In this document: positions 1 to 64,000 of the stretch, in pieces
Position numbering within the stretch: the first letter of the stretch is position 1
How the letters are laid out: the number at the start of each line of letters is the position of its first letter
Assembly: GCA_016214895.1 (NCBI GenBank)
Contig: JACRMR010000013.1
Location: 2,971 to 66,970, forward strand
From: Candidatus Zhuqueibacterota bacterium
Lineage (GTDB): Bacteria > Electryoneota > RPQS01
Direction of reading: 5' to 3'
Length of the DNA: 64,000 bases
Notes under the pieces: model-generated
What the model was told of the DNA's origin: nothing
Databases searched by the model: none
Seen by the model: only the letters and a program-made list of their open reading frames with translations
Made by a program: the position numbers and the translations under genes

Positions 1-86
1 TCTTCAGGCCCAAGGGGGCGGAATGATTAAAGCTTCGCCAGGAGTGACGATTCGAGCGAGGCGGAGCGAAACTCACATTAATCGCC

Positions 87-269
87 ATGTTTCAGAAGCT
101 GCTTACCTACATCAAAGATGTGCGCCAGGAGATGACCAAAGTCTCGTGGCCGTCGCGGGCCGAGATGATGGAGTCCGCGCGACTCGTGCTCGTGCTGTCG
201 CTGGTGCTGGGCGTGGTTGTGTTCTTTGTGGACCGGATCCTGTCCTACGGACTGGAACAGCTGCTGTAA
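87..269 (+). CDS. secE: preprotein translocase subunit SecE
   Basis: 60-aa ORF with a single C-terminal TM helix (LVLVLSLVLGVVVFFV) and the SecE-like KVSWPSR motif. It sits immediately upstream of the nusG-rplKAJL block. Confidence 0.85.
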   Translation: MFQKLLTYIKDVRQEMTKVSWPSRAEMMESARLVLVLSLVLGVVVFFVDRILSYGLEQLL

Positions 270-302
270 GGTTGGCCAGCAGGGGCAACCGGGCAGAGTG
301 AA

Positions 303-1208
303 TTGAGCGCGGCTTTGAAGCTCGTTACGATCGGATGTCCGGCTTGCGACAGCCCGGTCTTTGAACGGGAACGTACGGTGGGGGATCGGTTCCGCACGGT
401 TCCGGGAGCGCGGTATCAAATTGTGCGCTGCGCTGACTGCCGCCTGCTCTATCTCAACCCGCGACCGACAGACGCCGAGCTCGGCCAGTTCTATGCGGTG
501 CAGGGTTACGATCCGTTTGTCAGCGACCGCCGCGGCTTCTCGCCGGGGAAGTTGATCTACAAATCGGTCCGGTACTTTACCGTGCGCAAGAAGGTCTGGC
601 GAGTTCGCGATGGATTGCCCGGAACACTGCGCGTGCTTGACGTGGGCTGCGCAACCGGCGAGCTGCTTGCGATTTTCCGGCGCCGGGGGGATACAGCCTG
701 TGGCGTCGAGCCGGATGCGGGGGCCGCCGAGTTCGCGCGCAAGCAGGGGCTGACGGTCTGGAACGGCGACATTCGCGCCGTGCCCGCGGACCGCGGGCCG
801 TTTGACCTGATCGTATTCTGGCACGTGCTGGAGCATGTCGCCGACCTGAAGGCGACGCTCGGACGGGTGCGGGAATTGTTGACGGAGCGCGGCAGGCTCG
901 CGATCGCCGTGCCGAATCCGCGATCGCTGGACGCGGGCTGGTATGGAGACCAGTGGGTAGCGTGGGACACGCCGCGGCACCTCTACCACTTTGAGCCGGA
1001 CGTCATGCTCACGACGCTGGACGGGTGCGGATTCCGCGCCGAGCATATGGGCGCGGTGGCGTTTGATGCGATGTACCACAGCCTATTGAGCGATTCGCGC
1101 ACGCCGGTCGGATTCATCCGGGCTCTCGCACGCGGGACCATCAGTTTCCTGAGCGGCTCGCTGGGCGGCAAAGGGTCCTCCGAATTGTATTTCGCCTACA
1201 AAGATTAA
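303..1208 (+). CDS. class I SAM-dependent methyltransferase with N-terminal CxxC...CxxC zinc ribbon
   Basis: N-terminal CPACDS...CADC zinc-ribbon pattern. SAM motif I LDVGCATGELL, a post-I acidic residue and motif II DLIVFWHVLEHV. TTG start 34 nt after the secE stop; its stop lies 10 nt before the nusG ATG. Confidence 0.8.
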   Translation: MSAALKLVTIGCPACDSPVFERERTVGDRFRTVPGARYQIVRCADCRLLYLNPRPTDAELGQFYAVQGYDPFVSDRRGFSPGKLIYKSVRYFTVRKKVWRVRDGLPGTLRVLDVGCATGELLAIFRRRGDTACGVEPDAGAAEFARKQGLTVWNGDIRAVPADRGPFDLIVFWHVLEHVADLKATLGRVRELLTERGRLAIAVPNPRSLDAGWYGDQWVAWDTPRHLYHFEPDVMLTTLDGCGFRAEHMGAVAFDAMYHSLLSDSRTPVGFIRALARGTISFLSGSLGGKGSSELYFAYKD

Positions 1209-1217
1209 AATTCCTTC

Positions 1218-1787
1218 ATGGTTTCCACCGCCGCCGATCCCGCCCTCACTCTGCACTGGTACGTGATTCATGTGTTCACCGGCCAGGAAGAAAAGATCAA
1301 AGCGTTCCTTGACGAGGAGGTCAAGCGGTTGCACCTCGAAGAGCAGTTGACCACCGTGTTGATCCCGAAGGAAGAGGTGGTGGAGATGCGCGATGGCAAG
1401 AAAAAGGTCAAGACGCGCGTCATCTACCCCGGCTACATGTACATCGAGATGCTGCTGAACAAGAACACGGAACACTTGCTGTTGAACACACCGCAGGTGA
1501 TCAATTTCGTGGGACCGAAGAACAAACCGCAGCCGCTGCGCCGCTATGAAATTGACCGCATCCTCGGCCATGTCGATCGCGCCGAAGGCGGGCAGGTTGT
1601 CGAAGTCCCATTCCGGGTCGGCGATGCCATCAAAGTGATCGACGGACCGTTCAAAGATTTCACCGGTGTGGTGCGCGATATCAATCTGGAAAAGCGCAAG
1701 GTCAAGGTGATGGTGTCGATCTTCGGTCGCTCGACACCGATTGAACTTGACTTCTTGCAGGTCTCGACCGAGCTGGCGACGAGCTAA
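1218..1787 (+). CDS. nusG: transcription termination/antitermination factor NusG
   Basis: NGN domain (HWYVIHVFTGQEEK) and C-terminal KOW (GDAIKVIDGPFKDFTGVV). Canonical position after secE. Confidence 0.95.
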   Translation: MVSTAADPALTLHWYVIHVFTGQEEKIKAFLDEEVKRLHLEEQLTTVLIPKEEVVEMRDGKKKVKTRVIYPGYMYIEMLLNKNTEHLLLNTPQVINFVGPKNKPQPLRRYEIDRILGHVDRAEGGQVVEVPFRVGDAIKVIDGPFKDFTGVVRDINLEKRKVKVMVSIFGRSTPIELDFLQVSTELATS

Positions 1788-1911
1788 GGCGGCGCGGCTG
1801 ACCGTCCTGGCGATGACGGCGTCGGAATCGGATGTGTGGCGGGTTGCTTGTAGTTTGATTTTATGTCCCTGGTCCCCCGCGAAGGCGGAGAGATAAGCGA
1901 AGCTCAGAAAT

Positions 1912-2337
1912 ATGGCAAAGAAGATTACCGGTTTCATTCGACTGCAGCTGAATGCGGGTGCGGCCACCCCGGCACCGCCGGTCGGTCCCGCACTGGGCCA
2001 GAAGCAGGTCAACATCATGGAGTTCTGCAAGCAGTTCAATGCACGCACCGAGAAAGATCGCGGGATGATCATTCCGGTCGTCATCACTGTCTATTCGGAC
2101 AAGAGCTTCAGCTTTATCACGAAGACTCCGCCGGCCGCCATTTTGCTCAAGAAGGCCGCCGGGTTGGAAAAAGGCTCGGGCGTGCCGAATCGCACGAAGG
2201 TCGGAACGGTCTCCTTCGCGCAAGTCCGTCAAATCGCCGAACTGAAGATGAAGGACCTGAACGCCAATGACGTTGACATGGCCGTGCGCATGGTCGAGGG
2301 GACCGCGCGCAGCATGGGGATCAACGTACAGAAGTAG
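1912..2337 (+). CDS. rplK: 50S ribosomal protein L11
   Basis: [30 protein letters not shown] is the hallmark L11 N-terminus; 141 aa. Confidence 0.96.
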
Positions 2338-2348
2338 GATTCCGGGCA

Positions 2349-2425
2349 GGTGAAGACACCTGCCGCGGCGAGACGATGAAGACACCTGCCGCGGCGAGAA
2401 GATGGAGACACCTGCCGCAGCGGGT
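2349..2425. repeat. 3 tandem direct copies of a 25-26 nt unit (gAtgaagacacctgccgcggcgaga) in the rplK-rplA spacer
   Basis: Copies at 2349-2373, 2375-2399 and 2401-2425. Each contains the self-complementary octamer gccgcggc (third copy degenerate: gccgcagc). Confidence 0.85.
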
Positions 2426-2520
2426 GAAGCCGCCCTTTGTCCCCCCAAGGGATGGGGCGGGAGAGTAGATAACAGACCGGGAGAGTGGAGATCACTCGTT
2501 GGACCGGAAAAGGAAACCAA

Positions 2521-3219
2521 ATGCCAGATTCCAAGCGCGTCGGCAACAACAAAAAGCTTGTTGACCGGCGCAAAGAGTACACGCTCGACGAGGGAGTGGC
2601 GCTCTTGAAAACGACGGCGCCCGCGAAATTCGACGAGACCGTTGAGATTTCGATTCGCTTGAATGTCGATCCGAAAAAGGCCGATCAGGTTGTGCGCGGT
2701 ACGGTGGCGCTGCCGCATGGCACGGGCAAGAGCGTGCGAGTCTGCGCGATCACCAAGACCAAGGACGCCGAAGCGCGGGAAGCCGGCGCGGACGTGGTCG
2801 GCTTTGAGGACGTGATCGAGAAGATTCGCGGCGGGTGGACGGATACCGACGTGATCGTGGCCACCCCGGAGGCCATGGTCGAGATCGGCAAGCTGGGGAA
2901 GATTCTCGGCCCGCGCGGCCTGATGCCCAATCCGAAGGCTGGCACGGTGACTCCGAATCTCGGACAAGCGATTCGCGAAATCAAGGCCGGCAAGGTCGAA
3001 TTCCGCGTGGACAAGTTCGGCATTCTGCATCTCGGCGTCGGGAAGATCAAGTTCAGCGCGCAGCAGATTCAGGACAATCTGGTGGAGTTCTTCCGCAATG
3101 TGATGCGCCTCAGACCGTCGTCGGCCAAGGGACAATACGTCAAAAGCGTCTTCCTGAGTTCGACGATGGGGCCCGGCATCAGGCTGCAGCGCACCGTGGT
3201 GGAAGCCTCGACGAAATAA
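2521..3219 (+). CDS. rplA: 50S ribosomal protein L1
   Basis: Strong L1 homology (GTVALPHGTGKSVRVCAITK, LGPRGLMPNPKAGTVT). ATG at 2521 is preceded by aaagga; the ORF-track alternative start is 2485. Confidence 0.93.
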   Translation: MPDSKRVGNNKKLVDRRKEYTLDEGVALLKTTAPAKFDETVEISIRLNVDPKKADQVVRGTVALPHGTGKSVRVCAITKTKDAEAREAGADVVGFEDVIEKIRGGWTDTDVIVATPEAMVEIGKLGKILGPRGLMPNPKAGTVTPNLGQAIREIKAGKVEFRVDKFGILHLGVGKIKFSAQQIQDNLVEFFRNVMRLRPSSAKGQYVKSVFLSSTMGPGIRLQRTVVEASTK

Positions 3220-3225
3220 GTATAG

Positions 3226-3266
3226 CCGCGGCCGCCGGCGCCTCTCCGGCTTGGGCCGCTTTTTCA
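3226..3266 (+). terminator. GC-rich hairpin followed by a T5 run between rplA and rplJ (partial terminator/attenuator)
   Basis: gcggccgccggcgcctctccggcttgggccgc followed by ttttt. Confidence 0.45.
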
Positions 3267-3289
3267 TATACCATCAACCGTAAGACCGC

Positions 3290-3832
3290 ATGGAAACCAC
3301 CGTCAAGAGACCGCCCAAGCAAAAAAAGGTCGATACCGCGGCCCGGCTCGCGGATAAGGTCGATCGTGCCCGCGGACTCTATTTCACGGAGTACAAAGGG
3401 CTCACGGTCGAGGAGATTACCGAGCTGCGTCGTCAATGCTACCAGAACAAGATTGAGTATCTGGTCGTGAAGAACACGTTCTCCCGGCGCGTGCTGAAGG
3501 AGAAGGGGTTCGACTCCGCAATTCCGCATCTCATCGGACCGACGGCCATCTGTTTCGGATATGCCGATCCGGCTGTGCCCGCCAAGGTGCTGTATGATTT
3601 CTCGCAGAAGAACGAGAAGCTGGTCCTGAAGGGCGGCATTTTCGAAGGGAAACCGATCAGCGCGAAGGACATCGCCGCGATCAAGGATCTGCCGAGCCGC
3701 GACCAGGCGATTGCGATGACAATCGGCGCGATCTTCGGACCGGTGCAGGCCTTCCACAACGTGCTGACCGCCATACTGCGCGATTTCGTATCGGTGATCG
3801 ACCAGATCGCCGAGCAGAAGTCCGCGGCGTAG
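3290..3832 (+). CDS. rplJ: 50S ribosomal protein L10
   Basis: L10 family homology; canonical position before rplL. Confidence 0.95.
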   Translation: METTVKRPPKQKKVDTAARLADKVDRARGLYFTEYKGLTVEEITELRRQCYQNKIEYLVVKNTFSRRVLKEKGFDSAIPHLIGPTAICFGYADPAVPAKVLYDFSQKNEKLVLKGGIFEGKPISAKDIAAIKDLPSRDQAIAMTIGAIFGPVQAFHNVLTAILRDFVSVIDQIAEQKSAA

Positions 3833-3883
3833 GCGAATTCCGACTGACAATTTTCAACGAACACTATAATCGGAGACAGTCTC

Positions 3884-4261
3884 GTGAATCAGATTCTTGA
3901 GGCCATCGAAAAGATGACCGTGATGGAACTCGTTGAGCTGAAGAAAGCTCTCGAGGAGAAGTTTGGAGTGACCGCCGCCGCGCCGATGATGATGGGCATG
4001 ATGCCGGCGATGGGTGGCGCGGGTGCCGCCGCCGCGCCGGTGGAAGAGAAGACCGAGTTCGACGTCATCCTGGCCGCCGCCGGCGAGAAGAAGATTCAGG
4101 TGATCAAGGTCGTCCGCGAGCTGACGAGTCTCGGACTCAAGGAAGCCAAGGACCTCGTGGACGGCGCGCCGAAAGCGGTGAAGGAAGGCGTGTCCAAGGA
4201 CGAGGCCGAAAAAGTCAAGGCCAAGCTGGAAGAGCAGGGAGCCACGGTCGAGATCAAGTAA
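3884..4261 (+). CDS. rplL: 50S ribosomal protein L7/L12
   Basis: N-terminal dimerisation helix, Ala/Pro hinge ([22 protein letters not shown]) and conserved CTD ([12 protein letters not shown]). Confidence 0.96.
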
Positions 4262-4309
4262 CCAGATCGGTGACCAAGTTCCGACTCCTCATGGCGTGAA
4301 TCTACTGGG

Positions 4310-4363
4310 TTGCCGAGCCGGACCGCGAGCCCCGCGGAATCGGCTTGGCAATCTTGCGTTTTC
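4310..4363 (+). terminator. rplL-rpoB intergenic attenuator-like hairpin with T-run
   Basis: ttgccgagccg...cggcttggcaa stem with a nested GC hairpin, then tcttgcgtttt. Its position matches the classical rplL-rpoB attenuator. Confidence 0.45.
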
Positions 4364-4459
4364 CGGGACCGCGATTTCCGCCTGACGTCCCTCCGCAAAT
4401 CCCTCTCACGAGCCAGTTTCAGTCTGCTGTTCCTTCCGATCAACACGGGAGAATGACCG

Positions 4460-8254
<3,795 letters not shown>

Positions 8255-8343
8255 TCGGCGCGCATTGCGCGTCCTCCCCCGCCTGGCCGGGCTCTTCCCG
8301 GCGGGTACGTCATCGACCGACACTCATCTCGAGGGAGACATAG

Positions 8344-12657
<4,314 letters not shown>

Positions 12658-12686
12658 AGCCCGCTCTTTCGCCTGATTTCGCACGT

Positions 12687-12718
12687 GAGTACCGTAAACA
12701 CATAGGTTTACGGTACTC
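12687..12718. promoter_or_regulatory. perfect 13-6-13 inverted repeat (gagtaccgtaaac-acatag-gtttacggtactc)
   Basis: Read directly from the sequence. It lies 30 nt after the rpoC stop and ~50 nt upstream of the putative str -35 box, with no T-run after it. Confidence 0.5.
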
Positions 12719-12769
12719 GACTGCGCCGTGTGATGGGTGATAATAATCGGGGAGATTCGTGAGACGGCC

Positions 12770-12798
12770 TTGACAATCCGGTACTCATTCGTTATTTT
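12770..12798 (+). promoter_or_regulatory. putative sigma70-type promoter of the rpsL-rpsG-fusA operon
   Basis: TTGACA (12770-12775), 17-nt spacer, TATTTT (12793-12798). An aaaaggg RBS precedes the rpsL start. Confidence 0.5.
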
Positions 12799-12828
12799 TG
12801 AAAGTCTAAGCCGAAAAGGGAGTTCTGT

Positions 12829-13236
12829 TTGCCAACTGTTCAGCAGTTAATACGTTCACGGCGGGAGCCAGCCAAGTATAAGACTGCGGCCCCCGCGCTC
12901 GTGCGGTGCCCGCAGCGCCGCGGGGTTTGTACCCGAGTCTATACGACGACCCCCAAGAAGCCGAATTCGGCACTGCGCAAGGTTGCCCGTGTCAAGCTGA
13001 CCAATGGCATTGTGGTCACGGCCTACATTCCGGGCGAAGGCCACAACTTGCAGGAACATTCGATTGTGATGATCCGGGGAGGGCGTGTCAAGGACCTCCC
13101 GGGAGTTCGCTACCACATCATCCGCGGGATCCTCGATACGGCAGGGGTGGATGGCCGCAGGCAGGGCCGCTCCAAGTACGGGACCAAGAAGAAGGCTGCT
13201 CCGGCCGCCAAGGGTGGAGCCCCAAAGAAGAAGTAA
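12829..13236 (+). CDS. rpsL: 30S ribosomal protein S12
   Basis: [12 protein letters not shown]...[10 protein letters not shown]: S12. Confidence 0.96.
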
Positions 13237-13279
13237 ATCGCCGTCCCACGACGATTTTGATCTGATCGCTTAATCCGAA

Positions 13280-13750
13280 ATGTCCAGAAGAAAACGCATC
13301 GTCAAGCGCGAAATCCTGCCGGATCCGAAGTACAATTCGACCGAGGTTACCGCGTTCATCAACGGCCTGTTACGCCGCGGCAAACGCTCGATTTCCGAGA
13401 GTATCGTTTACGGCGCTTTCGAAATCATCGAAGCCAAGGCCAAGCAGAATCCGCTCGAAGTGTTTGACTCGGCGATGAAGAACGCATCACCGGTCGTCGA
13501 GGTCAAGAGTCGCCGAGTCGGCGGTTCGACCTATCAAGTGCCGGTGGAAGTCAAGACCATGCGTCGGCGCGCCCTGGCCATTCGATGGATCTTGATCTAC
13601 GCTCGTCAACGCGGAGACAAGACCATGGCGCAGAAGCTGGCGATGGAATTCATGGCCGCGGCGAAGGGCGAAGGCGGCGCGATCAAGAAGCGTGACGATA
13701 CGCACAAGATGGCGGAAGCGAACAAGGCGTTTGCGCATTTCCGCTGGTAG
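13280..13750 (+). CDS. rpsG: 30S ribosomal protein S7
   Basis: MSRRKRIVKREILPDPKYNS: S7. Confidence 0.96.
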   Translation: MSRRKRIVKREILPDPKYNSTEVTAFINGLLRRGKRSISESIVYGAFEIIEAKAKQNPLEVFDSAMKNASPVVEVKSRRVGGSTYQVPVEVKTMRRRALAIRWILIYARQRGDKTMAQKLAMEFMAAAKGEGGAIKKRDDTHKMAEANKAFAHFRW

Positions 13751-13898
13751 GCGATCCTATAGCAGAATCCCCGATCCCCCCTTTGGTGCCCCCATCAGAG
13801 CGGGGGGAGAACCGATGAAGACCCGGGCCGGGTTGTGAAAATTCAGCCCGGCTTGACGATAATTGATGAGACGACGATAACCCCCGTTTGAAGCTCAC

Positions 13899-16019
13899 GT
13901 GACCGTTCCCAGCGCAACACAGAAACCTAAGAAGTCCGGTAAGGAGTCGTCCGAGAAGACGCCGCTGTCCATGATCCGCAATATCGGGATCATGGCCCAC
14001 ATCGACGCCGGCAAGACGACGACGACCGAACGCATCCTGTTCTATACGGGACGCCTGCACCGCATCGGCGAAGTGCATGAAGGCGCCGCGACCATGGACT
14101 GGATGGAGCAGGAAAAAGAGCGCGGGATCACGATCACCTCCGCGGCGACGACCTGCCAGTGGCGGGATCACCGGGTGAACATCATCGACACGCCGGGGCA
14201 CGTGGATTTCACGGTCGAGGTCGAGCGCTCGTTGCGAGTTCTGGACGGCGCGGTGGCGCTGTTCTGCGCGGTGGGCGGCGTGGAGCCGCAGTCGGAAACG
14301 GTGTGGCGCCAGGCCAACCGCTACGAGGTCCCGCGCCTCTGTTTTGTCAACAAGATGGACCGCTCGGGCGCGGATTTCTTCCGCGCCGTCGAGATGATTC
14401 GGACGCGGCTGCACGCGAACCCGGTGCCGATCGCGATTCCGGTGGGGGCCGCCGACCTGTTCCAAGGGGTGATTGACTTGATCACCTTCAAAGAAATCGT
14501 CTGGGTCGATGATTCCCATGGCATGCACTTCGAGACGTTCGACGTGCCGAAGGACATGTACGATACCGCCCACCACTGGCGCGAAAAGATGCTGGAGTCG
14601 ATCTCCGATTACGACGATCACCTGATGGAGAAATTCCTGAACGGTGAGCCGATCGAGCCGGGAGAGATTCGCGCCGCGCTGCGCAAGGCGACCTGCGACC
14701 TGAAGATTTTCCCGGTACTGTGCGGCGCGTCCTTCAAGAATAAGGGCGTGCAGATGTTGCTGGATGGCGTGGTGGACTACCTGCCGTCACCGTTGGACAA
14801 GGGATCGGTGGTCGGAATCAATCCCAAGACCGACGAGGAGGAGGAGCGCCAGCCGGATGTCAATGCACCGTTCGCGGCCCTGGCCTTCAAGATCGCGACG
14901 GATCCCTATGTTGGCAAGCTGACCTTCATCCGCGTGTATTCGGGCAAGCTGGACGCGGGCAGTCAGGTGCTCAACATGAAGACCGGCAAGAAGGAACGGG
15001 TGTCGCGCCTGTTGCACATGCATGCCAATAAGCGCGAAGACGTTACGGAAATGATCGCAGGCGATATCGGAGCCGCGGTGGGACTATCGACCGTTCGCAC
15101 GGGGGATACGTTGTGCTTTGAGTCGCACCAGATCGTGCTGGAACGGATGGAATTCCCAATGCCGGTGATTGAGATCGCGATCGAGCCCAAGACGAAAGGC
15201 GATCAGGATCGGATTTCCGAATCGCTGGCCAAGTTGGCCGAGGAAGACCCGACCTTCCGGGTCGGATTCAACGACGAAACCGGGCAGACGGTGATCGCCG
15301 GCATGGGCGAGCTGCACCTGGAGATTATCGTGGACCGGCTGTTGCGCGAATTCAAATGCGATGCGGTCGTGGGTCGGCCGCAGGTCGCGTATCGCGAAGG
15401 GATTCGCAAGACCGCGCACGAAAACCACAAGTTCGCCAAGCAGTCGGGCGGTCGCGGTCAGTACGGTCACGTGGTGATCGACATTGAACCCGCCCCAACC
15501 GGCAGCGGCTTGATATTTGACAATAAAATCGTCGGTGGCGCGATTCCAAAGGAATACATCCCGGCGATCAATAAGGGTCTCGACGAGGCGATGAAAACCG
15601 GTGTGCTGGCGGGTTACCCGCTGCTGGACATCAAGGTCTCGCTGGTCGATGGCTCCTATCACGAAGTTGACTCGAACGAAATGGCCTTTAAGATTGCGGC
15701 ATCGATGGCGATGAAGGAAGCGGTCCGCAAGGCCGATCCGGTGTTGCGCGAGCCGATCATGAAGGTCGAAGTCGTGACTCCCGATACCTATATGGGTAGT
15801 GTGGTTGGCGATTTGAATTCGCGGCGCGGCCGCATCAACGAGATGCACCCGCGCTCGGACGGCCAGGTTGTGACCGCTATGGTTCCGCTCGCCGAAATGT
15901 TCGGCTACGCGACTGCGCTGCGCTCCAACACTCAGGGTCGAGCCATTTTCTCGATGGTGTTCGATCATTATGCGGACGTACCGAAGTCGGTGGCCGAAGC
16001 CATCCTCGAGAAGAAGTAG
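13899..16019 (+). CDS. fusA: elongation factor G
   Basis: G1 box [26 protein letters not shown]. 706 aa with a ~25-aa N-terminal extension; an alternative start is the Met at 13971. Confidence 0.95.
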
Positions 16020-16029
16020 ATTCCACACA

Positions 16030-16077
16030 CAGCCCGCCGGATTCGCCGCATGGCAATCGATGCGGGCTGACTTTTTG
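16030..16077 (+). terminator. rho-independent terminator after fusA
   Basis: 8-bp stem cagcccgc/gcgggctg enclosing a structured loop, followed by actttttg. Confidence 0.6.
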
Positions 16078-16113
16078 ACTATTTCCCCCACGTTAGCCGG
16101 CTGAATACCCCGG

Positions 16114-16431
16114 ATGGACACGCTGAAAAAGGGCTACATTCGTATCCGGTTGAAGAGTTACGATCATAACCTGATCGACAAATCAACCGAGAAAATCATC
16201 CAAACCGCCAAGACCACGGGCGCGCTCATCTCCGGGCCGATTCCGTTGCCAACGCGGCGCTCCGTCGTCACCGTGAACCGCTCGCCGCACGTCGATAAGA
16301 AGTCGCGTGAACAGTTCGAGACGCGGGTGCACAAGCGGCTGATCGACATCCACAATTCCACGCCCCGGACCATCGATGCGCTGATTCGTATTGAATTGCC
16401 GGCCGGCGTCGATATCGAGATCAAGACATGA
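16114..16431 (+). CDS. rpsJ: 30S ribosomal protein S10
   Basis: [10 protein letters not shown]...[11 protein letters not shown]: S10. Confidence 0.95.
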
Positions 16432-17045
16432 TCGGAATGCTCGGGAAAAAGGTCGGCATGACCCAAATCTTCGACGAGAAGGGCACGGCAGTGCCCGTCA
16501 CCGTCATTGAGTTGGGGCCGAACCAGATCACCAATATCCGTACGCGGGCCGATCACGGCTACGAAGCGGTCTGTCTCGGCTTCGGTCAGAAGCGTGACAA
16601 GCTCGTGGTGAAGCCGCTCAAGGGCCACTACAAGAAGCTGGGCCTGACGGCGCCGAAAGTCGAGCGCGAAGTCCGCGACATGCCCGCCGAGGGCAAGCGG
16701 ATCGGTGACTCCCTGAAGTGCGACGTGTTCAAGCTCGGCGACCGGGTCAAGGTGTCCGGCGTTTCCAAGGGCCGCGGCTTCGCGGGTGTCATTCGCCGGC
16801 ATCATTTCTCCTCGGTCGTGGACAGTCACGGTACGCATGAATTCTTCCGTCACGGCGGCGCGATCGGCGCGCACACATTCCCCGGTCGAGTGTGGAAAGG
16901 GTTGCGCATGGCGGGGCGCATGGGAGCCGACAACGTGACCGTCAAGAATCTTAAAGTGGTTCGCGTCGATGTGGACGCGAACCTGATCATGGTCAAGGGC
17001 GCGATTCCCGGACCGAACAAGGGCTTAGTGCTGGTTCGTAAGTAG
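16428..17045 (+). CDS. rplC: 50S ribosomal protein L3
   Basis: [19 protein letters not shown]: L3. Confidence 0.96.
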
Positions 17046-17049
17046 CATC

Positions 17050-17685
17050 ATGAAACTTCCCGTTTATAAACAAGACGGCTCCAAGTCCGCCGACAGTGTT
17101 GAACTGCCGGATGCGATGCTGCAGGTTGAGCCTAACGATCACGCGATCTGGCTGGCCGTGCGCAGCGAGCAAGCCGCGCAGCGCCAGGGTACCGCGAAGA
17201 CCAAGATCCGCAAGTACGTGCGCGGCGGCGGCCGGAAGCCGTTCAAGCAGAAAGGCCGTGGGGTGGCCCGGCAGGGCACGAGCCGCTCGCCCTTGATGCC
17301 TGGCGGCGGTACGATTTTCGGGCCGGTACCCCATAAGTACCATGTCGGGGTCGGCGACAAGGTGAAGAAGATCGCCCGGCTGAGCGCGCTGGTGCATAAG
17401 GCAAAGGCCGACAAGATCCGAATTGTGGAAGATTTCACGATGAGCGCGCCGCGGACCAAATCCGTGACCGGTCTGTTCAAAGCGCTGGGACTCGACGCCG
17501 AACGCGTGCTCGTACTGACTCCGGAATACGATTTGAATCTGGCCAAGAGCGTGCGCAATGTTACCAGGGCCCATGCGCAAAAGGCTGAAGCAGCGTCAAC
17601 GCTGGACCTGATGAACTGCTCGACGATCGTCTTACAGAAGAGCGCGCTGCCCAAACTGTTGAAGGTGCTCGGCCATGCTGCATAA
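17050..17685 (+). CDS. rplD: 50S ribosomal protein L4
   Basis: L4 family homology; S10 operon order. Confidence 0.94.
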   Translation: MKLPVYKQDGSKSADSVELPDAMLQVEPNDHAIWLAVRSEQAAQRQGTAKTKIRKYVRGGGRKPFKQKGRGVARQGTSRSPLMPGGGTIFGPVPHKYHVGVGDKVKKIARLSALVHKAKADKIRIVEDFTMSAPRTKSVTGLFKALGLDAERVLVLTPEYDLNLAKSVRNVTRAHAQKAEAASTLDLMNCSTIVLQKSALPKLLKVLGHAA

Positions 17686-17965
17686 ACGCTCCGTCCTCCG
17701 CAAGCCATTGCTGACCGAAAAGATCGCCGGTCTGCAGGACACTCGCAACCAGTACGCGTTTGAAGTCGATCCGATGGCCAATAAGGTCGAGATTCGGCGG
17801 GCCGTCGAACTGAAGTACGGGGTTAAGGTCACCGAAGTGAATACGATGGTCGTGCGCGGCAAAGTCAAGCGGCTGGGACGGTTTACCGGCAAGCGCGCCG
17901 ACTGGAAGAAGGCGATCATCACCCTCAAGGCCGGCGAGCGCATTGAACTCGCGCAGAATGTGTAA
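17675..17965 (+). CDS. rplW: 50S ribosomal protein L23
   Basis: L23 homology (LRKPLLTEK...VNTMVVRGK). Confidence 0.94.
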   Translation: MLHKRSVLRKPLLTEKIAGLQDTRNQYAFEVDPMANKVEIRRAVELKYGVKVTEVNTMVVRGKVKRLGRFTGKRADWKKAIITLKAGERIELAQNV

Positions 17966-18001
17966 GTAAGTTCGCGATCCAAGAGCCGAACGACCCCGAC
18001 T

Positions 18002-18844
18002 ATGCCTGTAAAGAAATTCAAACCTCTGACACCCGTACAGCGCTTCCGCACCGTGCTAGTGCGTACCGAGATCTCGAAAGAGGGTCCGGAACGCCGCCTG
18101 CTGGGCGCGCTGCCCAAGTCGGGAGGTCGCAACAACCGCGGACGCGCCACCAACATCAATACCGGCGGCGGCCATAAGCGGAGCTACCGGACCATCGACT
18201 TCCGCCGCGACAAGCTGGACATCCCCGCGACGGTCGCCCGGCTGGAATACGATCCGAACCGCACGGCGAATATCGCGCTGCTATTCTACGCTGACGGGGA
18301 AAAGCGGTACATTATCGCCCCCGTCGGACTAAAGGCCGGTGATCGCGTGGTCTCATCGCGAACGGGCAATGACGTGCGGCTGGGGAATGCGTTGCCGCTC
18401 GAGAAGATTCCGATGGGTTCATTCGTCCACAATATCGAAATGAAAGTCGGCAAAGGCGGTCAGATCGCCCGCTCCGCCGGCGCCGGCGCGCAATTGACCG
18501 CGATCGACGGCAAGTACGCCCTGTTGAAAATGCCGTCAGGCGAAATGCGGAAGATCCCGGCGGCCTGTTTGGCTACGGTCGGTCAGGTCGGCAATCTCGA
18601 TCACGAAAAGGTCACGTCGGGCAAGGCCGGGCGCACTCGCTGGCTGGGTCGCAGACCGCATACCCGCGCGGTGGCCAAGAATCCAATCGATCATCCGATG
18701 GGCGGCGGCGAAGGCCGCTCGTCCGGCGGCCGTCACCCCTGTACGCCGTGGGGAAAGCCGACCAAGGGCTATAAGACGCGCAATCCGCGCAAGAAATCCA
18801 GCGAACTGATTGTTCGCCGCCGTAACGTGCAGACGCGAGGGTAA
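18002..18844 (+). CDS. rplB: 50S ribosomal protein L2
   Basis: L2 homology ([23 protein letters not shown]). Confidence 0.96.
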
Positions 18845-18847
18845 GCC

Positions 18848-19135
18848 GTGGCTCGTTCGCTTAAAAAAGGTCCGTACATTGAAACGCGGCTCGAGTCGCG
18901 CATTCAGGAAATGAACTCGAGGAACGAGAAGAAAGTGCTGAAGACCTGGTCGCGGCGCTCGATGATTTCTCCGGATTTCGTCGGTCATACGCTGGCCGTG
19001 CACAACGGCAAGAAGTTTCTTCCGATCTACATCACCGAAAACATGGTCGGTCACAAGCTCGGCGAGTTTGCGCCGACGCGGACCTTCAAAGGCCACACGG
19101 CCAAGAAGGCCGAAAAGACCGTCGCGAAGAAGTAA
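18848..19135 (+). CDS. rpsS: 30S ribosomal protein S19
   Basis: GTG start; [11 protein letters not shown]...HNGKKF: S19. Confidence 0.95.
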
Positions 19136-19138
19136 ATC

Positions 19139-19642
19139 ATGGAATCGCGCTGCGTAACCCGATACGTCCGTGTCACCCCGCGCAAGATGCGGCTCGTCGC
19201 CGATCTTGTCCGCGGTAAGAATGTGCACGAGGCCGTCAATTTACTCAAGTTCACCACCCGCTCCGCCGCCCAGCCGACGCTGAAGGCGATTCAGTCCGCT
19301 GTGGCCAATCTGGTCAACTCGGACGAAGGCCGGGACGTGAATCCGGAACAGCTGTTCGTCAAGACGATCTTCGTGGACGAGGGGCCGACCATGAAGCGGT
19401 TCATGCCGCGGGCCATGGGTCGTGCCGCCCCGATCATGAAACGCAGCAGCCATTTGACCGTGTTCGTGGCGACACCGGAAGCGGCGCATGACATCGAGGC
19501 GGCCGCGGTTGCCGAAGCACAGCCGAAGGCGGCGCCCAAGCCAAGCGTCAAAGCGGCGCCGAAGCCGGTCGTCAAGGCCACGACCGAAAAGAAATCCGCC
19601 GCCAAACCGGCGGTCAAGAAGAGTCCAGCGAAGAAGTCATAA
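19139..19642 (+). CDS. rplV: 50S ribosomal protein L22 with ~55-aa Ala/Lys/Pro-rich C-terminal extension
   Basis: L22 core followed by the tail [37 protein letters not shown]. Confidence 0.93.
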
Positions 19643-19653
19643 GAGAATCCACT

Positions 19654-20448
19654 GTGGGTCAAAAAGTTCAACCTGTCGGCATGCGCTTGGGTGGTATCCG
19701 CACCTGGAACAGCGCGTGGTTTGACGAACGAAGTTTCGCGGATAAGCTGCACGAAGATCTCTATCTGAGAAAATACCTGACGCAGCGCCTGAAGCAGGCC
19801 AGCGTGGCGGGGATCCAGATCGAGCGCACGCCGAAGCAGCTGACGCTGACCATCCGCACGTCGCGGCCCGGAATCGTGATCGGGCGCAAAGGCGCGGAAG
19901 TGGACAAACTCAAGGCGGAGCTGAAGAAGCTCACCAGCCGGGACGTTCAGGTCAATATTTACGAAATCAAGCGGCCCGAACTTGAGGCGAAGCTGGTGGC
20001 CGATATGATCGCCAGTCAGCTCGAAGGCCGGGTGTCATTTCGCCGCGCGATGAAGAAAGCGATCCAGACCACGATGCGGATGGGCGCGGAAGGCATCAAG
20101 GTCATGTGCTCGGGCTGTCTGGGCGGCGCCGAAATGTCGCGAGTCGAAGGCTATCGTGAAGGGCGAGTGCCGCTGCACACACTGCGCGCGGATATCGACT
20201 ACGCACTTTCCGTCGCGAAGACCGCGTACGGCACGATTGGCGTCAAAGTGTGGATCTGCCGCGGCGAAGTCATCGGTAAGGACGCGCTCGCGCAAGGGCA
20301 GATTCGCGGCAGCCGCGAACGCGAAGCTCATGGTGAACGAAGCGATCGTCCGGATCACCGCGATCACCGGGACCGTCCGGATCGACGTCCGGACCATCGC
20401 CCGGACCAGCGTGGAGATCGTGGTCCCAATCCCGGCGGTCGGAGATAA
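19654..20448 (+). CDS. rpsC: 30S ribosomal protein S3 with Arg/Asp/His/Pro-rich C-terminal tail
   Basis: GTG start; [13 protein letters not shown] and KH domain; tail [27 protein letters not shown]. Confidence 0.94.
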
Positions 20449-20454
20449 CGAGCT

Positions 20455-20874
20455 ATGTTGACACCGAAACGAATGAAGTTCCGCAAGCAGCAGCGCCGCC
20501 GGCGAATGGGATTCGACTATGCGGGCAGCACCGTTGCTTTCGGCGAATTTGGATTGAAGGCGATGGCCGCGTGCTGGATGACGTCGCGGCAGATCGAGGC
20601 CGCCCGTGTCGCCCTGACGCGCCATATCAAGCGCGGCGGCAAAGTCTGGATCCGCATCTTCCCCGATAAGCCGTGCAGCAAGAAGCCGCTGGAGACGCGG
20701 CAGGGCAAGGGCAAGGGTCCCGTGGAATTCTATGCGGCCGTGATTCGCCCCGGCCGCGTGTTGTTTGAAATCGAAGGCGTGGATGTCGCCACGGCTCGCG
20801 AAGCGATGCGCCTGGCGGCGCAGAAGCTGCCGATCAAGACGAAGTTCGTCGAGCGCGAAATCAGCCACACTTAA
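20455..20874 (+). CDS. rplP: 50S ribosomal protein L16
   Basis: [19 protein letters not shown]: L16. Confidence 0.96.
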
Positions 20875-20897
20875 CCCGTCGACCTGTTATCTATCTC

Positions 20898-21140
20898 ATG
20901 GCAAAAGGTTCCGCACGTCCGATGAAGATGACCGAACTGAAAGAACTCAGCAAGGTCGAACTCGGCAACCGCCTGCACGAATCGGCGGACAATCTCGAAG
21001 CGTTGCGCTTCCAGTTGGACTCCGGTCAACTGCCCAACACCGCACGGGTGCGTCAGATCCGTCGCGACATCGCCCGCCTGAAGACCGTCTCCCACGAAAT
21101 CGAACTGGGTCTGCGGAAGCCGAAAGGAGCCAAGGCGTGA
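20898..21140 (+). CDS. rpmC: 50S ribosomal protein L29
   Basis: [10 protein letters not shown]...LRFQL: L29; 80 aa with a short N-terminal extension. Confidence 0.9.
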
Positions 21141-21424
21141 GCGCCACGTTAACTGCCGCGGCATCCGAGGAACGGCGCGGACTGCGCAAAACGCGCGTCG
21201 GGCTGGTCGTTTCCAATAAGATGGACAAGACGATCGTCGTGGCCGTGGAACGCCGCGTGAAGGATCCCCTCTACCAGAAGTACGTGAAGCGTACGCGCAA
21301 GTTCATGGCGCATGACGAGCAGAACGAGTGTCAGATCGGCGACCGCGTCCGGATCATGGAAACCCGACCGATGTCCAAGCATAAGAACTGGCGTCTGGTG
21401 CAAATCGTCGAGAAGAGAAAGTAA
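21137..21424 (+). CDS. rpsQ: 30S ribosomal protein S17
   Basis: GTG start overlapping the rpmC stop (GTGA). [44 protein letters not shown]: S17. Confidence 0.92.
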
Positions 21425-21430
21425 GCGGCC

Positions 21431-21799
21431 ATGATTCAGGAATTTACGATTCTCAATGTCGCCGACAATACCGGCGCCAAGAAAGTCCGCTGCTTCCGGG
21501 TCTATGGCGGCACGTTGCGCCGCACGGCATCGGTGGGCGATATTATTATGGTCTCGGTGCGAACGGCCATTCCGAGCGGCACGGTCAAGAAAGGCGAGAA
21601 GTCGCGCGCGGTGATCGTGCGCACCAAGAAGGAAGTCCGGCGCAAAGACGGTTCCTACATTCGATTCGATGAAAACGCCGTGGTCTTGATCGACAAGGAT
21701 AATGAACCGCGCGGCACCCGTATCTTCGGCCCCGTGGCCCGCGAGTTACGCGAGAAGCAGTTCATGAAAATCGTGTCGCTGGCACCGGAAGTCGTCTAA
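21431..21799 (+). CDS. rplN: 50S ribosomal protein L14
   Basis: [19 protein letters not shown]: L14. Confidence 0.96.
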
Positions 21800-21817
21800 C
21801 GACGGCGGAGAGAGATA

Positions 21818-22159
21818 ATGTCCACCCATCTGAAAATCAAAAAGGACGACCTCGTGCTCGTGGTCGCGGGAAACGACCGCGGCAAGCGAGGCAAAGTGCT
21901 GAAGGTGTTCCCGGACAAGCTGCGCGTCATTGTCGAGGGCGTCAACTTCGTCAAGAAACATCAACGGCCCACACAGCAGAATCCGCAAGGCGGCATTCTG
22001 ACACGCGAGGGTTCGATTCATATTTCCAATATCATGTTGATCGATCCGAAGTCGGGCAAACCGACGCGCATCGGTCGCAAAGTCGTCGGCACGGGCGAAC
22101 AGCGTCAGCGAGTTCGCTATGCCAAAGCTTCCAACGAGATGATCCGCGATGAGCGCTGA
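21818..22159 (+). CDS. rplX: 50S ribosomal protein L24
   Basis: KOW motif ([20 protein letters not shown]). Confidence 0.95.
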
Positions 22160-22859
22160 AAAGGCCAAAGACGCGAAGCCGCAGAAGCCGGCGAAGGCGG
22201 CCCCGCCGCAGGCCGGGGCCAAGAAGGCCACCAAAGAAGACAAGAAGGCCGGATTCGTTGTTGGCGAGCGGCCCAAACTGCCCGCGGGCTACGTGCCGCG
22301 CTTCCAGCAGCACTATGCCGACAAGGTGGTGCCGGCGCTGGTCAAGCGCTTCAGCTACGACAACGCCATGCGAATTCCGCGACTCTCGAAGGTCGTGATC
22401 AACATGGGGTTGGGCGACGCCGCGGCCAACCCGCGCTTGATCGACAGCGTCGTGCGCGAGATCGCCGCCATTTCGGGACAGCGTCCGGCCGTGGCGAAGG
22501 CGCGCAAGTCGATCTCGAATTTCAAACTCCGCGAAGGCATGCCGATCGGAGTCTATGTTACCCTGCGCCGGGCCACGATGTGGGAGTTCGTTGACCGCCT
22601 GATCACGATGGCTACGCCGCGGATCCGGGATTTCCGCGGGCTGCCGGATAAGGGCTTCGACGGGCGCGGCAATTATACCGTCGGCCTCAAGGAGCATATC
22701 ATCTTTCCCGAGATCGATATCGACGCCGTCGATAAGATCCGGGGCATGGATATCACCTTCGTGACGACCGCGAAGACCGATCAGGAAGCCTACGAATTGT
22801 TGCGCGAACTGGGCCTACCGATGCGCAAGCGCGAAGTGAAAGCCGCCAGCGCGGCCTAA
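22149..22859 (+). CDS. rplE: 50S ribosomal protein L5 (with ~48-aa Lys/Ala/Pro-rich N-terminal extension, or alternative GTG start at 22293)
   Basis: L5 core begins near [12 protein letters not shown]...INMGLGDA. The ATG at 22149 overlaps the rplX 3' end by 11 nt. Confidence 0.9.
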
Positions 22860-22892
22860 TCTGCAAACCATTCACAGAGTCGATAGACGAAT

Positions 22893-23078
22893 ATGGCGAA
22901 GGCCTGCTTAATTGCCAAGTCGATCAAGGAACCGAAATTCAAGGTTCGCGCGCATCATCGTTGCCGCCGGTGCGGCCGGCCCCGCGCCTTCCTGCGCAAG
23001 TTCGCGCTCTGCCGAATTTGTTTTCGTGAACTGGCCCTGATGGGCGAGATTCCCGGTATCGTCAAGGCGTCCTGGTAA
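22893..23078 (+). CDS. rpsN: 30S ribosomal protein S14 type Z (zinc-binding)
   Basis: 61 aa with CRRCGR...CRIC zinc ribbon. Confidence 0.94.
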
Positions 23079-23112
23079 CCCCCCAGAATTTCCATCCCCG
23101 TAGCGAAGCGAT

Positions 23113-23511
23113 ATGCCTACTACCGATCCGATTGCTGATTTCCTGAATCGTGTGCGCAACGGTATGCGCGTGCGTAAGCCCTATGTCGATGTGCCCTACT
23201 CGCGCATGAAGGCCGAACTGGCCCGCGTGCTGTTCGAGGCGAGCTACATCTATGATCACGTGTATGTCGATGAAGGTCCGCAGGGATTCCTGCGGCTTTA
23301 TCTCAAGTACACCGCACGCGGCGATTCGGCCATTCAAGGCCTGCGCCGGATTTCCAAGTGCGGGTTGCGCCGCTATGTGGATCACACGAAGATTCCGCGC
23401 GTGCTGAACGGCTTGGGGATGTCGATCGTCACGACCAGCCGGGGCGTGATGACCGGCGGACAGGCGAAGAAGTTGGGTCTGGGCGGCGAGCTGATCGCCG
23501 AAATCTGGTAA
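23113..23511 (+). CDS. rpsH: 30S ribosomal protein S8
   Basis: S8 homology (DPIADFLNRVRNG...). Confidence 0.95.
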   Translation: MPTTDPIADFLNRVRNGMRVRKPYVDVPYSRMKAELARVLFEASYIYDHVYVDEGPQGFLRLYLKYTARGDSAIQGLRRISKCGLRRYVDHTKIPRVLNGLGMSIVTTSRGVMTGGQAKKLGLGGELIAEIW

Positions 23512-23547
23512 GCATCGCGCCACGCGAGAACGCAGGAGATAGTTTCA

Positions 23548-24087
23548 GTGTCACGAATTGGCCGCGCCCCGATTTCCGTCCCCAAAGGCGTTCAGGTAAC
23601 GCTGCAGGACAACTTCATCTCCGTGAAGGGTCCGAACGGCACGTTGCAACGACGTCTGCATCCCGATATGGCCGTCGCGCAGGATGATGGCGTGATCACC
23701 GTCACGCGTCCGACCGACAACAAGAATCATCGCGCGCTGCACGGCTTGACGCGCGCGCTGATCAATAATATGGTCAAGGGCGTGACGGTAGGCTTCCGCA
23801 AAGAACTCGAAATCAACGGCGTCGGATTTCGCGCCGAAATCAAGAGCAAAGGTGTGCTGCTCAACGTCGGTTATACGCACGGCGTCTTCATCGTCACTCC
23901 GCCGGGAGTCAAGATCGAAGTGCCGAAGCCGACGTCGATCGTGGTGAGCGGAGCCGATGCCGAACTGGTCGGTCATGTGGCCGCGGAAATCCGCGATGTG
24001 CGCAAGCCGGAACCGTACAAGGGCAAGGGCATTCGCTACATCGACGAACAGGTGAAGCGCAAGGCCGGCAAGACCGCGAAGAAGTAA
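23548..24087 (+). CDS. rplF: 50S ribosomal protein L6
   Basis: GTG start; SRIGRAPISVPKGV: L6. Confidence 0.95.
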   Translation: MSRIGRAPISVPKGVQVTLQDNFISVKGPNGTLQRRLHPDMAVAQDDGVITVTRPTDNKNHRALHGLTRALINNMVKGVTVGFRKELEINGVGFRAEIKSKGVLLNVGYTHGVFIVTPPGVKIEVPKPTSIVVSGADAELVGHVAAEIRDVRKPEPYKGKGIRYIDEQVKRKAGKTAKK

Positions 24088-24210
24088 TCCCGGAGTCGCG
24101 CCCCACGCGCGAACTGCGACCCATCTGGCAACACCCTCCGTTGCCTGAACCTCGCGCCAAGCGCGCGGGACCTGAACAGCAGCCACCGTCGGAAATGGTG
24201 GCGAGGAGCA

Positions 24211-24591
24211 TTGAGAACCGTGTCGACTCTTACGCAGAAGAAAGCCAAATCCCGCGCCCGTCGCAAGAAGCACATTCGCAAGATCGTGCAGGGGACGCCC
24301 GAGCGTCCGCGGCTGGTCGTGTTTCGTTCGCTTAATCATGTGTACGCCCAACTGGTCGATGACCGCTCGGGCAAGACGTTAATGGGAGTCTCGTCGCTGA
24401 CTCCCGGCGTGCGTGAACAGACCAAGGGCAAGAAGCCGAACGAAGTCAGCCTGCTCGTCGGCGAGGCCTGCGCGAAGAAGGCGCTGGAGCAGAGCATTTC
24501 CAAGGTCGTGTTCGACCGCAACGGGTTTCCGTATCATGGCCGTGTGAGCGCAGTGGCCGACGGAGCGCGCAAGGGCGGCCTGCAATTCTAA
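24211..24591 (+). CDS. rplR: 50S ribosomal protein L18
   Basis: RPRLVVFRSLNHVYAQLVDD: L18; start approximate. Confidence 0.92.
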   Translation: MRTVSTLTQKKAKSRARRKKHIRKIVQGTPERPRLVVFRSLNHVYAQLVDDRSGKTLMGVSSLTPGVREQTKGKKPNEVSLLVGEACAKKALEQSISKVVFDRNGFPYHGRVSAVADGARKGGLQF

Positions 24592-24594
24592 CCG

Positions 24595-25155
24595 ATGACC
24601 ATTCCACGAATGACGGATCAGCCTGAACGCAGCGGCCGCGGCCGCGATCGAGACAACGACGGAGAATACTCCGGCGAATCGCTCATCGAGAAGACCGTGT
24701 GCCTCAACCGCGTCGCCAAGGTGGTGAAGGGTGGACGCAATTTCTCGTTCAATGCAGTCGTAATCGTCGGCGACGGCAAGGGCCGTGCCGGTTACGGACT
24801 GGGCAAGGCCAACGAAGTTGTTGATGCGATTTCCAAAGCGACGCTCGCGGCCAAGCGCTCGCTCAAGCGCTACCCGATTCTCGGCGCGACGCTGCCGCAT
24901 ACCACCTCCGGCAAGTTCGGCGCGGGCCGGATTCTGCTACGCCCCGCCTCGGCCGGCACCGGCGTGATCGCCGGCGGCTCCGTGCGCATGGCCATGGAGT
25001 GCGTGGGCGTGCGGGACGTCCTGACCAAAGTCATGGGTACCAACAACCCGCATAACGTCGTTAAGGCCGTGTTCGCCGCGCTCGACAAGTTGCATGATGT
25101 CCGCATGATCGCCGAACGCCGCGGGATCACCGTGCGCGAAGTGTTCAACGCCTAA
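24595..25155 (+). CDS. rpsE: 30S ribosomal protein S5
   Basis: S5 dsRBD and C-terminal domain ([26 protein letters not shown]). Confidence 0.95.
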
Positions 25156-25191
25156 TTTCAAGCATTTCATTTCCCGACGATATCTCAGACC

Positions 25192-25389
25192 ATGGATAAG
25201 AAGCTCAAAGTTACCTGGATTCGCAGCACGATCCGGCGACCCAAGAAGCACAAGCTGACGATCACGGCGATGGGTTTCCACCGCCTGAACGAAACGCTCT
25301 TGTTTCCCGACAATCCGGCCATGCGCGGAATGATCGATCAGGTGCGTCATCTCGTGACGTGGGAAGTCGTCGATGGAGGCCAGGCATGA
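25192..25389 (+). CDS. rpmD: 50S ribosomal protein L30
   Basis: 65 aa with L30 homology. Confidence 0.92.
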
Positions 25390-25823
25390 GCTTAAGCAAT
25401 CTCAAGCCCGCAGCGGGTTCGACGCACAAGAAAAAGCGGATCGGTCGTGGCCCAAGCTCGGGGAGCGGCGGCAGCGCCGGACGCGGTGAAAAAGGTTACC
25501 TGGCGCGCGCGGGTTCCGTCCGCAAGAAAGGCTTCGAGGGCGGTCAGATGCCGATCTATCGCCGCCTGCCCAAGTTCGGCTTCAAGAACTTGTGGGCTGA
25601 TCCGGTGCAGATCGTTAATATTCGTGATCTCGACAAGCTGACCGGAACGACCGTCGATGCCGCTTCGCTCAAGCAAGCCGGACTGATCCGCTACGTGGAG
25701 CAGGCCGTGAAGATCCTCGGCAATGGCGACGCCAAACGGCCGTACGAAGTCAAGGGCTGTAAACTTTCCGCCTCAGCGGCTGCCAAGATTACCGGAGCCG
25801 GCGGCAGGGTGGACACTGACTGA
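25386..25823 (+). CDS. rplO: 50S ribosomal protein L15
   Basis: ATGA overlap with the rpmD stop; Gly-rich [17 protein letters not shown]: L15. Confidence 0.93.
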
Positions 25824-27151
25824 TGCTTGACCGGTTTCAAAACGTTTTCAAAATCCCCGAACTGCGGGATCGGATTCTATTCACTTTATTGATTCTGTTG
25901 GTCTTCCGAATTGGCGGGCACGTGCCCGTCGCCGGAATCGACGCTTCGGCCCTGGCCGAATTCTTTCAACAAAATCAAAACACGTTGTTCGGCCTGTACG
26001 ACATGTTTGTCGGTGGAGCGTTTCAGCGCGCCACCATTTTTGCTCTCGGTATCATGCCGTACATCTCCGCCTCGATCATCTTCCAGCTGATGGGAACGGT
26101 TGTCCCGTATTTCCAGAAGTTGCAGAAGGAAGGCGAAGAGGGCCGCAAGAAGATCACCCAGCTGACCCGCTACGGTACCGTCATCATCGCGGCGCTGCAG
26201 GCCGGCGGTGTCTCGATCTTTCTGGAGCGGCTGATCGCGACCTCCGGCGCGCCGGTCGTCCCTGATCCGGGATTCGGCTTCCGCTTCCTGACGATGGTCA
26301 CGCTTGCGGCGGGCACAACGCTGATCATGTGGCTGGGTGAACAGATCACCGAGCGCGGAATCGGTAACGGAATTTCATTACTGATCTTCTTCGGTATCGT
26401 GGACCGTCTGCCGTATGCGATCATGGAAGAGGCGCAACAGGTGGCGATCGGAACACGGCATATCATGGTGGACGTGCTGTTCGTGGTGATGCTGTTCGCG
26501 ATCACGATGGCGGTCGTCGGGCTGACCCAGGGGATGCGCAAAATTCCGGTGCAGTATGCCAAGCGCACGGTTGGCCGCAAGACGTATGGTGGTCAATCCA
26601 CGCATATTCCGCTGCGCGTCAATTCCGCGGGCGTGATGCCGATCATCTTCGCACAGTCGATTCTCTTCATCCCGTCTTCGGTCGCCAGCTTTCTGCCCGA
26701 GGGCGGCTTCCAGCAGGCGATGATCAATGCCTTCAGCGGACAGGGTGCGGCTTACCTCATCATGGAGTTCCTGCTGATCGTCTTCTTCACGTATTTCTAT
26801 ACGGCGATCGTGCTGAACCCGGTCGATTTGGCCGATAACATGAAGAAGAACGGCGGCTTCATTCCGGGTATTCGTCCGGGAAAGCAGACGTCGGAGTTCA
26901 TCGATTCGATCCTGTCGCGGGTGACGTTGCCGGGTGCGTTGGCGCTGGGTGCCATCGCGGTGGTTCCGTCGATCATCGTTAATCAGTTCAACGTCACGTA
27001 TAATTTCGCTTCGTTCTTCGGCGGAACTACGATCCTGATTATCGTCGGTGTGCTGTTGGATACGCTCCAGCAGGTGGAATCTCACCTCGTGATGCGGCAC
27101 TATGACGGCCTGATGAAGTCCGGCCGCATTCGCGGTCGTCGCCGGATGTAA
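25823..27151 (+). CDS. secY: preprotein translocase subunit SecY
   Basis: 442 aa, 10 predicted TM segments, SecY homology. Start overlaps the rplO stop. Confidence 0.96.
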   Translation: MLDRFQNVFKIPELRDRILFTLLILLVFRIGGHVPVAGIDASALAEFFQQNQNTLFGLYDMFVGGAFQRATIFALGIMPYISASIIFQLMGTVVPYFQKLQKEGEEGRKKITQLTRYGTVIIAALQAGGVSIFLERLIATSGAPVVPDPGFGFRFLTMVTLAAGTTLIMWLGEQITERGIGNGISLLIFFGIVDRLPYAIMEEAQQVAIGTRHIMVDVLFVVMLFAITMAVVGLTQGMRKIPVQYAKRTVGRKTYGGQSTHIPLRVNSAGVMPIIFAQSILFIPSSVASFLPEGGFQQAMINAFSGQGAAYLIMEFLLIVFFTYFYTAIVLNPVDLADNMKKNGGFIPGIRPGKQTSEFIDSILSRVTLPGALALGAIAVVPSIIVNQFNVTYNFASFFGGTTILIIVGVLLDTLQQVESHLVMRHYDGLMKSGRIRGRRRM

Positions 27152-27169
27152 AGCCGCTGTAACGTCGCC

Positions 27170-27835
27170 ATGGCCCGATATACCGTCATCATGCTGGGCG
27201 CCGTCGGAGTGGGGAAGGGGACCCAGGCGCAACGGCTGGTTAACTACCTGCGGGTGCCGCAAATATCGACTGGGGATATCCTGCGGGCCGAAGTGCAAGC
27301 GGGAAGCGAGTTAGGGGTCAAGGCGAAGGAAATCATGAATCGCGGGGAGCTGGTTCCGGACGATCTGATCATTGATATCGTACGGAAGCGCTTGCAGCAG
27401 GATGACGCCGTTCGCGGCGCGATCTTCGACGGATTTCCCCGGACCATTCCGCAAGCGCAAGCGTTGGATAAGCTGCTGGTGGAGGTCGGCCTGCCGACGC
27501 CGCGGACCGTTTCCATCGACGTGCCGCGAGACGCGATTATCGAACGATTGAGTTCGCGTCGGGTCTGTACGACGTGCGGCGCGACGTTCAGCATCCATAC
27601 GACACCGGACGTCGAGACGAACCACAAGTGCCCCAAGGGCGAGGCGAATGTGATTCAGCGCGACGACGACCAGCCGGCCACCATCGCGCAACGGTTGAGA
27701 GTGTACGAAGAGAAGACGGCGCCGCTGATCGATTACTACCAGAAGTCGAATCAACTGCGGATCGTCGATGGCGTCGGGAGCGAAGACCAGGTGTTTGCGC
27801 GCGTCCTCATCGCGCTGGATCCCGATCTCGCATGA
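27170..27835 (+). CDS. adk: adenylate kinase (long, zinc-lid type)
   Basis: P-loop GAVGVGKGTQ and lid with CTTCG...CPKGE. Confidence 0.94.
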   Translation: MARYTVIMLGAVGVGKGTQAQRLVNYLRVPQISTGDILRAEVQAGSELGVKAKEIMNRGELVPDDLIIDIVRKRLQQDDAVRGAIFDGFPRTIPQAQALDKLLVEVGLPTPRTVSIDVPRDAIIERLSSRRVCTTCGATFSIHTTPDVETNHKCPKGEANVIQRDDDQPATIAQRLRVYEEKTAPLIDYYQKSNQLRIVDGVGSEDQVFARVLIALDPDLA

Positions 27836-28587
27836 TCATTGTCAAATCGGCCCCCGAGCTCGACCTGATGCGCCAGGCGGGTCGGATCCTCGCCGGTGCG
27901 TTTGAGGTCGCGGCACCGCTGATGGTCCCCGGCACTCCGGCGATTGACGTGGATCGAGTCGTCGATGACTTCATCCGGTCGTGCGGCGCAATTCCCGCTT
28001 TCAAGAATTACCCGAATGCCGAAGGGGTTCCGTTCCCGGCTTCGGTGTGCCTGTCGATCGAGGCGGAAGTCGTGCACGGCATCCCGAACGGCCAACCCCT
28101 GAAAGCGGGGACGATTGCGGGGTTGGATATCGGCGTGATGTTTAACGGATACTACGCCGATGCCGCTCGGACCTATGCCATTGGTGACGTTGACGCGGAA
28201 CGCCGGCGGCTGATGGATGTTACGCGACAGGCTCTGGAATTGGGGATTGAACAGGCGCGCGAAGGCGGCCACCTCTCGAATATCGGGCATGCGGTGCAGT
28301 CCTACGTCGAGGCGCAAGGTTTCAGCGTCGTTCGCGATCTTGTCGGACATGGAATCGGCAAGAGCCTGCATGAAGACCCGCAAGTGCCGAACTACGGCCC
28401 GCCGAAGCGCGGTCCGGTGCTGCGTCGAAACATGACGATTGCCATCGAGCCGATGATCAACATGGGCACGTACGAGGTCGAGATGATCGGCGATTGGCAG
28501 ATCGTCACGCGCGACCGCAAACCTTCCGCGCACTTCGAACACACCGTGGTGATTCGCGACGGGGCTGCTGAAATACTTACGCTCTGA
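27832..28587 (+). CDS. map: type I methionine aminopeptidase
   Basis: ATGA overlap with the adk stop; MAP metal-ligand pattern (D..D..H..E..E) and homology. Confidence 0.93.
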   Translation: MIIVKSAPELDLMRQAGRILAGAFEVAAPLMVPGTPAIDVDRVVDDFIRSCGAIPAFKNYPNAEGVPFPASVCLSIEAEVVHGIPNGQPLKAGTIAGLDIGVMFNGYYADAARTYAIGDVDAERRRLMDVTRQALELGIEQAREGGHLSNIGHAVQSYVEAQGFSVVRDLVGHGIGKSLHEDPQVPNYGPPKRGPVLRRNMTIAIEPMINMGTYEVEMIGDWQIVTRDRKPSAHFEHTVVIRDGAAEILTL

Positions 28588-28637
28588 GCCTGTGCAGCTG
28601 CGGCGGCCGCCCGCCGGGCGCACCGGGGTGCGGATAG

Positions 28638-28662
28638 ACGGTGGACGATGTTCGTCCACCGT
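28638..28662 (+). promoter_or_regulatory. perfect 10-bp stem / 5-nt loop hairpin 18 nt upstream of the infA start
   Basis: acggtggacg-atgtt-cgtccaccgt, read directly from the sequence. It is followed by a ggaggg RBS and the GTG start. Confidence 0.5.
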
Positions 28663-28679
28663 GATGAACCAAGCGGAGG

Positions 28680-28904
28680 GTGCATACGTCCAAAGAACTG
28701 GCTATTAAGGTTGACGGCGTCATCGAGGAGTGTCTGCCCAATGCGACCTTCCGCGTCGTGCTCGAAAACGGCCACAAAGTACTGGCCCATATTTCCGGCA
28801 AGATGCGCATGCATTTCATCAAGATTCTCCCCGGCGATCGCGTGACTGTCGAGCTGTCGCCTTATGATCTCAATCGCGGACGAATCACCTACCGTTACAA
28901 GTAA
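28680..28904 (+). CDS. infA: translation initiation factor IF-1
   Basis: S1-like fold with [20 protein letters not shown]. Confidence 0.95.
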
Positions 28905-28949
28905 GCATGCCGGATCCTTGCCGGATGCGCCGATCGAACCAGACCGACC

Positions 28950-29066
28950 ATGAAAGTCCGTACCTCCGTCAAGAAAATGTGTGAACATTGCCGCATCGTG
29001 CGCCGACACGGTCGGATCTATGTCATCTGCCCGCGCGTCAAGAAGCACAAACAACGCCAGGGCTGA
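28950..29066 (+). CDS. rpmJ: 50S ribosomal protein L36
   Basis: 38-aa ORF, below the ORF-track size cutoff, translated by eye as [38 protein letters not shown] with the C..C...C..H zinc ribbon. Confidence 0.9.
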
Positions 29067-29118
29067 CCCCACCCTTCAGAATTTGCTCCGCCTGATTCCC
29101 TTGAATTCATAGCAGACC

Positions 29119-29487
29119 ATGGCCCGAATTGCCGGAATTGATATCCCGCGAGATAAGCGCATCGAAGTTGCACTGACCTATGTCTACGGCATCGGCAGGC
29201 CTTCGGCTCAGAAAATCCTCACCCAAGCCGGTGTCGATTGGAACAAGCGCACCCATCAGCTCAACGACCAGGAACTCAACGCGATTCGCGCCTTGGTCGC
29301 CGAGCTCAAAGTGGAGGGGCCGTTGCGCTCGGAAATCCAATTGAACATCAAGCGCCTGATGGACATTGGGTGCTATCGCGGCATGCGCCACCGGCGCGGT
29401 CTGCCCGTGCGCGGTCAGAATACCAAGAATAACGCGCGCACCCGCAAAGGCAAGAAAAAAGGCACGCTCGTCAAGAAGAAGGGCTGA
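29119..29487 (+). CDS. rpsM: 30S ribosomal protein S13
   Basis: [26 protein letters not shown]: S13. Confidence 0.96.
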
Positions 29488-29567
29488 TCGGCACCGGCTC
29501 GCGCCGGCGTACGGCCCGTTGAATCTCCCGCTCCAGGCGGGGGTGAATACCCGGAGAACTACCAGCA

Positions 29568-29951
29568 GTGGCGAAAAAGGAAGTTAAGAAAAAGAAAGAA
29601 CGCGTCGAAGCGTCCGGCGTCGCGCACATCAAGTCGTCGTTCAACAACACGATTGTGACGATTACCGACAACTACGGCAACACGATTTCGTGGGCGTCGG
29701 CCGGCAAAATGGGCTTGCGCGGCTCGCGCAAGAACACGCCATTTGCCGCGCAGCTGGCCGCCGACAATGCCGCCAAAGCCGCGATGACGCTGGGACTGCG
29801 CAAGGTGACCGTGGAAGTTCGCGGACCGGGCGGAGGTCGCGACGGCGCGATCCGCGCACTGGCGGCCTCCGGTCTGCAGATCTCCGCGATTCGCGACGTG
29901 ACGCCGCTGCCGCACAATGGCTGCCGCCCGCCGAAACGGCGCCGGGTCTGA
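29568..29951 (+). CDS. rpsK: 30S ribosomal protein S11
   Basis: GTG start; [16 protein letters not shown]: S11. Confidence 0.95.
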
Positions 29952-30025
29952 TTCCGCTTGTTGGCCGCTCGGGTTGCGAGCAATCGCGGTTCGGTCTAAG
30001 TTTGTTTTCTGAATCATAAAGGTCC

Positions 30026-30655
30026 ATGGCTCTTAATCACAATCCTGTCTGTCGAATCTGTCGCCGCGAAGGAAGAAAGCTCTTCCTGAAGGGAGACCGT
30101 TGCTCCGGTCCGAAATGCACCTTTGAGAAGAAGGGGTATGGCCCGGGACAGCACGGTCGTTCCCGGCGCGGCAAGGTCTCCGAGTACGGAGTACAGCTTC
30201 GCGAGAAGCAGAAGATTCGCGAGTCCTACGGGCTGCTGGAACGCCAGTTCCATCGCTTCTTCCGGGAAGCGCAGCGCCAAAAGGGCGTGACCGGCGAAAA
30301 CCTGATGGCGATGCTCGAGAGCCGTCTCGACAATGTCGTCTATCGGATCGGCTTCGCCAGTTCACGTCGCCAGGCCCGGCAGCTGGTCCGTCATCGCCAT
30401 TTCATGGTGAACGGGCGCATCGTGGACATCCCGTCCTACGTCCTTCAGCCCAGCGATCACGTTCGCGTCCGCGAACGGTCGAAGAAGCTGAATGTGATTC
30501 ACGACGCGATGCAAAAGTCTCGCGACGGCAAGCTCATGCCGAACTTGCAGCTCGATAAGGCGAAAATGGAGGGAATCTACTCGGCGCGGCCCAACCGCAA
30601 TGAGATCCCGCTTGACGTCAACGAGCAGCTTGTTGTTGAGCTTTACTCCCGATAA
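30026..30655 (+). CDS. rpsD: 30S ribosomal protein S4
   Basis: N-terminal CRICRREGRKLFLKGDRCSGPKC zinc motif and S4 domain. Confidence 0.95.
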   Translation: MALNHNPVCRICRREGRKLFLKGDRCSGPKCTFEKKGYGPGQHGRSRRGKVSEYGVQLREKQKIRESYGLLERQFHRFFREAQRQKGVTGENLMAMLESRLDNVVYRIGFASSRRQARQLVRHRHFMVNGRIVDIPSYVLQPSDHVRVRERSKKLNVIHDAMQKSRDGKLMPNLQLDKAKMEGIYSARPNRNEIPLDVNEQLVVELYSR

Positions 30656-30677
30656 TCTCACTTCCGCGAGGAGATCC

Positions 30678-31670
30678 ATGAACGGTTCGAATTTCCAGAT
30701 GCCCGAAGCGGTAGAGATCGATGAATCTACGCATACGGATACGTATGGTAAGTTTGTCATCCAGCCGCTCGAACGCGGCTATGGAGTGACCATTGGAAAC
30801 AGCTTGCGGCGCGTCCTGATCTCCTCGCTGCAGGGCGCCGCGATCGCCTCGATCAAGATCGACGGCGTGCTGCACGAATTCTCGACCATCCCCGGGGTCT
30901 CGGAAGACCTCACCGAAATGGTCTTGAACCTGAAGCAGGTGCGGTTCAAATTACTGAATAAGAAGCCGGACAAGATCGTCCTGCATCTGAAGGGACCCAA
31001 GGAATTCACGGCGCGGGACATTCAGGTCGGCAACAACGAGTTCGAAGTTCTGAATCCCGACCACCACATCGCATCGCTGAACCGCGACGCTGAAGTGAAA
31101 ATGGAGATTCAGGTCCGCAAGGGGCGTGGCTATGTACCGGCGGAGGAAAACCGCCCGGCCGACGCGCCGATCGGCACGATCCCGGTGGACAGCGTGTTCT
31201 CGCCGATCCGCAATGTTACCTACACCATCGAAAATACGCGCGTCGGTCAGCGTACCGACTATGAGAAGCTGATTCTCGAAATCTGGACCGACGGTTCGAT
31301 TACCCCGGATGACGCCCTGACCTTCGCCGCGCGCACGTTGCGCGATCATATCCAGCTCTTTATTAACTTCGATATCAAGCCGGAGAAGGAAGAGGAAGAG
31401 GATATCGACGAAGAGACGCTGCAAATCCGCAAACTCTTGCGGAAGCCGGTGGAGGAGCTGGAATTATCCGTGCGCAGCGCGAACTGCCTCAAGGAAGCGC
31501 GGATTCGCACGATCGCCGACCTGGTCCGGCGCGAAGAGCCGGAAATGCTCAAATTCAAGAACTTCGGCCGCAAGTCGCTCGTCGAGTTGACCGAAATCCT
31601 CAAGGGTAAGGGGCTGCATTTCGGCATGGATGTCGATCGCTACCTCAGCACCGATTACGACAAGAAGTAA
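30678..31670 (+). CDS. rpoA: DNA-directed RNA polymerase subunit alpha
   Basis: ATG at 30678 after a gaggag RBS; NTD and CTD (SVRSANCLK) homology. The ORF track extends this frame upstream to 30600. Confidence 0.95.
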   Translation: MNGSNFQMPEAVEIDESTHTDTYGKFVIQPLERGYGVTIGNSLRRVLISSLQGAAIASIKIDGVLHEFSTIPGVSEDLTEMVLNLKQVRFKLLNKKPDKIVLHLKGPKEFTARDIQVGNNEFEVLNPDHHIASLNRDAEVKMEIQVRKGRGYVPAEENRPADAPIGTIPVDSVFSPIRNVTYTIENTRVGQRTDYEKLILEIWTDGSITPDDALTFAARTLRDHIQLFINFDIKPEKEEEEDIDEETLQIRKLLRKPVEELELSVRSANCLKEARIRTIADLVRREEPEMLKFKNFGRKSLVELTEILKGKGLHFGMDVDRYLSTDYDKK

Positions 31671-31687
31671 ATTCCGACTGAATTCCC

Positions 31688-32260
31688 ATGAGACATCAAG
31701 ATAGAGGCCGCAGCCTCAGCCGCTCCCCCGCGCATCGTAAGGCGCTGCTCTGCAATCTGGCGCAGGAGCTGTTCCAGCATAAGCGGATTCATACCACGCT
31801 GACCAAGGCCAAAGAGTTGCGCCCATTTGCCGAGCGCTTGGTGACGCATGCGAAAAAGGCCGATCTGGCCGCTCGCCGCCGCGTCGCTATGTACCTCACG
31901 CGCAAGGCCGTGATCAAGAGCCTGTTCGATGAAATTGCACTGACATTCGCCGATCGTAATGGCGGCTACACGCGGATCATCAAACTTGGCAATCGACATG
32001 GCGACAACGCCCCGACGGCGATCATTGAACTGGTCGGGTTTGAGGGAGTCTTAGCCGCAAAGTCAACCGCTAGCGAATCCGACGCCGCGAAGGGCGCAAA
32101 GAAGACCGCTGCGAAGGCCAAGACAGGCAAGGCCAGGCAAGGAGCCGGAGATGCCAAGGCGGCGAAAGCCGTGAAGGGCGCCAAGGGCGGGGCCGCTCAC
32201 ACGCGTCGCGCGACAAAGGCTCCAGCCAAGAGTGGCAAGGCCGGCGGCAGGGGCGAATAG
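31688..32260 (+). CDS. rplQ: 50S ribosomal protein L17 with ~70-aa Ala/Lys/Gly-rich C-terminal extension
   Basis: L17 core [20 protein letters not shown]..., then the tail [19 protein letters not shown]...[10 protein letters not shown]. Confidence 0.93.
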
Positions 32261-32292
32261 AATCCGCGTCTGTATCTGACTGTTATTACAAG

Positions 32293-32322
32293 GGCCATGT
32301 CGTGCGACATGGCCTTTTTGTT
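32293..32322 (+). terminator. rho-independent terminator closing the alpha operon
   Basis: ggccatgtcg-tg-cgacatggcc (10-bp perfect stem) followed by tttttgtt. Confidence 0.85.
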
Positions 32323-32465
32323 GCGCCGCGGAATTGATTTTCCCTGACGAAGTGGGTATATTGAGATTGGGGGAAAGTGGGGGCTCGCCACCATCCGTGC
32401 ATTCAATGATAATACCTCTCCATCGTAGCGATTGCGGGGAATGCCCGAAGAATCGGATCCGATCA

Positions 32466-34117
32466 TGATTGAAATCCCGAAGACACCAACTGGGCCACAG
32501 ATCTCCTGTAAGGGCTGGGCTCAGGAAGCAGCCTTGCGAATGCTGCTCAATAACCTTGATCCTGCCGTGGCCGAGGACCGGGAGAGCCTCGTCGTCTATG
32601 GCGGTACCGGGAAAGCCGCTCGTTCGCGTGAAGCCCTCGCGGCGATCCTGAACTGCTTACTCAAACTGGAAAACGATCAGACTTTGCTTGTGCAATCGGG
32701 GAAGCCGGTGGGCGTGGTCCGCACGCATCCCGAAGCGCCGAGAGTTCTGATTGCTAACTCCAATCTCGTGGGGCAGTGGGCGACGTGGGACTATTTCCAC
32801 GAGCTGGAGGCAAAAGGGCTGATCATGTACGGCCAAATGACCGCCGGTTCGTGGATCTATATCGGCACCCAGGGCATCCTGCAAGGAACGTACGAGACCT
32901 TCGCGGCCGCAGCGCGCAAGCATTTCGGCGGGACGTTGGCTGGGACCTGGACGCTCACGGGCGGACTCGGGGGGATGGGAGGTGCACAGCCCCTCGCGGT
33001 CACGCTGAACGGCGGTGTGGCCTTGTGCGTTGAGGTCGATCAACAGCGCATCGAACGCCGCGTCGAAATCGGCTACTGCGATCGCTGGACGGCGACGCTT
33101 GATGAAGCGATGGAATGGGTGCACACTGCCGTCCGTGAACGGCGCGCGCTGTCCGTTGGCCTGCTCGGTAACTGCGCCGATGTGTTGCCGGAACTCCTCA
33201 AGCGAAACGAGCTTCCGCAGCTGGTGACCGACCAGACTTCGGCGCATGACGAGTTGAATGGGTATATTCCGAACGGCATTTCGTATCAGCTTGCACTGGG
33301 ATTGCGCAAGAGCGATCCGCGGGATTACATCCGCCGGAGCATGAAGTCGATGGCTGAACACTGCGAGGCGATTGTCGCGATGCAGCGGCGCGGCGCGGTG
33401 GCTTTCGACTACGGCAATAACCTGCGCGGCAAGGCGTTGCAAGCCGGATATGCCGACGCCTTCGCCTATCCCGGTTTCGTTCCGGCCTACATTCGACCGC
33501 TGTTCTGCGAGGGCAAGGGGCCGTTCCGCTGGGCGGCACTTTCGGGAGATGCCGCCGACATCCGTACCACTGACGAAGCAGCGCTGCGCCTGTTTCCAGA
33601 TGACGCGGGCCTCACCCGGTGGATCCGTGAAGCGGCACCCCGGATTCCCGTTCAGGGACTCCCGGCGCGAATTTGCTGGCTCGGGCAGGGTGCGCGCGCG
33701 AAAATGGGGCTCGCGATCAATGAGCTGGTGCGCACAGGCAAGTTGAAAGCGCCGATCGTGATCGGTCGCGATCATCTCGATTGCGGCTCGGTGGCTTCGC
33801 CGTATCGCGAAACCGAAGCGATGAAAGACGGTTCCGATGCCATCGCTGACTGGCCGATTCTGAATGCGCTGGTCAGTACGGCCAGCGGAGCGTCGTGGGT
33901 GAGCTTTCATCACGGCGGAGGTGTTGGCATCGGCGCATCGCTGCACGCGGGTCAGGTGATCGTAGCCGACGGCACGGATGCGGCCGCGGCCCGGCTGGAA
34001 CGCGTGCTGACCAACGATCCCGCGATGGGCGTCTTCCGGCATCACGACGCGGGCTATGCCGGGGCGACGGCAACCGCAAAAACTCAGAATGTGTTAATCC
34101 CCGGACTGAATTTCTAA
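32466..34117 (+). CDS. hutU: urocanate hydratase
   Basis: End-to-end urocanase homology ([38 protein letters not shown]). ATG at 32466; the ORF-track alternative start is 32432. Confidence 0.93.
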
Positions 34118-34906
34118 ATGACCATGTCATACGAAAATCTGATTCTGCAAATCGACGGCGCGGTCGCGACCGTGACCGTGAATCGACCGAAAACGCTGAA
34201 CGCGCTCAATATTGCGACCGTGCGCGAACTGCATGACTGCTTTCAATCACTGGGCGACAACGACGCTGTCGGTGCCATCATTATGACCGGGGCCGGTGAG
34301 AAATCGTTCGTATCCGGCGCTGATATTCAGGAAATCCGTGAACTTGATGTGATTTCCGGTAAGGAGTTTGCTGATCGTGGCAACAAGCTATACTCCCGGA
34401 TTGAGAAATTCCAAATCCCTGTAATTGCTGCTGTTAACGGTTATGCGCTCGGTGGAGGCTGTGAATTAGCGATGGCCTGTCATTTGCGCGTCGCTGCGGA
34501 GAACGCCAAGTTCGGACAACCGGAGATCAACTTGGGGATTATTCCGGGTTACGGCGGCACTCAGCGTCTCCCGCGGTTGATTGGCCGGGGGAAGGCTCTT
34601 GAACTGCTCTTGACCGGCCGCGTCATCCCCGCGTCTGAGGCCTTGAACATTGGCCTCGTGAATTCGGTCGTCCCGCAGGCAGACTTGATGACCGTCGTAC
34701 GCAAGCTGGCGGAGGAGCTCGCGGCGAAGCCACGACGCGCGGCGGCAGCGATCTTGAACGCCGTCGAGAATGGACTGCAGTTGGGACTGGACATGGGGTT
34801 GCGCGTTGAGGAAAGCTGGTTCGCGTACTGCTGTGGGACCGAAGACAAGAATGAAGGTACCGCAGCATTCCTGGAGAAACGCAAAGCCGTATTCACGGGC
34901 AGGTGA
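34118..34906 (+). CDS. enoyl-CoA hydratase/isomerase (crotonase) family protein
   Basis: Crotonase-fold signatures (FVSGADIQE..., LGGGCELAMACHLRVAA, GIIPGYGGTQRL). The ATG immediately follows the hutU stop. Confidence 0.85.
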   Translation: MTMSYENLILQIDGAVATVTVNRPKTLNALNIATVRELHDCFQSLGDNDAVGAIIMTGAGEKSFVSGADIQEIRELDVISGKEFADRGNKLYSRIEKFQIPVIAAVNGYALGGGCELAMACHLRVAAENAKFGQPEINLGIIPGYGGTQRLPRLIGRGKALELLLTGRVIPASEALNIGLVNSVVPQADLMTVVRKLAEELAAKPRRAAAAILNAVENGLQLGLDMGLRVEESWFAYCCGTEDKNEGTAAFLEKRKAVFTGR

Positions 34907-34912
34907 GCAGCC

Positions 34913-36172
34913 GTGCCCGACTTATTCGTACATAATATCGGCCTGCTGGCAACACCGCTCATGGCCGATCGTCAACGGACTGAGCGGTTCGTGCTGGAGC
35001 GGCGGAATGCCGCGATTCTCGTGCGCGAGGGGAGAATAGTCGAGATCGGCCCGGAGCGGGAGCTGGAGTCGCGCATGCCGGCGGACTGTCCGCGATTCAA
35101 CGCTGACGGATGCCTGGCCACACCCGGATTGATCGACTGCCACACCCACCCCGTGTTCACGGGCAATCGCGCCGACGAGTTCCACATGCGCAATGCGGGA
35201 CGGTCGTATCAGGAAATCGCCGTAGCCGGCGGCGGAATTCAGGCAACCGCGCGAAAAGTGCGCGCGGCTGCGGTGGACCAGATTGTGAAAGAATCGCTGC
35301 CGCGTTTCGATCGGTCGCTCGCCGCGGGCGTAACGACCATCGAAGCAAAATCCGGCTACGGACTGGACTGGGACGGCGAGGCGAAGCTGCTGCGCGCGCT
35401 CGAACTCATCAGTCTGCAGACTCCGCAGCGCATGCACAAGACGTTTCTGATTCATGCGGTTCCGGAAGCGATGGAGGGACAACGCGAGCGCTTTCTTGAT
35501 GAGGTTGCTGCCGAGATGATTCCGCGCGTGGCCGAGCTGAAGCTCGCTTCGGCGGCCGATGTCTTCTGCGAGCAGGGCGCATTCTCCGTCGATGAATCGC
35601 GCAGGATGCTGCGCGCCGCACTGGACCATGGACTTCAAGTTGCGGTGCACGCCAACCAATTCGGACACTCGGGCGGCGCGCTGCTGGCCGCGGAGCTCGG
35701 AGCCAGAAGTGCGGACCACTTGGAGTACCTGAACGACCAGGAAATCACGGCACTGGCGAAGGCCAACGTCTGCGCGGTCATGTTGCCCGCGAGTGTGTTC
35801 TTTCTGGGAACGCTGCCCTACCCGCCGGCGCGAAAGTTGATTGAGCAGGGTGCGCGGGTTGCGATTGCCACGGACATGAATCCAGGCTCGGCCATGACCG
35901 AATCGATGCCGTTCTGCATGACGGCCGCCGCGATCTATGCGAAAATGAACCCGGCGGAGTTGTTGTGGGCGGTCACCCTCGATGCGGCGGCGGCACTGCG
36001 CGCCGACAGCGACGTGGGGTCGCTGGAGGCCGGCAAGGCGGCGGACATCTGCCTCTGGCGGGCACCGGACCTGAATTCACTGTCCTATCATCTCGGCGAT
36101 TTCCGCGCATTCACCGTTATTATCGGCGGTGAACTGGCGTGGGAGGATCGCGATGCGACGGCAAGATATTAG
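34913..36172 (+). CDS. hutI: imidazolonepropionase
   Basis: Amidohydrolase with HutI homology (LIDCHTHPVFTGNRADEF, VHANQFGHSGG). Confidence 0.9.
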   Translation: MPDLFVHNIGLLATPLMADRQRTERFVLERRNAAILVREGRIVEIGPERELESRMPADCPRFNADGCLATPGLIDCHTHPVFTGNRADEFHMRNAGRSYQEIAVAGGGIQATARKVRAAAVDQIVKESLPRFDRSLAAGVTTIEAKSGYGLDWDGEAKLLRALELISLQTPQRMHKTFLIHAVPEAMEGQRERFLDEVAAEMIPRVAELKLASAADVFCEQGAFSVDESRRMLRAALDHGLQVAVHANQFGHSGGALLAAELGARSADHLEYLNDQEITALAKANVCAVMLPASVFFLGTLPYPPARKLIEQGARVAIATDMNPGSAMTESMPFCMTAAAIYAKMNPAELLWAVTLDAAAALRADSDVGSLEAGKAADICLWRAPDLNSLSYHLGDFRAFTVIIGGELAWEDRDATARY

Positions 36173-36989
36173 TGTCGGAACGTCGGGGTGGAAATTCGAC
36201 GATTGGGCCGGGACGTTTTATCCGCTGCGGGTCCCCCGGTCGAAGTGGCTCGAATTCTATGCCGCCCGGTTTCCCGTCGGCGAGATCAACAGCACGTACT
36301 ATCGCATCGCGGGACGCGCGACTTACGCGGGCATCGCGGGCAAGACGCCGGCGGGGTTTCGGCTCTTCGCGAAAGTGCATGGTGATGTGACGCACTCCCG
36401 AAGCGAGCCCGCGGAATCGATGCGCGCATTGCTGGGCGGACTCGCACCGCTCACGGAGCGCGGGAAATTGCTCGGATTGCTGGCGCAGTTTCCCGCTGCA
36501 TTCCAGCGATCAGATTCCAACATCGACTACTTGCTGCGCGTGCGCGACTTGTGCGCGAGTCGGTCACTGTACGTGGAGTTCAGACATCGCAGTTGGGATT
36601 GCGACGGCGTTCGAGCCACGCTGCGTGACGAGGGCGTGAGCTGGGTCAGCCCCGACGAGCCGCAATTGGAAAGCCTGATGCCTCCCGCATTGCATGTGAC
36701 GGGGGACTATGCGTACGTGCGGTTGCACGGTCGGAATGCGCGGGCATGGAACGACCGTACGGCGGGCGACCGGTATGATTACAACTACAGCGTTGACGAA
36801 TTGGTATCGGTTGGGCAGAAGTTGCTCGGCCTGCCGGACTCTGTCAAGCGGGCATTTGTCCTGTTTAACAATTGTTATCATGGTCAGGCGGCAACGAACG
36901 CGATTTGGTTGCAGCGATGGTTAGGCGACACGAACCACGAGGACGATTCGGCGAGCGAGAATGGACTCCATCTATTCACTGATTCATAG
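36153..36989 (+). CDS. DUF72 (YecE-like) family protein
   Basis: DUF72-like sequence (FYPLRVPRSKWLEFYAARFPVGEINSTYY, YVRLHGRN). ATG at 36153 after a gggagga RBS, overlapping the hutI 3' end by 20 nt. Confidence 0.7.
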   Translation: MRRQDISVGTSGWKFDDWAGTFYPLRVPRSKWLEFYAARFPVGEINSTYYRIAGRATYAGIAGKTPAGFRLFAKVHGDVTHSRSEPAESMRALLGGLAPLTERGKLLGLLAQFPAAFQRSDSNIDYLLRVRDLCASRSLYVEFRHRSWDCDGVRATLRDEGVSWVSPDEPQLESLMPPALHVTGDYAYVRLHGRNARAWNDRTAGDRYDYNYSVDELVSVGQKLLGLPDSVKRAFVLFNNCYHGQAATNAIWLQRWLGDTNHEDDSASENGLHLFTDS

Positions 36990-38382
36990 CTCGCAACATC
37001 GCGAGGCCTGGCGGCGGTTTCGATTGCCGACGGAGGATTGGCAGATTCTGAACAGCCACCTCCGTTCGCGATCAGCGAATCCGACGCTGCCACGGCTGCC
37101 CTATCCGTTGGAAGGGTACGTCAGCGCCGCGCCGGGTCCGCACGAATTCGCTTGCGTCGCTGAACCCGCGATCATGTCTCCCGGACCGTTTCGCGAAGCG
37201 GCGTTGCAACATTCGATTGCACTCACGACGCAACGCGATGCGGTGGACTCCTGCCGGGCGTGGTTTGGCTTGAGTGTCGAGTCGGCGCCGATGGACGCCG
37301 CGGACAACGCCTGGGCGCAACTCGCGCTGATCGACGCGGCCGAACGGACGGCGCTGACCGAGCTGGAAGCGAGGGTGATGCGTGCGGTCAGACTCGCCGA
37401 TGTGATGGACCTCGAAGGCGAGCCGCTGTTCCTATCGCTGAGCAAAATGGTTCAGCATCTATTCGCCCCGACCTATCTGGAGATTCAGCCGGACCTCTCG
37501 TCCGATTTCTGGTCGGAGCGCGACGGGGAGTGGGTCTGGCATGAGCCGAAAGATCTGCCGCAGGAGGCGGCAACCGAGCTCGTGCCACGACACAAATTGG
37601 CGCTCTATCGCCGCAATCGGATCTCGCTCATCGATGAGTGTGCGACCGCGGCGGAGTTTACGCGAGGAAAAGAGCTGCACGACCGGGGATACGTGTTCGC
37701 CGTGTTGGTGCCGCTGGTGCGCAACGACCGCCGCCTCGGTGTGCTCAAGCTGCTGTATGCCTCGCCGCTTACCATTTTACCGGTCGAACTCGATGCGCTG
37801 GAACTGTTCCGCGCCGAATTTTCAACCGTCTTCGACTGCTGCAGCAAGTTCTCGCGCACACAGCGACTCGCCACGATCGACGGGTTGACGCAGTTGTTTA
37901 ATCATCGCTTTTTGCGGGAACAACTGCGCACGGAATTCCAGCGCGCGAAGCGCTACAAGAAGATGATGACGTTCGTCATGATTGATATCGACGACTTCAA
38001 GACCTACAACGATACTTATGGCCATCTGGCCGGAGACCGGGTGTTGGCCGAGGTGGCGGCGACGATCCGCTCGTCCGTGCGCGACATTGACTTTGTGGCC
38101 CGCTACGGCGGCGAGGAGTTCGCGCTGATTCTGCCCGAGATCACTGCGGAGAACGGATTGATTGTGGCCGACAAAATTCGCAAGGCGATCGAAGCCCGTT
38201 CGCTGGTGACTGAGGAAGGCGAGTCGATGGGTGCAATCACGGTGTCGTGCGGAGTCACCGACAACCGCGATGCGGCGGCTCCGGAAGATCTCATCTCCGG
38301 CGCCGATCGCGCGCTCTACTGGGTGAAGCGACACGGAAGAAACCTGGTCAAGTTAGCAAATGTCGAATCGCAAGCGATCTGA
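36961..38382 (+). CDS. GGDEF-domain diguanylate cyclase with ~300-aa N-terminal (GAF-like?) sensor region
   Basis: C-terminal GGDEF domain with an intact active site (RYGGEEFALIL) and conserved FVMIDIDDFKTYND. Start uncertain. Confidence 0.85.
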   Translation: MDSIYSLIHSSQHREAWRRFRLPTEDWQILNSHLRSRSANPTLPRLPYPLEGYVSAAPGPHEFACVAEPAIMSPGPFREAALQHSIALTTQRDAVDSCRAWFGLSVESAPMDAADNAWAQLALIDAAERTALTELEARVMRAVRLADVMDLEGEPLFLSLSKMVQHLFAPTYLEIQPDLSSDFWSERDGEWVWHEPKDLPQEAATELVPRHKLALYRRNRISLIDECATAAEFTRGKELHDRGYVFAVLVPLVRNDRRLGVLKLLYASPLTILPVELDALELFRAEFSTVFDCCSKFSRTQRLATIDGLTQLFNHRFLREQLRTEFQRAKRYKKMMTFVMIDIDDFKTYNDTYGHLAGDRVLAEVAATIRSSVRDIDFVARYGGEEFALILPEITAENGLIVADKIRKAIEARSLVTEEGESMGAITVSCGVTDNRDAAAPEDLISGADRALYWVKRHGRNLVKLANVESQAI

Positions 38383-39868
38383 GTTTCCGCGAGTCCTGTT
38401 TGTTACGTCGGAGGTCACGCCGTTCAGCAAAACCGGCGGCCTGGCCGATATCAGCGGCGCGCTGCCGAAGGCGCTGAGTCGATTGGGCTGCGACGTGCGG
38501 GTGTTGTCCCCCTTGTACGGCTGCGTGGACGGGGAGCGACACGCACTGGCGGTATCGGCAAACGGCGCTCAACCTTCTCTGACTATTAACGGCCGGGCGC
38601 TGCACGCCGAATTTGCACGCGCGCCCCGCCGTGACTCTGAACCGGATTTCTGCTTCCTGCGCTGTGACGCGCTGTACGACCGGCCGGGGATTTACGTCGA
38701 TCCCTTCAGTAATCAGGACTACGTGGACAACGACTACCGGTTTATCGCACTCGCCAAGTGTGCATTCGACCTGTGTCGGAGCGATCACTGGACGCCGGAT
38801 GTCCTGCAGTGCAATGACTGGCAGGCCGGTCTGGTTCCGCTCTACCTGTCGCAGCGGCGGCGGCGCGGAGAATTCGCGGAGAGTCGTGCGGTGATGACGG
38901 TTCATAACATGGCCTATCACGGTTGGTTCAAGGCGGATACTGTCGCTCGCATCGGCGACGCGGAAGCGTTGTATTTTCCGGGCGGACCGATCGAATTCTA
39001 CGGGATGGTCAATTTCCTGAAAGCCGGGCTCGAATTTGCCGACGGGCTGAGCACTGTCAGTCCCACTTACGCGCACGAGATCCAGAGCAGCTATGATTTC
39101 GGCTTCGGACTGGAAACCGTATTGCGGGGGTCGCCGCGACCGCTGCAAGGAATTCTCAACGGGATCGACACCGAGGTCTGGAATCCGGAGACTGATCCGC
39201 GCATCGCCGCCAACTTTGGCATCGGTACGCTGCCCTGGAAAGTGGAGAACAAGCGCGCATTGTGCGCCAAGGCCGGGTTTGAATTCAACGCCGGCGTCCC
39301 GGTATTCGCGGTGATTTCACGGATTGTGGGCCAGAAGGGTTTCGAGATTCTCGCGCCGCTCATCACGGAAATTCTGAGCTTGCCGGCGCAGTTCGTGATC
39401 CTCGGCAGCGGCGACCCGTACTACGAGCACATGTTCCACGAACTGGCGCGCGTGTATCCCGACCGATTCGCGGTGAAGCTGGCCTACGACGAAGATCTGG
39501 CGCACTTGATCGAGGCCGGTTCGGACATGTTCCTCATGCCGTCCAAATTCGAACCGTGCGGACTGAATCAAATGATGAGCATGCGTTATGGCACGATTCC
39601 GATTGTGCGGGTCACCGGGGGACTTGCCGATACCGTGATCGACGCCGACACGGATTTGTTGCACGGAACCGGTTTCCGTTTCTATGACTATACGAGCGGC
39701 GAGCTGATGCACGCGGTCGAACGCGCGGTTTCCGCCTATCAAGATGCCGACCGCTGGCGGAGGATCCAGCGTAACGCGATGAGTCAGGATTTCTCGTGGG
39801 ATCGGTCGGCAAGGCAGTATCTTCAACTGTATCAGGAATGCCTCTCTCAACCGCCGCGCGTGGCCTGA
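38360..39868 (+). CDS. glgA: glycogen synthase (GT5, ADP-glucose type)
   Basis: N-terminal SEVTPFSKTGGLADISGALPKAL and GT-B C-terminal domain. Overlaps the GGDEF gene 3' end by 23 nt. Confidence 0.9.
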   Translation: MSNRKRSEFPRVLFVTSEVTPFSKTGGLADISGALPKALSRLGCDVRVLSPLYGCVDGERHALAVSANGAQPSLTINGRALHAEFARAPRRDSEPDFCFLRCDALYDRPGIYVDPFSNQDYVDNDYRFIALAKCAFDLCRSDHWTPDVLQCNDWQAGLVPLYLSQRRRRGEFAESRAVMTVHNMAYHGWFKADTVARIGDAEALYFPGGPIEFYGMVNFLKAGLEFADGLSTVSPTYAHEIQSSYDFGFGLETVLRGSPRPLQGILNGIDTEVWNPETDPRIAANFGIGTLPWKVENKRALCAKAGFEFNAGVPVFAVISRIVGQKGFEILAPLITEILSLPAQFVILGSGDPYYEHMFHELARVYPDRFAVKLAYDEDLAHLIEAGSDMFLMPSKFEPCGLNQMMSMRYGTIPIVRVTGGLADTVIDADTDLLHGTGFRFYDYTSGELMHAVERAVSAYQDADRWRRIQRNAMSQDFSWDRSARQYLQLYQECLSQPPRVA

Positions 39869-40728
39869 GGGTCGCGCTCGGCCTGCTGGCGCTGCTGGGG
39901 AGCTGCGTAAGTTCCGACGCGCGAGACTGGAAGGTCATCCTGCCGAGTGAGTCGGTGACGCTCCGGGATCCGCGAGCGTTGTCAATCGGTCCGGACGATT
40001 TGCTCTATGTCGCCGATGCCGGCAATCAGCGTGTCGTCGCCGTAGATACGAGCGGGACGCTGATCGCGGAAGCCGGTGGGTTCGGGAATGGCAACGGGCA
40101 GTTCCAAAGTCCGGAGGACGTCGCGGCGGAGTGGGGTACCAGTGTCTGGGTATTGGACTATGGAAATCGCCGCATTCAGCGATTCTCCCGCTCGCTGAGC
40201 TGGCAGGCAACGTACGAAGTCCTGATCGATGACACCCAGGACCGACGCAGCCCCGCGGCGATTGCACTGGCGCCCGACGGCGACCTTATCGTCTATGACC
40301 GCGACGGTCAGACTTTGCTGCGCTACGATCCGGGGTTCTTTCCACGGGCCAGCTTCGACGGCGCTCGCGGTTATGTTGGCGAAGTTGCCTCGATGGCGTT
40401 TGTTCGCGGACACGGCCTGTGCTGGATCGAGCGCGGCGGCCATACGCTGTATCGTTGCGATGCCATGCTGAATCCTCTGCCGTCAATTGAACTGCCGCCC
40501 GAATACGGTGAGACCACACTGGCCGCCGCGGATAGTTCACTACTGACCGGCGCCCGCGGGTTTGTGATCCGGTGGCAAAGCAGCGCGCGACCCGCTGATA
40601 CGCTCTTTGATGCGCGGACAGTGATCGGCAAGGAAATTCGCACAATCACCAGCTTGGCGATGGCGTCGAGCGGGACCTTGTACCTGCTGGACCGGACCAC
40701 GGGAAGAGTTGTTCGCGTATCGCCCTGA
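39838..40728 (+). CDS. NHL-repeat beta-propeller lipoprotein
   Basis: Signal peptide with lipobox LLGSC (MPLSTAARGLRVALGLLALLGSC). NHL-type repeats (LYVADAGNQRVVAVD, VWVLDYGNRRIQRF, LYLLDRTTGRVVRV). The ATG at 39838 lies inside the glgA 3' end. Confidence 0.75.
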   Translation: MPLSTAARGLRVALGLLALLGSCVSSDARDWKVILPSESVTLRDPRALSIGPDDLLYVADAGNQRVVAVDTSGTLIAEAGGFGNGNGQFQSPEDVAAEWGTSVWVLDYGNRRIQRFSRSLSWQATYEVLIDDTQDRRSPAAIALAPDGDLIVYDRDGQTLLRYDPGFFPRASFDGARGYVGEVASMAFVRGHGLCWIERGGHTLYRCDAMLNPLPSIELPPEYGETTLAAADSSLLTGARGFVIRWQSSARPADTLFDARTVIGKEIRTITSLAMASSGTLYLLDRTTGRVVRVSP

Positions 40729-43700
40729 TTCCTCCGGAGTGAGACACCCGGCATCAAGCCTTGGCATCGGCTGTGCGATGGCGCTGCTGTTGATTGCACT
40801 GAACGCGCCGACCGCCTGCGCGATTCCGTCGCGAATCGGACAGGCGAGATTCGTGTCCACGGGTGCTACCGACACGTTGCTCACGCTCAGCGTGCCATGG
40901 ATTGAGATCGATTCCATTCAAGTCACGGCCCGCGGCCAGACGCTTTCCGAGTTTGAACGCTGGCGGCTGATTGAACCCGGCAACCGCATCTGGCTCTTCC
41001 GCCCCTTACCCCAAGGCGACACCCTTTCCGTTCGCTTCATCTATCGTTCGATCCCGCTCTATCGTCTCTACAGCCGACATGTCCTCAGCGAACTCGCCGT
41101 ATCTCATTCCCGCATCGGAGTAGCGGATAGCCTGCGGATCCTTCCCGGTTCGCGTTCGGGTCTTTCCGAAACGTCGGGATGGAGTCGCCTGAACAAGTCC
41201 GGTTCGCTGATCCGCAGTGTGCAGGTAGGCAGCGGCCAGGACCTCGCACTCGAGTCAGCCCTCAATCTCACGGTGCAGGGACGAGTCGGAAAAAACATCG
41301 ATGTCGTCGCGGCGCTTACAGACCAGTCCACACCAATCCAGCCGGATGGCACCACCGAAGCCCTGAACGAACTGGAGAAAGTCTTCGTCACCGTCAAGAG
41401 CCCGCGCATGAGCGCGACGGTAGGCGACTTCAACCTGGATCTGACCGGCGGCGACTACGACGACTATCATCGCAAGCTCACGGGGCTTAGCGCCGCGTAT
41501 CATGACTCGGTGGCAGTGGTTGCCGTAAGCGCGGCGACAAGCAAAGGACAGTTCTTTTCCAATTCAATCGCGGGTCAGGAAGCCAATCAAGGTCCGTACC
41601 CTTTGCGAGACAAGAACGGCAGCAGCGGAATTCTGGTCCTGGCCGGAACTGAGCATGTCTGGCTCGACGGCGAACCGATGCGACGCGGCGAAGGCAACGA
41701 TTATGTCATCGATTACAGCAGCGGCGAGATCAAGTTCACGGCCAAGCGAGTCATTACGTCGGCAAGCCGGATGGTAATCGACTTTGAGTACTCGAACGAG
41801 GACTTTGAACGCTCGTTCGTCAATCACCGTACAGGGGTTAGTGTCAAGCGCGGAGTGCTCACCACGGCGATCACGCTGATCAACGAAAGCGACAGCCGCG
41901 ATCGACCGGTCGGAACGTCGTTTACCGACGCGGACCGCGACGCACTACGGCTGGCCGGTGATCGCGCGGATGCGGCGGTCGTGTTCGCCGCGGATTCGCT
42001 GGGACCCGGTCGCGGTGACTATGTGCGCATCGACACCGCGGCCAACGCGGAATCCTATTCCATTTTTCGCTACTCAGAGCGCGATACCGCCGGCGCGCTG
42101 ACCGGACAATGGCAAGTCTATTTCGACGAGTTCGCCGTCGGCGCGGGCGACTATGAGGCCACGGCGGACTCGCGAGGGCTGACCTACTTCTACTGGGTCG
42201 GACCCGGCAACGGTCGATACCGGCCGTATCGGCGACTGCCGTTGCCGCGTCGATACGACTTCGGCGACCTGCGCGTGTCCACCCGACCCCTGGCGGGCCT
42301 CGACCTGTCGTTCGAGGGCGCGTTAAGCCGCAATGATCTGAATACGTTTTCAAGCAGCGACGATGAAGACAACGGCGGCACGGCGTTCTCGGTGAGCGGG
42401 GAGTATTCCCGGCAACGTCCGTCCATTCTGGGAGTTCGTCCGCGCAGCCTGTCCGTGCTCACCCGCATGCGCGGACGGAACGAGGACTTCGTCGAGATCA
42501 ACCGCGCACTGGAAACGGAGTTCGAACGCGAGTGGGACGCCAATCGCAACCAGGGAACACAGGAGTTGATCCGCGAGGCGGAACTCCGGTTGATGCCGAT
42601 CCATGCGGTGAGTTTCGCCGCCAGCTATGGTGATCTGCTTCGCCCGGATGTGCAGACTTCAGCGCGCCGGAAATTGAGCGCCGGCTGGACGATTGCCAAC
42701 GGGTGGCGGACATCGGCGAGTCACCTCGACATCCGCGCCGACGACTCGACGAACTCGCGGCAAAGCGATTGGATTCGGCAACGCGCTGCGATGGACGGGG
42801 CGATATCGAGATTCGCGCCGCGCGTTTCCGTCGATCGCGAGCGCAAGCGCGACGAACGTCGCAGCGGTTTGAGCGGTTTTCGGTTTGTTGACTACGCAAT
42901 CGGGTCGGCAGTGGATCTGGGATATCGGCTGAACGCCGACGCGCAGTTCTCGCGTCGGAACGACGAGGAGCTGACACCGGCGGACCGGTTTGAGAAGTCG
43001 TCCCGGGCCGATGATATGAGCGGCCTGCTGTCATGGCAGCCGCCGGAACTTGGCAGCGGCTCGCTGCGTTATACTCACCGCGAGAAGAGTTTTCCGGGTC
43101 TGGATTCCGCCGACATCGTGACAGACGTGGGACGCCTCGAAACGGTATTCGCGCCGCGGCGCAGGGTCGTGGAAGGAAACCTGATCTACGAGGCGGCGAA
43201 AACTCAGTCAGCGGATCAGATTCTGGTGGCGATTCAGGTTCCCGCCGGAACAGGAAGTTACCGGAAAGAGGGCGACAAATACGTTCCCGATGATCAAGGT
43301 GACTACATCCTCGTTCCGCGAAACACCGGTTCCTATCAGCCGGCCACGGATCTAAACCTTTCGGCGCAAGCTTCAATTCGCGCCGATGAGCTGGGACCCG
43401 CAGCGGCCGCCTGGATCCGGGCGCTGTCGAGTGAGACTGAACTGACGATCGAGGAACGCACACGGCTGCCATTGTCGGCGCGGATGGTGCTCTTGGATCC
43501 AACGCGCTTTCGCGGAGACTCCACGCTCTATGGCACGTTCTCGCTGCGCGAGGACTTACACGTCCTGCGCTTGAGCCGCAAGCGTTCGTTTCGCCTGCGC
43601 TACCGGCATGCGGAGTCGCTGCAGAATCAGTATTTGAACGGCGGTCAACGCCGGTCGCTCCGGGAAGCGGCCCTGCGCACGCGGATGCTGTACACGGAGA

Positions 43701-44167
43701 TCCTGCGCGGTGAGACCGAAATCGGTACTTCGACCGAGACGATCGGCTACGACAATGGAGTCCTGCCGGACCGGGACATCGCCCGGTTCGAACTGACTCA
43801 GAACAACTCGCTCAGCCTGACGCGGTTGTGGGAACTGGGATTGGATTTCGGCGCGCAGGAGATCCGCGACGAACAAACATCGACGCAGGCCAGTTTGCGG
43901 GACGTCAAGCCGCGCGCGACCCTGACCATGGCCGGTCGCGGCAGACTGGATGCCGAGTTCGCCTGGTCTCACGCCACTGCCAATCGCGAGAGCATTCCGT
44001 TTGAGCTCGCGCGCGGCGCCAACCGCGGCGAAAATTTTCGCTGGTCGGTCAGAGGCACGTACGCCTTCGGCCAGAACTTTTCCGCTTCGATCTCCTACAC
44101 CGGAAGGCGTGACGCGGGGGAGAGAGTAATCCATACGGGGCGTGTGGAGGCGCGGGCGTCGCTATGA
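40709..44167 (+). CDS. uncharacterised large secreted/outer-membrane protein (1152 aa), beta-rich, no recognisable family
   Basis: N-terminal signal peptide MALLLIALNAPTACA|IPS (probable true start 40778). No Cys after the signal and no internal hydrophobic helices. Amphipathic alternating patterns with Y/R/D/G-rich turns throughout. The C-terminus RVEARASL has alternating hydrophobics. The stop overlaps the start of the downstream Omp85 gene (ATGA). Confidence 0.6.
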   Translation: MFAYRPDSSGVRHPASSLGIGCAMALLLIALNAPTACAIPSRIGQARFVSTGATDTLLTLSVPWIEIDSIQVTARGQTLSEFERWRLIEPGNRIWLFRPLPQGDTLSVRFIYRSIPLYRLYSRHVLSELAVSHSRIGVADSLRILPGSRSGLSETSGWSRLNKSGSLIRSVQVGSGQDLALESALNLTVQGRVGKNIDVVAALTDQSTPIQPDGTTEALNELEKVFVTVKSPRMSATVGDFNLDLTGGDYDDYHRKLTGLSAAYHDSVAVVAVSAATSKGQFFSNSIAGQEANQGPYPLRDKNGSSGILVLAGTEHVWLDGEPMRRGEGNDYVIDYSSGEIKFTAKRVITSASRMVIDFEYSNEDFERSFVNHRTGVSVKRGVLTTAITLINESDSRDRPVGTSFTDADRDALRLAGDRADAAVVFAADSLGPGRGDYVRIDTAANAESYSIFRYSERDTAGALTGQWQVYFDEFAVGAGDYEATADSRGLTYFYWVGPGNGRYRPYRRLPLPRRYDFGDLRVSTRPLAGLDLSFEGALSRNDLNTFSSSDDEDNGGTAFSVSGEYSRQRPSILGVRPRSLSVLTRMRGRNEDFVEINRALETEFEREWDANRNQGTQELIREAELRLMPIHAVSFAASYGDLLRPDVQTSARRKLSAGWTIANGWRTSASHLDIRADDSTNSRQSDWIRQRAAMDGAISRFAPRVSVDRERKRDERRSGLSGFRFVDYAIGSAVDLGYRLNADAQFSRRNDEELTPADRFEKSSRADDMSGLLSWQPPELGSGSLRYTHREKSFPGLDSADIVTDVGRLETVFAPRRRVVEGNLIYEAAKTQSADQILVAIQVPAGTGSYRKEGDKYVPDDQGDYILVPRNTGSYQPATDLNLSAQASIRADELGPAAAAWIRALSSETELTIEERTRLPLSARMVLLDPTRFRGDSTLYGTFSLREDLHVLRLSRKRSFRLRYRHAESLQNQYLNGGQRRSLREAALRTRMLYTEILRGETEIGTSTETIGYDNGVLPDRDIARFELTQNNSLSLTRLWELGLDFGAQEIRDEQTSTQASLRDVKPRATLTMAGRGRLDAEFAWSHATANRESIPFELARGANRGENFRWSVRGTYAFGQNFSASISYTGRRDAGERVIHTGRVEARASL

Positions 44168-45903
44168 GAATGAGCATAATTCTGCTTTGCCTCCTGCGAT
44201 GTGTCGTCGATTCAAGCGCCGAGACGGCAGCCGTCGAGCGAATTCGGTGCTCCGGAAACCGGGTCTTTTCCGATGCCGAGTTGGTGCGAATGCTCGGCGT
44301 CGAGCGCGGACAGCAGCTTGACGCCGTTGCGATGGAAGCCGCGGGCAGCCGGCTGGTCGATTCGCTGATTGCCCGCGACCTGCTGTTTGCGCGAACCGAC
44401 AGCATCCGCGGCGAGCGCGGCAAGCGCGGCACGGTGTTAACGGTCTTTGTTACGGAAGGGTCCACGGCGGTTGTCGATGAACTGCATTGGGCGGGCGATT
44501 CCGGACGAGTAGCTGACGCGAATGCCGACCTGTTGCTGACGCGTGGCGCGTCGTTTCAATGGAGTCGTCTGCGTGCCGACTTGAATCGGCTCCTCGACCA
44601 GTTCACCTCCGCGGGCTATCCGTATGCGCGTGTCGAATTGGAACGCGTGGACGCGGACTCCACCGATCACACCGTTGATCTCTATCTGAAGCTCACCAGC
44701 GGACCGTTCACCGAGATCGAATTCGTCGAGTTCAGCGGATTGCGCGGGACCAGCGAGGCCTTCTTGAGGCGGTACCTGAGATTTCGGGTACCGGTTCCCT
44801 ACAGCGATGCCGCGGTCGCGCGGGGAAAGCGAAGACTGGCACGACTGGATTTTCTGCGGTCAGTCGGAGATCCGCGAATCGTCGTACGAGAGGATGGGAG
44901 CAGCGGTGTGCAGTTCCCGGTCGAAGAGGCACGCGCCACACGACTTGATGCCGTGGCCGGATATCTGCCCGGCGAGCAGGGTAAGAACGGGACGGTCAGC
45001 GGACTTGTCAACCTCGATTTCATCAATCTGCTCGGAAGCGGACGCAAGGGCCATGTGCACTGGGCGCGGCCCGATTCACGAACGCAGAGCGTCGAGATCG
45101 CCTATCGCGAACCGTGGGTGTTGAATTCGCCGCTCAGTCTGGCGGGCGATTTTTCGCAGCGGATCGATGATACGAGCTATGTCACGCGCAAGATGGGCGT
45201 GGTGGCGGACGCCGAGCTGGGATCGAATGTCGTCGTCACCGGAGCGGTTCGCTTCGAGGCTGTGTTGGTGGATTCGGCATCGGCGGTCCGTCTGGGGTTG
45301 GCGAACAGCAGTACCGTGGTGTTCGAAACCGGGCTGGCGATTGACACGCGCGATTTCCCGCCAAATCCACGGCGTGGATTCCGGTTCGCGACGACCGTGG
45401 GCAGCGGCACAAAGCGCCGCGAACGGCTGAATGACTCGTTGGATGCCGGCCGGTTCGGGGTGCGGCGCGTGAGTGCCGATGCCGAAGCCGTCGCCGAGCC
45501 GCTCCCCTACTGGGTAGCCAGTCTCGCCTTGCACGCGCGCGGGACGGAGAGTGATGAACCGGAAATCCCGGTTTCGGACATGTATCGACTGGGCGGAGCG
45601 CGAACCCTGCGCGGCTATCGCGAGGAGCAGTTTCAGGGTTCGCGGCTGGGCTGGGCGTCCGCCGAGTTGAGGTACTTGCTCGGCGAGGCATCGCGACTCT
45701 ATCTCTTCGCGGATGCCGGTGCGATCTACCGCGAAGTGCGGACGGCCAGCGGTCCAGCATCGTCGTCCCTGTTTCGGCCGGCGACCGGAGTCGGTCTGCG
45801 ACTCGAATCGACGCTGGGCACCTGGGGCTTCGATTACGGCGTCGGTCAGGACGACCGCGTGCTGAACGGCAAAGTACATTTTTCATTGTTCACAAGTTTC
45901 TGA
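44164..45903 (+). CDS. Omp85-family outer-membrane protein (POTRA + 16-strand barrel; TamA/TpsB-sized, 579 aa)
   Basis: Signal peptide MRMSIILLCLLRCVVDSSA|E. POTRA-like N-terminal region (IRCSGNRVFSDAELVRMLGV...). C-terminal bacterial surface antigen barrel ending in the beta-signal KVHFSLFTSF. Confidence 0.8.
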   Translation: MRMSIILLCLLRCVVDSSAETAAVERIRCSGNRVFSDAELVRMLGVERGQQLDAVAMEAAGSRLVDSLIARDLLFARTDSIRGERGKRGTVLTVFVTEGSTAVVDELHWAGDSGRVADANADLLLTRGASFQWSRLRADLNRLLDQFTSAGYPYARVELERVDADSTDHTVDLYLKLTSGPFTEIEFVEFSGLRGTSEAFLRRYLRFRVPVPYSDAAVARGKRRLARLDFLRSVGDPRIVVREDGSSGVQFPVEEARATRLDAVAGYLPGEQGKNGTVSGLVNLDFINLLGSGRKGHVHWARPDSRTQSVEIAYREPWVLNSPLSLAGDFSQRIDDTSYVTRKMGVVADAELGSNVVVTGAVRFEAVLVDSASAVRLGLANSSTVVFETGLAIDTRDFPPNPRRGFRFATTVGSGTKRRERLNDSLDAGRFGVRRVSADAEAVAEPLPYWVASLALHARGTESDEPEIPVSDMYRLGGARTLRGYREEQFQGSRLGWASAELRYLLGEASRLYLFADAGAIYREVRTASGPASSSLFRPATGVGLRLESTLGTWGFDYGVGQDDRVLNGKVHFSLFTSF

Positions 45904-45905
45904 GC

Positions 45906-47510
45906 GTGCGCCGCGGGGCGGATGCGCGCCACTCACTGTCACAACGTTTACCACTTCTTCCCTTGAAAAAAGAACTCATCATTAACTCCACGACAACCGA
46001 GTCGCGGCTCGCGCTGACGGAGGATGGCGTACTCGCCAACCTTTTTGTGGAGCGTCCGGAGCACGAACGCAACGTCGGCGACATTTACAAAGGCATCGTG
46101 CACCGCGTCATGCCCGGCATGCAGGCGGCGTTCATCGATATCGGCTGGGAAATCGACGGCTTTATTCACTTCTCGGACCTATTCCAATCCGCCGTCGATA
46201 TGGCGGAAGGCATGGAAATGGAAGATGTCTCGTTGCCCGAGAAGCGCCAGGGATTCCGGCGGGCCTACAAGCCCCGCGCCGAACTGAAGGCCGGACAGGA
46301 ATTGCTGGTGCAGATCATCAAGGAGCCGATCAGCAAGAAGGGACCCCGGTTGACGTCGCAAGTCTCGCTGCCCGGACGATTCCTGGTACTGGTGCCCGGG
46401 GATAATCTGGTCGGCGTCTCAAAACGAATCCCCGACTTCAAGGAGCGCAAGCGCCTCAAGCAGATCATCAAATCCCTGCAACCCGAAGGTTTCGGCCTGA
46501 TCTGTCGCACGGTTGGCGAAGGCAAGAGCGATGACGAAGTCAAGCGCGATCTGCGTACGCTGATGCGACTCTGGCAGATGATCCAGAAACGGATCGAGTC
46601 AACGCCCGCGCCGGTTCGCGTCCACAAGGAAGCACCGATCACATCCAGCATCATCCGCGACCTGTTTTCACCCGAGACGACGCGCGTGATCGTCGATAGC
46701 CGCAAGCTCTACCGCGAGATTAGAGCCTACGTGCGTTCCGTGGCGCCGCAACAGCTTGATTCGATCCAGTATTTCGACGGCGAAGAGCCGATCTTCGACG
46801 CGTTCAAGATTGAGTCCGAGATTGATAAGAGCCTGTCGCGGCGTGTGTGGTTCGGCGGCGGCAGTTATTTGATCATCGAGCAAACGGAAGCCGTGGTCAC
46901 GATCGACGTGAACTCCGGACGCTTCGTCGGCAAGGAACACCACGACGAAAACAATCTGCGCGTCAATCTGAGAGCTGTGCAGGAAATCGCGCGGCAGCTC
47001 AGACTGCGCGATCTGGGCGGAATCATCATCATCGATTTCATCGACATGATCGATGAACGAAATCGCAAGAAGCTCTTCGAGGCCATGCGCCAGGCGTTGA
47101 AAGATGATCGGGCGAAGTGGGACCTGGCGCCGATCAGTCAGTTCGGGATCATGGAGATGACGAGGCAGCGGACCAAGGACTCGCTCCTGCATACCTTCAA
47201 CGAGACTTGCCCGACCTGCGGAGGCTCCGGGATGGTCGTTGTCAAGGAGTCTGTCGTCACCCAGTTGCAATCCTGGATTCGGAGGTTCCGGGCACGGTCC
47301 GGTGAAATGGGACTAACTGTGAAGGCACATCCTGAAATCGTTGATTTTGTGACAAAAGGAGACAAATCTCATCTTCGTCAGATCATGTGGGATTCGATGC
47401 TCTACATCAAGCTGGAGCCGGAGCCGAGCCTAAGGTTAGATGAATTCAAGTGTTACAGCTGGAAACAGAAGCGAGAAGTCACCGATGACTTCCGCTCCGT
47501 GCCCGCTTGA
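45906..47510 (+). CDS. rng: ribonuclease E/G family endoribonuclease (RNase G-like)
   Basis: S1 domain (GDIYKGIVHRVMPGMQAAFIDIG), catalytic core (IIIDFIDM) and Zn-link CPTCGGSG. The true start is probably the TTG at 45963 (LKKELIINST). Confidence 0.88.
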   Translation: MRRGADARHSLSQRLPLLPLKKELIINSTTTESRLALTEDGVLANLFVERPEHERNVGDIYKGIVHRVMPGMQAAFIDIGWEIDGFIHFSDLFQSAVDMAEGMEMEDVSLPEKRQGFRRAYKPRAELKAGQELLVQIIKEPISKKGPRLTSQVSLPGRFLVLVPGDNLVGVSKRIPDFKERKRLKQIIKSLQPEGFGLICRTVGEGKSDDEVKRDLRTLMRLWQMIQKRIESTPAPVRVHKEAPITSSIIRDLFSPETTRVIVDSRKLYREIRAYVRSVAPQQLDSIQYFDGEEPIFDAFKIESEIDKSLSRRVWFGGGSYLIIEQTEAVVTIDVNSGRFVGKEHHDENNLRVNLRAVQEIARQLRLRDLGGIIIIDFIDMIDERNRKKLFEAMRQALKDDRAKWDLAPISQFGIMEMTRQRTKDSLLHTFNETCPTCGGSGMVVVKESVVTQLQSWIRRFRARSGEMGLTVKAHPEIVDFVTKGDKSHLRQIMWDSMLYIKLEPEPSLRLDEFKCYSWKQKREVTDDFRSVPA

Positions 47511-47567
47511 CAATTTCCTCAGAAAGCCGTATTTTAGAGGGCTTTACGAGAAAGGCCAATTTCCACC

Positions 47568-47882
47568 ATGTACGCAGTATTTAATGTGACCCCCGGCCGT
47601 CAGGTCAAAGCCGCCCCCGGCAGTACCGTGAAGGTCGATTATTTCGAAGAAGCCAAAGCAGGCCAGAAGCTGGTCTTCGATGAGGTGCTGCTGGTTTCTG
47701 ACGGAGCCGTGCCAAAGATCGGAGCTCCCTACGTCAAGGCCAAGGTGCATGCCACCGTCGTCGGACACGGGCGCAATCCCAAAGTTGTCGTCTTCAAGAA
47801 GAAGAAGCGAATCGACTATCACAAGCAGCGCGGCCACAAGCAGCACTTCACGACGCTGCACATCGACTCGATCGAGGCCTGA
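47568..47882 (+). CDS. rplU: 50S ribosomal protein L21
   Basis: [24 protein letters not shown]: L21. Confidence 0.95.
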
Positions 47883-47944
47883 GTCTTGTCAGCGGTCAAT
47901 CCGCCGCTGCTCCAGTTTCAAAGTATTCCAACCGCTTCCCTCCC

Positions 47945-48208
47945 ATGGCTCACAAAAAAGGTCAAGGCTCTTCGCGCAACGGCCGCGACAGTCAGCCCAA
48001 GATGCTCGGCGTCAAGCGTTTTGCCGGTCAGCATGTCAGTGCCGGAGAGATTCTCGTGCGCCAGCGCGGGACCAAAATCAAGCCGGGCGAAAACGTCGGT
48101 TGCGGGCGCGATCATACGCTGTTTGCCCTGATCGAGGGCAAAGTGAAGTTCGTGACTTCCACAAATGCACTGCGGAAGTCCGTCCATATCGAGCCCGTGG
48201 AGGCGTAG
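47945..48208 (+). CDS. rpmA: 50S ribosomal protein L27
   Basis: [26 protein letters not shown]: L27. Confidence 0.96.
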
Positions 48209-48267
48209 CGGACTCGAATTGATTTAGCGGCCGATTGTCACTCGCCGCGCTTCGTTTCAAGCATTTT

Positions 48268-48301
48268 GCGCGGCCTGATCTTCAGCGCCGCGCTTTCTTT
48301 T
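48268..48301 (+). terminator. rho-independent terminator after rpmA
   Basis: Stem gcgcggc/gccgcgc followed by tttcttttg. Confidence 0.65.
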
Positions 48302-48354
48302 GTTGACAAAACCATTCCGATTTCAGCTATGTCCCTCCCCAAACACCTCCTCTC

Positions 48355-49278
48355 ATGAAAATCACCGTCATCGGCGCCGGCAACGTCGGAGCCACCTGCG
48401 CGTACATTCTCGCCGCTAAGAACATTTGCAGAGAAGTCGTCGTCATCGATATTCTTGACGGCATTCCGCAGGGCAAGGGTCTGGATATGTACCAGGCCGC
48501 ACCCGTTGGAGCTTACGACACCGTTGTGCGCGGCACTAACGCGTACGCCGACACCGCCAACTCCGATATTATCGTCATGACCGCCGGTAAGCCGCGTCAG
48601 CCCGGAATGTCGCGGGATGACTTGCTGGCCGCGAATGTGGTGATCATCAAGGACGCGATTACGCAGGCGGCCAAGGTCTCGCCCAACGCGTTTATCATCA
48701 TGGTCTCGAATCCGCTGGATGCGATGTGCTTCGCCGCTTTGAAGCTGTCCGGCTTCCCGCACAAAAAAGTGTTTGGAATGGCCGGGATTCTCGACACGGC
48801 TCGTTACCGGACGTTCATTGCGATGGAACTGGAAGTGTCCGTACGGGACGTCGCGGCGGTTGTGCTCGGAGGTCATGGCGACACGATGGTTCCACTGCCG
48901 CGGCTGACTACCGTCGGCGGAGTGCCGCTGACGGCGCTGCTGCCCAAGGAGCGCATTGATGCGATCGTGCAGCGCACTCGTGACGGCGGTGCTGAAATCG
49001 TGAAGTACTTGAAGACCGGCTCGGCGTTTTACGCACCGGCGGCGGCCGCGGTCGAAATGGTCGAGAGCATCGTGCACGATCAGAAGCGCGTGCTGCCCTG
49101 CGCTGCATGGCTGCAGGGCGAATACGGCTATCGCGACATCTACATGGGTGTCCCTGTGATCGTCGGCAAGCAGGGCGTCGAGAAGATCCTTGAGATCCCC
49201 TTCAACGACGATGAAAAGGCCATGTTCGCCAAGTCGGCCGATGCCGTGACCTCGCTCTTGCAAGCGACGAAAGTCTAA
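48355..49278 (+). CDS. mdh: malate dehydrogenase (LDH-like, NAD-dependent)
   Basis: Rossmann [12 protein letters not shown] with MDH/LDH catalytic loop and homology. Confidence 0.92.
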
Positions 49279-49342
49279 CCCGAAATTGCGGGTTTGAATT
49301 GGTCTTGCGAGTTTCCCGCCACTTAATTGAGGAGACCGAATC

Positions 49343-50047
49343 ATGAAGACCGTTGGTGTAGTCCTCGCCGGTTGCGGCTACCTGGACGGGGCCGAGATCT
49401 ACGAGTCGGTGCTCACATTGCTCAGCTTGGATCGGCTCGGCGTTGCTTATCAATGTTTGGCGCCGGATCTGCCGCAGATGCACGTTGTGAATCACGTGAG
49501 CGGCGACGCGATGGGGGAGTCCCGTCGCGTACTGGTCGAAGCGGCTCGCATCGCCCGCGGCAAGATCGCCGCGCTGGATAACAGTTGGGTCGCCAAACTC
49601 GATGCGGTGATTCTCCCCGGCGGATTTGGCGCGGCCAAGAATTACTGTGACTTTGCAACCAAGGGTGAGGCCTGTTCGATTCAGCCGGTGGTGGAATCGT
49701 TCATGCGCGCGATGGTTGCGGCGCGCAAGCCCGTCGGAGTGATCTGCATTTCCCCGATCGTCCTGGCCCGAGCGCTCAAGGGGACCAACGTGCATGCGTC
49801 GCTCACGCTTGGCGCCCAGTCGAGTGCGTCCGCCGCCGCCGAGGCGTTCGGGTCCAAGCATGTTGTCTGCGAGGTCACGGACTGCGTCGCCGATCATGAG
49901 AATCTGATCGTCTCCACACCCGCCTATATGTACAGCGCGCGGATTGCGGACGTTGAAATCGGGATCGAGAAGCTCGTCCGGCAGGTCGTCCACATGACTC
50001 ACGAAGCGACTGAAAAGCCCCGGGATTCGGTTTTGACGACGGCATAG
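49343..50047 (+). CDS. elbB: DJ-1/PfpI-family protein, ElbB-like (glutamine amidotransferase-like class 1 fold)
   Basis: MKTVGVVLAGCGYLDGAEI...DAVILPGGFGAAKN, with the nucleophile-elbow Cys in GVICISP. Confidence 0.8.
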   Translation: MKTVGVVLAGCGYLDGAEIYESVLTLLSLDRLGVAYQCLAPDLPQMHVVNHVSGDAMGESRRVLVEAARIARGKIAALDNSWVAKLDAVILPGGFGAAKNYCDFATKGEACSIQPVVESFMRAMVAARKPVGVICISPIVLARALKGTNVHASLTLGAQSSASAAAEAFGSKHVVCEVTDCVADHENLIVSTPAYMYSARIADVEIGIEKLVRQVVHMTHEATEKPRDSVLTTA

Positions 50048-50075
50048 CGGAATCGCCTGACAGCACGAAACGCGA

Positions 50076-50107
50076 AAGACCGGTTGTATTGGCCGGTCTT
50101 TTTTTAT
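50076..50107 (+). terminator. rho-independent terminator after elbB
   Basis: aagaccgg-ttgtattgg-ccggtctt followed by a T7 run. Confidence 0.85.
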
Positions 50108-50334
50108 ATCTTGATTCGTTGGGGTATGCCCTGCCGTGGTCCGCGCCGTTGCATCCGGTTTTCCATGAGTTTGAGGGTCTGCCGCCGGATGTGAGCGACG
50201 ACTTCTAACGAGAAGTGACCCGCGGTTTGACGTGTTGTGCCTCGGCGTTGACGATCCGCGGAGGCCGGGTGGGGCAATATCGTTTTCGCCGCGACGCATT
50301 TCGAATCACGAATTTTAGCCGGTGAAAGGCGACC

Positions 50335-51975
50335 TTGGCTGAATCATCCGACAAGCGCTATCGCGATCTGCTGGACCACTTCTTTGCGGGAAGTGCGCGC
50401 CTGCGGTTGCTCGAATCCGCCGATCAGATAGTGAATCATGTCTGTCGGATAATCGTCGGATCCGGCATGTTTCGCGGCGCGGTGCTATTGGTCGCTGACG
50501 ACAAGTTCCGCATTCGCGACGCCGGCTTCGACGCGGCGACGGCTGACGCGGTGGAGTTCTTGCGCACGCGTGTTCGCGTGCTGGAAGGGCGCGCGTTGCG
50601 TCCGTTCGATTTCGTGCGTGCCGACAGCGAACTCGGCGCGGCGCAGTTGATCCCCGGGAAAGTCGATGCCCACGAATGCCCGATCGGCGAGTGGGCGGAG
50701 GCAGATCAACTGGCTCTACCGATGCCGGGTCAAGACGGAGCCATCGCAGGGTTTCTCACCACGATCGCGGTACGGGCCGGAGCGCGACCCGTGAGCGACG
50801 ACGTGCGACTGTTGGAGGTCTTGCTCCAGCACTGCTCATTGCAGCTCCACGCGACCCAGGCGCGTGACAGGCTGATGGCGCGGACGGAAGACGTCGAACA
50901 GCGCTTGTACGAGCGAATGGCGGAAGCCAGATTGGCGCAGGAGAAATTCTCGCGTCTGATCAATACCAGCCGGGACGTGATCCTGATTACGGACGAGCGC
51001 GACCTCGTGATCTACTTGAATCAGGCGTTCAGCGACGTGCTGGGATTTGCCCGTGAGAACTTTCTGGGCAGACCCTTGCCGTCCGTCCTGCGTGAACTTG
51101 CGCTGGATCGCGGTGCGATCGATGAAGCACTGCGGAACCTGGAAGTCCCGGGGAATGACGCGATCATGACGCAGGTCGAACTCAAGACCGCCGGCGCGGC
51201 GCGACGCGCCTTCGAATTTACGCGCTTGCCGGTCAGGCAGGGCGGCACCCCGCGCGGCGACCAGTACCTGTTGCGCGATGTCACCCACGAACGGGCGTTG
51301 TTTCAGCATCTCTTGACTTCGGAGCGATTGGCCGCCACCGGACGCTTGGCCGCGGGTGTTGCGCACGAAATAAACAACCCGTTGCAGGCGATCTTGTCCC
51401 AGCTGAACTCGCTCCAAAAACTGGTGGACCCGGCGCAGGCCGGCGAACAAGTGGAGCGAATCCGCGAAGCCATCAGTCGAATCCGCCAGGTCCTGCGGGG
51501 AATGTTGGAGTTGAATCGCGGCGGCGAAGTCGCGCGCACCAGCGTTGCGCTGAACTCCGTGATCGAGAACGTCCTGCTGTTATTGCGACCGCAACTTAAC
51601 GAAGCGGGGATTACGGCCAATACTGATTTGCAACCGGAGCTCCCGACGATCATCGCCGCCGCGGCCGAGCTTCAGCAACTACTGCTGAATCTGGTTTTGA
51701 ATGCCATCGAAGCGATGCCCGGCGGTGGAGCACTGCGGATCGTGTCGCGCGCATCGGAAACCGCCGTCGAAGTCCTGATCAGCGACGACGGTGCGGGAAT
51801 GGCGCCGGACGTGATCCCGCACATCTTCGAACCATTCTTCACCCGGAAGAGTACGGGAACCGGCCTTGGACTCTACATCTCAAAGGGAATCGCTGATTCC
51901 TACAAGGCACAGATTCAGGTAGAGTCCGCCCTCGGCAGCGGGTCCACATTCACCGTTTCCTTTCCGCTGGCATAG
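50335..51975 (+). CDS. sensor histidine kinase (cytoplasmic GAF/PAS-like sensor + HisKA + HATPase_c)
   Basis: H-box AHEINNPLQAI; N, G1 and G2 boxes (LVLNAIEAM, DDGAGM, GTGLGLYISK). No TM segments obvious. TTG start uncertain. Confidence 0.85.
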   Translation: MAESSDKRYRDLLDHFFAGSARLRLLESADQIVNHVCRIIVGSGMFRGAVLLVADDKFRIRDAGFDAATADAVEFLRTRVRVLEGRALRPFDFVRADSELGAAQLIPGKVDAHECPIGEWAEADQLALPMPGQDGAIAGFLTTIAVRAGARPVSDDVRLLEVLLQHCSLQLHATQARDRLMARTEDVEQRLYERMAEARLAQEKFSRLINTSRDVILITDERDLVIYLNQAFSDVLGFARENFLGRPLPSVLRELALDRGAIDEALRNLEVPGNDAIMTQVELKTAGAARRAFEFTRLPVRQGGTPRGDQYLLRDVTHERALFQHLLTSERLAATGRLAAGVAHEINNPLQAILSQLNSLQKLVDPAQAGEQVERIREAISRIRQVLRGMLELNRGGEVARTSVALNSVIENVLLLLRPQLNEAGITANTDLQPELPTIIAAAAELQQLLLNLVLNAIEAMPGGGALRIVSRASETAVEVLISDDGAGMAPDVIPHIFEPFFTRKSTGTGLGLYISKGIADSYKAQIQVESALGSGSTFTVSFPLA

Positions 51976-52053
51976 TCGAGCGGTCGCCCAATGAAAGCGG
52001 CGCATCACCCTGATGCGCCGTTCGTGTATTGCCAAGCCTCCGGCGTCGATTCG

Positions 52054-53553
52054 CTAAAAAAGTCCGGCCTCTTTCATGCTGAACCACGATTCGCCGCCGA
52101 CGATCAAGTGATCGATCAGCTCAATCCCCAGCATCTGCCCGGCCGCCGCCAGTTGCTTGGTCATCTCCACGTCCTCGGGCGACGGTTCGGGATCGCCGCT
52201 CGGGTGGTTGTGAACAACGATAACGGATACCGCGCGGTGCGTGACGGCCGGGCGAAACACTTCGCGCGGATGCAGGATCGCGCTGGTCAGGGTTCCGATG
52301 GAAATGACTTCGTCCGCGACCAATCGCTGACGCGAATTCAGATATAGCCCGCGAAACTGCTCACGTCGCAAATTCATCATGTCCGCGGTATGTCGAAAGA
52401 CGTCCTCCGGCCCGCGCAGAATCGGAAAGTCCTCACCCGAGCGCGCGAAAAAGCGGCGGCCAAGTTCAAACGCCGCGACGATCTGCAAGGCGCGCGGCCG
52501 GCTGATCTTCAGCGATTCACTCAGCCGGTCCGGGTCACGCTCCTCGGCGACCGCGCGCGAGCCGTACTCTTTGACCACGCGCTGGGCCAGCTTGCTGAAG
52601 CGGTGCGTCGATTCGCCGGCGGACATCACCAGCGAGAGCAGGTCCGCCGTGACCATGGTCTCGATTTCGGGTGCATCCGGCCGGGGCAGCTCGGGCAACT
52701 TGGTTCGCGCGATCTGCGCTTCCTCAACCGCAACTTCGGCCAGCGCGGAGGACTCCGCGGCGAATAAGGACCCCTCCGGCGCCGCGGTCGCGTAACTGGT
52801 CTTCTTCATCCCGAACAAGAGCGCAAAACTCGGAGGCTCAACACCGCCAATCTCGATGCGCCGCTTGACGTCGATTAGGCGATGCTCGAACTCGTCGCGG
52901 CGCGCCCCGACGCGCCCCAGCGATGGGATCAGATCGGTCTTGAGCCGGTCCAGACACTCGCGCTTGTAGCCGAACTTCGCCGCGTTGTCCCCGCTGAAAT
53001 CCTGCGGACCGTAGTCCACCACACGCAGATGGTGGATGTCGCGCATCCGCAATTCCGCGCGGATCTCATCGACGGTCGGCACGACCAAGGTCAGGCCGGT
53101 GATCGCCATGTCGCGATCCAACAGGAGGCGATCCAACTCGAGCAGGTTGAGTTGCTGCTCGTTCAGCACCCGACCGCTGCTCTCGAGTACGACAAGACTC
53201 GCGCGCTGGTGCAACACGCGGGTGCACTCCTTGAGGAATGCGCGCCAATCAGGTACACGCGAACAAACGCGGCCGACATACACGACATCGAACTCGTTGT
53301 CGCCGAAGGGCAGAATCGACGTGTCCGGCAAGATGGTTACATTCGTGTTCCGCACCGCGCTTTCCGGGCGCGGCGGCGGTGCGAGTACCGGTTGAACGCG
53401 CACGCATTCCACGGACTCGAACCGACGTGAGACGATCGGAACGAGCGTATCTCGCTCGCTCTCGACGATGAGCGCGCGGCGGCCGCTGAATCGGCCGAGC
53501 GCTTCCACGAGCGGTTCGCAACGAATCCAGAGGTTATCCAACACTCGCTCCAC
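52054..53553 (-). CDS. radC: RadC/JAB-domain protein (C-terminal ~250 aa) fused in-frame to a ~250-aa N-terminal region of unknown, degenerate methyltransferase-like sequence
   Basis: C-terminal HhH-like segment plus JAMM/MPN motif HNHPSGDPEPSPEDVEMTKQL. The ORF continues upstream with no stop for 499 aa. An internal Met (MKKTSYA) at ~52809 could be an independent RadC start. Confidence 0.7.
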   Translation of the reverse strand: MERVLDNLWIRCEPLVEALGRFSGRRALIVESERDTLVPIVSRRFESVECVRVQPVLAPPPRPESAVRNTNVTILPDTSILPFGDNEFDVVYVGRVCSRVPDWRAFLKECTRVLHQRASLVVLESSGRVLNEQQLNLLELDRLLLDRDMAITGLTLVVPTVDEIRAELRMRDIHHLRVVDYGPQDFSGDNAAKFGYKRECLDRLKTDLIPSLGRVGARRDEFEHRLIDVKRRIEIGGVEPPSFALLFGMKKTSYATAAPEGSLFAAESSALAEVAVEEAQIARTKLPELPRPDAPEIETMVTADLLSLVMSAGESTHRFSKLAQRVVKEYGSRAVAEERDPDRLSESLKISRPRALQIVAAFELGRRFFARSGEDFPILRGPEDVFRHTADMMNLRREQFRGLYLNSRQRLVADEVISIGTLTSAILHPREVFRPAVTHRAVSVIVVHNHPSGDPEPSPEDVEMTKQLAAAGQMLGIELIDHLIVGGESWFSMKEAGLF

Positions 53554-55456
53554 TCTCGATAGTTCCGTCCACGGTCAAGAGTCTCAACTCCCCGTTCTGT
53601 TTGGCGGCCAGCAGCATCCCCTGCGACTCCTCACCGCGAAGCCGGGCCGGCTTGAGATTGGCCACGACGATGATCAACCTGCCGATCAGTGACTCCGGCG
53701 AGTAGAACTGAGCGATGCCCGCGATGATCTGGCGCCGTTCAACGCCAACCTCAATTTGCAGTTTCAACAGCTTGTCGGCCTTCTCGACGCGTTCCGCCGA
53801 AAGTACCCGGGCCACTCGCAATTGTACTTTGCTGAAATCGCCAATCTCGATTAAATCAACCGTCGGTTGCGGTGGCGCGACAGCGGCCGCAGCCGACGGC
53901 GACACATCGGGGAAGAACTCGGGCAGCAGCCGCGGCAGCTCCCGCTCTTCGATCCGCGGAAAGAGCGGCTCGCCATGGACAAGTTTGGCACCGGAACGCA
54001 GACCGCCCCAGCGCGCCGATTCGGCGAGCGTGAACCGCTCGACCGGCACACCCAACCGGGCAAACACGACACTCGTGCGCTCGGGCATCACCGGCGACAA
54101 CAACACGGCGGCAATGCGCAAGGCCTCGGCACACTCGTATAGCACTTCGCCGCAACGGATCTTGTCGGTTTTCGCCAACGCCCACGGCGCCGAGCCTTCA
54201 AAGTAACGGTTCGTCGCGCGTACGAGCTGCATCGTCTCCTCGACCAGCGTATGGAACTTGAGTTGGTCCAGCAGCTCGGGAATCTGAGCGACCAATCGCG
54301 CGGAATGGCTCGCGAGTGCTCCGGGTACGGCCGGGCCGACCGGAATCAGTCCGTCGAAGTGATCGACCACGAGCTTGGATATCCGTGAGAGCAGATTCCC
54401 AAAATCGTTCGCCAGATCGCTGTTGATCCGCTGCACCATCGAATCCAGCGAATAGCCGGCGTCGATGCCAAAGACCATGTCCCGCAGCAAGAAGTACCGA
54501 ATGGAGTCCGCCCCGAACGCGCGCACCAGCGGCTCCACGGGCATCATCGGCCCGGCGGATTTCGAGATCTTCTCGCCCTTGTGCGTCCAGTAGCCGTGCA
54601 CGGAAAGATGTTGAAACGGCTCGATCCCGGCCGCCTTCAACATCGTCGGCCAGTAGATGCCGTGCGGCTTCAGAATGTCCTTGCCGATAATGTGCTCGAC
54701 CGCCGACCAGTGCCGCGACCACTGCGGATCGCCGTCATAACCGACGCCCGTCAGGTAGTTCAGCAGTGCGTCGAACCAAACATACGTGACGTAGTTCCTG
54801 TCGAACGGAATCTCGATTCCCCACGACAAGCGCGTGCGCGGCCGGGAAATGCAGAGATCGTCGAGCGGCTCCCGCAGATAGCCGAGCGCCTCGTTGCGAT
54901 ATCGTTCCGGCCGGATGAATTGCGGATCGCGCTGAATCTTGTCAATCAACCAGTCCTGATACTTGCTCATGCGGAAGAAGTAGTTCTGCTCCTGCACGTA
55001 CTCCGGAACCGTGCCGTGCGTGGGGCACTTGCCCTCGATGAGCTCCTTCTCGGTCAAGAACCGCTCACACCCCGTGCAGTAGTGGCCGCCGTACTCGCCG
55101 AAATAGATGTCGCCGCTATCATAGACCCGTTGCAGGATCTTCTGCACAAGCGCGACATGCGCGGGTTCGGTGGTGCGAACAAACCGGTCGTAGGCAATGT
55201 GCAGCTTGGGCCAGAGCACCTTAAATCGCGCGCTGACCGTGTCCGTCCAGTCTTGCGGCGATACGCCCGCCGCCGCCGCCGACTTGGCGATCTTCTCGCC
55301 GTGCTCATCGGTGCCCGTCAGATAGAACGCCGTCTCGCCCAGCAGCCGGTGATAGCGTGCCAACGTGTCCGCCAGCACCGTCGTGTACGAGGTGCCGATG
55401 TGCGGATCGGCGTTCACATAGTAAATCGGCGTCGTTATGTAATAGGACTTCTGCAC
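53534..55456 (-). CDS. metG: methionine--tRNA ligase with C-terminal tRNA-binding (EMAP/Trbp111-like) domain
   Basis: HIGH motif (PHIGTSYT), zinc knuckle (CTGCERF...CPTHG), KMSKS (RMSKYQ-type region) and C-terminal OB-fold domain. Confidence 0.95.
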   Translation of the reverse strand: MQKSYYITTPIYYVNADPHIGTSYTTVLADTLARYHRLLGETAFYLTGTDEHGEKIAKSAAAAGVSPQDWTDTVSARFKVLWPKLHIAYDRFVRTTEPAHVALVQKILQRVYDSGDIYFGEYGGHYCTGCERFLTEKELIEGKCPTHGTVPEYVQEQNYFFRMSKYQDWLIDKIQRDPQFIRPERYRNEALGYLREPLDDLCISRPRTRLSWGIEIPFDRNYVTYVWFDALLNYLTGVGYDGDPQWSRHWSAVEHIIGKDILKPHGIYWPTMLKAAGIEPFQHLSVHGYWTHKGEKISKSAGPMMPVEPLVRAFGADSIRYFLLRDMVFGIDAGYSLDSMVQRINSDLANDFGNLLSRISKLVVDHFDGLIPVGPAVPGALASHSARLVAQIPELLDQLKFHTLVEETMQLVRATNRYFEGSAPWALAKTDKIRCGEVLYECAEALRIAAVLLSPVMPERTSVVFARLGVPVERFTLAESARWGGLRSGAKLVHGEPLFPRIEERELPRLLPEFFPDVSPSAAAAVAPPQPTVDLIEIGDFSKVQLRVARVLSAERVEKADKLLKLQIEVGVERRQIIAGIAQFYSPESLIGRLIIVVANLKPARLRGEESQGMLLAAKQNGELRLLTVDGTIESGASVG

Positions 55457-55459
55457 TGA

Positions 55460-56635
55460 CTATTCCTCGTCTCCGTCGTCATCGTCGTCCGTTTCGGTGC
55501 CGGCCTGCGCCGGAGCAGGTCCCGTGGCGGCGCCACCGACGGCTCCCGAGCCGGGCTTCTTCTTGCGACGACGGCGCCGCTTCTTTTTTGTCGGTTCCGC
55601 GCTCTTCGGCGTCGCATCCACGTTCTGGCCGAAACGTACCTCGCCGCTGCCATCCTGTGCCTGCATGCCAAGACCGCCCCCGGCCAACAACGTGATCTTC
55701 TCCGCACCCTCGACGCTTTCCGGTGCCGTTTCGATCTGGCTCTTGACGGCCTGAGGTTTAGGCAACGCCGTCGCCGGCTTGCGACCACAAGTGCAAATGC
55801 ACTCCGACCGCGGCATCTCGGGCTTCCAGTTTGAAATCTGCAAGAACTCCTCGCGGGAGTACTTGTCAACCGTGCCATCGCCGAAGCGAATCTGAATCTG
55901 CTCGCGCATCACGTCAAGCTTGTCGATCACACCTTCCTGCTTGGACTCGTCCTTGACGGGATGGCCAACCTTGGGACACGAGCGCTGGAAGTCGCGATAT
56001 ACGTCTAACTCGTAGCGCAAACAGCACTTGAGGCGGCCGCACACCCCCGAGAGTTTCGACGGATTCAGCGGCAGGAACTGGTCCCGCGGCATCTGCGTCG
56101 TGATCGGTTTGAACTCGCTCAGAAACGTGGCACAGCATAGGGGACGTCCGCAAATCCCGTACCCGTTGGTGCGCTTCGTCTCATCCCGCGCCCCGATCTG
56201 GCGCAGATCAATCCGGGTCCGGAATGTCGTGGCCAAGTCCTTGACCAATTCCCGGAAATCCACCCGCCCCTCGGCTGTGAAGTAAAACGTCATCTTGCGG
56301 CCATCCCACTGCAGCTCGACATCGACGACCTTCATGTCCAAGTGGTGCTCGCCGACCTTCTTACGGGCGCCGCGTTTGGCCTCGAGCTCGCGGTCCCGAT
56401 TCTGATCGAGTACCCGAAGGTCTGCCGTTGTGGCGCGGCGTAACACGCGGTAGGGCAGATTGTCACTGCCCTGCATCCCGCCACGCCAGCCCAGGTGGCT
56501 GATCTTGCCCAAGTCCAGCCCCCGCTCCACATCCACAATCGCGGGTTCGCCGACGGCGAAGGGAAACTGCATGGGATTCGCCGCAAATTCCTTGCGCCGA
56601 CCCTTGAATTCTATTTCGAGGACATCAAGCATCAT
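55460..56635 (-). CDS. PSP1 C-terminal domain protein (YaaT-like) with long charged low-complexity tail
   Basis: PSP1 region (FYFTAEGRVDFRELVKDL, NGYGICGRPLCC). Tail KKKRRRRRKKKPGSG...TETDDDDDGDEE. Confidence 0.85.
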   Translation of the reverse strand: MMLDVLEIEFKGRRKEFAANPMQFPFAVGEPAIVDVERGLDLGKISHLGWRGGMQGSDNLPYRVLRRATTADLRVLDQNRDRELEAKRGARKKVGEHHLDMKVVDVELQWDGRKMTFYFTAEGRVDFRELVKDLATTFRTRIDLRQIGARDETKRTNGYGICGRPLCCATFLSEFKPITTQMPRDQFLPLNPSKLSGVCGRLKCCLRYELDVYRDFQRSCPKVGHPVKDESKQEGVIDKLDVMREQIQIRFGDGTVDKYSREEFLQISNWKPEMPRSECICTCGRKPATALPKPQAVKSQIETAPESVEGAEKITLLAGGGLGMQAQDGSGEVRFGQNVDATPKSAEPTKKKRRRRRKKKPGSGAVGGAATGPAPAQAGTETDDDDDGDEE

Positions 56636-57897
56636 CTATGCGGGCGCTCCGGATGGACGAGCGCCCGCCGTGGACCGAAGGCGTCATGGAGGCGAATCGC
56701 CAAAGAGTAGTAAACGTAGTCGGGCGAATAGTACCGTTCCAAATGTGCCGCCGCCCTCTCGATCTCGCTGACCGCCCGGTCCGGCAACGCGTGAGGAAAC
56801 GCACGGACCAATTTGTCAACCACATCCTGCTGGGCGTCGAACGCGAGCGGAACCGGGGGATGACCGGCGTAGGCGCGGTAGAGGGACACATCATGCCAGA
56901 ACGCAATCATCAGATCGAGAATCCGCCCGCGTCCGGCGTCCGCGCCACTGGTGAACTCTTCGATAAGCTTCTGCAACTTCACGGGATCGCAACCCGTCGC
57001 CGTCGTACGCATGAAATCGATAATTTGATTCTGAGTGGCATTCAAATCCGAACTGAGCAGTTCGCGCGCGCGCGCGACGCTGCCGCGGCTCAGCGCGGCA
57101 ACCGAGGTCGCCAACGCTCGCTCGACGCCGCGCTCGCTCAGATGGTCAATCAGCAATGAAGTCGGCAATCCGTTCAACCGGATCCGGCGACATCGCGAGC
57201 GCACGGTGTCCTTGAGCTCGCCCTCGTGTTCCGTGATCAAGATGAAGTGCGTTCGTTCCGGCGGATCTTCCAGCGTCTTCAGGAACGCACTCTGCGCTTC
57301 GGTGTTCATGGTGTCCGCGTGACAGACGATAAACACCTTGCGCCGAGCCTGAAACGGCGTCTTGTTCGCCATGCGCACAAGCCAGCGCGTGTAGCCGATC
57401 CGGATCGCGTCCTCGCTGCGGGATACGCGGTCCTCGCCGTCCTTGCCGCGGCTCTTGGGTAATCTGGTTTCCGCGTACGGGTCGGCCGCGAGTTGATCCA
57501 GGCGCTGACGCACGAGCTCCGATATCCGCAGCACAATCTCTTCCTCTTCTTCGTCGGCGTGCTTCTTTTTGGGCAACGGAAAGAGCACATGCAGATCCGG
57601 ATGCTGAAACTGAACAGACAGGCGACACTGCGGACACTCGCCGCACGAGCCGGTTTCAGTCGGGCGATCGCACAACAACAAGACGGCCAGCTCCTGTGCA
57701 ACCCCGAACTTGCCGACTCCCCGCGGGCCGCTGATGAGATAGGAGTGCGCGGGTTCGCCCGCCCATACGCGTACGCGCAATGCCGCCCGCACGGATTCCT
57801 GTCCTACGAGCGCAAAACGCTCGACCGGCGCCTTTGCTGATTTCCCTACCGCGGCTGCAGCCATTCCAGCGGATCCTTCTTGTCGCGACCGGACCAT
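56632..57897 (-). CDS. holB: DNA polymerase III subunit delta' (clamp-loader AAA+)
   Basis: Walker A GPRGVGK, zinc module CGECPQC and SRC motif (VRSRCRRIRL). Start uncertain; Met at 57864 is plausible. Confidence 0.85.
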   Translation of the reverse strand: MVRSRQEGSAGMAAAAVGKSAKAPVERFALVGQESVRAALRVRVWAGEPAHSYLISGPRGVGKFGVAQELAVLLLCDRPTETGSCGECPQCRLSVQFQHPDLHVLFPLPKKKHADEEEEEIVLRISELVRQRLDQLAADPYAETRLPKSRGKDGEDRVSRSEDAIRIGYTRWLVRMANKTPFQARRKVFIVCHADTMNTEAQSAFLKTLEDPPERTHFILITEHEGELKDTVRSRCRRIRLNGLPTSLLIDHLSERGVERALATSVAALSRGSVARARELLSSDLNATQNQIIDFMRTTATGCDPVKLQKLIEEFTSGADAGRGRILDLMIAFWHDVSLYRAYAGHPPVPLAFDAQQDVVDKLVRAFPHALPDRAVSEIERAAAHLERYYSPDYVYYSLAIRLHDAFGPRRALVHPERPHR

Positions 57898-59126
57898 ACT
57901 TCGAAATGCACGCGATAGTCTTCAGCGGCCGGATCGAAACCCGGATATCCGATGGACTGCCCCGGCTTGAGCATTTCATTAGCGGCAACTCGCACTTGGC
58001 CGAGCCGCGCATAAACCGTGTAAAACGAGCCCGGGTGCTCCACGATGCACACATTGCCGAACCCCCGCAGCCAACTGACTGAAGATACCCGCCCTTCGGC
58101 AACCGACAGGACTTCGGCATCCGGACTCGCCGCCAGCTCGATCCCCGGATTCTCTGTGACCGTAGCAAGCTCCGCGTTCTTCTGCAACCCGAATTTCCCG
58201 ACCACTCTGCCGCTCACCGGCCACGGTAAGAGACCTTTCAACATGCTGAGCGGAACTCCGGAAATCGGCTCCCCCCGCGAAATCCGCTCGATCAGGTCCT
58301 GAATAGCAGCCTGCGCCGCGATGATCTCCTCCCGTCGCCCCTCAAGCAACTCGCGATCGTTCTTCACGCTGCTGATCTGCGACTTCAGCTCGCTGCGGCC
58401 ACGCAGGAGACCGGCCGCGTCGATGGAGTAGTTCCGCTCGATGGATTCTGCGTCAAGCCGCCTCGCCGCGAGCTGGTCCTTCCGCCACTTGAGCGCAGTC
58501 GTCCGCTCCAACACCTGCGATTCCGCGTCAATGAGCGTGTCCATCGCTAACTTGGCCGCGCGAATCTCCGCATCCTGAGCCGACTGAATCCTCCGGATGA
58601 CCAGCCTCCGATTCATCAGTTCGAGCCAACTGTCTGATCCCAACAAAAACTCCAGCGAAGTCCACGTCGCCAGCCGACGGTCGGTCAACATCGTGTGCGA
58701 CATCGATTCGCCGATTTCGCGACGACGATCATCGTAAACCAGAATCGAACTGCCCAAAACAGTCAGGTCGTCCTCGCGACGCACGATCTCCGCCTCCATC
58801 GTCTCGATGCTATCGCGCAAGTCCTTGACCAGACGGCGTTGTTCGCGCAGTAATTGATCGTGGAGGCTGAATCGCTGCTCGGCGAGGTCGAGGCGCCCCA
58901 GCAAGTCCGTCTCGTGCCTCCGACCTAGTTCCAGCTCGTTGTCCAGTCGGGCTACCGCCGCCCGCAGGGAGTCCAGCGTGTGAGACGGAACGGCCAGCAA
59001 GCCCGTACTCGTGCCGGATTCCGCACAACCGCCAGAAGATATTGTAAATAAATATGTTACGGCAATCAGCAGAATTGACCACATTAGCATTAAAGATAAT
59101 AGACCGGGTGCCAACTTGCAAGACAT
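57846..59126 (-). CDS. M23-family peptidase with N-terminal coiled-coil (EnvC/NlpD-like murein hydrolase activator)
   Basis: C-terminal LytM/M23 domain (VEHPGSFYTVYARLGQ...HFEVW) and a long coiled-coil region. N-terminal hydrophobic segment; start could be 59126, 59090 or 59084. Confidence 0.85.
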   Translation of the reverse strand: MSCKLAPGLLSLMLMWSILLIAVTYLFTISSGGCAESGTSTGLLAVPSHTLDSLRAAVARLDNELELGRRHETDLLGRLDLAEQRFSLHDQLLREQRRLVKDLRDSIETMEAEIVRREDDLTVLGSSILVYDDRRREIGESMSHTMLTDRRLATWTSLEFLLGSDSWLELMNRRLVIRRIQSAQDAEIRAAKLAMDTLIDAESQVLERTTALKWRKDQLAARRLDAESIERNYSIDAAGLLRGRSELKSQISSVKNDRELLEGRREEIIAAQAAIQDLIERISRGEPISGVPLSMLKGLLPWPVSGRVVGKFGLQKNAELATVTENPGIELAASPDAEVLSVAEGRVSSVSWLRGFGNVCIVEHPGSFYTVYARLGQVRVAANEMLKPGQSIGYPGFDPAAEDYRVHFEVWSGRDKKDPLEWLQPR

Positions 59127-59258
59127 TGCCTGCGCTTTGCAATTCCCGCGCAGCCGAGCTATATTTCCGGGGAGACGGCAGGGAACAGTCCTTGGTGAAC
59201 TGCCGTTCGCTCAATATAGCAGCAGGTCCGGCCGTTGCCGAAGAGGAAGCCCGAAACC

Positions 59259-61190
59259 ATGTCCCTGATCGCCGCCCTCTCTTTGATCTTGTCCGCTGCG
59301 TCCCTTTGGGCCGCGCCCTACGCTTGTCAACTGGCGAAATCGGCCACGCGGGAGCACGATGCGTCGCGTCGCACACTGGATGCCGACAGTTTGCATGGCT
59401 ACGACATGCTCTCGCTCGATCTCGACTACAGCGTCACGGCGGAAGCGGTTCCCATGACCGGAATCGCCACGGTCCAGCTGCTCTGTCGCGAATCGATGGA
59501 TGACATTCCCTTTAACGCGGAGGGGACGCAAATCCTGTCCGTAACCGAGGGCGACGCCTACCTGCCGTTCGTGCATGGGAACGACACGGTGTGGGTTGAA
59601 CGCCCGGCTGAGCCGGGTGATACACTGCGTCTCTCTTTCATGCTCTCCGTCCCGGGAAGCTGGGAGCACTCGGAGGTCGGCTTCCACTGGGGAGTGTCCT
59701 ATTATACCTTCGGAGAACCCTACGGGTCCCGGCGATGGTATCCATGCTGGGATCAGCCCTATGACAAGTTCGATCGGATCCGGACAGCCGTTGAACATCC
59801 CGATGATTGGTCCCTGGCGTCGAATGGAGTCCGTGTCGAAACGACATACCCCGCACCGGGCCGGCGGCGGGACGTTTACGAACACGATCACCCGATTTCG
59901 ACATACCTGGTGATGATGGCCGCCGGTCCGTATGCGGAACGTTATGAGACCGTCAACGGTGTGGACTATCGATACTTCACGTGGCGTGCGGATTCCATGA
60001 AGGCTGCCTACGACTGGGAGCGGACACCGCAGATGGTACAGGCATTCAGCGAAAGATACGGAGCTTACCCGTTCCGGGAGTACGGCATGGTCGAAGCCGA
60101 GCTGTTCTATGGGTGGGGCGCGATGGAGCACCAGACCTTCACGACGATGGGATACCACTTACTCGATAGCGTCCGAACGTACGAAGGCATCGTGGCTCAC
60201 GAACTCAGTCACCAATGGTTTGGTGACCACCTGAGCCCGGTGGACTTTCGCCACATTTGGCTGAACGAGGGGTTTGCCACTTTCTGTGACGTGTTGTGGT
60301 CTGAGGTATCGGAGGACCGGGCCGCATATCTGACCAAGCTGGCGTTGTTCGCCGAACATTATTTCGCGGAAGACAGGCAGTTCCGCTATGCATCGTATGA
60401 TCCGCCGCCGCAGTATCTGTTCGGCACCTGCGAATATCAGAAGCCCGCCTGGATGTTGCATATGCTACGGGAACAACTGCTCGGCGACAGCCTGTTTTAC
60501 GCGGCAATTCGGGAGTACGTCGAGCGCTTTGCCGGTGGAAACGTGGCCACCGAGGATTTCATACAAACGGTTGAAGACGTGTCCGGCCGTGAACTCCAGT
60601 GGTTCTTCGATCAGTGGATCTACGGCATGGGCCATCCTGAATTGGAGATCTCCGTTCAGCCCGGCGCGCCGGATGAGCACCATGTGACCGTGACGGTTGA
60701 ACAGCGTCAGCAGAATGCGCCGTTGTTCACGTTTCCATTGGCGATCCAGACGTGGATTGGACCGAATTCGCGGCTCGATACGCTTTGGTTCAGTCAGGTG
60801 ACACAGTCGCGCGCAATCGATGTGGGATCGGGAAACCTGGTTTCGTCCGCAAGTCTGTCCGAGTACCAGCCGCTCTTGTATCAGGGCACCGGGGCGGCGT
60901 TGTCACCATCAAACCCGGTTGTCGTTACGGGCTTCACGCTTGCGCCGGCCTATCCGAATCCATTCAACGCGGTCACACACATTCCGTTCACGATGTCTCA
61001 ACCGGCCCGCGTTGTGGTCGATCTCTTCGACATCTCCGGTCGCTTCGTTGCGCGGGTGGTGGACGGCAACTATGCCGTCGGCCCACACGCGGCAGCACTC
61101 GACTTGAGTCGATACGCGACCGGCGTTTACTTGCTGCGCGCCGGGACGGATGCGCAGTCGGCGATTCAACGACTGGTCCTGCTGAAGTGA
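59259..61190 (+). CDS. M1-family zinc aminopeptidase (gluzincin) with C-terminal T9SS sorting domain
   Basis: HEXXH-E zinc site (VAHELSHQWFGDHLS...LNEGFATF) and GAMEH. Signal peptide MSLIAALSLILSAASLWA. C-terminal ~85 aa matches the Por secretion tail (PNPFNAVTHIPF...GVYLLRAG). RBS aagaggaag precedes the ATG at 59259. Confidence 0.88.
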   Translation: MSLIAALSLILSAASLWAAPYACQLAKSATREHDASRRTLDADSLHGYDMLSLDLDYSVTAEAVPMTGIATVQLLCRESMDDIPFNAEGTQILSVTEGDAYLPFVHGNDTVWVERPAEPGDTLRLSFMLSVPGSWEHSEVGFHWGVSYYTFGEPYGSRRWYPCWDQPYDKFDRIRTAVEHPDDWSLASNGVRVETTYPAPGRRRDVYEHDHPISTYLVMMAAGPYAERYETVNGVDYRYFTWRADSMKAAYDWERTPQMVQAFSERYGAYPFREYGMVEAELFYGWGAMEHQTFTTMGYHLLDSVRTYEGIVAHELSHQWFGDHLSPVDFRHIWLNEGFATFCDVLWSEVSEDRAAYLTKLALFAEHYFAEDRQFRYASYDPPPQYLFGTCEYQKPAWMLHMLREQLLGDSLFYAAIREYVERFAGGNVATEDFIQTVEDVSGRELQWFFDQWIYGMGHPELEISVQPGAPDEHHVTVTVEQRQQNAPLFTFPLAIQTWIGPNSRLDTLWFSQVTQSRAIDVGSGNLVSSASLSEYQPLLYQGTGAALSPSNPVVVTGFTLAPAYPNPFNAVTHIPFTMSQPARVVVDLFDISGRFVARVVDGNYAVGPHAAALDLSRYATGVYLLRAGTDAQSAIQRLVLLK

Positions 61191-61948
61191 ACCCCCCGCG
61201 GTTTAGCGTCGTGATCCCCGCGCACAATGAGCAGTTTGAACTGCCGCGCACGCTCGCGGCGTTCGACGTCGCGCGCGACCACTATGCCGGGCAGGGAGGA
61301 GCGGGCAGCTTCGAGTTCATTGTGGTTGATAACCTGTCCACGGATGCCACGGCCGAGATTGCCCGAGCCTGGGGCGCGCGCGTGGTCCGCGAGGAAGAAC
61401 GTCAGATCGCGCGCGTTCGAAACACCGGCGTCCGCGCCGCGTCCGGCGACATTGTGGTCACGTGCGACGCGGATAGCGCTCCTCATCCCGGGATATTTGT
61501 CTCCGTTGACCGCCTGATGCGCGGAAATACCTTCGCGGGTGGCGTGCGGATCTGGGCGGAAGATATTCGAGCGAGTTGGTATCTGCCCTTTCTGATGGTG
61601 AATGCCGCCAGCGTCGTGATGCGATTGCCCTGTGGCATGTTCTTCCTGCGGCGCGAGGATTACCTTGCACTGGGCGGCTTCGATGAGAACTTGTACGCCC
61701 TCGAAGACGTCGAATTCGCCCGCCGGCTGCGCAAGGAAGCGCGCCGTCGGGGAATGCGAATCGCCACGCTGACGAACCGCCCAATTCTCACGAGTACCCG
61801 CAAGCTGCGACTTCGCCGCGGCTCCGAGTTGATCCGCTGGTTTACGTTGGGGCTATTGCGCCCCCGCAAATATCTCACCCGTCGCGAGTACTGGGACGCC
61901 ATTTACTACGGCCCCGGACTGCGCGACAAACACGAGCCTTCCTCATGA
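61187..61948 (+). CDS. family 2 glycosyltransferase
   Basis: GTG start overlapping the peptidase stop (GTGA). FSVVIPAHNE, DNLSTDAT and DAD motifs typical of GT-A/GT2. Confidence 0.8.
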   Translation: MNPPRFSVVIPAHNEQFELPRTLAAFDVARDHYAGQGGAGSFEFIVVDNLSTDATAEIARAWGARVVREEERQIARVRNTGVRAASGDIVVTCDADSAPHPGIFVSVDRLMRGNTFAGGVRIWAEDIRASWYLPFLMVNAASVVMRLPCGMFFLRREDYLALGGFDENLYALEDVEFARRLRKEARRRGMRIATLTNRPILTSTRKLRLRRGSELIRWFTLGLLRPRKYLTRREYWDAIYYGPGLRDKHEPSS

Positions 61949-62421
61949 ACCTCGCCATCCTCGCCGTCGGAAAGCTCCGCGAACCTTATTACAAAGCCGG
62001 CGTTCAGGATTACCTCGAGCGAATCGCCCGCTGGCTGCCGATTGAACAGTTGGAAGTCGCCGTCGGTACCTCGGAAGAAAGTAACGGCAAGGGCACCGGA
62101 ACGCTCGTTCGCGAGGCTGATCAACTCGAAAAGCAGCTCCAGAGACCCGGAATCGTCGTGGCGATGGACGTACTGGGCAAGCAGTTCTCGACCGAGCAAT
62201 TCTCGGCGTGGATCGTCGAATCCATGAACCGTTCGATCGGTAGGATCACCTTTGTGATCGGCGGAGCGTGGGGATTGGATCGGCGAATCTTGGAGCAAGC
62301 GGACCTGAGACTATCCCTGTCCGCGATGACACTACCGCACGAATTGGCGCGGCTGGTGCTGGCCGAGCAAATTTATCGGGCCTTGTCCTTGTGGAAGAAC
62401 CTGCCGTATCATAAGCAATAA
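61945..62421 (+). CDS. rlmH: 23S rRNA (pseudouridine1915-N3)-methyltransferase RlmH (SPOUT)
   Basis: RlmH homology (LAILAVGKLREPYYK..., ITFVIGGAWGL). Confidence 0.9.
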   Translation: MNLAILAVGKLREPYYKAGVQDYLERIARWLPIEQLEVAVGTSEESNGKGTGTLVREADQLEKQLQRPGIVVAMDVLGKQFSTEQFSAWIVESMNRSIGRITFVIGGAWGLDRRILEQADLRLSLSAMTLPHELARLVLAEQIYRALSLWKNLPYHKQ

Positions 62422-62496
62422 TAATAAGATACTTCTGGCTTGAAAGTCTGCGTCTATTTCCGTAAATTGGGCCAGCGCTTCGCTCCAACAGAAATC

Positions 62497-63591
62497 ATGT
62501 CCGACCTCAATCACGAAACAGTCTTAGAGACCCTCAAGGGGGTCAAATTTCCGCGATTGTCCCGCGATATCGTGTCGTTCGGGATTGTCAAGGGCATCGA
62601 GATCGAGAGCAAACGGATCGTCGTGAAAATCAATGTGGCGTCGCGGGATCCGAATATTCCGATCATCATCGAGCAGGACGTGACAAAGGCGCTGCATGCC
62701 ATTGCTGGAGCGCGCGAGATTCAGGTTGCCATGACCTGGGTGCAGCCCGAATCTGCGCCGCAGACGCCGATGCGCGACCCGCATGCGCGACCGCCTTCGG
62801 ACCAACCATTGTTGCCCGGAGTTCGCACAAAGATCGCCGTGGCCTCGGGCAAGGGCGGTGTGGGGAAGAGCACGGTGGCCGCCGGGCTTGCCATGATGCT
62901 GCAGAAGCTCGGTCATACGGTCGGGCTTGTGGATTTCGACGTGTACGGCCCCAGCGTACCGACACTCATGGGCGTACACACCCGGGCCCGCGCCTTCAAC
63001 AACCGGATCCTGCCGATCGAGCACAATGGCCTGAAACTGATGTCGATGGGCTTTCTTGTCGATCCGGACACGCCCATGATCTGGCGCGGACCGATGGTTC
63101 ACCAGGCCACCGAACAATTCCTGCGCGATGTGGAATGGGGTGAACTGGATGCGCTGATCGTTGACCTGCCGCCGGGTACAGGCGACGCCCAAATGACGCT
63201 TTCGCAAAAGATCAATCTGGACGGCGCGATCATCGTTTCGACACCGCAGGACCTGGCCTTGATCGATGCTCGTAAAGGCGCCGCCATGTTCGAAAAGCTC
63301 AATGTCCCGATTCTGGGCATCGTGGAAAACATGTCCGGATTCACTTGCGATCATTGCGGCGAAATCACGTATATTTTCGGCAAGGGTGGCGCGGAAGCTG
63401 AAGCCCGTCGATTGGGCGTGCCGCTCTTGGCTGCGATTCCGCTCGTACCGGCGCTCGTGGCCGCTTCCGATGCCGGCGACCCGACATCCGCAATCGAGGC
63501 CCATGCCGGATTGCGACAGCAGTTTCTCGACATTGCGACGCGTGTTGCCGACCAGATCGGACTGGTTTCACCGGCTCCACTGACGAGGTGA
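62497..63591 (+). CDS. apbC: Mrp/ApbC/NBP35-type Fe-S cluster carrier ATPase with N-terminal DUF59 domain
   Basis: Deviant Walker A SGKGGVGKST, the CxxC-type pair (GFTCDHCG) and an N-terminal MIP18/DUF59 segment. ATG at 62497. Confidence 0.9.
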   Translation: MSDLNHETVLETLKGVKFPRLSRDIVSFGIVKGIEIESKRIVVKINVASRDPNIPIIIEQDVTKALHAIAGAREIQVAMTWVQPESAPQTPMRDPHARPPSDQPLLPGVRTKIAVASGKGGVGKSTVAAGLAMMLQKLGHTVGLVDFDVYGPSVPTLMGVHTRARAFNNRILPIEHNGLKLMSMGFLVDPDTPMIWRGPMVHQATEQFLRDVEWGELDALIVDLPPGTGDAQMTLSQKINLDGAIIVSTPQDLALIDARKGAAMFEKLNVPILGIVENMSGFTCDHCGEITYIFGKGGAEAEARRLGVPLLAAIPLVPALVAASDAGDPTSAIEAHAGLRQQFLDIATRVADQIGLVSPAPLTR

Positions 63592-63596
63592 ATTGC

Positions 63597-63896
63597 ATGC
63601 CCACTCCCGAACAAGTCTATCAGGCCTTGGCGCAAGTCTATGACCCGGAGCTGGCGCTCCCGATCACCGATCTCGGACTCGTCTATGATGTGCAAGTTGA
63701 GGGCTCCCGCGCCGATGTCAAAGTCACGCTCACTTCTCCCGGCTGCGCACTCGGCGGTACGATTGTGGAGTACGCCCGCCGCGCCGCGCTCGGAGTGGAG
63801 GGTATCGAAGACGCGATTGTCGATATTGTTTGGGATCCGCCGTGGTCCATCGACATGATGAGTGACGAAGCACGAATGCGCCTCGGTATGCTTTGA
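63597..63896 (+). CDS. DUF59/MIP18-family Fe-S assembly protein (SufT/PaaD-like)
   Basis: QVYDPELALPITDLGLVYDV...TSPGCALG. Overlaps the apbC stop if the GTG at 63588 is used. Confidence 0.8.
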   Translation: MPTPEQVYQALAQVYDPELALPITDLGLVYDVQVEGSRADVKVTLTSPGCALGGTIVEYARRAALGVEGIEDAIVDIVWDPPWSIDMMSDEARMRLGML

Positions 63897-64000
63897 CATC
63901 GCCGACCGCTCTTCCCCTTTAAGCATGTTTCCCGCGAGAACAGTAAGGGCCCATTCCTCGAACGCGACTCGAACGAACGGCAACCCATCGCAAACTCGCG

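Follow-up and report, generated by a model that had tools for sequence, protein, structure and literature searches.

The locus

Three adjacent open reading frames run in the same direction in the window, by which I mean the whole 64-kb stretch of DNA that was analysed, and they lie where the earlier note had placed them (Table 1). The first encodes an NHL-repeat beta-propeller protein (NHL), the second a protein of 1152 amino acids, and the third a short member of the Omp85 family. The second will be called BIG, a label coined in this analysis. All three products begin with signal-like sequences, and the claim that each carries an export signal holds.

Table 1. Features of the NHL-BIG-Omp85 locus, in coordinates of the window (AF2, AlphaFold2)
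Feature	Position	Strand	Basis
NHL-repeat beta-propeller protein, 296 aa from ATG 39838	39838..40728	+	ORF, Pfam NHL
BIG, 1152 aa, unnamed family of predicted giant outer-membrane beta-barrels	40709..44167	+	ORF, AF2 model
BIG small all-beta N-terminal domain, aa 40-113	40826..41047	+	DSSP, pLDDT of AF2 model
BIG low-confidence linker, aa 118-158	41060-41182	+	DSSP, pLDDT of AF2 model
BIG barrel region, aa 160-1151, ~38 predicted amphipathic beta-strands	41186..44161	+	DSSP, hydrophobicity alternation
BIG motif AALTDQSTPIQPEG(T/N)TQ, aa 205-225, most conserved of the family	41321..41383	+	invariant/near-invariant columns
BIG conserved small insert domain, aa 289-361, G(Q)EGNQGPY ... NDYVIDY..G.I.F	41573..41791	+	family-model similarity
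BIG second insert between barrel strands, aa 401-514, mixed helix/short-strand	41909..42250	+	DSSP, AF2 model
ATGA, overlap of BIG stop and Omp85 start	44164..44167	+	sequence
Short Omp85, 579 aa	44164..45903	+	Pfam Omp85 + POTRA, AF2 model
Omp85 POTRA1, aa 23-97	44230-44454	+	AF2 model
Omp85 POTRA2, aa 103-178	44470-44697	+	AF2 model
Omp85 POTRA3, aa 187-255	44722-44928	+	AF2 model
Omp85 16-strand barrel, aa 259-578	44938-45897	+	AF2 model
Omp85 loop-6 RGY motif, aa 483-485	45610-45618	+	conserved ...LRGYREEQF

Two overlaps had been claimed at the junctions. The 4-nt overlap between BIG and Omp85 stands, and it recurs unchanged in one relative (L001). The 20-nt overlap between NHL and BIG is another matter, for it appears only if BIG begins at TTG 40709, and the choice of start is uncertain. 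GTG 40739 would leave a gap of 10 nt and ATG 40778 a gap of 49 nt, and a database protein of 1129 aa (P0001), 100% identical to BIG, begins at the last of these. Overlapping or abutting junctions are found also in relatives; the gaps between BIG and Omp85 in L006 and L007 are 141 and 264 nt. From 32432 to 47510, genes (judged by the longest ORFs) abut or overlap throughout, including such unrelated ones as hut, DUF72, GGDEF, and glgA. Since tight packing is common across the array, overlap by itself is weak evidence here for a functional link.

The NHL protein matches Pfam PF01436 (E=6.5e-16), and a longer ORF is possible from GTG 39796. It had been described as a lipoprotein. Its signal peptide does end in LLGSC, the cysteine codon lying at 39904-39906, but the lipobox cysteine is not kept in its homologues, most of which have SPase-I-type signals ending in ...AQ. 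Because lipidation is not conserved, the likeness that had been drawn to the lipoprotein BamB is a weak one. As a description of the locus, then, the earlier note is confirmed in part.

A family of predicted giant barrels

BIG had been taken for an orphan, which it is not. It has 354 matches in a word index, a profile search (E<=1e-3) gives 4,782 cluster representatives, and a scan of contigs from one genome per species gives at least 579 relatives confirmed by tblastn. These come from KSB1, LCP-89, Calditrichota, Ignavibacteria, and Rhodothermales, and the architecture of the protein is constant across them. Outside Bacteroidia, the FCB group has conserved the family by vertical descent. Pfam gives zero matches to BIG, a search of the PDB with the family profile finds nothing at E<=1, and, apart from the insert domain considered below, no member of the family has a match in Pfam, NCBIfam, or the PDB.

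What sort of protein might it be? A transmembrane beta-barrel is expected to carry a signal peptide, to be built of amphipathic antiparallel strands in even number, to have an aromatic beta-signal at the C-terminus, and to be closed. BIG has a cleavable signal peptide and no inner-membrane anchor. Its AlphaFold2 model (pLDDT 83.6, pTM 0.70) consists of a small N-terminal domain and then, from aa 160 to 1151, some 39 long strands. Averaged over 334 members of the family, 38 of the strands alternate between hydrophobic and polar residues, and one face is strongly polar. The last residues of the family consensus are ...RAEVRAxF, those of the BIG of the window ARASL. A coevolution test for pairing of the first strand with the last gave no signal. 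The roughly 38 amphipathic strands can be read as a giant barrel, whose closure and strand number are predicted, and BIG as the representative of a hitherto unnamed family of beta-barrels of very large size in the outer membrane. A protein predicted to be a giant barrel itself, with a terminus resembling a beta-signal, does not sit well with the earlier suggestion that it is secreted cargo or a giant surface protein.

The most conserved columns of the family, those of the motif AALTDQSTPIQPEG(T/N)TQ, fall mostly within a low-confidence loop between strands (pLDDT <50 at aa 206-222). The small insert domain is the sole part of BIG with similarity to family models, those of SprA and of a phage tail protein. 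The BIG of the window matches the SprA model TIGR04189 at E=0.0016 over aa 307-361, and 21 of 39 members match it (best E=3.3e-8), but so do 21 of 39 match the phage tail model, TIGR02217. Run alone against the PDB, the segment brought up no SprA or phage-tail chain, its single match being at the level of chance (E=1.4).

It might be supposed from this that BIG is a distant relative of SprA at half the size and the trio a second SprA-like export pore, with NHL as its plug or carrier. The three best Foldseek matches in the PDB are indeed SprA chains (8gl6_A, 8gl8_A, and 6h3i_A, with E about 1e-9), and the family of BIG is confined to lineages of the FCB group, where T9SS cargo with Por_Secre_tail domains is carried as well. 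However, the TM-scores are only 0.23-0.26, ordinary TonB-dependent receptors do nearly as well, the similarity in sequence comes down to about 55 residues of the insert domain, for which as many members match a phage tail model, and the family profile reaches no SprA chain. Nor is any T9SS gene a conserved neighbour of BIG across the 84 non-redundant loci compared. I consider a SprA relative quite improbable. The fold comparison that the earlier note had proposed thus returns only generic, barrel-type matches, with the likeness to SprA limited to the small insert.

LptD is among those generic matches, and BIG resembles it in several ways: it is conserved and apparently a housekeeping protein, it is predicted to form a large barrel preceded by a beta domain in the periplasm, and its partner is co-expressed. 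Could it be an LptD-type insertase of lipopolysaccharide (LPS), with NHL in the role of LptE? There is very little chance of it: BIG matches no LptD/OstA model in Pfam or NCBIfam, the family profile finds no LptD in the PDB at E<=1, the N-terminal domain is no long jelly-roll but some 70 aa ahead of a disordered linker, and the NHL partner is absent from many lineages.

The short Omp85 protein

The Omp85 protein is short and of the size of TamA, as had been claimed, and the POTRA count and barrel prediction that had been called for give three POTRA domains and 16 strands (AF2, pLDDT 89.5). Its signal is of the SPase-I type, ...VVDSSA followed by ETA, with no lipobox. Foldseek matches it to BamA (7e-30) and TamA (1.7e-27), and it aligns to POTRA3-5 and the barrel of BamA. 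No bamA is found among the annotated ORFs of the 64-kb window.

BamA has five POTRA domains and a 16-strand barrel; the protein has three, and it scores 112.4 bits against TIGR03303 (BamA), where the cutoff is 297. TamL is an Omp85 lipoprotein of Bacteroidota and Chlorobi with a conserved cysteine before POTRA1; the protein has no such lipobox and matches NF052279 (TamL) at E=0.047. The architecture of TamA, three POTRA domains with a barrel of 16 strands, is also that of the protein, but the score against NF047950 (TamA) is 25.7 bits, with a cutoff of 625.

A large exported protein translationally coupled to an Omp85 protein of TpsB or TamA size brings to mind two-partner secretion or a variant of TAM, in which Omp85 would transport or dock BIG. 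TpsB proteins, of the ShlB/FhaC family, carry a plug helix at the N-terminus and two POTRA domains; their TpsA partners begin with a TPS domain (NPNL/NPNG) and contain a beta-helix. There is a weak match to Pfam ShlB (E=0.0065, 16.4 bits), but it is below the cutoff of 22.7, three POTRA domains are one too many, and no TpsB is found among the best 50 fold matches. BIG for its part matches no TPS or haemagglutinin family in Pfam and is predicted to be a beta-meander barrel, all its fold matches being barrels. The earlier note was right that it is no TpsA. It was right as well that the pair is not tamA-tamB. TamB, usually encoded beside tamA, is anchored in the inner membrane, folds into an AsmA-like beta-taco, and carries DUF490 at its C-terminus; BIG begins instead with a cleavable signal peptide, matches neither DUF490 nor AsmA, and has only barrel-type fold matches, and there is no TamB-like gene in its neighbourhood in the window. 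Two-partner secretion or a TAM variant is thereby largely refuted, and I give it almost no weight.

Conservation of gene order

The trio is a conserved neighbourhood, so that the refutation by its absence which the earlier note had allowed for does not apply; several deep lineages of the FCB group keep it, some of them with other flanking genes. With loci labelled Ignavibacteria or Bacteroidota left out, 52 loci are assessable, and in 48 of them the gene just upstream of BIG is an NHL homologue. NHL is a neighbour in 52 and Omp85 in 42 of all 84 non-redundant loci, and the next commonest neighbour in 15. NHL upstream and Omp85 downstream are found, respectively, in 8/8 and 8/8 loci of the window's clade, 2/2 and 2/2 of LCP-89, 7/8 and 8/9 of KSB1, and 20/22 and 18/19 of unlabelled loci; in each of the three named groups, 88% or more of the assessable loci keep the trio. 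Calditrichota mostly have NHL-BIG without Omp85. Neither partner is beside BIG in Ignavibacteria (0/16), in MAGs labelled Bacteroidota (0/8), or in Rhodothermales, and so neither is required in cis. The core of the system is thus BIG, then NHL-BIG, with Omp85 adjacent in some lineages only. Por_Secre_tail genes, encoding T9SS cargo, are present in L004 and L051.

There are orthologues of the short Omp85 that are unlinked to BIG and adjoin a gene for a GWxTD-domain protein, and for this reason Omp85 may be a general factor, not one dedicated to BIG. One could go further and regard BIG as a housekeeping outer-membrane protein with uninvolved neighbours, the gene order merely inherited and Omp85 a general TamA-like factor. 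The lone BIG of Ignavibacteria and Rhodothermales adjoins housekeeping genes (ogt, uvrD, nudix, murA, and L21/L27), overlaps are the rule in this region of the window, and in Flavobacterium johnsoniae a 'putative TamA' with an SPase-I-type signal, Fjoh_0402, is likewise an orphan, no TamB being encoded beside it (10.1101/2024.10.17.618404). But mere inheritance has to contend with a trio retained at 30-34% identity in BIG while its flanks are wholly replaced, with an NHL-BIG-Omp85 order on one strand that is invariant, and with the fact that every other family of neighbours is limited to 15 or fewer of the 84 loci. I think uninvolved neighbours unlikely, though they are the most serious of the alternatives.

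A proposed model

I propose instead that BIG is a wide, gated conduit in the outer membrane, with about 38 strands and a water-filled lumen, whose gate or functional site would be made up of the conserved loop (TDQSTPIQPEG) together with the small insert domain. NHL, encoded by the gene just before BIG and exported to the periplasm, would be its stoichiometric partner, docking at or inside the periplasmic mouth of BIG, much as LptE does in LptD and MtrA in MtrB. The Omp85 protein, with three POTRA domains and 16 strands, would be a paralogue of the BamA/TamA-type insertases that aids the folding and insertion of BIG. What the analysis shows is the genes, their export signals, the predicted folds, the breadth of the family, and the conserved synteny; that the three proteins associate physically, that Omp85 and BIG are insertase and client, that NHL sits where it is placed here, and that BIG is a channel are inferred.

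My tentative preference, a little short of an even chance, is for BIG as a new family of large-barrel channels, partnered in the periplasm by the propeller and probably assembled by the TamA-like Omp85. More doubtful, though a real possibility, is the stronger form, that BIG is a closed single-chain barrel of some 38-40 strands which, with periplasmic NHL and a dedicated Omp85, makes up an unrecognised core machine for transport or assembly in KSB1, LCP-89, Calditrichota, Ignavibacteria, and Rhodothermia. The earlier interpretation, a noncanonical outer-membrane module, finds partial support.

If the proposal is true, then BIG is a giant barrel, widespread and apparently housekeeping, whose sequence clusters number in the thousands across several phyla; it has had no name, domain model, or solved structure, and its lineages include the cultivable Rhodothermia and Ignavibacteria. 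The 36 strands of SprA have been called the largest known beta-barrel in a recent preprint (10.64898/2026.03.07.710327), and about 38 strands in some 1,150 residues would match or exceed it. A barrel of such size would be a hard test case for the folding of very large substrates by BAM/TAM-type machinery. Its conserved pairing with a TamA-like Omp85 lacking TamB offers a testable candidate for client and insertase, and may account for the orphan 'TamA' proteins reported in Bacteroidota.

Comparison with known systems

The best reading of the trio is that it is not TPS, TAM, BAM, LptDE, or SprA. SprA/Sov is what BIG is predicted to be, a giant single-chain barrel in which domains are inserted between strands, and like BIG it is found only in the FCB group (PDB 6H3I and 8GL6); it gives BIG its best Foldseek E-values, and a short motif of the insert domain is common to both. 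However, SprA has about 2,400 residues and BIG about 1,150, TM-scores are near 0.25, similarity in sequence across the barrel is absent, and BIG does not match TIGR04189, a model of about 2,300 positions with a cutoff of 200 bits, over its full length. The loops of BIG are short on both faces, while SprA has a large extracellular cap, and SprA is a T9SS translocon, whereas BIG has no T9SS neighbours.

The Omp85 of the window shares with the TamA of E. coli and P. aeruginosa and with Fjoh_0402 an SPase-I signal, three POTRA domains, 16 strands, and a length of about 580 aa. Compared by architecture and neighbourhood, it and Fjoh_0402 are alike also in having no adjoining TamB gene. It differs from TamA in its low model score and in its partner gene, which encodes a giant barrel and not TamB.

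LptD-LptE and MtrB-MtrA are instances of a large barrel encoded in one operon beside a smaller exported partner, and with MtrB and LptD both among the fold matches of BIG, they offer a possible model for how NHL might fit it. They have no sequence relationship to NHL-BIG. LptE is a lipoprotein and MtrA a cytochrome, neither of them a propeller, and only gene order suggests the association of NHL with BIG. BamA-BamB is likewise an Omp85 protein paired with a beta-propeller, but the Omp85 considered here has fewer POTRA domains and falls below the BamA cutoff, and the propeller is of the NHL type and usually unlipidated. Unlike the propeller of BamA-BamB, moreover, this one goes with BIG rather than with Omp85, as the NHL-BIG pairs of Calditrichota make plain.

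A family of predicted giant barrels

The 1152-residue protein encoded by the middle gene of the trio, here called BIG, was taken in the earlier note for an orphan, and for the cargo of the genes beside it. The first idea fails on numbers. A word-indexed search finds 354 homologues, every one annotated as 'hypothetical' and about 1,100-1,200 aa in length, while a profile built from 48 members finds 4,782 cluster representatives at E<=1e-3, with 2,539 of them at E<=1e-30. With each species represented by one genome, at least 579 relatives were confirmed among 600 matching stretches, from sources that include the window's own clade, LCP-89, KSB1/Zhuqueibacterota, Calditrichota and Ignavibacteria/Melioribacteraceae, and a walk from a divergent member reached a large Rhodothermales branch. 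BIG is not always single-copy, since one 514-kb contig from a Rhodothermaceae MAG (L093) carries two paralogues, P0385 and P0407 (KatS3mg044_1205 and _1264). In the records of relatives such as L008, L009, L013 and L014, the title 'uncultured Alphaproteobacteria bacterium' is given to the genomes closest to the window, while 'uncultured Cytophagia bacterium' is used for several that are KSB1-like. These labels look wrong, because gene content and BIG similarity point to KSB1/LCP-89-like FCB lineages.

The idea of a cargo fails on the predicted fold. An AlphaFold2 model of BIG made from a 48-sequence alignment (mean pLDDT 83.6, pTM 0.70) consists mostly of one long beta-meander. When hydrophobicity is averaged over 334 family members, 38 long strands show a moderately hydrophobic face alternating with a strongly polar one, as would be expected if a barrel in the membrane enclosed a water-filled lumen; the closure of this putative barrel and its exact strand number are predictions. 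The family consensus ends in ...RAEVRAxF, which resembles a beta-signal. Barrel closure was probed by coevolution, with mean-field DCA of 334 sequences in a reduced alphabet: adjacent hairpins have a median score of 0.106, the background mean being 0.033, but pairing of the first strand with the last scores -0.016, and gap artefacts dominate the top pairs. The largest barrel known, according to a 2026 preprint, is that of SprA, with 36 strands (10.64898/2026.03.07.710327). BIG represents a new family, broadly distributed, whose members are predicted to be giant barrels of the outer membrane; rather than being cargo it is itself predicted to be such a barrel.

Features of the three genes and their products
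Feature	Position	Strand	Basis
NHL-repeat protein ORF	39796/39838-40728	+	Pfam PF01436, E=6.5e-16
BIG ORF, 1152 aa	40709-44167	+	no Pfam family
BIG small beta domain	aa 40-113		AlphaFold2 model
BIG linker, low confidence	aa 118-158		AlphaFold2 model
BIG beta-meander, nearly unbroken except for two inserts	aa 160-1151		AlphaFold2 model
BIG first insert	aa 289-353		AlphaFold2 model
BIG conserved domain of the first insert	aa 289-361 (41573-41791)	+	
BIG second insert	aa 401-514		AlphaFold2 model
Short Omp85 ORF, 579 aa	44164-45903	+	Omp85 and POTRA domains
Omp85 POTRA domains	aa 23-97, 103-178, 187-255		AlphaFold2 model
Omp85 16-strand region	aa 259-578		AlphaFold2 model

Is BIG a distant relative of SprA?

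Precomputed Pfam domains are absent from the BIG members listed by the word-indexed search and by the walk from a divergent member, except for one PF13505 entry (P0386), and the family profile has zero matches at E<=1 among PDB sequences. With Pfam and NCBIfam, the BIG of the window gives no match save one to the SprA model (NCBIfam TIGR04189), which covers about 55 residues. This is the only family-model similarity that BIG has, and it might be read to mean that BIG is a distant SprA-like export pore. The match recurs in 21 of 39 members, with a best E of 3.3e-8. However, it lies within the first insert, and there the model of a phage/GTA distal tail protein (TIGR02217) is matched by the same number of members, 21 of 39, and that of a phage tail tube protein (NF052337) by 10 of 39, phage tail models being matched about as often as SprA. 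The insert searched alone against PDB gives no match beyond one at chance level. The similarity looks like that of a common small beta-sandwich module, not barrel homology, and I consider a SprA-like pore quite unlikely. Together with a loop motif, AALTDQSTPIQPEG..TQ (aa 205-225), the insert is the most conserved part of the family, and the two are candidates for the functional site of BIG.

A conserved gene neighborhood

The three co-directional genes are present as the earlier note described them, all with signal-like N-termini, and the ATGA at 44164-44167 contains both the stop codon of the second and the start codon of the third. The 20-nt overlap claimed for the first two exists only if BIG starts at TTG 40709, and disappears if it starts at GTG 40739 or ATG 40778, which are equally possible; P0001, the 100%-identical database protein, begins at the last of these. 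Overlap says little about function here, because every gene from 32432 to 47510 (taking longest ORFs) abuts or overlaps its neighbor: hutU, enoyl-CoA hydratase, hutI, DUF72, GGDEF, glgA, the trio and RNase G. A scan for promoters and terminators over 31500-48500 gave counts no higher than those in shuffled controls.

The stretch from 32432 to 39868 is a single tightly packed co-directional array running into the trio, in which hutU and hutI are interleaved with the enoyl-CoA hydratase, DUF72, GGDEF diguanylate cyclase and GT5 glycogen-synthase-like genes. Gene order from hut to trio is identical in three relatives (L001, L004, L005), and in L001 and L005 the overlap between glgA and the NHL start is 4 nt. 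Further along, on the minus strand, a 499-aa ORF (52054-53553) has a methyltransferase-domain match at aa 75-121 and, towards the C-terminus (aa 381-498), a RadC-like JAB domain; the fusion may be genuine, or the longest-ORF rule may have run two genes together.

In 84 non-redundant BIG loci the only widely recurring neighbors are the NHL gene (52) and the Omp85 gene (42), the next families reaching at most 15.

Partners of BIG by lineage, as fractions of assessable loci
Lineage	NHL upstream of BIG	Omp85 downstream of BIG
Own clade	8/8	8/8
LCP-89	2/2	2/2
KSB1/Zhuqueibacterota	7/8	8/9
Unlabelled MAGs	20/22	18/19
Calditrichota	11/12	2/8
Ignavibacteria/Melioribacteraceae	0/16	0/16
Bacteroidota-labelled MAGs	0/8	0/8

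BIG and an exported NHL propeller form a conserved gene pair, joined in several deep lineages by a third gene that encodes a TamA-like Omp85. A search for a docking region found no difference in BIG architecture between trio, pair and solo lineages beyond a few residues at most. Could the trio be nothing but gene order passed down by descent, its members unconnected in function? BIG lies amid housekeeping genes (ogt, uvrD, nudix, murA, L21/L27), with neither partner, in Ignavibacteria and Rhodothermales. On the other side, the trio is kept even where the flanking genes differ wholly. I regard synteny alone as rather unlikely.

Other neighbors recur more narrowly. The glgA and GGDEF genes were rejected as module members and treated as lineage synteny, because outside the window's clade and LCP-89 they are not adjacent (they adjoin in 14 and 11 of the 84 loci). 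BIG has RNase G (45906-47510 in the window), L21 and L27 close by not only in the window's clade but also in a Rhodothermales genome (relatives L001, L005 and L092), which suggests an old synteny with housekeeping genes. In 12 KSB1-type loci (for example L006 6518-6919 and L018 4186-4560) the NHL gene is directly preceded by one for a protein of about 130 aa, which has a single hydrophobic segment near its N-terminus, gives no Pfam match and could be a fourth, lineage-specific member.

The partners

The NHL protein of the window has a PROSITE-compatible lipobox, LLGSC, and the earlier note likened it to BamB. Most of its homologues have SPase-I signals and lack the lipobox Cys, so the partner is generally a soluble exported propeller and the likeness to a BamB-type lipoprotein is lost.

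The Omp85 protein is modelled (AlphaFold2, pLDDT 89.5) with three POTRA domains and 16 strands, it conserves the loop-6 RGY motif, and its sequence alignment covers POTRA3-5 and the barrel of BamA. An identical protein at NCBI bears the label 'candidate division KSB1 bacterium'. Foldseek matches it to BamA (7e-30) and TamA (1.7e-27). As BamA it was rejected (112 bits against a cutoff of 297 for the curated model), nor does it reach the cutoff of the curated TamA model (25.7 bits against 625), and it is not TamL because it lacks a lipobox. A variant of TPS or TAM is largely refuted and very improbable: TpsB does not occur in the top 50 Foldseek matches. The nearest described analogue is an orphan SPase-I 'putative TamA' of F. 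johnsoniae, Fjoh_0402, which has no TamB neighbor and is non-essential (10.1101/2024.10.17.618404).

Short Omp85 orthologues also occur apart from BIG, beside a GWxTD-domain gene. At L088 (4719-8797) and L090 (4754-7779) a GWxTD-domain protein (PF20094) is followed directly by the short Omp85, within a conserved context of DUF3108, Rce1-like, CdsA and MiaB genes; at L090 the two genes overlap. At L089, where a distant Omp85 has a large gene without annotation close to it, that gene proved to be no relative of BIG.

A working model

I propose, tentatively, that BIG would be a wide gated conduit, that the NHL propeller may pair with it on the periplasmic side, much as LptE does with LptD or MtrA with MtrB, and that the Omp85 would be an insertase paralogue aiding assembly of so large a barrel. 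As a whole this model falls a little short of probable. That BIG is itself an analogue of LptD I think hardly to be expected, the trio lacking at least one defining feature of LptDE.

The earlier interpretation survives in outline (a non-canonical, conserved module, neither TPS nor TAM) and is lost in its particulars (cargo, orphan, lipoprotein analogy). There is a reasonable chance that the trio is a new outer-membrane machine, of predicted strand number and putative complex formation. As with LptDE, membership in TPS, TAM, BAM or SprA systems was rejected, at least one defining feature being absent in each case; the components I rate as of known kinds, a beta-barrel outer-membrane protein and an Omp85.

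What the first reader, a model, noticed from the sequence alone, without database searches (positions are those of the whole stretch)
40709..44167. 1152-aa orphan protein with giant-beta-barrel-like sequence character
After a cleavable signal peptide the protein contains no Cys and no hydrophobic helices. It is dominated by alternating hydrophobic/polar dyads separated by D/G/N/R/Y-rich turns. GDY-containing turns recur (GGDYDDY, GRGDYVRID, GAGDYEATAD, QGDYILV, GNDYVIDY). The C-terminal strand V-E-A-R-A-S-L is amphipathic. These properties fit a very large outer-membrane beta-barrel or beta-solenoid; no family signature was recognised by eye.
Basis: seen in the sequence. Interest (0 to 1): 0.6.

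Follow-up and report, generated by a model that had tools for sequence, protein, structure and literature searches.

The report
Giant outer-membrane barrel protein family
This gene encodes a very large outer-membrane beta-barrel protein predicted to have about 38-40 strands, more than any solved single-chain barrel, and it belongs to a widespread but unnamed and unstudied family in KSB1, Calditrichota, Ignavibacteria and related bacteria.

Summary
It is not an orphan. A profile search finds 4,808 cluster representatives, and at least 579 species carry a relative, in KSB1, LCP-89, Calditrichota, Zhuqueibacterota and Ignavibacteriota. All are annotated "hypothetical", and no Pfam or NCBIfam family reaches threshold.

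AlphaFold2 (pLDDT 86, pTM 0.74) gives:
- a signal peptide;
- a small N-terminal beta module on a roughly 40-residue disordered tether;
- an up-down meander of about 40 long strands.

Every strong PDB fold match shown is an outer-membrane barrel, with the type 9 translocon SprA first. The family ends in a classic OMP beta-signal with a terminal Phe. My own covariation test supports the hairpin meander. It does not prove that strand 1 pairs with strand 40.

The similarity to SprA is confined to a 55-85 residue module. That module occurs twice in the protein and also matches phage tail proteins.

In KSB1-like lineages the gene sits tightly between an exported NHL beta-propeller gene and a 3-POTRA BamA/TamA-type Omp85 gene.

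Best reading: a giant, partner-assisted outer-membrane conduit whose cargo is unknown. It is a new variant of the giant-barrel kind and a good structural target.

The parts
39796..40728 (+). Upstream partner gene: Sec-exported NHL-repeat six-bladed beta-propeller (about 296-310 aa; the likely start is ATG 39838).
   Evidence: Pfam NHL E 6.5e-16. PDB sequence hits are NHL propellers of Thin/TRIM71/TRIM2 and the PknD sensor. A homologue lies directly upstream of the giant gene in 53 of 79 loci with room. Its signal peptide is type I in 50 of 53 loci; the window copy has a doubtful lipobox, LLGSC.
40709..44167 (+). Giant outer-membrane beta-barrel protein. Alternative starts are GTG 40739 (NCBI call) and ATG 40778 (metagenome call). 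The stop codon TGA is at 44165-44167.
40709..40822 (+). Signal peptide: charged n-region, hydrophobic core LGIGCAMALLLIAL, cleavage site A-C-A|IPS.
   Evidence: Homologues have typical Sec type I signal peptides.
40829..41047 (+). N-terminal beta module, copy 1 of the 'V..G..L...DY.IDY..G.I.F' module. Inferred to be periplasmic.
   Evidence: AF2 strands at residues 18-90, pLDDT 84-91. Homologous to insertion 1: hhalign probability 98.3%, E 1.8e-14.
41060..41182 (+). Disordered tether of about 40 residues between the N-terminal module and the barrel.
   Evidence: pLDDT below 50 for residues 95-135.
41186..44161 (+). Transmembrane beta-meander of about 38-40 strands, the predicted giant barrel.
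   Evidence: AF2 DSSP strand list. Foldseek matches to outer-membrane barrels. Covariation between adjacent strands has median z 5.0-5.4 against 1.8-1.9 for non-adjacent pairs.
41309..41383 (+). Most conserved motif of the family (consensus VEVVAALTDQSTPIQPEGNTQTL.E.DKVFV). It lies in a loop that AF2 models with low confidence.
   Evidence: Invariant A178 L180 D182 P186 G191 E198 (P189 invariant in the 38-sequence alignment A2). pLDDT below 50 at residues 183-191 and 195-199.
41543..41803 (+). Insertion 1, copy 2 of the beta module, between wall strands 7 and 10. This is the only region that matches the SprA model.
   Evidence: TIGR04189 hit at residues 284-338 against model positions 601-653, 15.6 bits. 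The same region hits phage tail families. Strand 7 with strand 10 is the top non-adjacent covariation pair in both runs.
41909..42250 (+). Insertion 2: a domain of about 114 residues between strands 11 and 12, unrelated to the module. It carries the GRGDY and GAGDY motifs.
   Evidence: hhalign finds no similarity to the module.
44135..44164 (+). C-terminal beta-signal strand (HTGRVEARASL in the window; family consensus HTGRAEVRA.F).
44164..45903 (+). Downstream partner gene: Omp85 of the BamA/TamA type with 3 POTRA domains and a 16-strand barrel. Its ATG overlaps the giant gene's TGA (ATGA).
   Evidence: Pfam Omp85 and POTRA. AF2 pLDDT 91.8. Foldseek to BamA E 2e-28 with TMq up to 0.70, and to TamA E 8e-26. 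A homologue lies directly downstream in 42 of 76 loci with room. The ATGA overlap is visible.

Best explanation
SHOWN OR STRONGLY SUPPORTED. The gene encodes a Sec-exported protein whose body is a single very large up-down beta-meander of about 38-40 strands. It ends in a BAM-type beta-signal, so it is an integral outer-membrane beta-barrel of the giant class. A small beta module sits at the N-terminus on a disordered tether of about 40 residues. A second, homologous copy of that module and an unrelated domain of about 114 residues are inserted into loops that fall on the long-loop (extracellular) side. The protein belongs to a large, unnamed family that is a core gene in KSB1, LCP-89, Calditrichota, Zhuqueibacterota and Ignavibacteriota. 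In KSB1-like lineages, including this window, it forms a tightly packed three-gene unit: exported NHL propeller, then giant barrel, then 3-POTRA Omp85.

INFERRED. A barrel of this size has a lumen of roughly 6 nm by geometry. That is far too wide to be left open, so it most likely works as a gated conduit for large, possibly folded, macromolecules, in the manner of SprA. The inserted domains would form a partial cap on the outside. The periplasmic end would be closed or served by a partner. The co-encoded NHL propeller is about 4.5-5 nm across, which fits the lumen, and is the obvious candidate for plug or adaptor. The co-encoded Omp85 would be the dedicated insertase for this unusually large substrate, or a stable partner of it. 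The cargo is unknown.
For: - Fold: AF2 with a 71-sequence alignment gives pLDDT 86 and pTM 0.74, with about 40 long strands from residue 137 to 1128 joined mostly by 2-8 residue turns.
- Fold matches: all 50 PDB matches listed by Foldseek (of 217 at E<=1e-3) are outer-membrane barrels. SprA is first (E 2.7e-10), followed by TonB-dependent transporters, SusC, Deinococcus SlpA, LptD and MtrB.
- Independent covariation (mean-field DCA, Neff 287 and 350): sequence-adjacent strands are coupled (median z 5.0 and 5.4) against 1.8 and 1.9 for non-adjacent pairs.
- Loop parity (my reading of the strand list): 9 of the 10 loops longer than 9 residues fall on one side, as in outer-membrane proteins.
- Export and insertion signals: a signal peptide is present and the mature protein has no Cys. 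The terminal residue is Phe in 53 of 71 sequences, Leu in 10 and Phe-Arg in 8.
- Family size and spread.
- Cassette conservation: NHL upstream in 53 of 79 loci and Omp85 downstream in 42 of 76. The giant gene's stop and the Omp85 start overlap as ATGA.
- The Omp85 is insertase-type: 3 POTRA domains plus 16 strands, with the conserved RGY loop-6 motif.
- Module duplication: hhalign probability 98.3%.
Against: - Barrel closure was not demonstrated. The covariation between strand 1 and strand 40 is only z 2.0 (rank 267 of 740), rising to z 3.1 (rank 45 of 741) with more sequences.
- The first strands have the lowest confidence in the barrel (pLDDT 72-79).
- The strand count of 38-40 comes from a DSSP list, not from a hydrogen-bond analysis.
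- Nothing tested here bears directly on function.
- The NHL and Omp85 genes are not adjacent in Ignavibacteriota-type genomes, and the Omp85 is mostly absent next to the gene in Calditrichota. The partnership may therefore be lineage-specific or coincidental.
- In other lineages a related 590-aa Omp85 sits next to a GWxTD-domain gene instead.
- No interaction between the three proteins was modelled.
Confidence: 0.55

Rival explanations
1. It is the type 9 secretion translocon of the non-Bacteroidia FCB phyla: a half-length SprA/Sov orthologue that has lost most of the extracellular cap.
For: - The window encodes T9SS cargo: an M1 peptidase with a Por_Secre_tail C-terminal domain at 59235-61190. 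Relatives' loci also carry such cargo.
- SprA is the top fold match.
- 17 of 38 family members hit the SprA model TIGR04189, best E 6.3e-8.
- The Caldithrix abyssi homologue is named 'Cell surface protein SprA' in UniRef.
Against: - Scores are 15.6-30.3 bits against a cut-off of 200.
- The match covers only 55-85 residues (model positions about 601-686 of 2319). The same stretch also hits phage tail protein families.
- Profiles of the whole family and of the module find no SprA chain in the PDB even at E<=10.
- The C. abyssi protein itself gives no TIGR04189 hit at E<=1.
- TM-scores to SprA (0.25) are no better than to SlpA (0.23/0.26).
- No T9SS gene is adjacent in any locus examined.
- I could not obtain an SprA sequence. 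So I could not run a profile-profile comparison, and I could not ask whether the same genomes also carry a full-length SprA.
Confidence: 0.18
2. It is a structural or abundant outer-membrane protein, such as a major porin or an envelope tether in the manner of Deinococcus SlpA or OmpM, and not a dedicated translocon. The N-terminal module on its flexible tether would reach into the periplasm.
For: - The architecture is an N-terminal module, a tether of about 40 residues, then the barrel.
- The gene sits in a housekeeping neighbourhood and is a core gene.
- SlpA is among the best fold matches.
Against: - No SLH, OmpA-like or other peptidoglycan-binding domain was detected.
- The N-terminal module is homologous to a loop insertion on the opposite (long-loop) side, which is odd for a wall anchor.
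- The lumen would still need plugging.
Confidence: 0.12
3. It is an envelope-biogenesis exporter analogous to LptD-LptE, moving lipid, LPS or lipoprotein to the cell surface. The NHL protein would sit inside the barrel as LptE does.
For: - A giant barrel is encoded next to a small exported partner.
- LptD appears among the fold matches.
- The gene is a core gene.
Against: - No OstA_N or LptD Pfam signal was found in any of 38 members.
- The N-terminal module (about 70 residues) is too small for a Lpt beta-jellyroll.
- The NHL partner is not a lipoprotein in 50 of 53 loci, and it is absent next to the gene in Ignavibacteriota.
Confidence: 0.08
4. It is not a membrane barrel at all. It would be either a secreted beta-solenoid exported by the neighbouring Omp85 (two-partner secretion) or a periplasm-spanning TamB/AsmA-like lipid bridge working with a TamA-like Omp85.
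For: - An Omp85 gene lies immediately downstream, with weak ShlB Pfam hits (E 0.0065).
- The Omp85 has 3 POTRA domains, as TamA does.
- Barrel closure is unproven.
Against: - No TPS, haemagglutinin, DUF490/TamB or AsmA domain was detected.
- The signal peptide is cleavable, not a signal anchor.
- A C-terminal OMP beta-signal is present.
- The fold is an antiparallel hairpin meander with 11-26 residue strands, and all 50 listed fold matches (of 217 at E<=1e-3) are outer-membrane barrels.
- The Omp85 resembles BamA and TamA more than FhaC.
Confidence: 0.04

Closest known systems
SprA/Sov, the type 9 secretion translocon (PDB 6H3I, 8GL6; NCBIfam TIGR04189)
   Same: Both are giant single-chain outer-membrane beta-barrels found in the FCB group. 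SprA is the top fold match. They share a beta module of about 55-85 residues inserted in the barrel wall. The host genome encodes T9SS-type cargo.
   Different: This protein is half the length (about 1,130 aa against about 2,300-2,600). Its loops are mostly 2-8 residues, where SprA has a large cap. The predicted strand count is 38-40 against 36. HMM scores are 15-30 bits against a cut-off of 200. The gene neighbours are an NHL propeller and an Omp85, not T9SS components.
The predicted 'superfamily of large OMBBs' with 38 and 40 strands (families 002 and 003 of Solan et al., PNAS 2021, PMC8346858)
   Same: Both are computationally predicted single barrels larger than SprA, with the same strand numbers as my count.
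   Different: The paper's main text gives no taxa, accessions or domain content, and its SI is not held. Identity with this family could therefore not be tested. That work reported no cassette, no module duplication and no link to SprA.
LptD-LptE (26-strand barrel with a partner protein inside)
   Same: Both pair a large barrel with a small co-encoded exported partner, and both are core envelope genes. LptD is among the fold matches.
   Different: There is no OstA/LptD sequence signal. The partner is an NHL propeller that is usually not lipidated. The barrel is about 50% larger.
Deinococcus SlpA (30-strand barrel with an N-terminal periplasmic region; PDB 8AE1, 8AGD)
   Same: Both have a large barrel preceded by an N-terminal periplasmic part. 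The TM-scores are comparable to those for SprA.
   Different: No SLH domain or coiled coil is present. There is no evidence of trimerisation. The phylum is different.
TamA-TamB / BamA (an Omp85 insertase with a large client or partner)
   Same: The downstream gene is a 3-POTRA, 16-strand Omp85 of the BamA/TamA family with the RGY loop-6 motif.
   Different: Its neighbour is a barrel, not a TamB-like beta-taco. The Omp85 scores below the BamA and TamA NCBIfam cut-offs (112 against 297 bits, and 25.7 against 625).

Membership tests
SprA/Sov T9SS translocon (TIGR04189) | Whole-protein HMM score at or above the curated cut-off of 200 bits | tested here: not met
   The window protein scores 15.6 bits. 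The best of 38 members scores 30.3 bits (E 6.3e-8). The C. abyssi-type member has no hit at E<=1.
SprA/Sov T9SS translocon (TIGR04189) | Length of about 2,300-2,600 aa with a large extracellular cap built from loop insertions | tested here: not met
   The protein is 1,129-1,152 aa. It has only two sizeable insertions, of about 87 and 114 aa.
SprA/Sov T9SS translocon (TIGR04189) | 36-strand barrel | tested here: inconclusive
   The DSSP list gives about 40 strands, or 38 in the wall if strands 8-9 are an excursion. No coordinates were available.
SprA/Sov T9SS translocon (TIGR04189) | Works with PorV, Plug, SprE and GldKLMN, and is required for secretion of CTD cargo | not testable with these tools
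   No T9SS gene lies in the neighbourhoods examined. CTD cargo is present in the window. Genome-wide co-occurrence could not be searched.
BAM-assembled outer-membrane beta-barrel (general class) | Sec signal peptide and a C-terminal beta-signal ending in an aromatic or hydrophobic residue | tested here: met
   The family consensus is ...HTGRAEVRA.F, and the window protein ends ...RVEARASL.
BAM-assembled outer-membrane beta-barrel (general class) | Antiparallel up-down meander with short turns on one side and long loops on the other | tested here: met
   AF2 DSSP, covariation between adjacent strands, and 9 of the 10 long loops on one side.
BAM-assembled outer-membrane beta-barrel (general class) | First and last strands pair to close the barrel | tested here: inconclusive
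   The strand 1 to strand 40 covariation is z 2.0, then z 3.1 (rank 45 of 741). The two strands are near-best non-neighbour partners of each other, but the signal is not significant.
LptD (Pfam LptD/OstA_N) | N-terminal OstA beta-jellyroll and LptD barrel HMM match | tested here: not met
   No Pfam hit in the window protein or in 38 members.
TamB/AsmA-like (DUF490) | N-terminal signal anchor, beta-taco fold, C-terminal DUF490 | tested here: not met
   No Pfam or NCBIfam hit. The signal peptide is cleavable. The fold matches are barrels.
TpsA two-partner-secretion exoprotein | N-terminal TPS domain and a right-handed beta-helix | tested here: not met
   No TPS or haemagglutinin Pfam hit. The fold is a hairpin meander.
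TonB-dependent transporter / SusC | Plug domain, TonB box and 22-strand barrel HMMs | tested here: not met
   No Plug or TonB_dep_Rec Pfam hit. The fold similarity is only generic barrel similarity (TMq 0.13-0.19).
Predicted 38/40-strand OMBB superfamily (Solan et al. 2021) | Sequence membership in their family 002 or 003 | not testable with these tools
   The main text lists no accessions and the SI is not held.

The most novel reading that the evidence does not exclude
This family would be the largest single-chain membrane barrel in biology, at 38-40 strands against 36 for SprA. It would be the outer-membrane translocon used for type 9-style (CTD-dependent) secretion, or for a still undescribed export route, in KSB1, Calditrichota, Ignavibacteriota and allied phyla. 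It would work as a three-part machine with an NHL propeller plug or adaptor and its own Omp85.
Probability: 0.2. Interest if true: 0.85.

Novelty: new variant of a known kind. Interest (0 to 1): 0.58.

Why it matters
SprA, with 36 strands, is the largest barrel solved so far (bioRxiv 10.64898/2026.03.07.710327). How BAM-type machines fold such giants, and what such wide pores carry, are open questions.

This family offers a compact giant barrel of about 1,130 aa, half the mass of SprA. AF2 models it with high confidence. It has thousands of natural variants. It occurs in at least one cultured species, Caldithrix abyssi (Calab_3754). In many genomes it comes with a co-encoded dedicated Omp85 and a candidate plug. 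That makes three things directly testable: giant-barrel assembly, gating, and possibly the missing outer-membrane translocon of under-studied FCB phyla.

The family has no Pfam or NCBIfam model and is annotated "hypothetical" everywhere. Defining it would improve the annotation of thousands of genomes.

Tried and rejected
- Sequence search of the PDB with the single protein, the family profile and the module profile found no meaningful hit. SprA was not found even at E<=10.
- Pfam gave nothing above noise for the window protein and for 38 members.
- Model coordinates are not exposed to the Python sandbox. I replaced a direct closure check with a covariation test. The first run, with the full alphabet, timed out. 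The reduced-alphabet runs worked.
- I could not obtain any SprA sequence. The planned profile-profile comparison with SprA and the check for a full-length SprA in the same genomes were therefore not done.
- Literature searches on T9SS components in Calditrichota, Ignavibacteria and KSB1 gave nothing usable. The one relevant statement is that C. abyssi lacks the Bacteroidetes-type gliding machinery.
- A search for '40-stranded' barrels returned no paper.
- The idea that the NHL partner is an LptE-like lipoprotein was rejected: a lipobox is present in only 3 of 53 loci.
- The promoter and terminator scan around the cassette was no better than shuffled sequence.
- The TamB, TpsA, LptD and TonB-dependent transporter readings were rejected on domain and fold grounds (see the membership tests).

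Full report
**1. The observation**

The frame 40709..44167 (+) is open for 1152 codons from a TTG. After the predicted cleavage site (...NAPTACA|IPS) the 1114-residue mature protein contains no Cys. It has no hydrophobic stretch long enough for a helix; the best Kyte-Doolittle windows all lie in the signal peptide. GDY occurs 4 times against 0.23 expected.

These motifs are conserved, not chance. The corresponding G-D, N-D-Y, Y and G positions are invariant or nearly invariant in a 71-sequence alignment.

The start codon is ambiguous:
- GTG 40739, used by the NCBI protein MBI5059845.1 (1142 aa, [quoted passage not shown]).
- ATG 40778, used by a metagenome gene call (1129 aa).

Homologues have a positively charged n-region before the hydrophobic core. 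The ATG start would lack one, so an upstream start is more likely. Residue numbers below count from the ATG (M24 = 1), because the alignment and model were built on that form.

**2. Not an orphan**

- The first search returned 354 homologues, the best 120 nearly all about 1,000-1,200 aa and without any Pfam domain; every one that carries a source name is called "hypothetical".
- A search from a distant member returned 1,861.
- An exhaustive profile search of 1.84 billion cluster representatives found 4,808 at E<=1e-3 and 2,555 at E<=1e-30.
- At least 579 GTDB species representatives encode a relative. Records with informative names are candidate division KSB1, LCP-89, Calditrichota/Calditrichaceae, Candidatus Zhuqueibacterota, Ignavibacteriota (Ignavibacteriaceae, Melioribacteraceae) and unclassified Bacteroidota MAGs.
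- The cultured Caldithrix abyssi DSM 13497 has one, Calab_3754 (1207 aa).

**3. Fold**

AlphaFold2 with the 71-sequence alignment gave mean pLDDT 86 and pTM 0.74. The model contains:
- a small beta domain at residues 18-90;
- a disordered stretch at 95-135 (pLDDT below 50);
- about 40 long strands from residue 137 to 1128, joined mostly by turns of 2-8 residues;
- two large insertions, at about 256-342 and 378-491.

Foldseek against the PDB found 217 matches at E<=1e-3. All of the 50 listed are outer-membrane barrels: SprA (6H3I, 8GL6, 8GL8; E about 1e-10), TonB-dependent transporters, SusC, Deinococcus SlpA, LptD and MtrB. The TM-scores are low (0.25 at most), as expected when barrels differ in strand number. 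The result therefore identifies the fold class, not a specific relative.

The family consensus ends ...HTGRAEVRA.F. The last residue is Phe in 53 of 71 sequences, Leu in 10 (including the window protein) and Phe-Arg in 8. This is the classic OMP beta-signal.

If the last strand ends in the periplasm, 9 of the 10 loops longer than 9 residues fall on the extracellular side, and the N-terminus with its tethered module is periplasmic. This is my reading of the strand list.

Across the family alignment, 31 of 40 strands have one face clearly more hydrophobic than the other.

**4. Independent test of the topology**

- Sequence-adjacent strands are strongly coupled in antiparallel register, with median z 5.0 and 5.4. 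Non-adjacent pairs give 1.8 and 1.9, with a 99th percentile of 3.8-4.0. This supports the hairpin meander independently of AF2.
- The top non-adjacent pair in both runs is strand 7 (246-255) with strand 10 (343-356). Strands 8-9 and the domain between them are therefore an excursion, and the wall probably has 38 strands.
- Closure is not shown. The strand 1 to strand 40 score was z 2.0 (rank 267 of 740), then z 3.1 (rank 45 of 741). The two strands are near-best non-neighbour partners of each other, but the signal is not significant.
- No consistent pair of closure signals for two smaller barrels appeared.

**5. The link to SprA**

The only curated-model hit is TIGR04189 (SprA/Sov) at 15.6 bits against a cut-off of 200. 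It covers residues 284-338 against model positions 601-653.

Among 38 members, 17 hit this model (best 30.3 bits, model positions 604-686). The same stretch also hits phage distal-tail and tail-tube families and DUF2460. Profiles of the family and of this module find no SprA chain in the PDB even at E<=10.

The module occurs twice. The N-terminal domain and insertion 1 are homologous (hhalign probability 98.3%, E 1.8e-14). Insertion 2 is unrelated.

The C. abyssi protein is called "Cell surface protein SprA" in UniRef, yet it has no TIGR04189 hit at E<=1. That name is a lead, not a test. The protein is therefore not a member of the SprA family as curated. Whether the barrels share ancestry could not be tested, because I could not obtain an SprA sequence.

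**6. Gene neighbourhood**

In the window the genes from urocanase (32432) to RNase G (47510) form one tight same-strand string.

Immediately upstream of the giant gene lies an exported NHL-repeat protein, 39796/39838..40728.

Immediately downstream, with ATGA overlap, lies a 579-aa Omp85. AF2 on this Omp85 (pLDDT 91.8) shows three POTRA domains and a 16-strand barrel. Its best fold matches are BamA (E 2e-28, TMq up to 0.70) and TamA. The loop-6 RGY motif is invariant. It scores below the BamA and TamA NCBIfam cut-offs, and NCBI names it "BamA/TamA family outer membrane protein".

Across 87 loci, an NHL homologue lies directly upstream in 53 of 79 with room, and the Omp85 lies directly downstream in 42 of 76 (gene tables).
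- The full triad is found in the window's clade, LCP-89, KSB1 and Zhuqueibacterota.
- Calditrichota mostly keep only the NHL gene.
- In the Ignavibacteriota-type loci inspected the giant gene stands alone between housekeeping genes, for example ProRS, giant, Ogt, UvrD in L071.
- In those lineages a related 590-aa Omp85 lies elsewhere, next to a GWxTD-domain gene.

The NHL protein has a type I signal peptide in 50 of 53 loci. It is therefore a soluble exported propeller, not an LptE-like lipoprotein. The LLGSC sequence in the window copy is not conserved.

**7. Mechanism**

Shown: the protein is exported, is beta-signal-bearing, and is a giant-meander outer-membrane protein of a large conserved family. 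A duplicated module sits once on a periplasmic tether and once in a long loop.

Inferred: for n of about 38-40 strands at the usual tilt, barrel geometry gives a C-alpha diameter near 7.5-8 nm and a lumen near 6 nm. Such a pore must be gated or filled. The inserted domains and long loops total about 300 residues, which can cap only part of it.

The co-encoded NHL propeller is about 4.5-5 nm across, which is the right size to plug or dock at the periplasmic mouth. The co-encoded Omp85 is of the insertase type. It could be the dedicated assembly factor for this unusually large client, or a stable partner.

I therefore favour a gated conduit for large cargo that works like SprA, with cargo unknown (confidence 0.55 for the package; about 0.85 for "giant outer-membrane barrel").

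The rivals are listed with their evidence in the rival-explanation section:
- a miniature SprA orthologue serving the T9SS, whose cargo is present in the window;
- a structural or tethering major outer-membrane protein;
- an LptDE-like biogenesis exporter;
- a non-barrel TpsA- or TamB-like protein.

**8. Comparison with the literature, and novelty**

SprA, with 36 strands, is described as the largest known barrel (bioRxiv 10.64898/2026.03.07.710327). In that survey, strand-count labels of 38 and 40 were discarded as errors in labelling or as evolutionarily unlikely.

Solan et al. (PNAS 2021, PMC8346858) predicted a superfamily of single barrels with 38 and 40 strands from sequence and contact maps. 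The held text gives no taxa or accessions, so I cannot say whether this is the same family.

As far as I could determine, none of the following has been described:
- the cassette with an NHL propeller and an Omp85;
- the duplicated module shared with SprA and phage tail proteins;
- the phyletic pattern.

No curated model exists for the family. I rate it a new variant of a known kind (giant outer-membrane barrels), with interest 0.58.

Noticed in passing
window 59235-61190 (+): An M1-family peptidase carries a C-terminal Por_Secre_tail (T9SS type A sorting) domain (E 7e-8). This KSB1 genome therefore uses type 9-style secretion.
   Followed up: partly
window 32432-40728 (+); L002 and L003: The gene string urocanase, (enoyl-CoA hydratase), HutI, (DUF72), GGDEF, GlgA, NHL, giant, Omp85 is syntenic between the window, its clade (L003/L004) and LCP-89 (L002), although the proteins share only about 33% identity. 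No functional link between histidine utilisation, glycogen synthesis, c-di-GMP signalling and the barrel was found.
   Followed up: partly
window 47680-48222 (+), 48238-49344 (-), 49202-50299 (-), 1861-3267 (-): Four ORFs of 180-467 aa have no Pfam hit at E<=1e-4. Two of them overlap each other, so some may not be genes.
   Followed up: no
window 52054-53553 (-): One 498-aa frame combines a methyltransferase-type hit (residues 74-120) with a C-terminal RadC-like JAB domain (residues 380-497). It is either an unusual fusion or two genes read as one ORF.
   Followed up: no
L088 4719-8797 and L089 5754-8779: In Bacteroidota/Ignavibacteria-type genomes the related 590-aa, 3-POTRA Omp85 overlaps the end of a GWxTD-domain protein gene, within a conserved string that in L089 reads DUF3108, an ORF without a Pfam hit, Rce1-like, an ORF without a Pfam hit, CdsA, MiaB-like, GWxTD, Omp85 (L088 has an additional PfkB gene between GWxTD and Omp85). 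This may be another Omp85-client pair.
   Followed up: no
Caldithrix abyssi Calab_3754 (P0492; same cluster as P0079, L001 8001-11624): UniRef names this homologue 'Cell surface protein SprA', yet the cluster representative P0079 (from Calditrichota bacterium LG25) gives no hit to the SprA model TIGR04189 at E<=1. The database name is not backed by the current curated model.
   Followed up: yes
window 41309-41383 (+): The most conserved stretch of the whole family (AALTDQSTPIQPEGNTQTL.E.DK) is a loop that AF2 cannot place (pLDDT below 50). That pattern suggests a partner- or ligand-binding element.
   Followed up: no
L005 11305-13700: In one KSB1-type genome the triad is followed by an MBOAT acyltransferase and a 314-aa protein without a Pfam domain. 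This was not seen in the other loci inspected.
   Followed up: no
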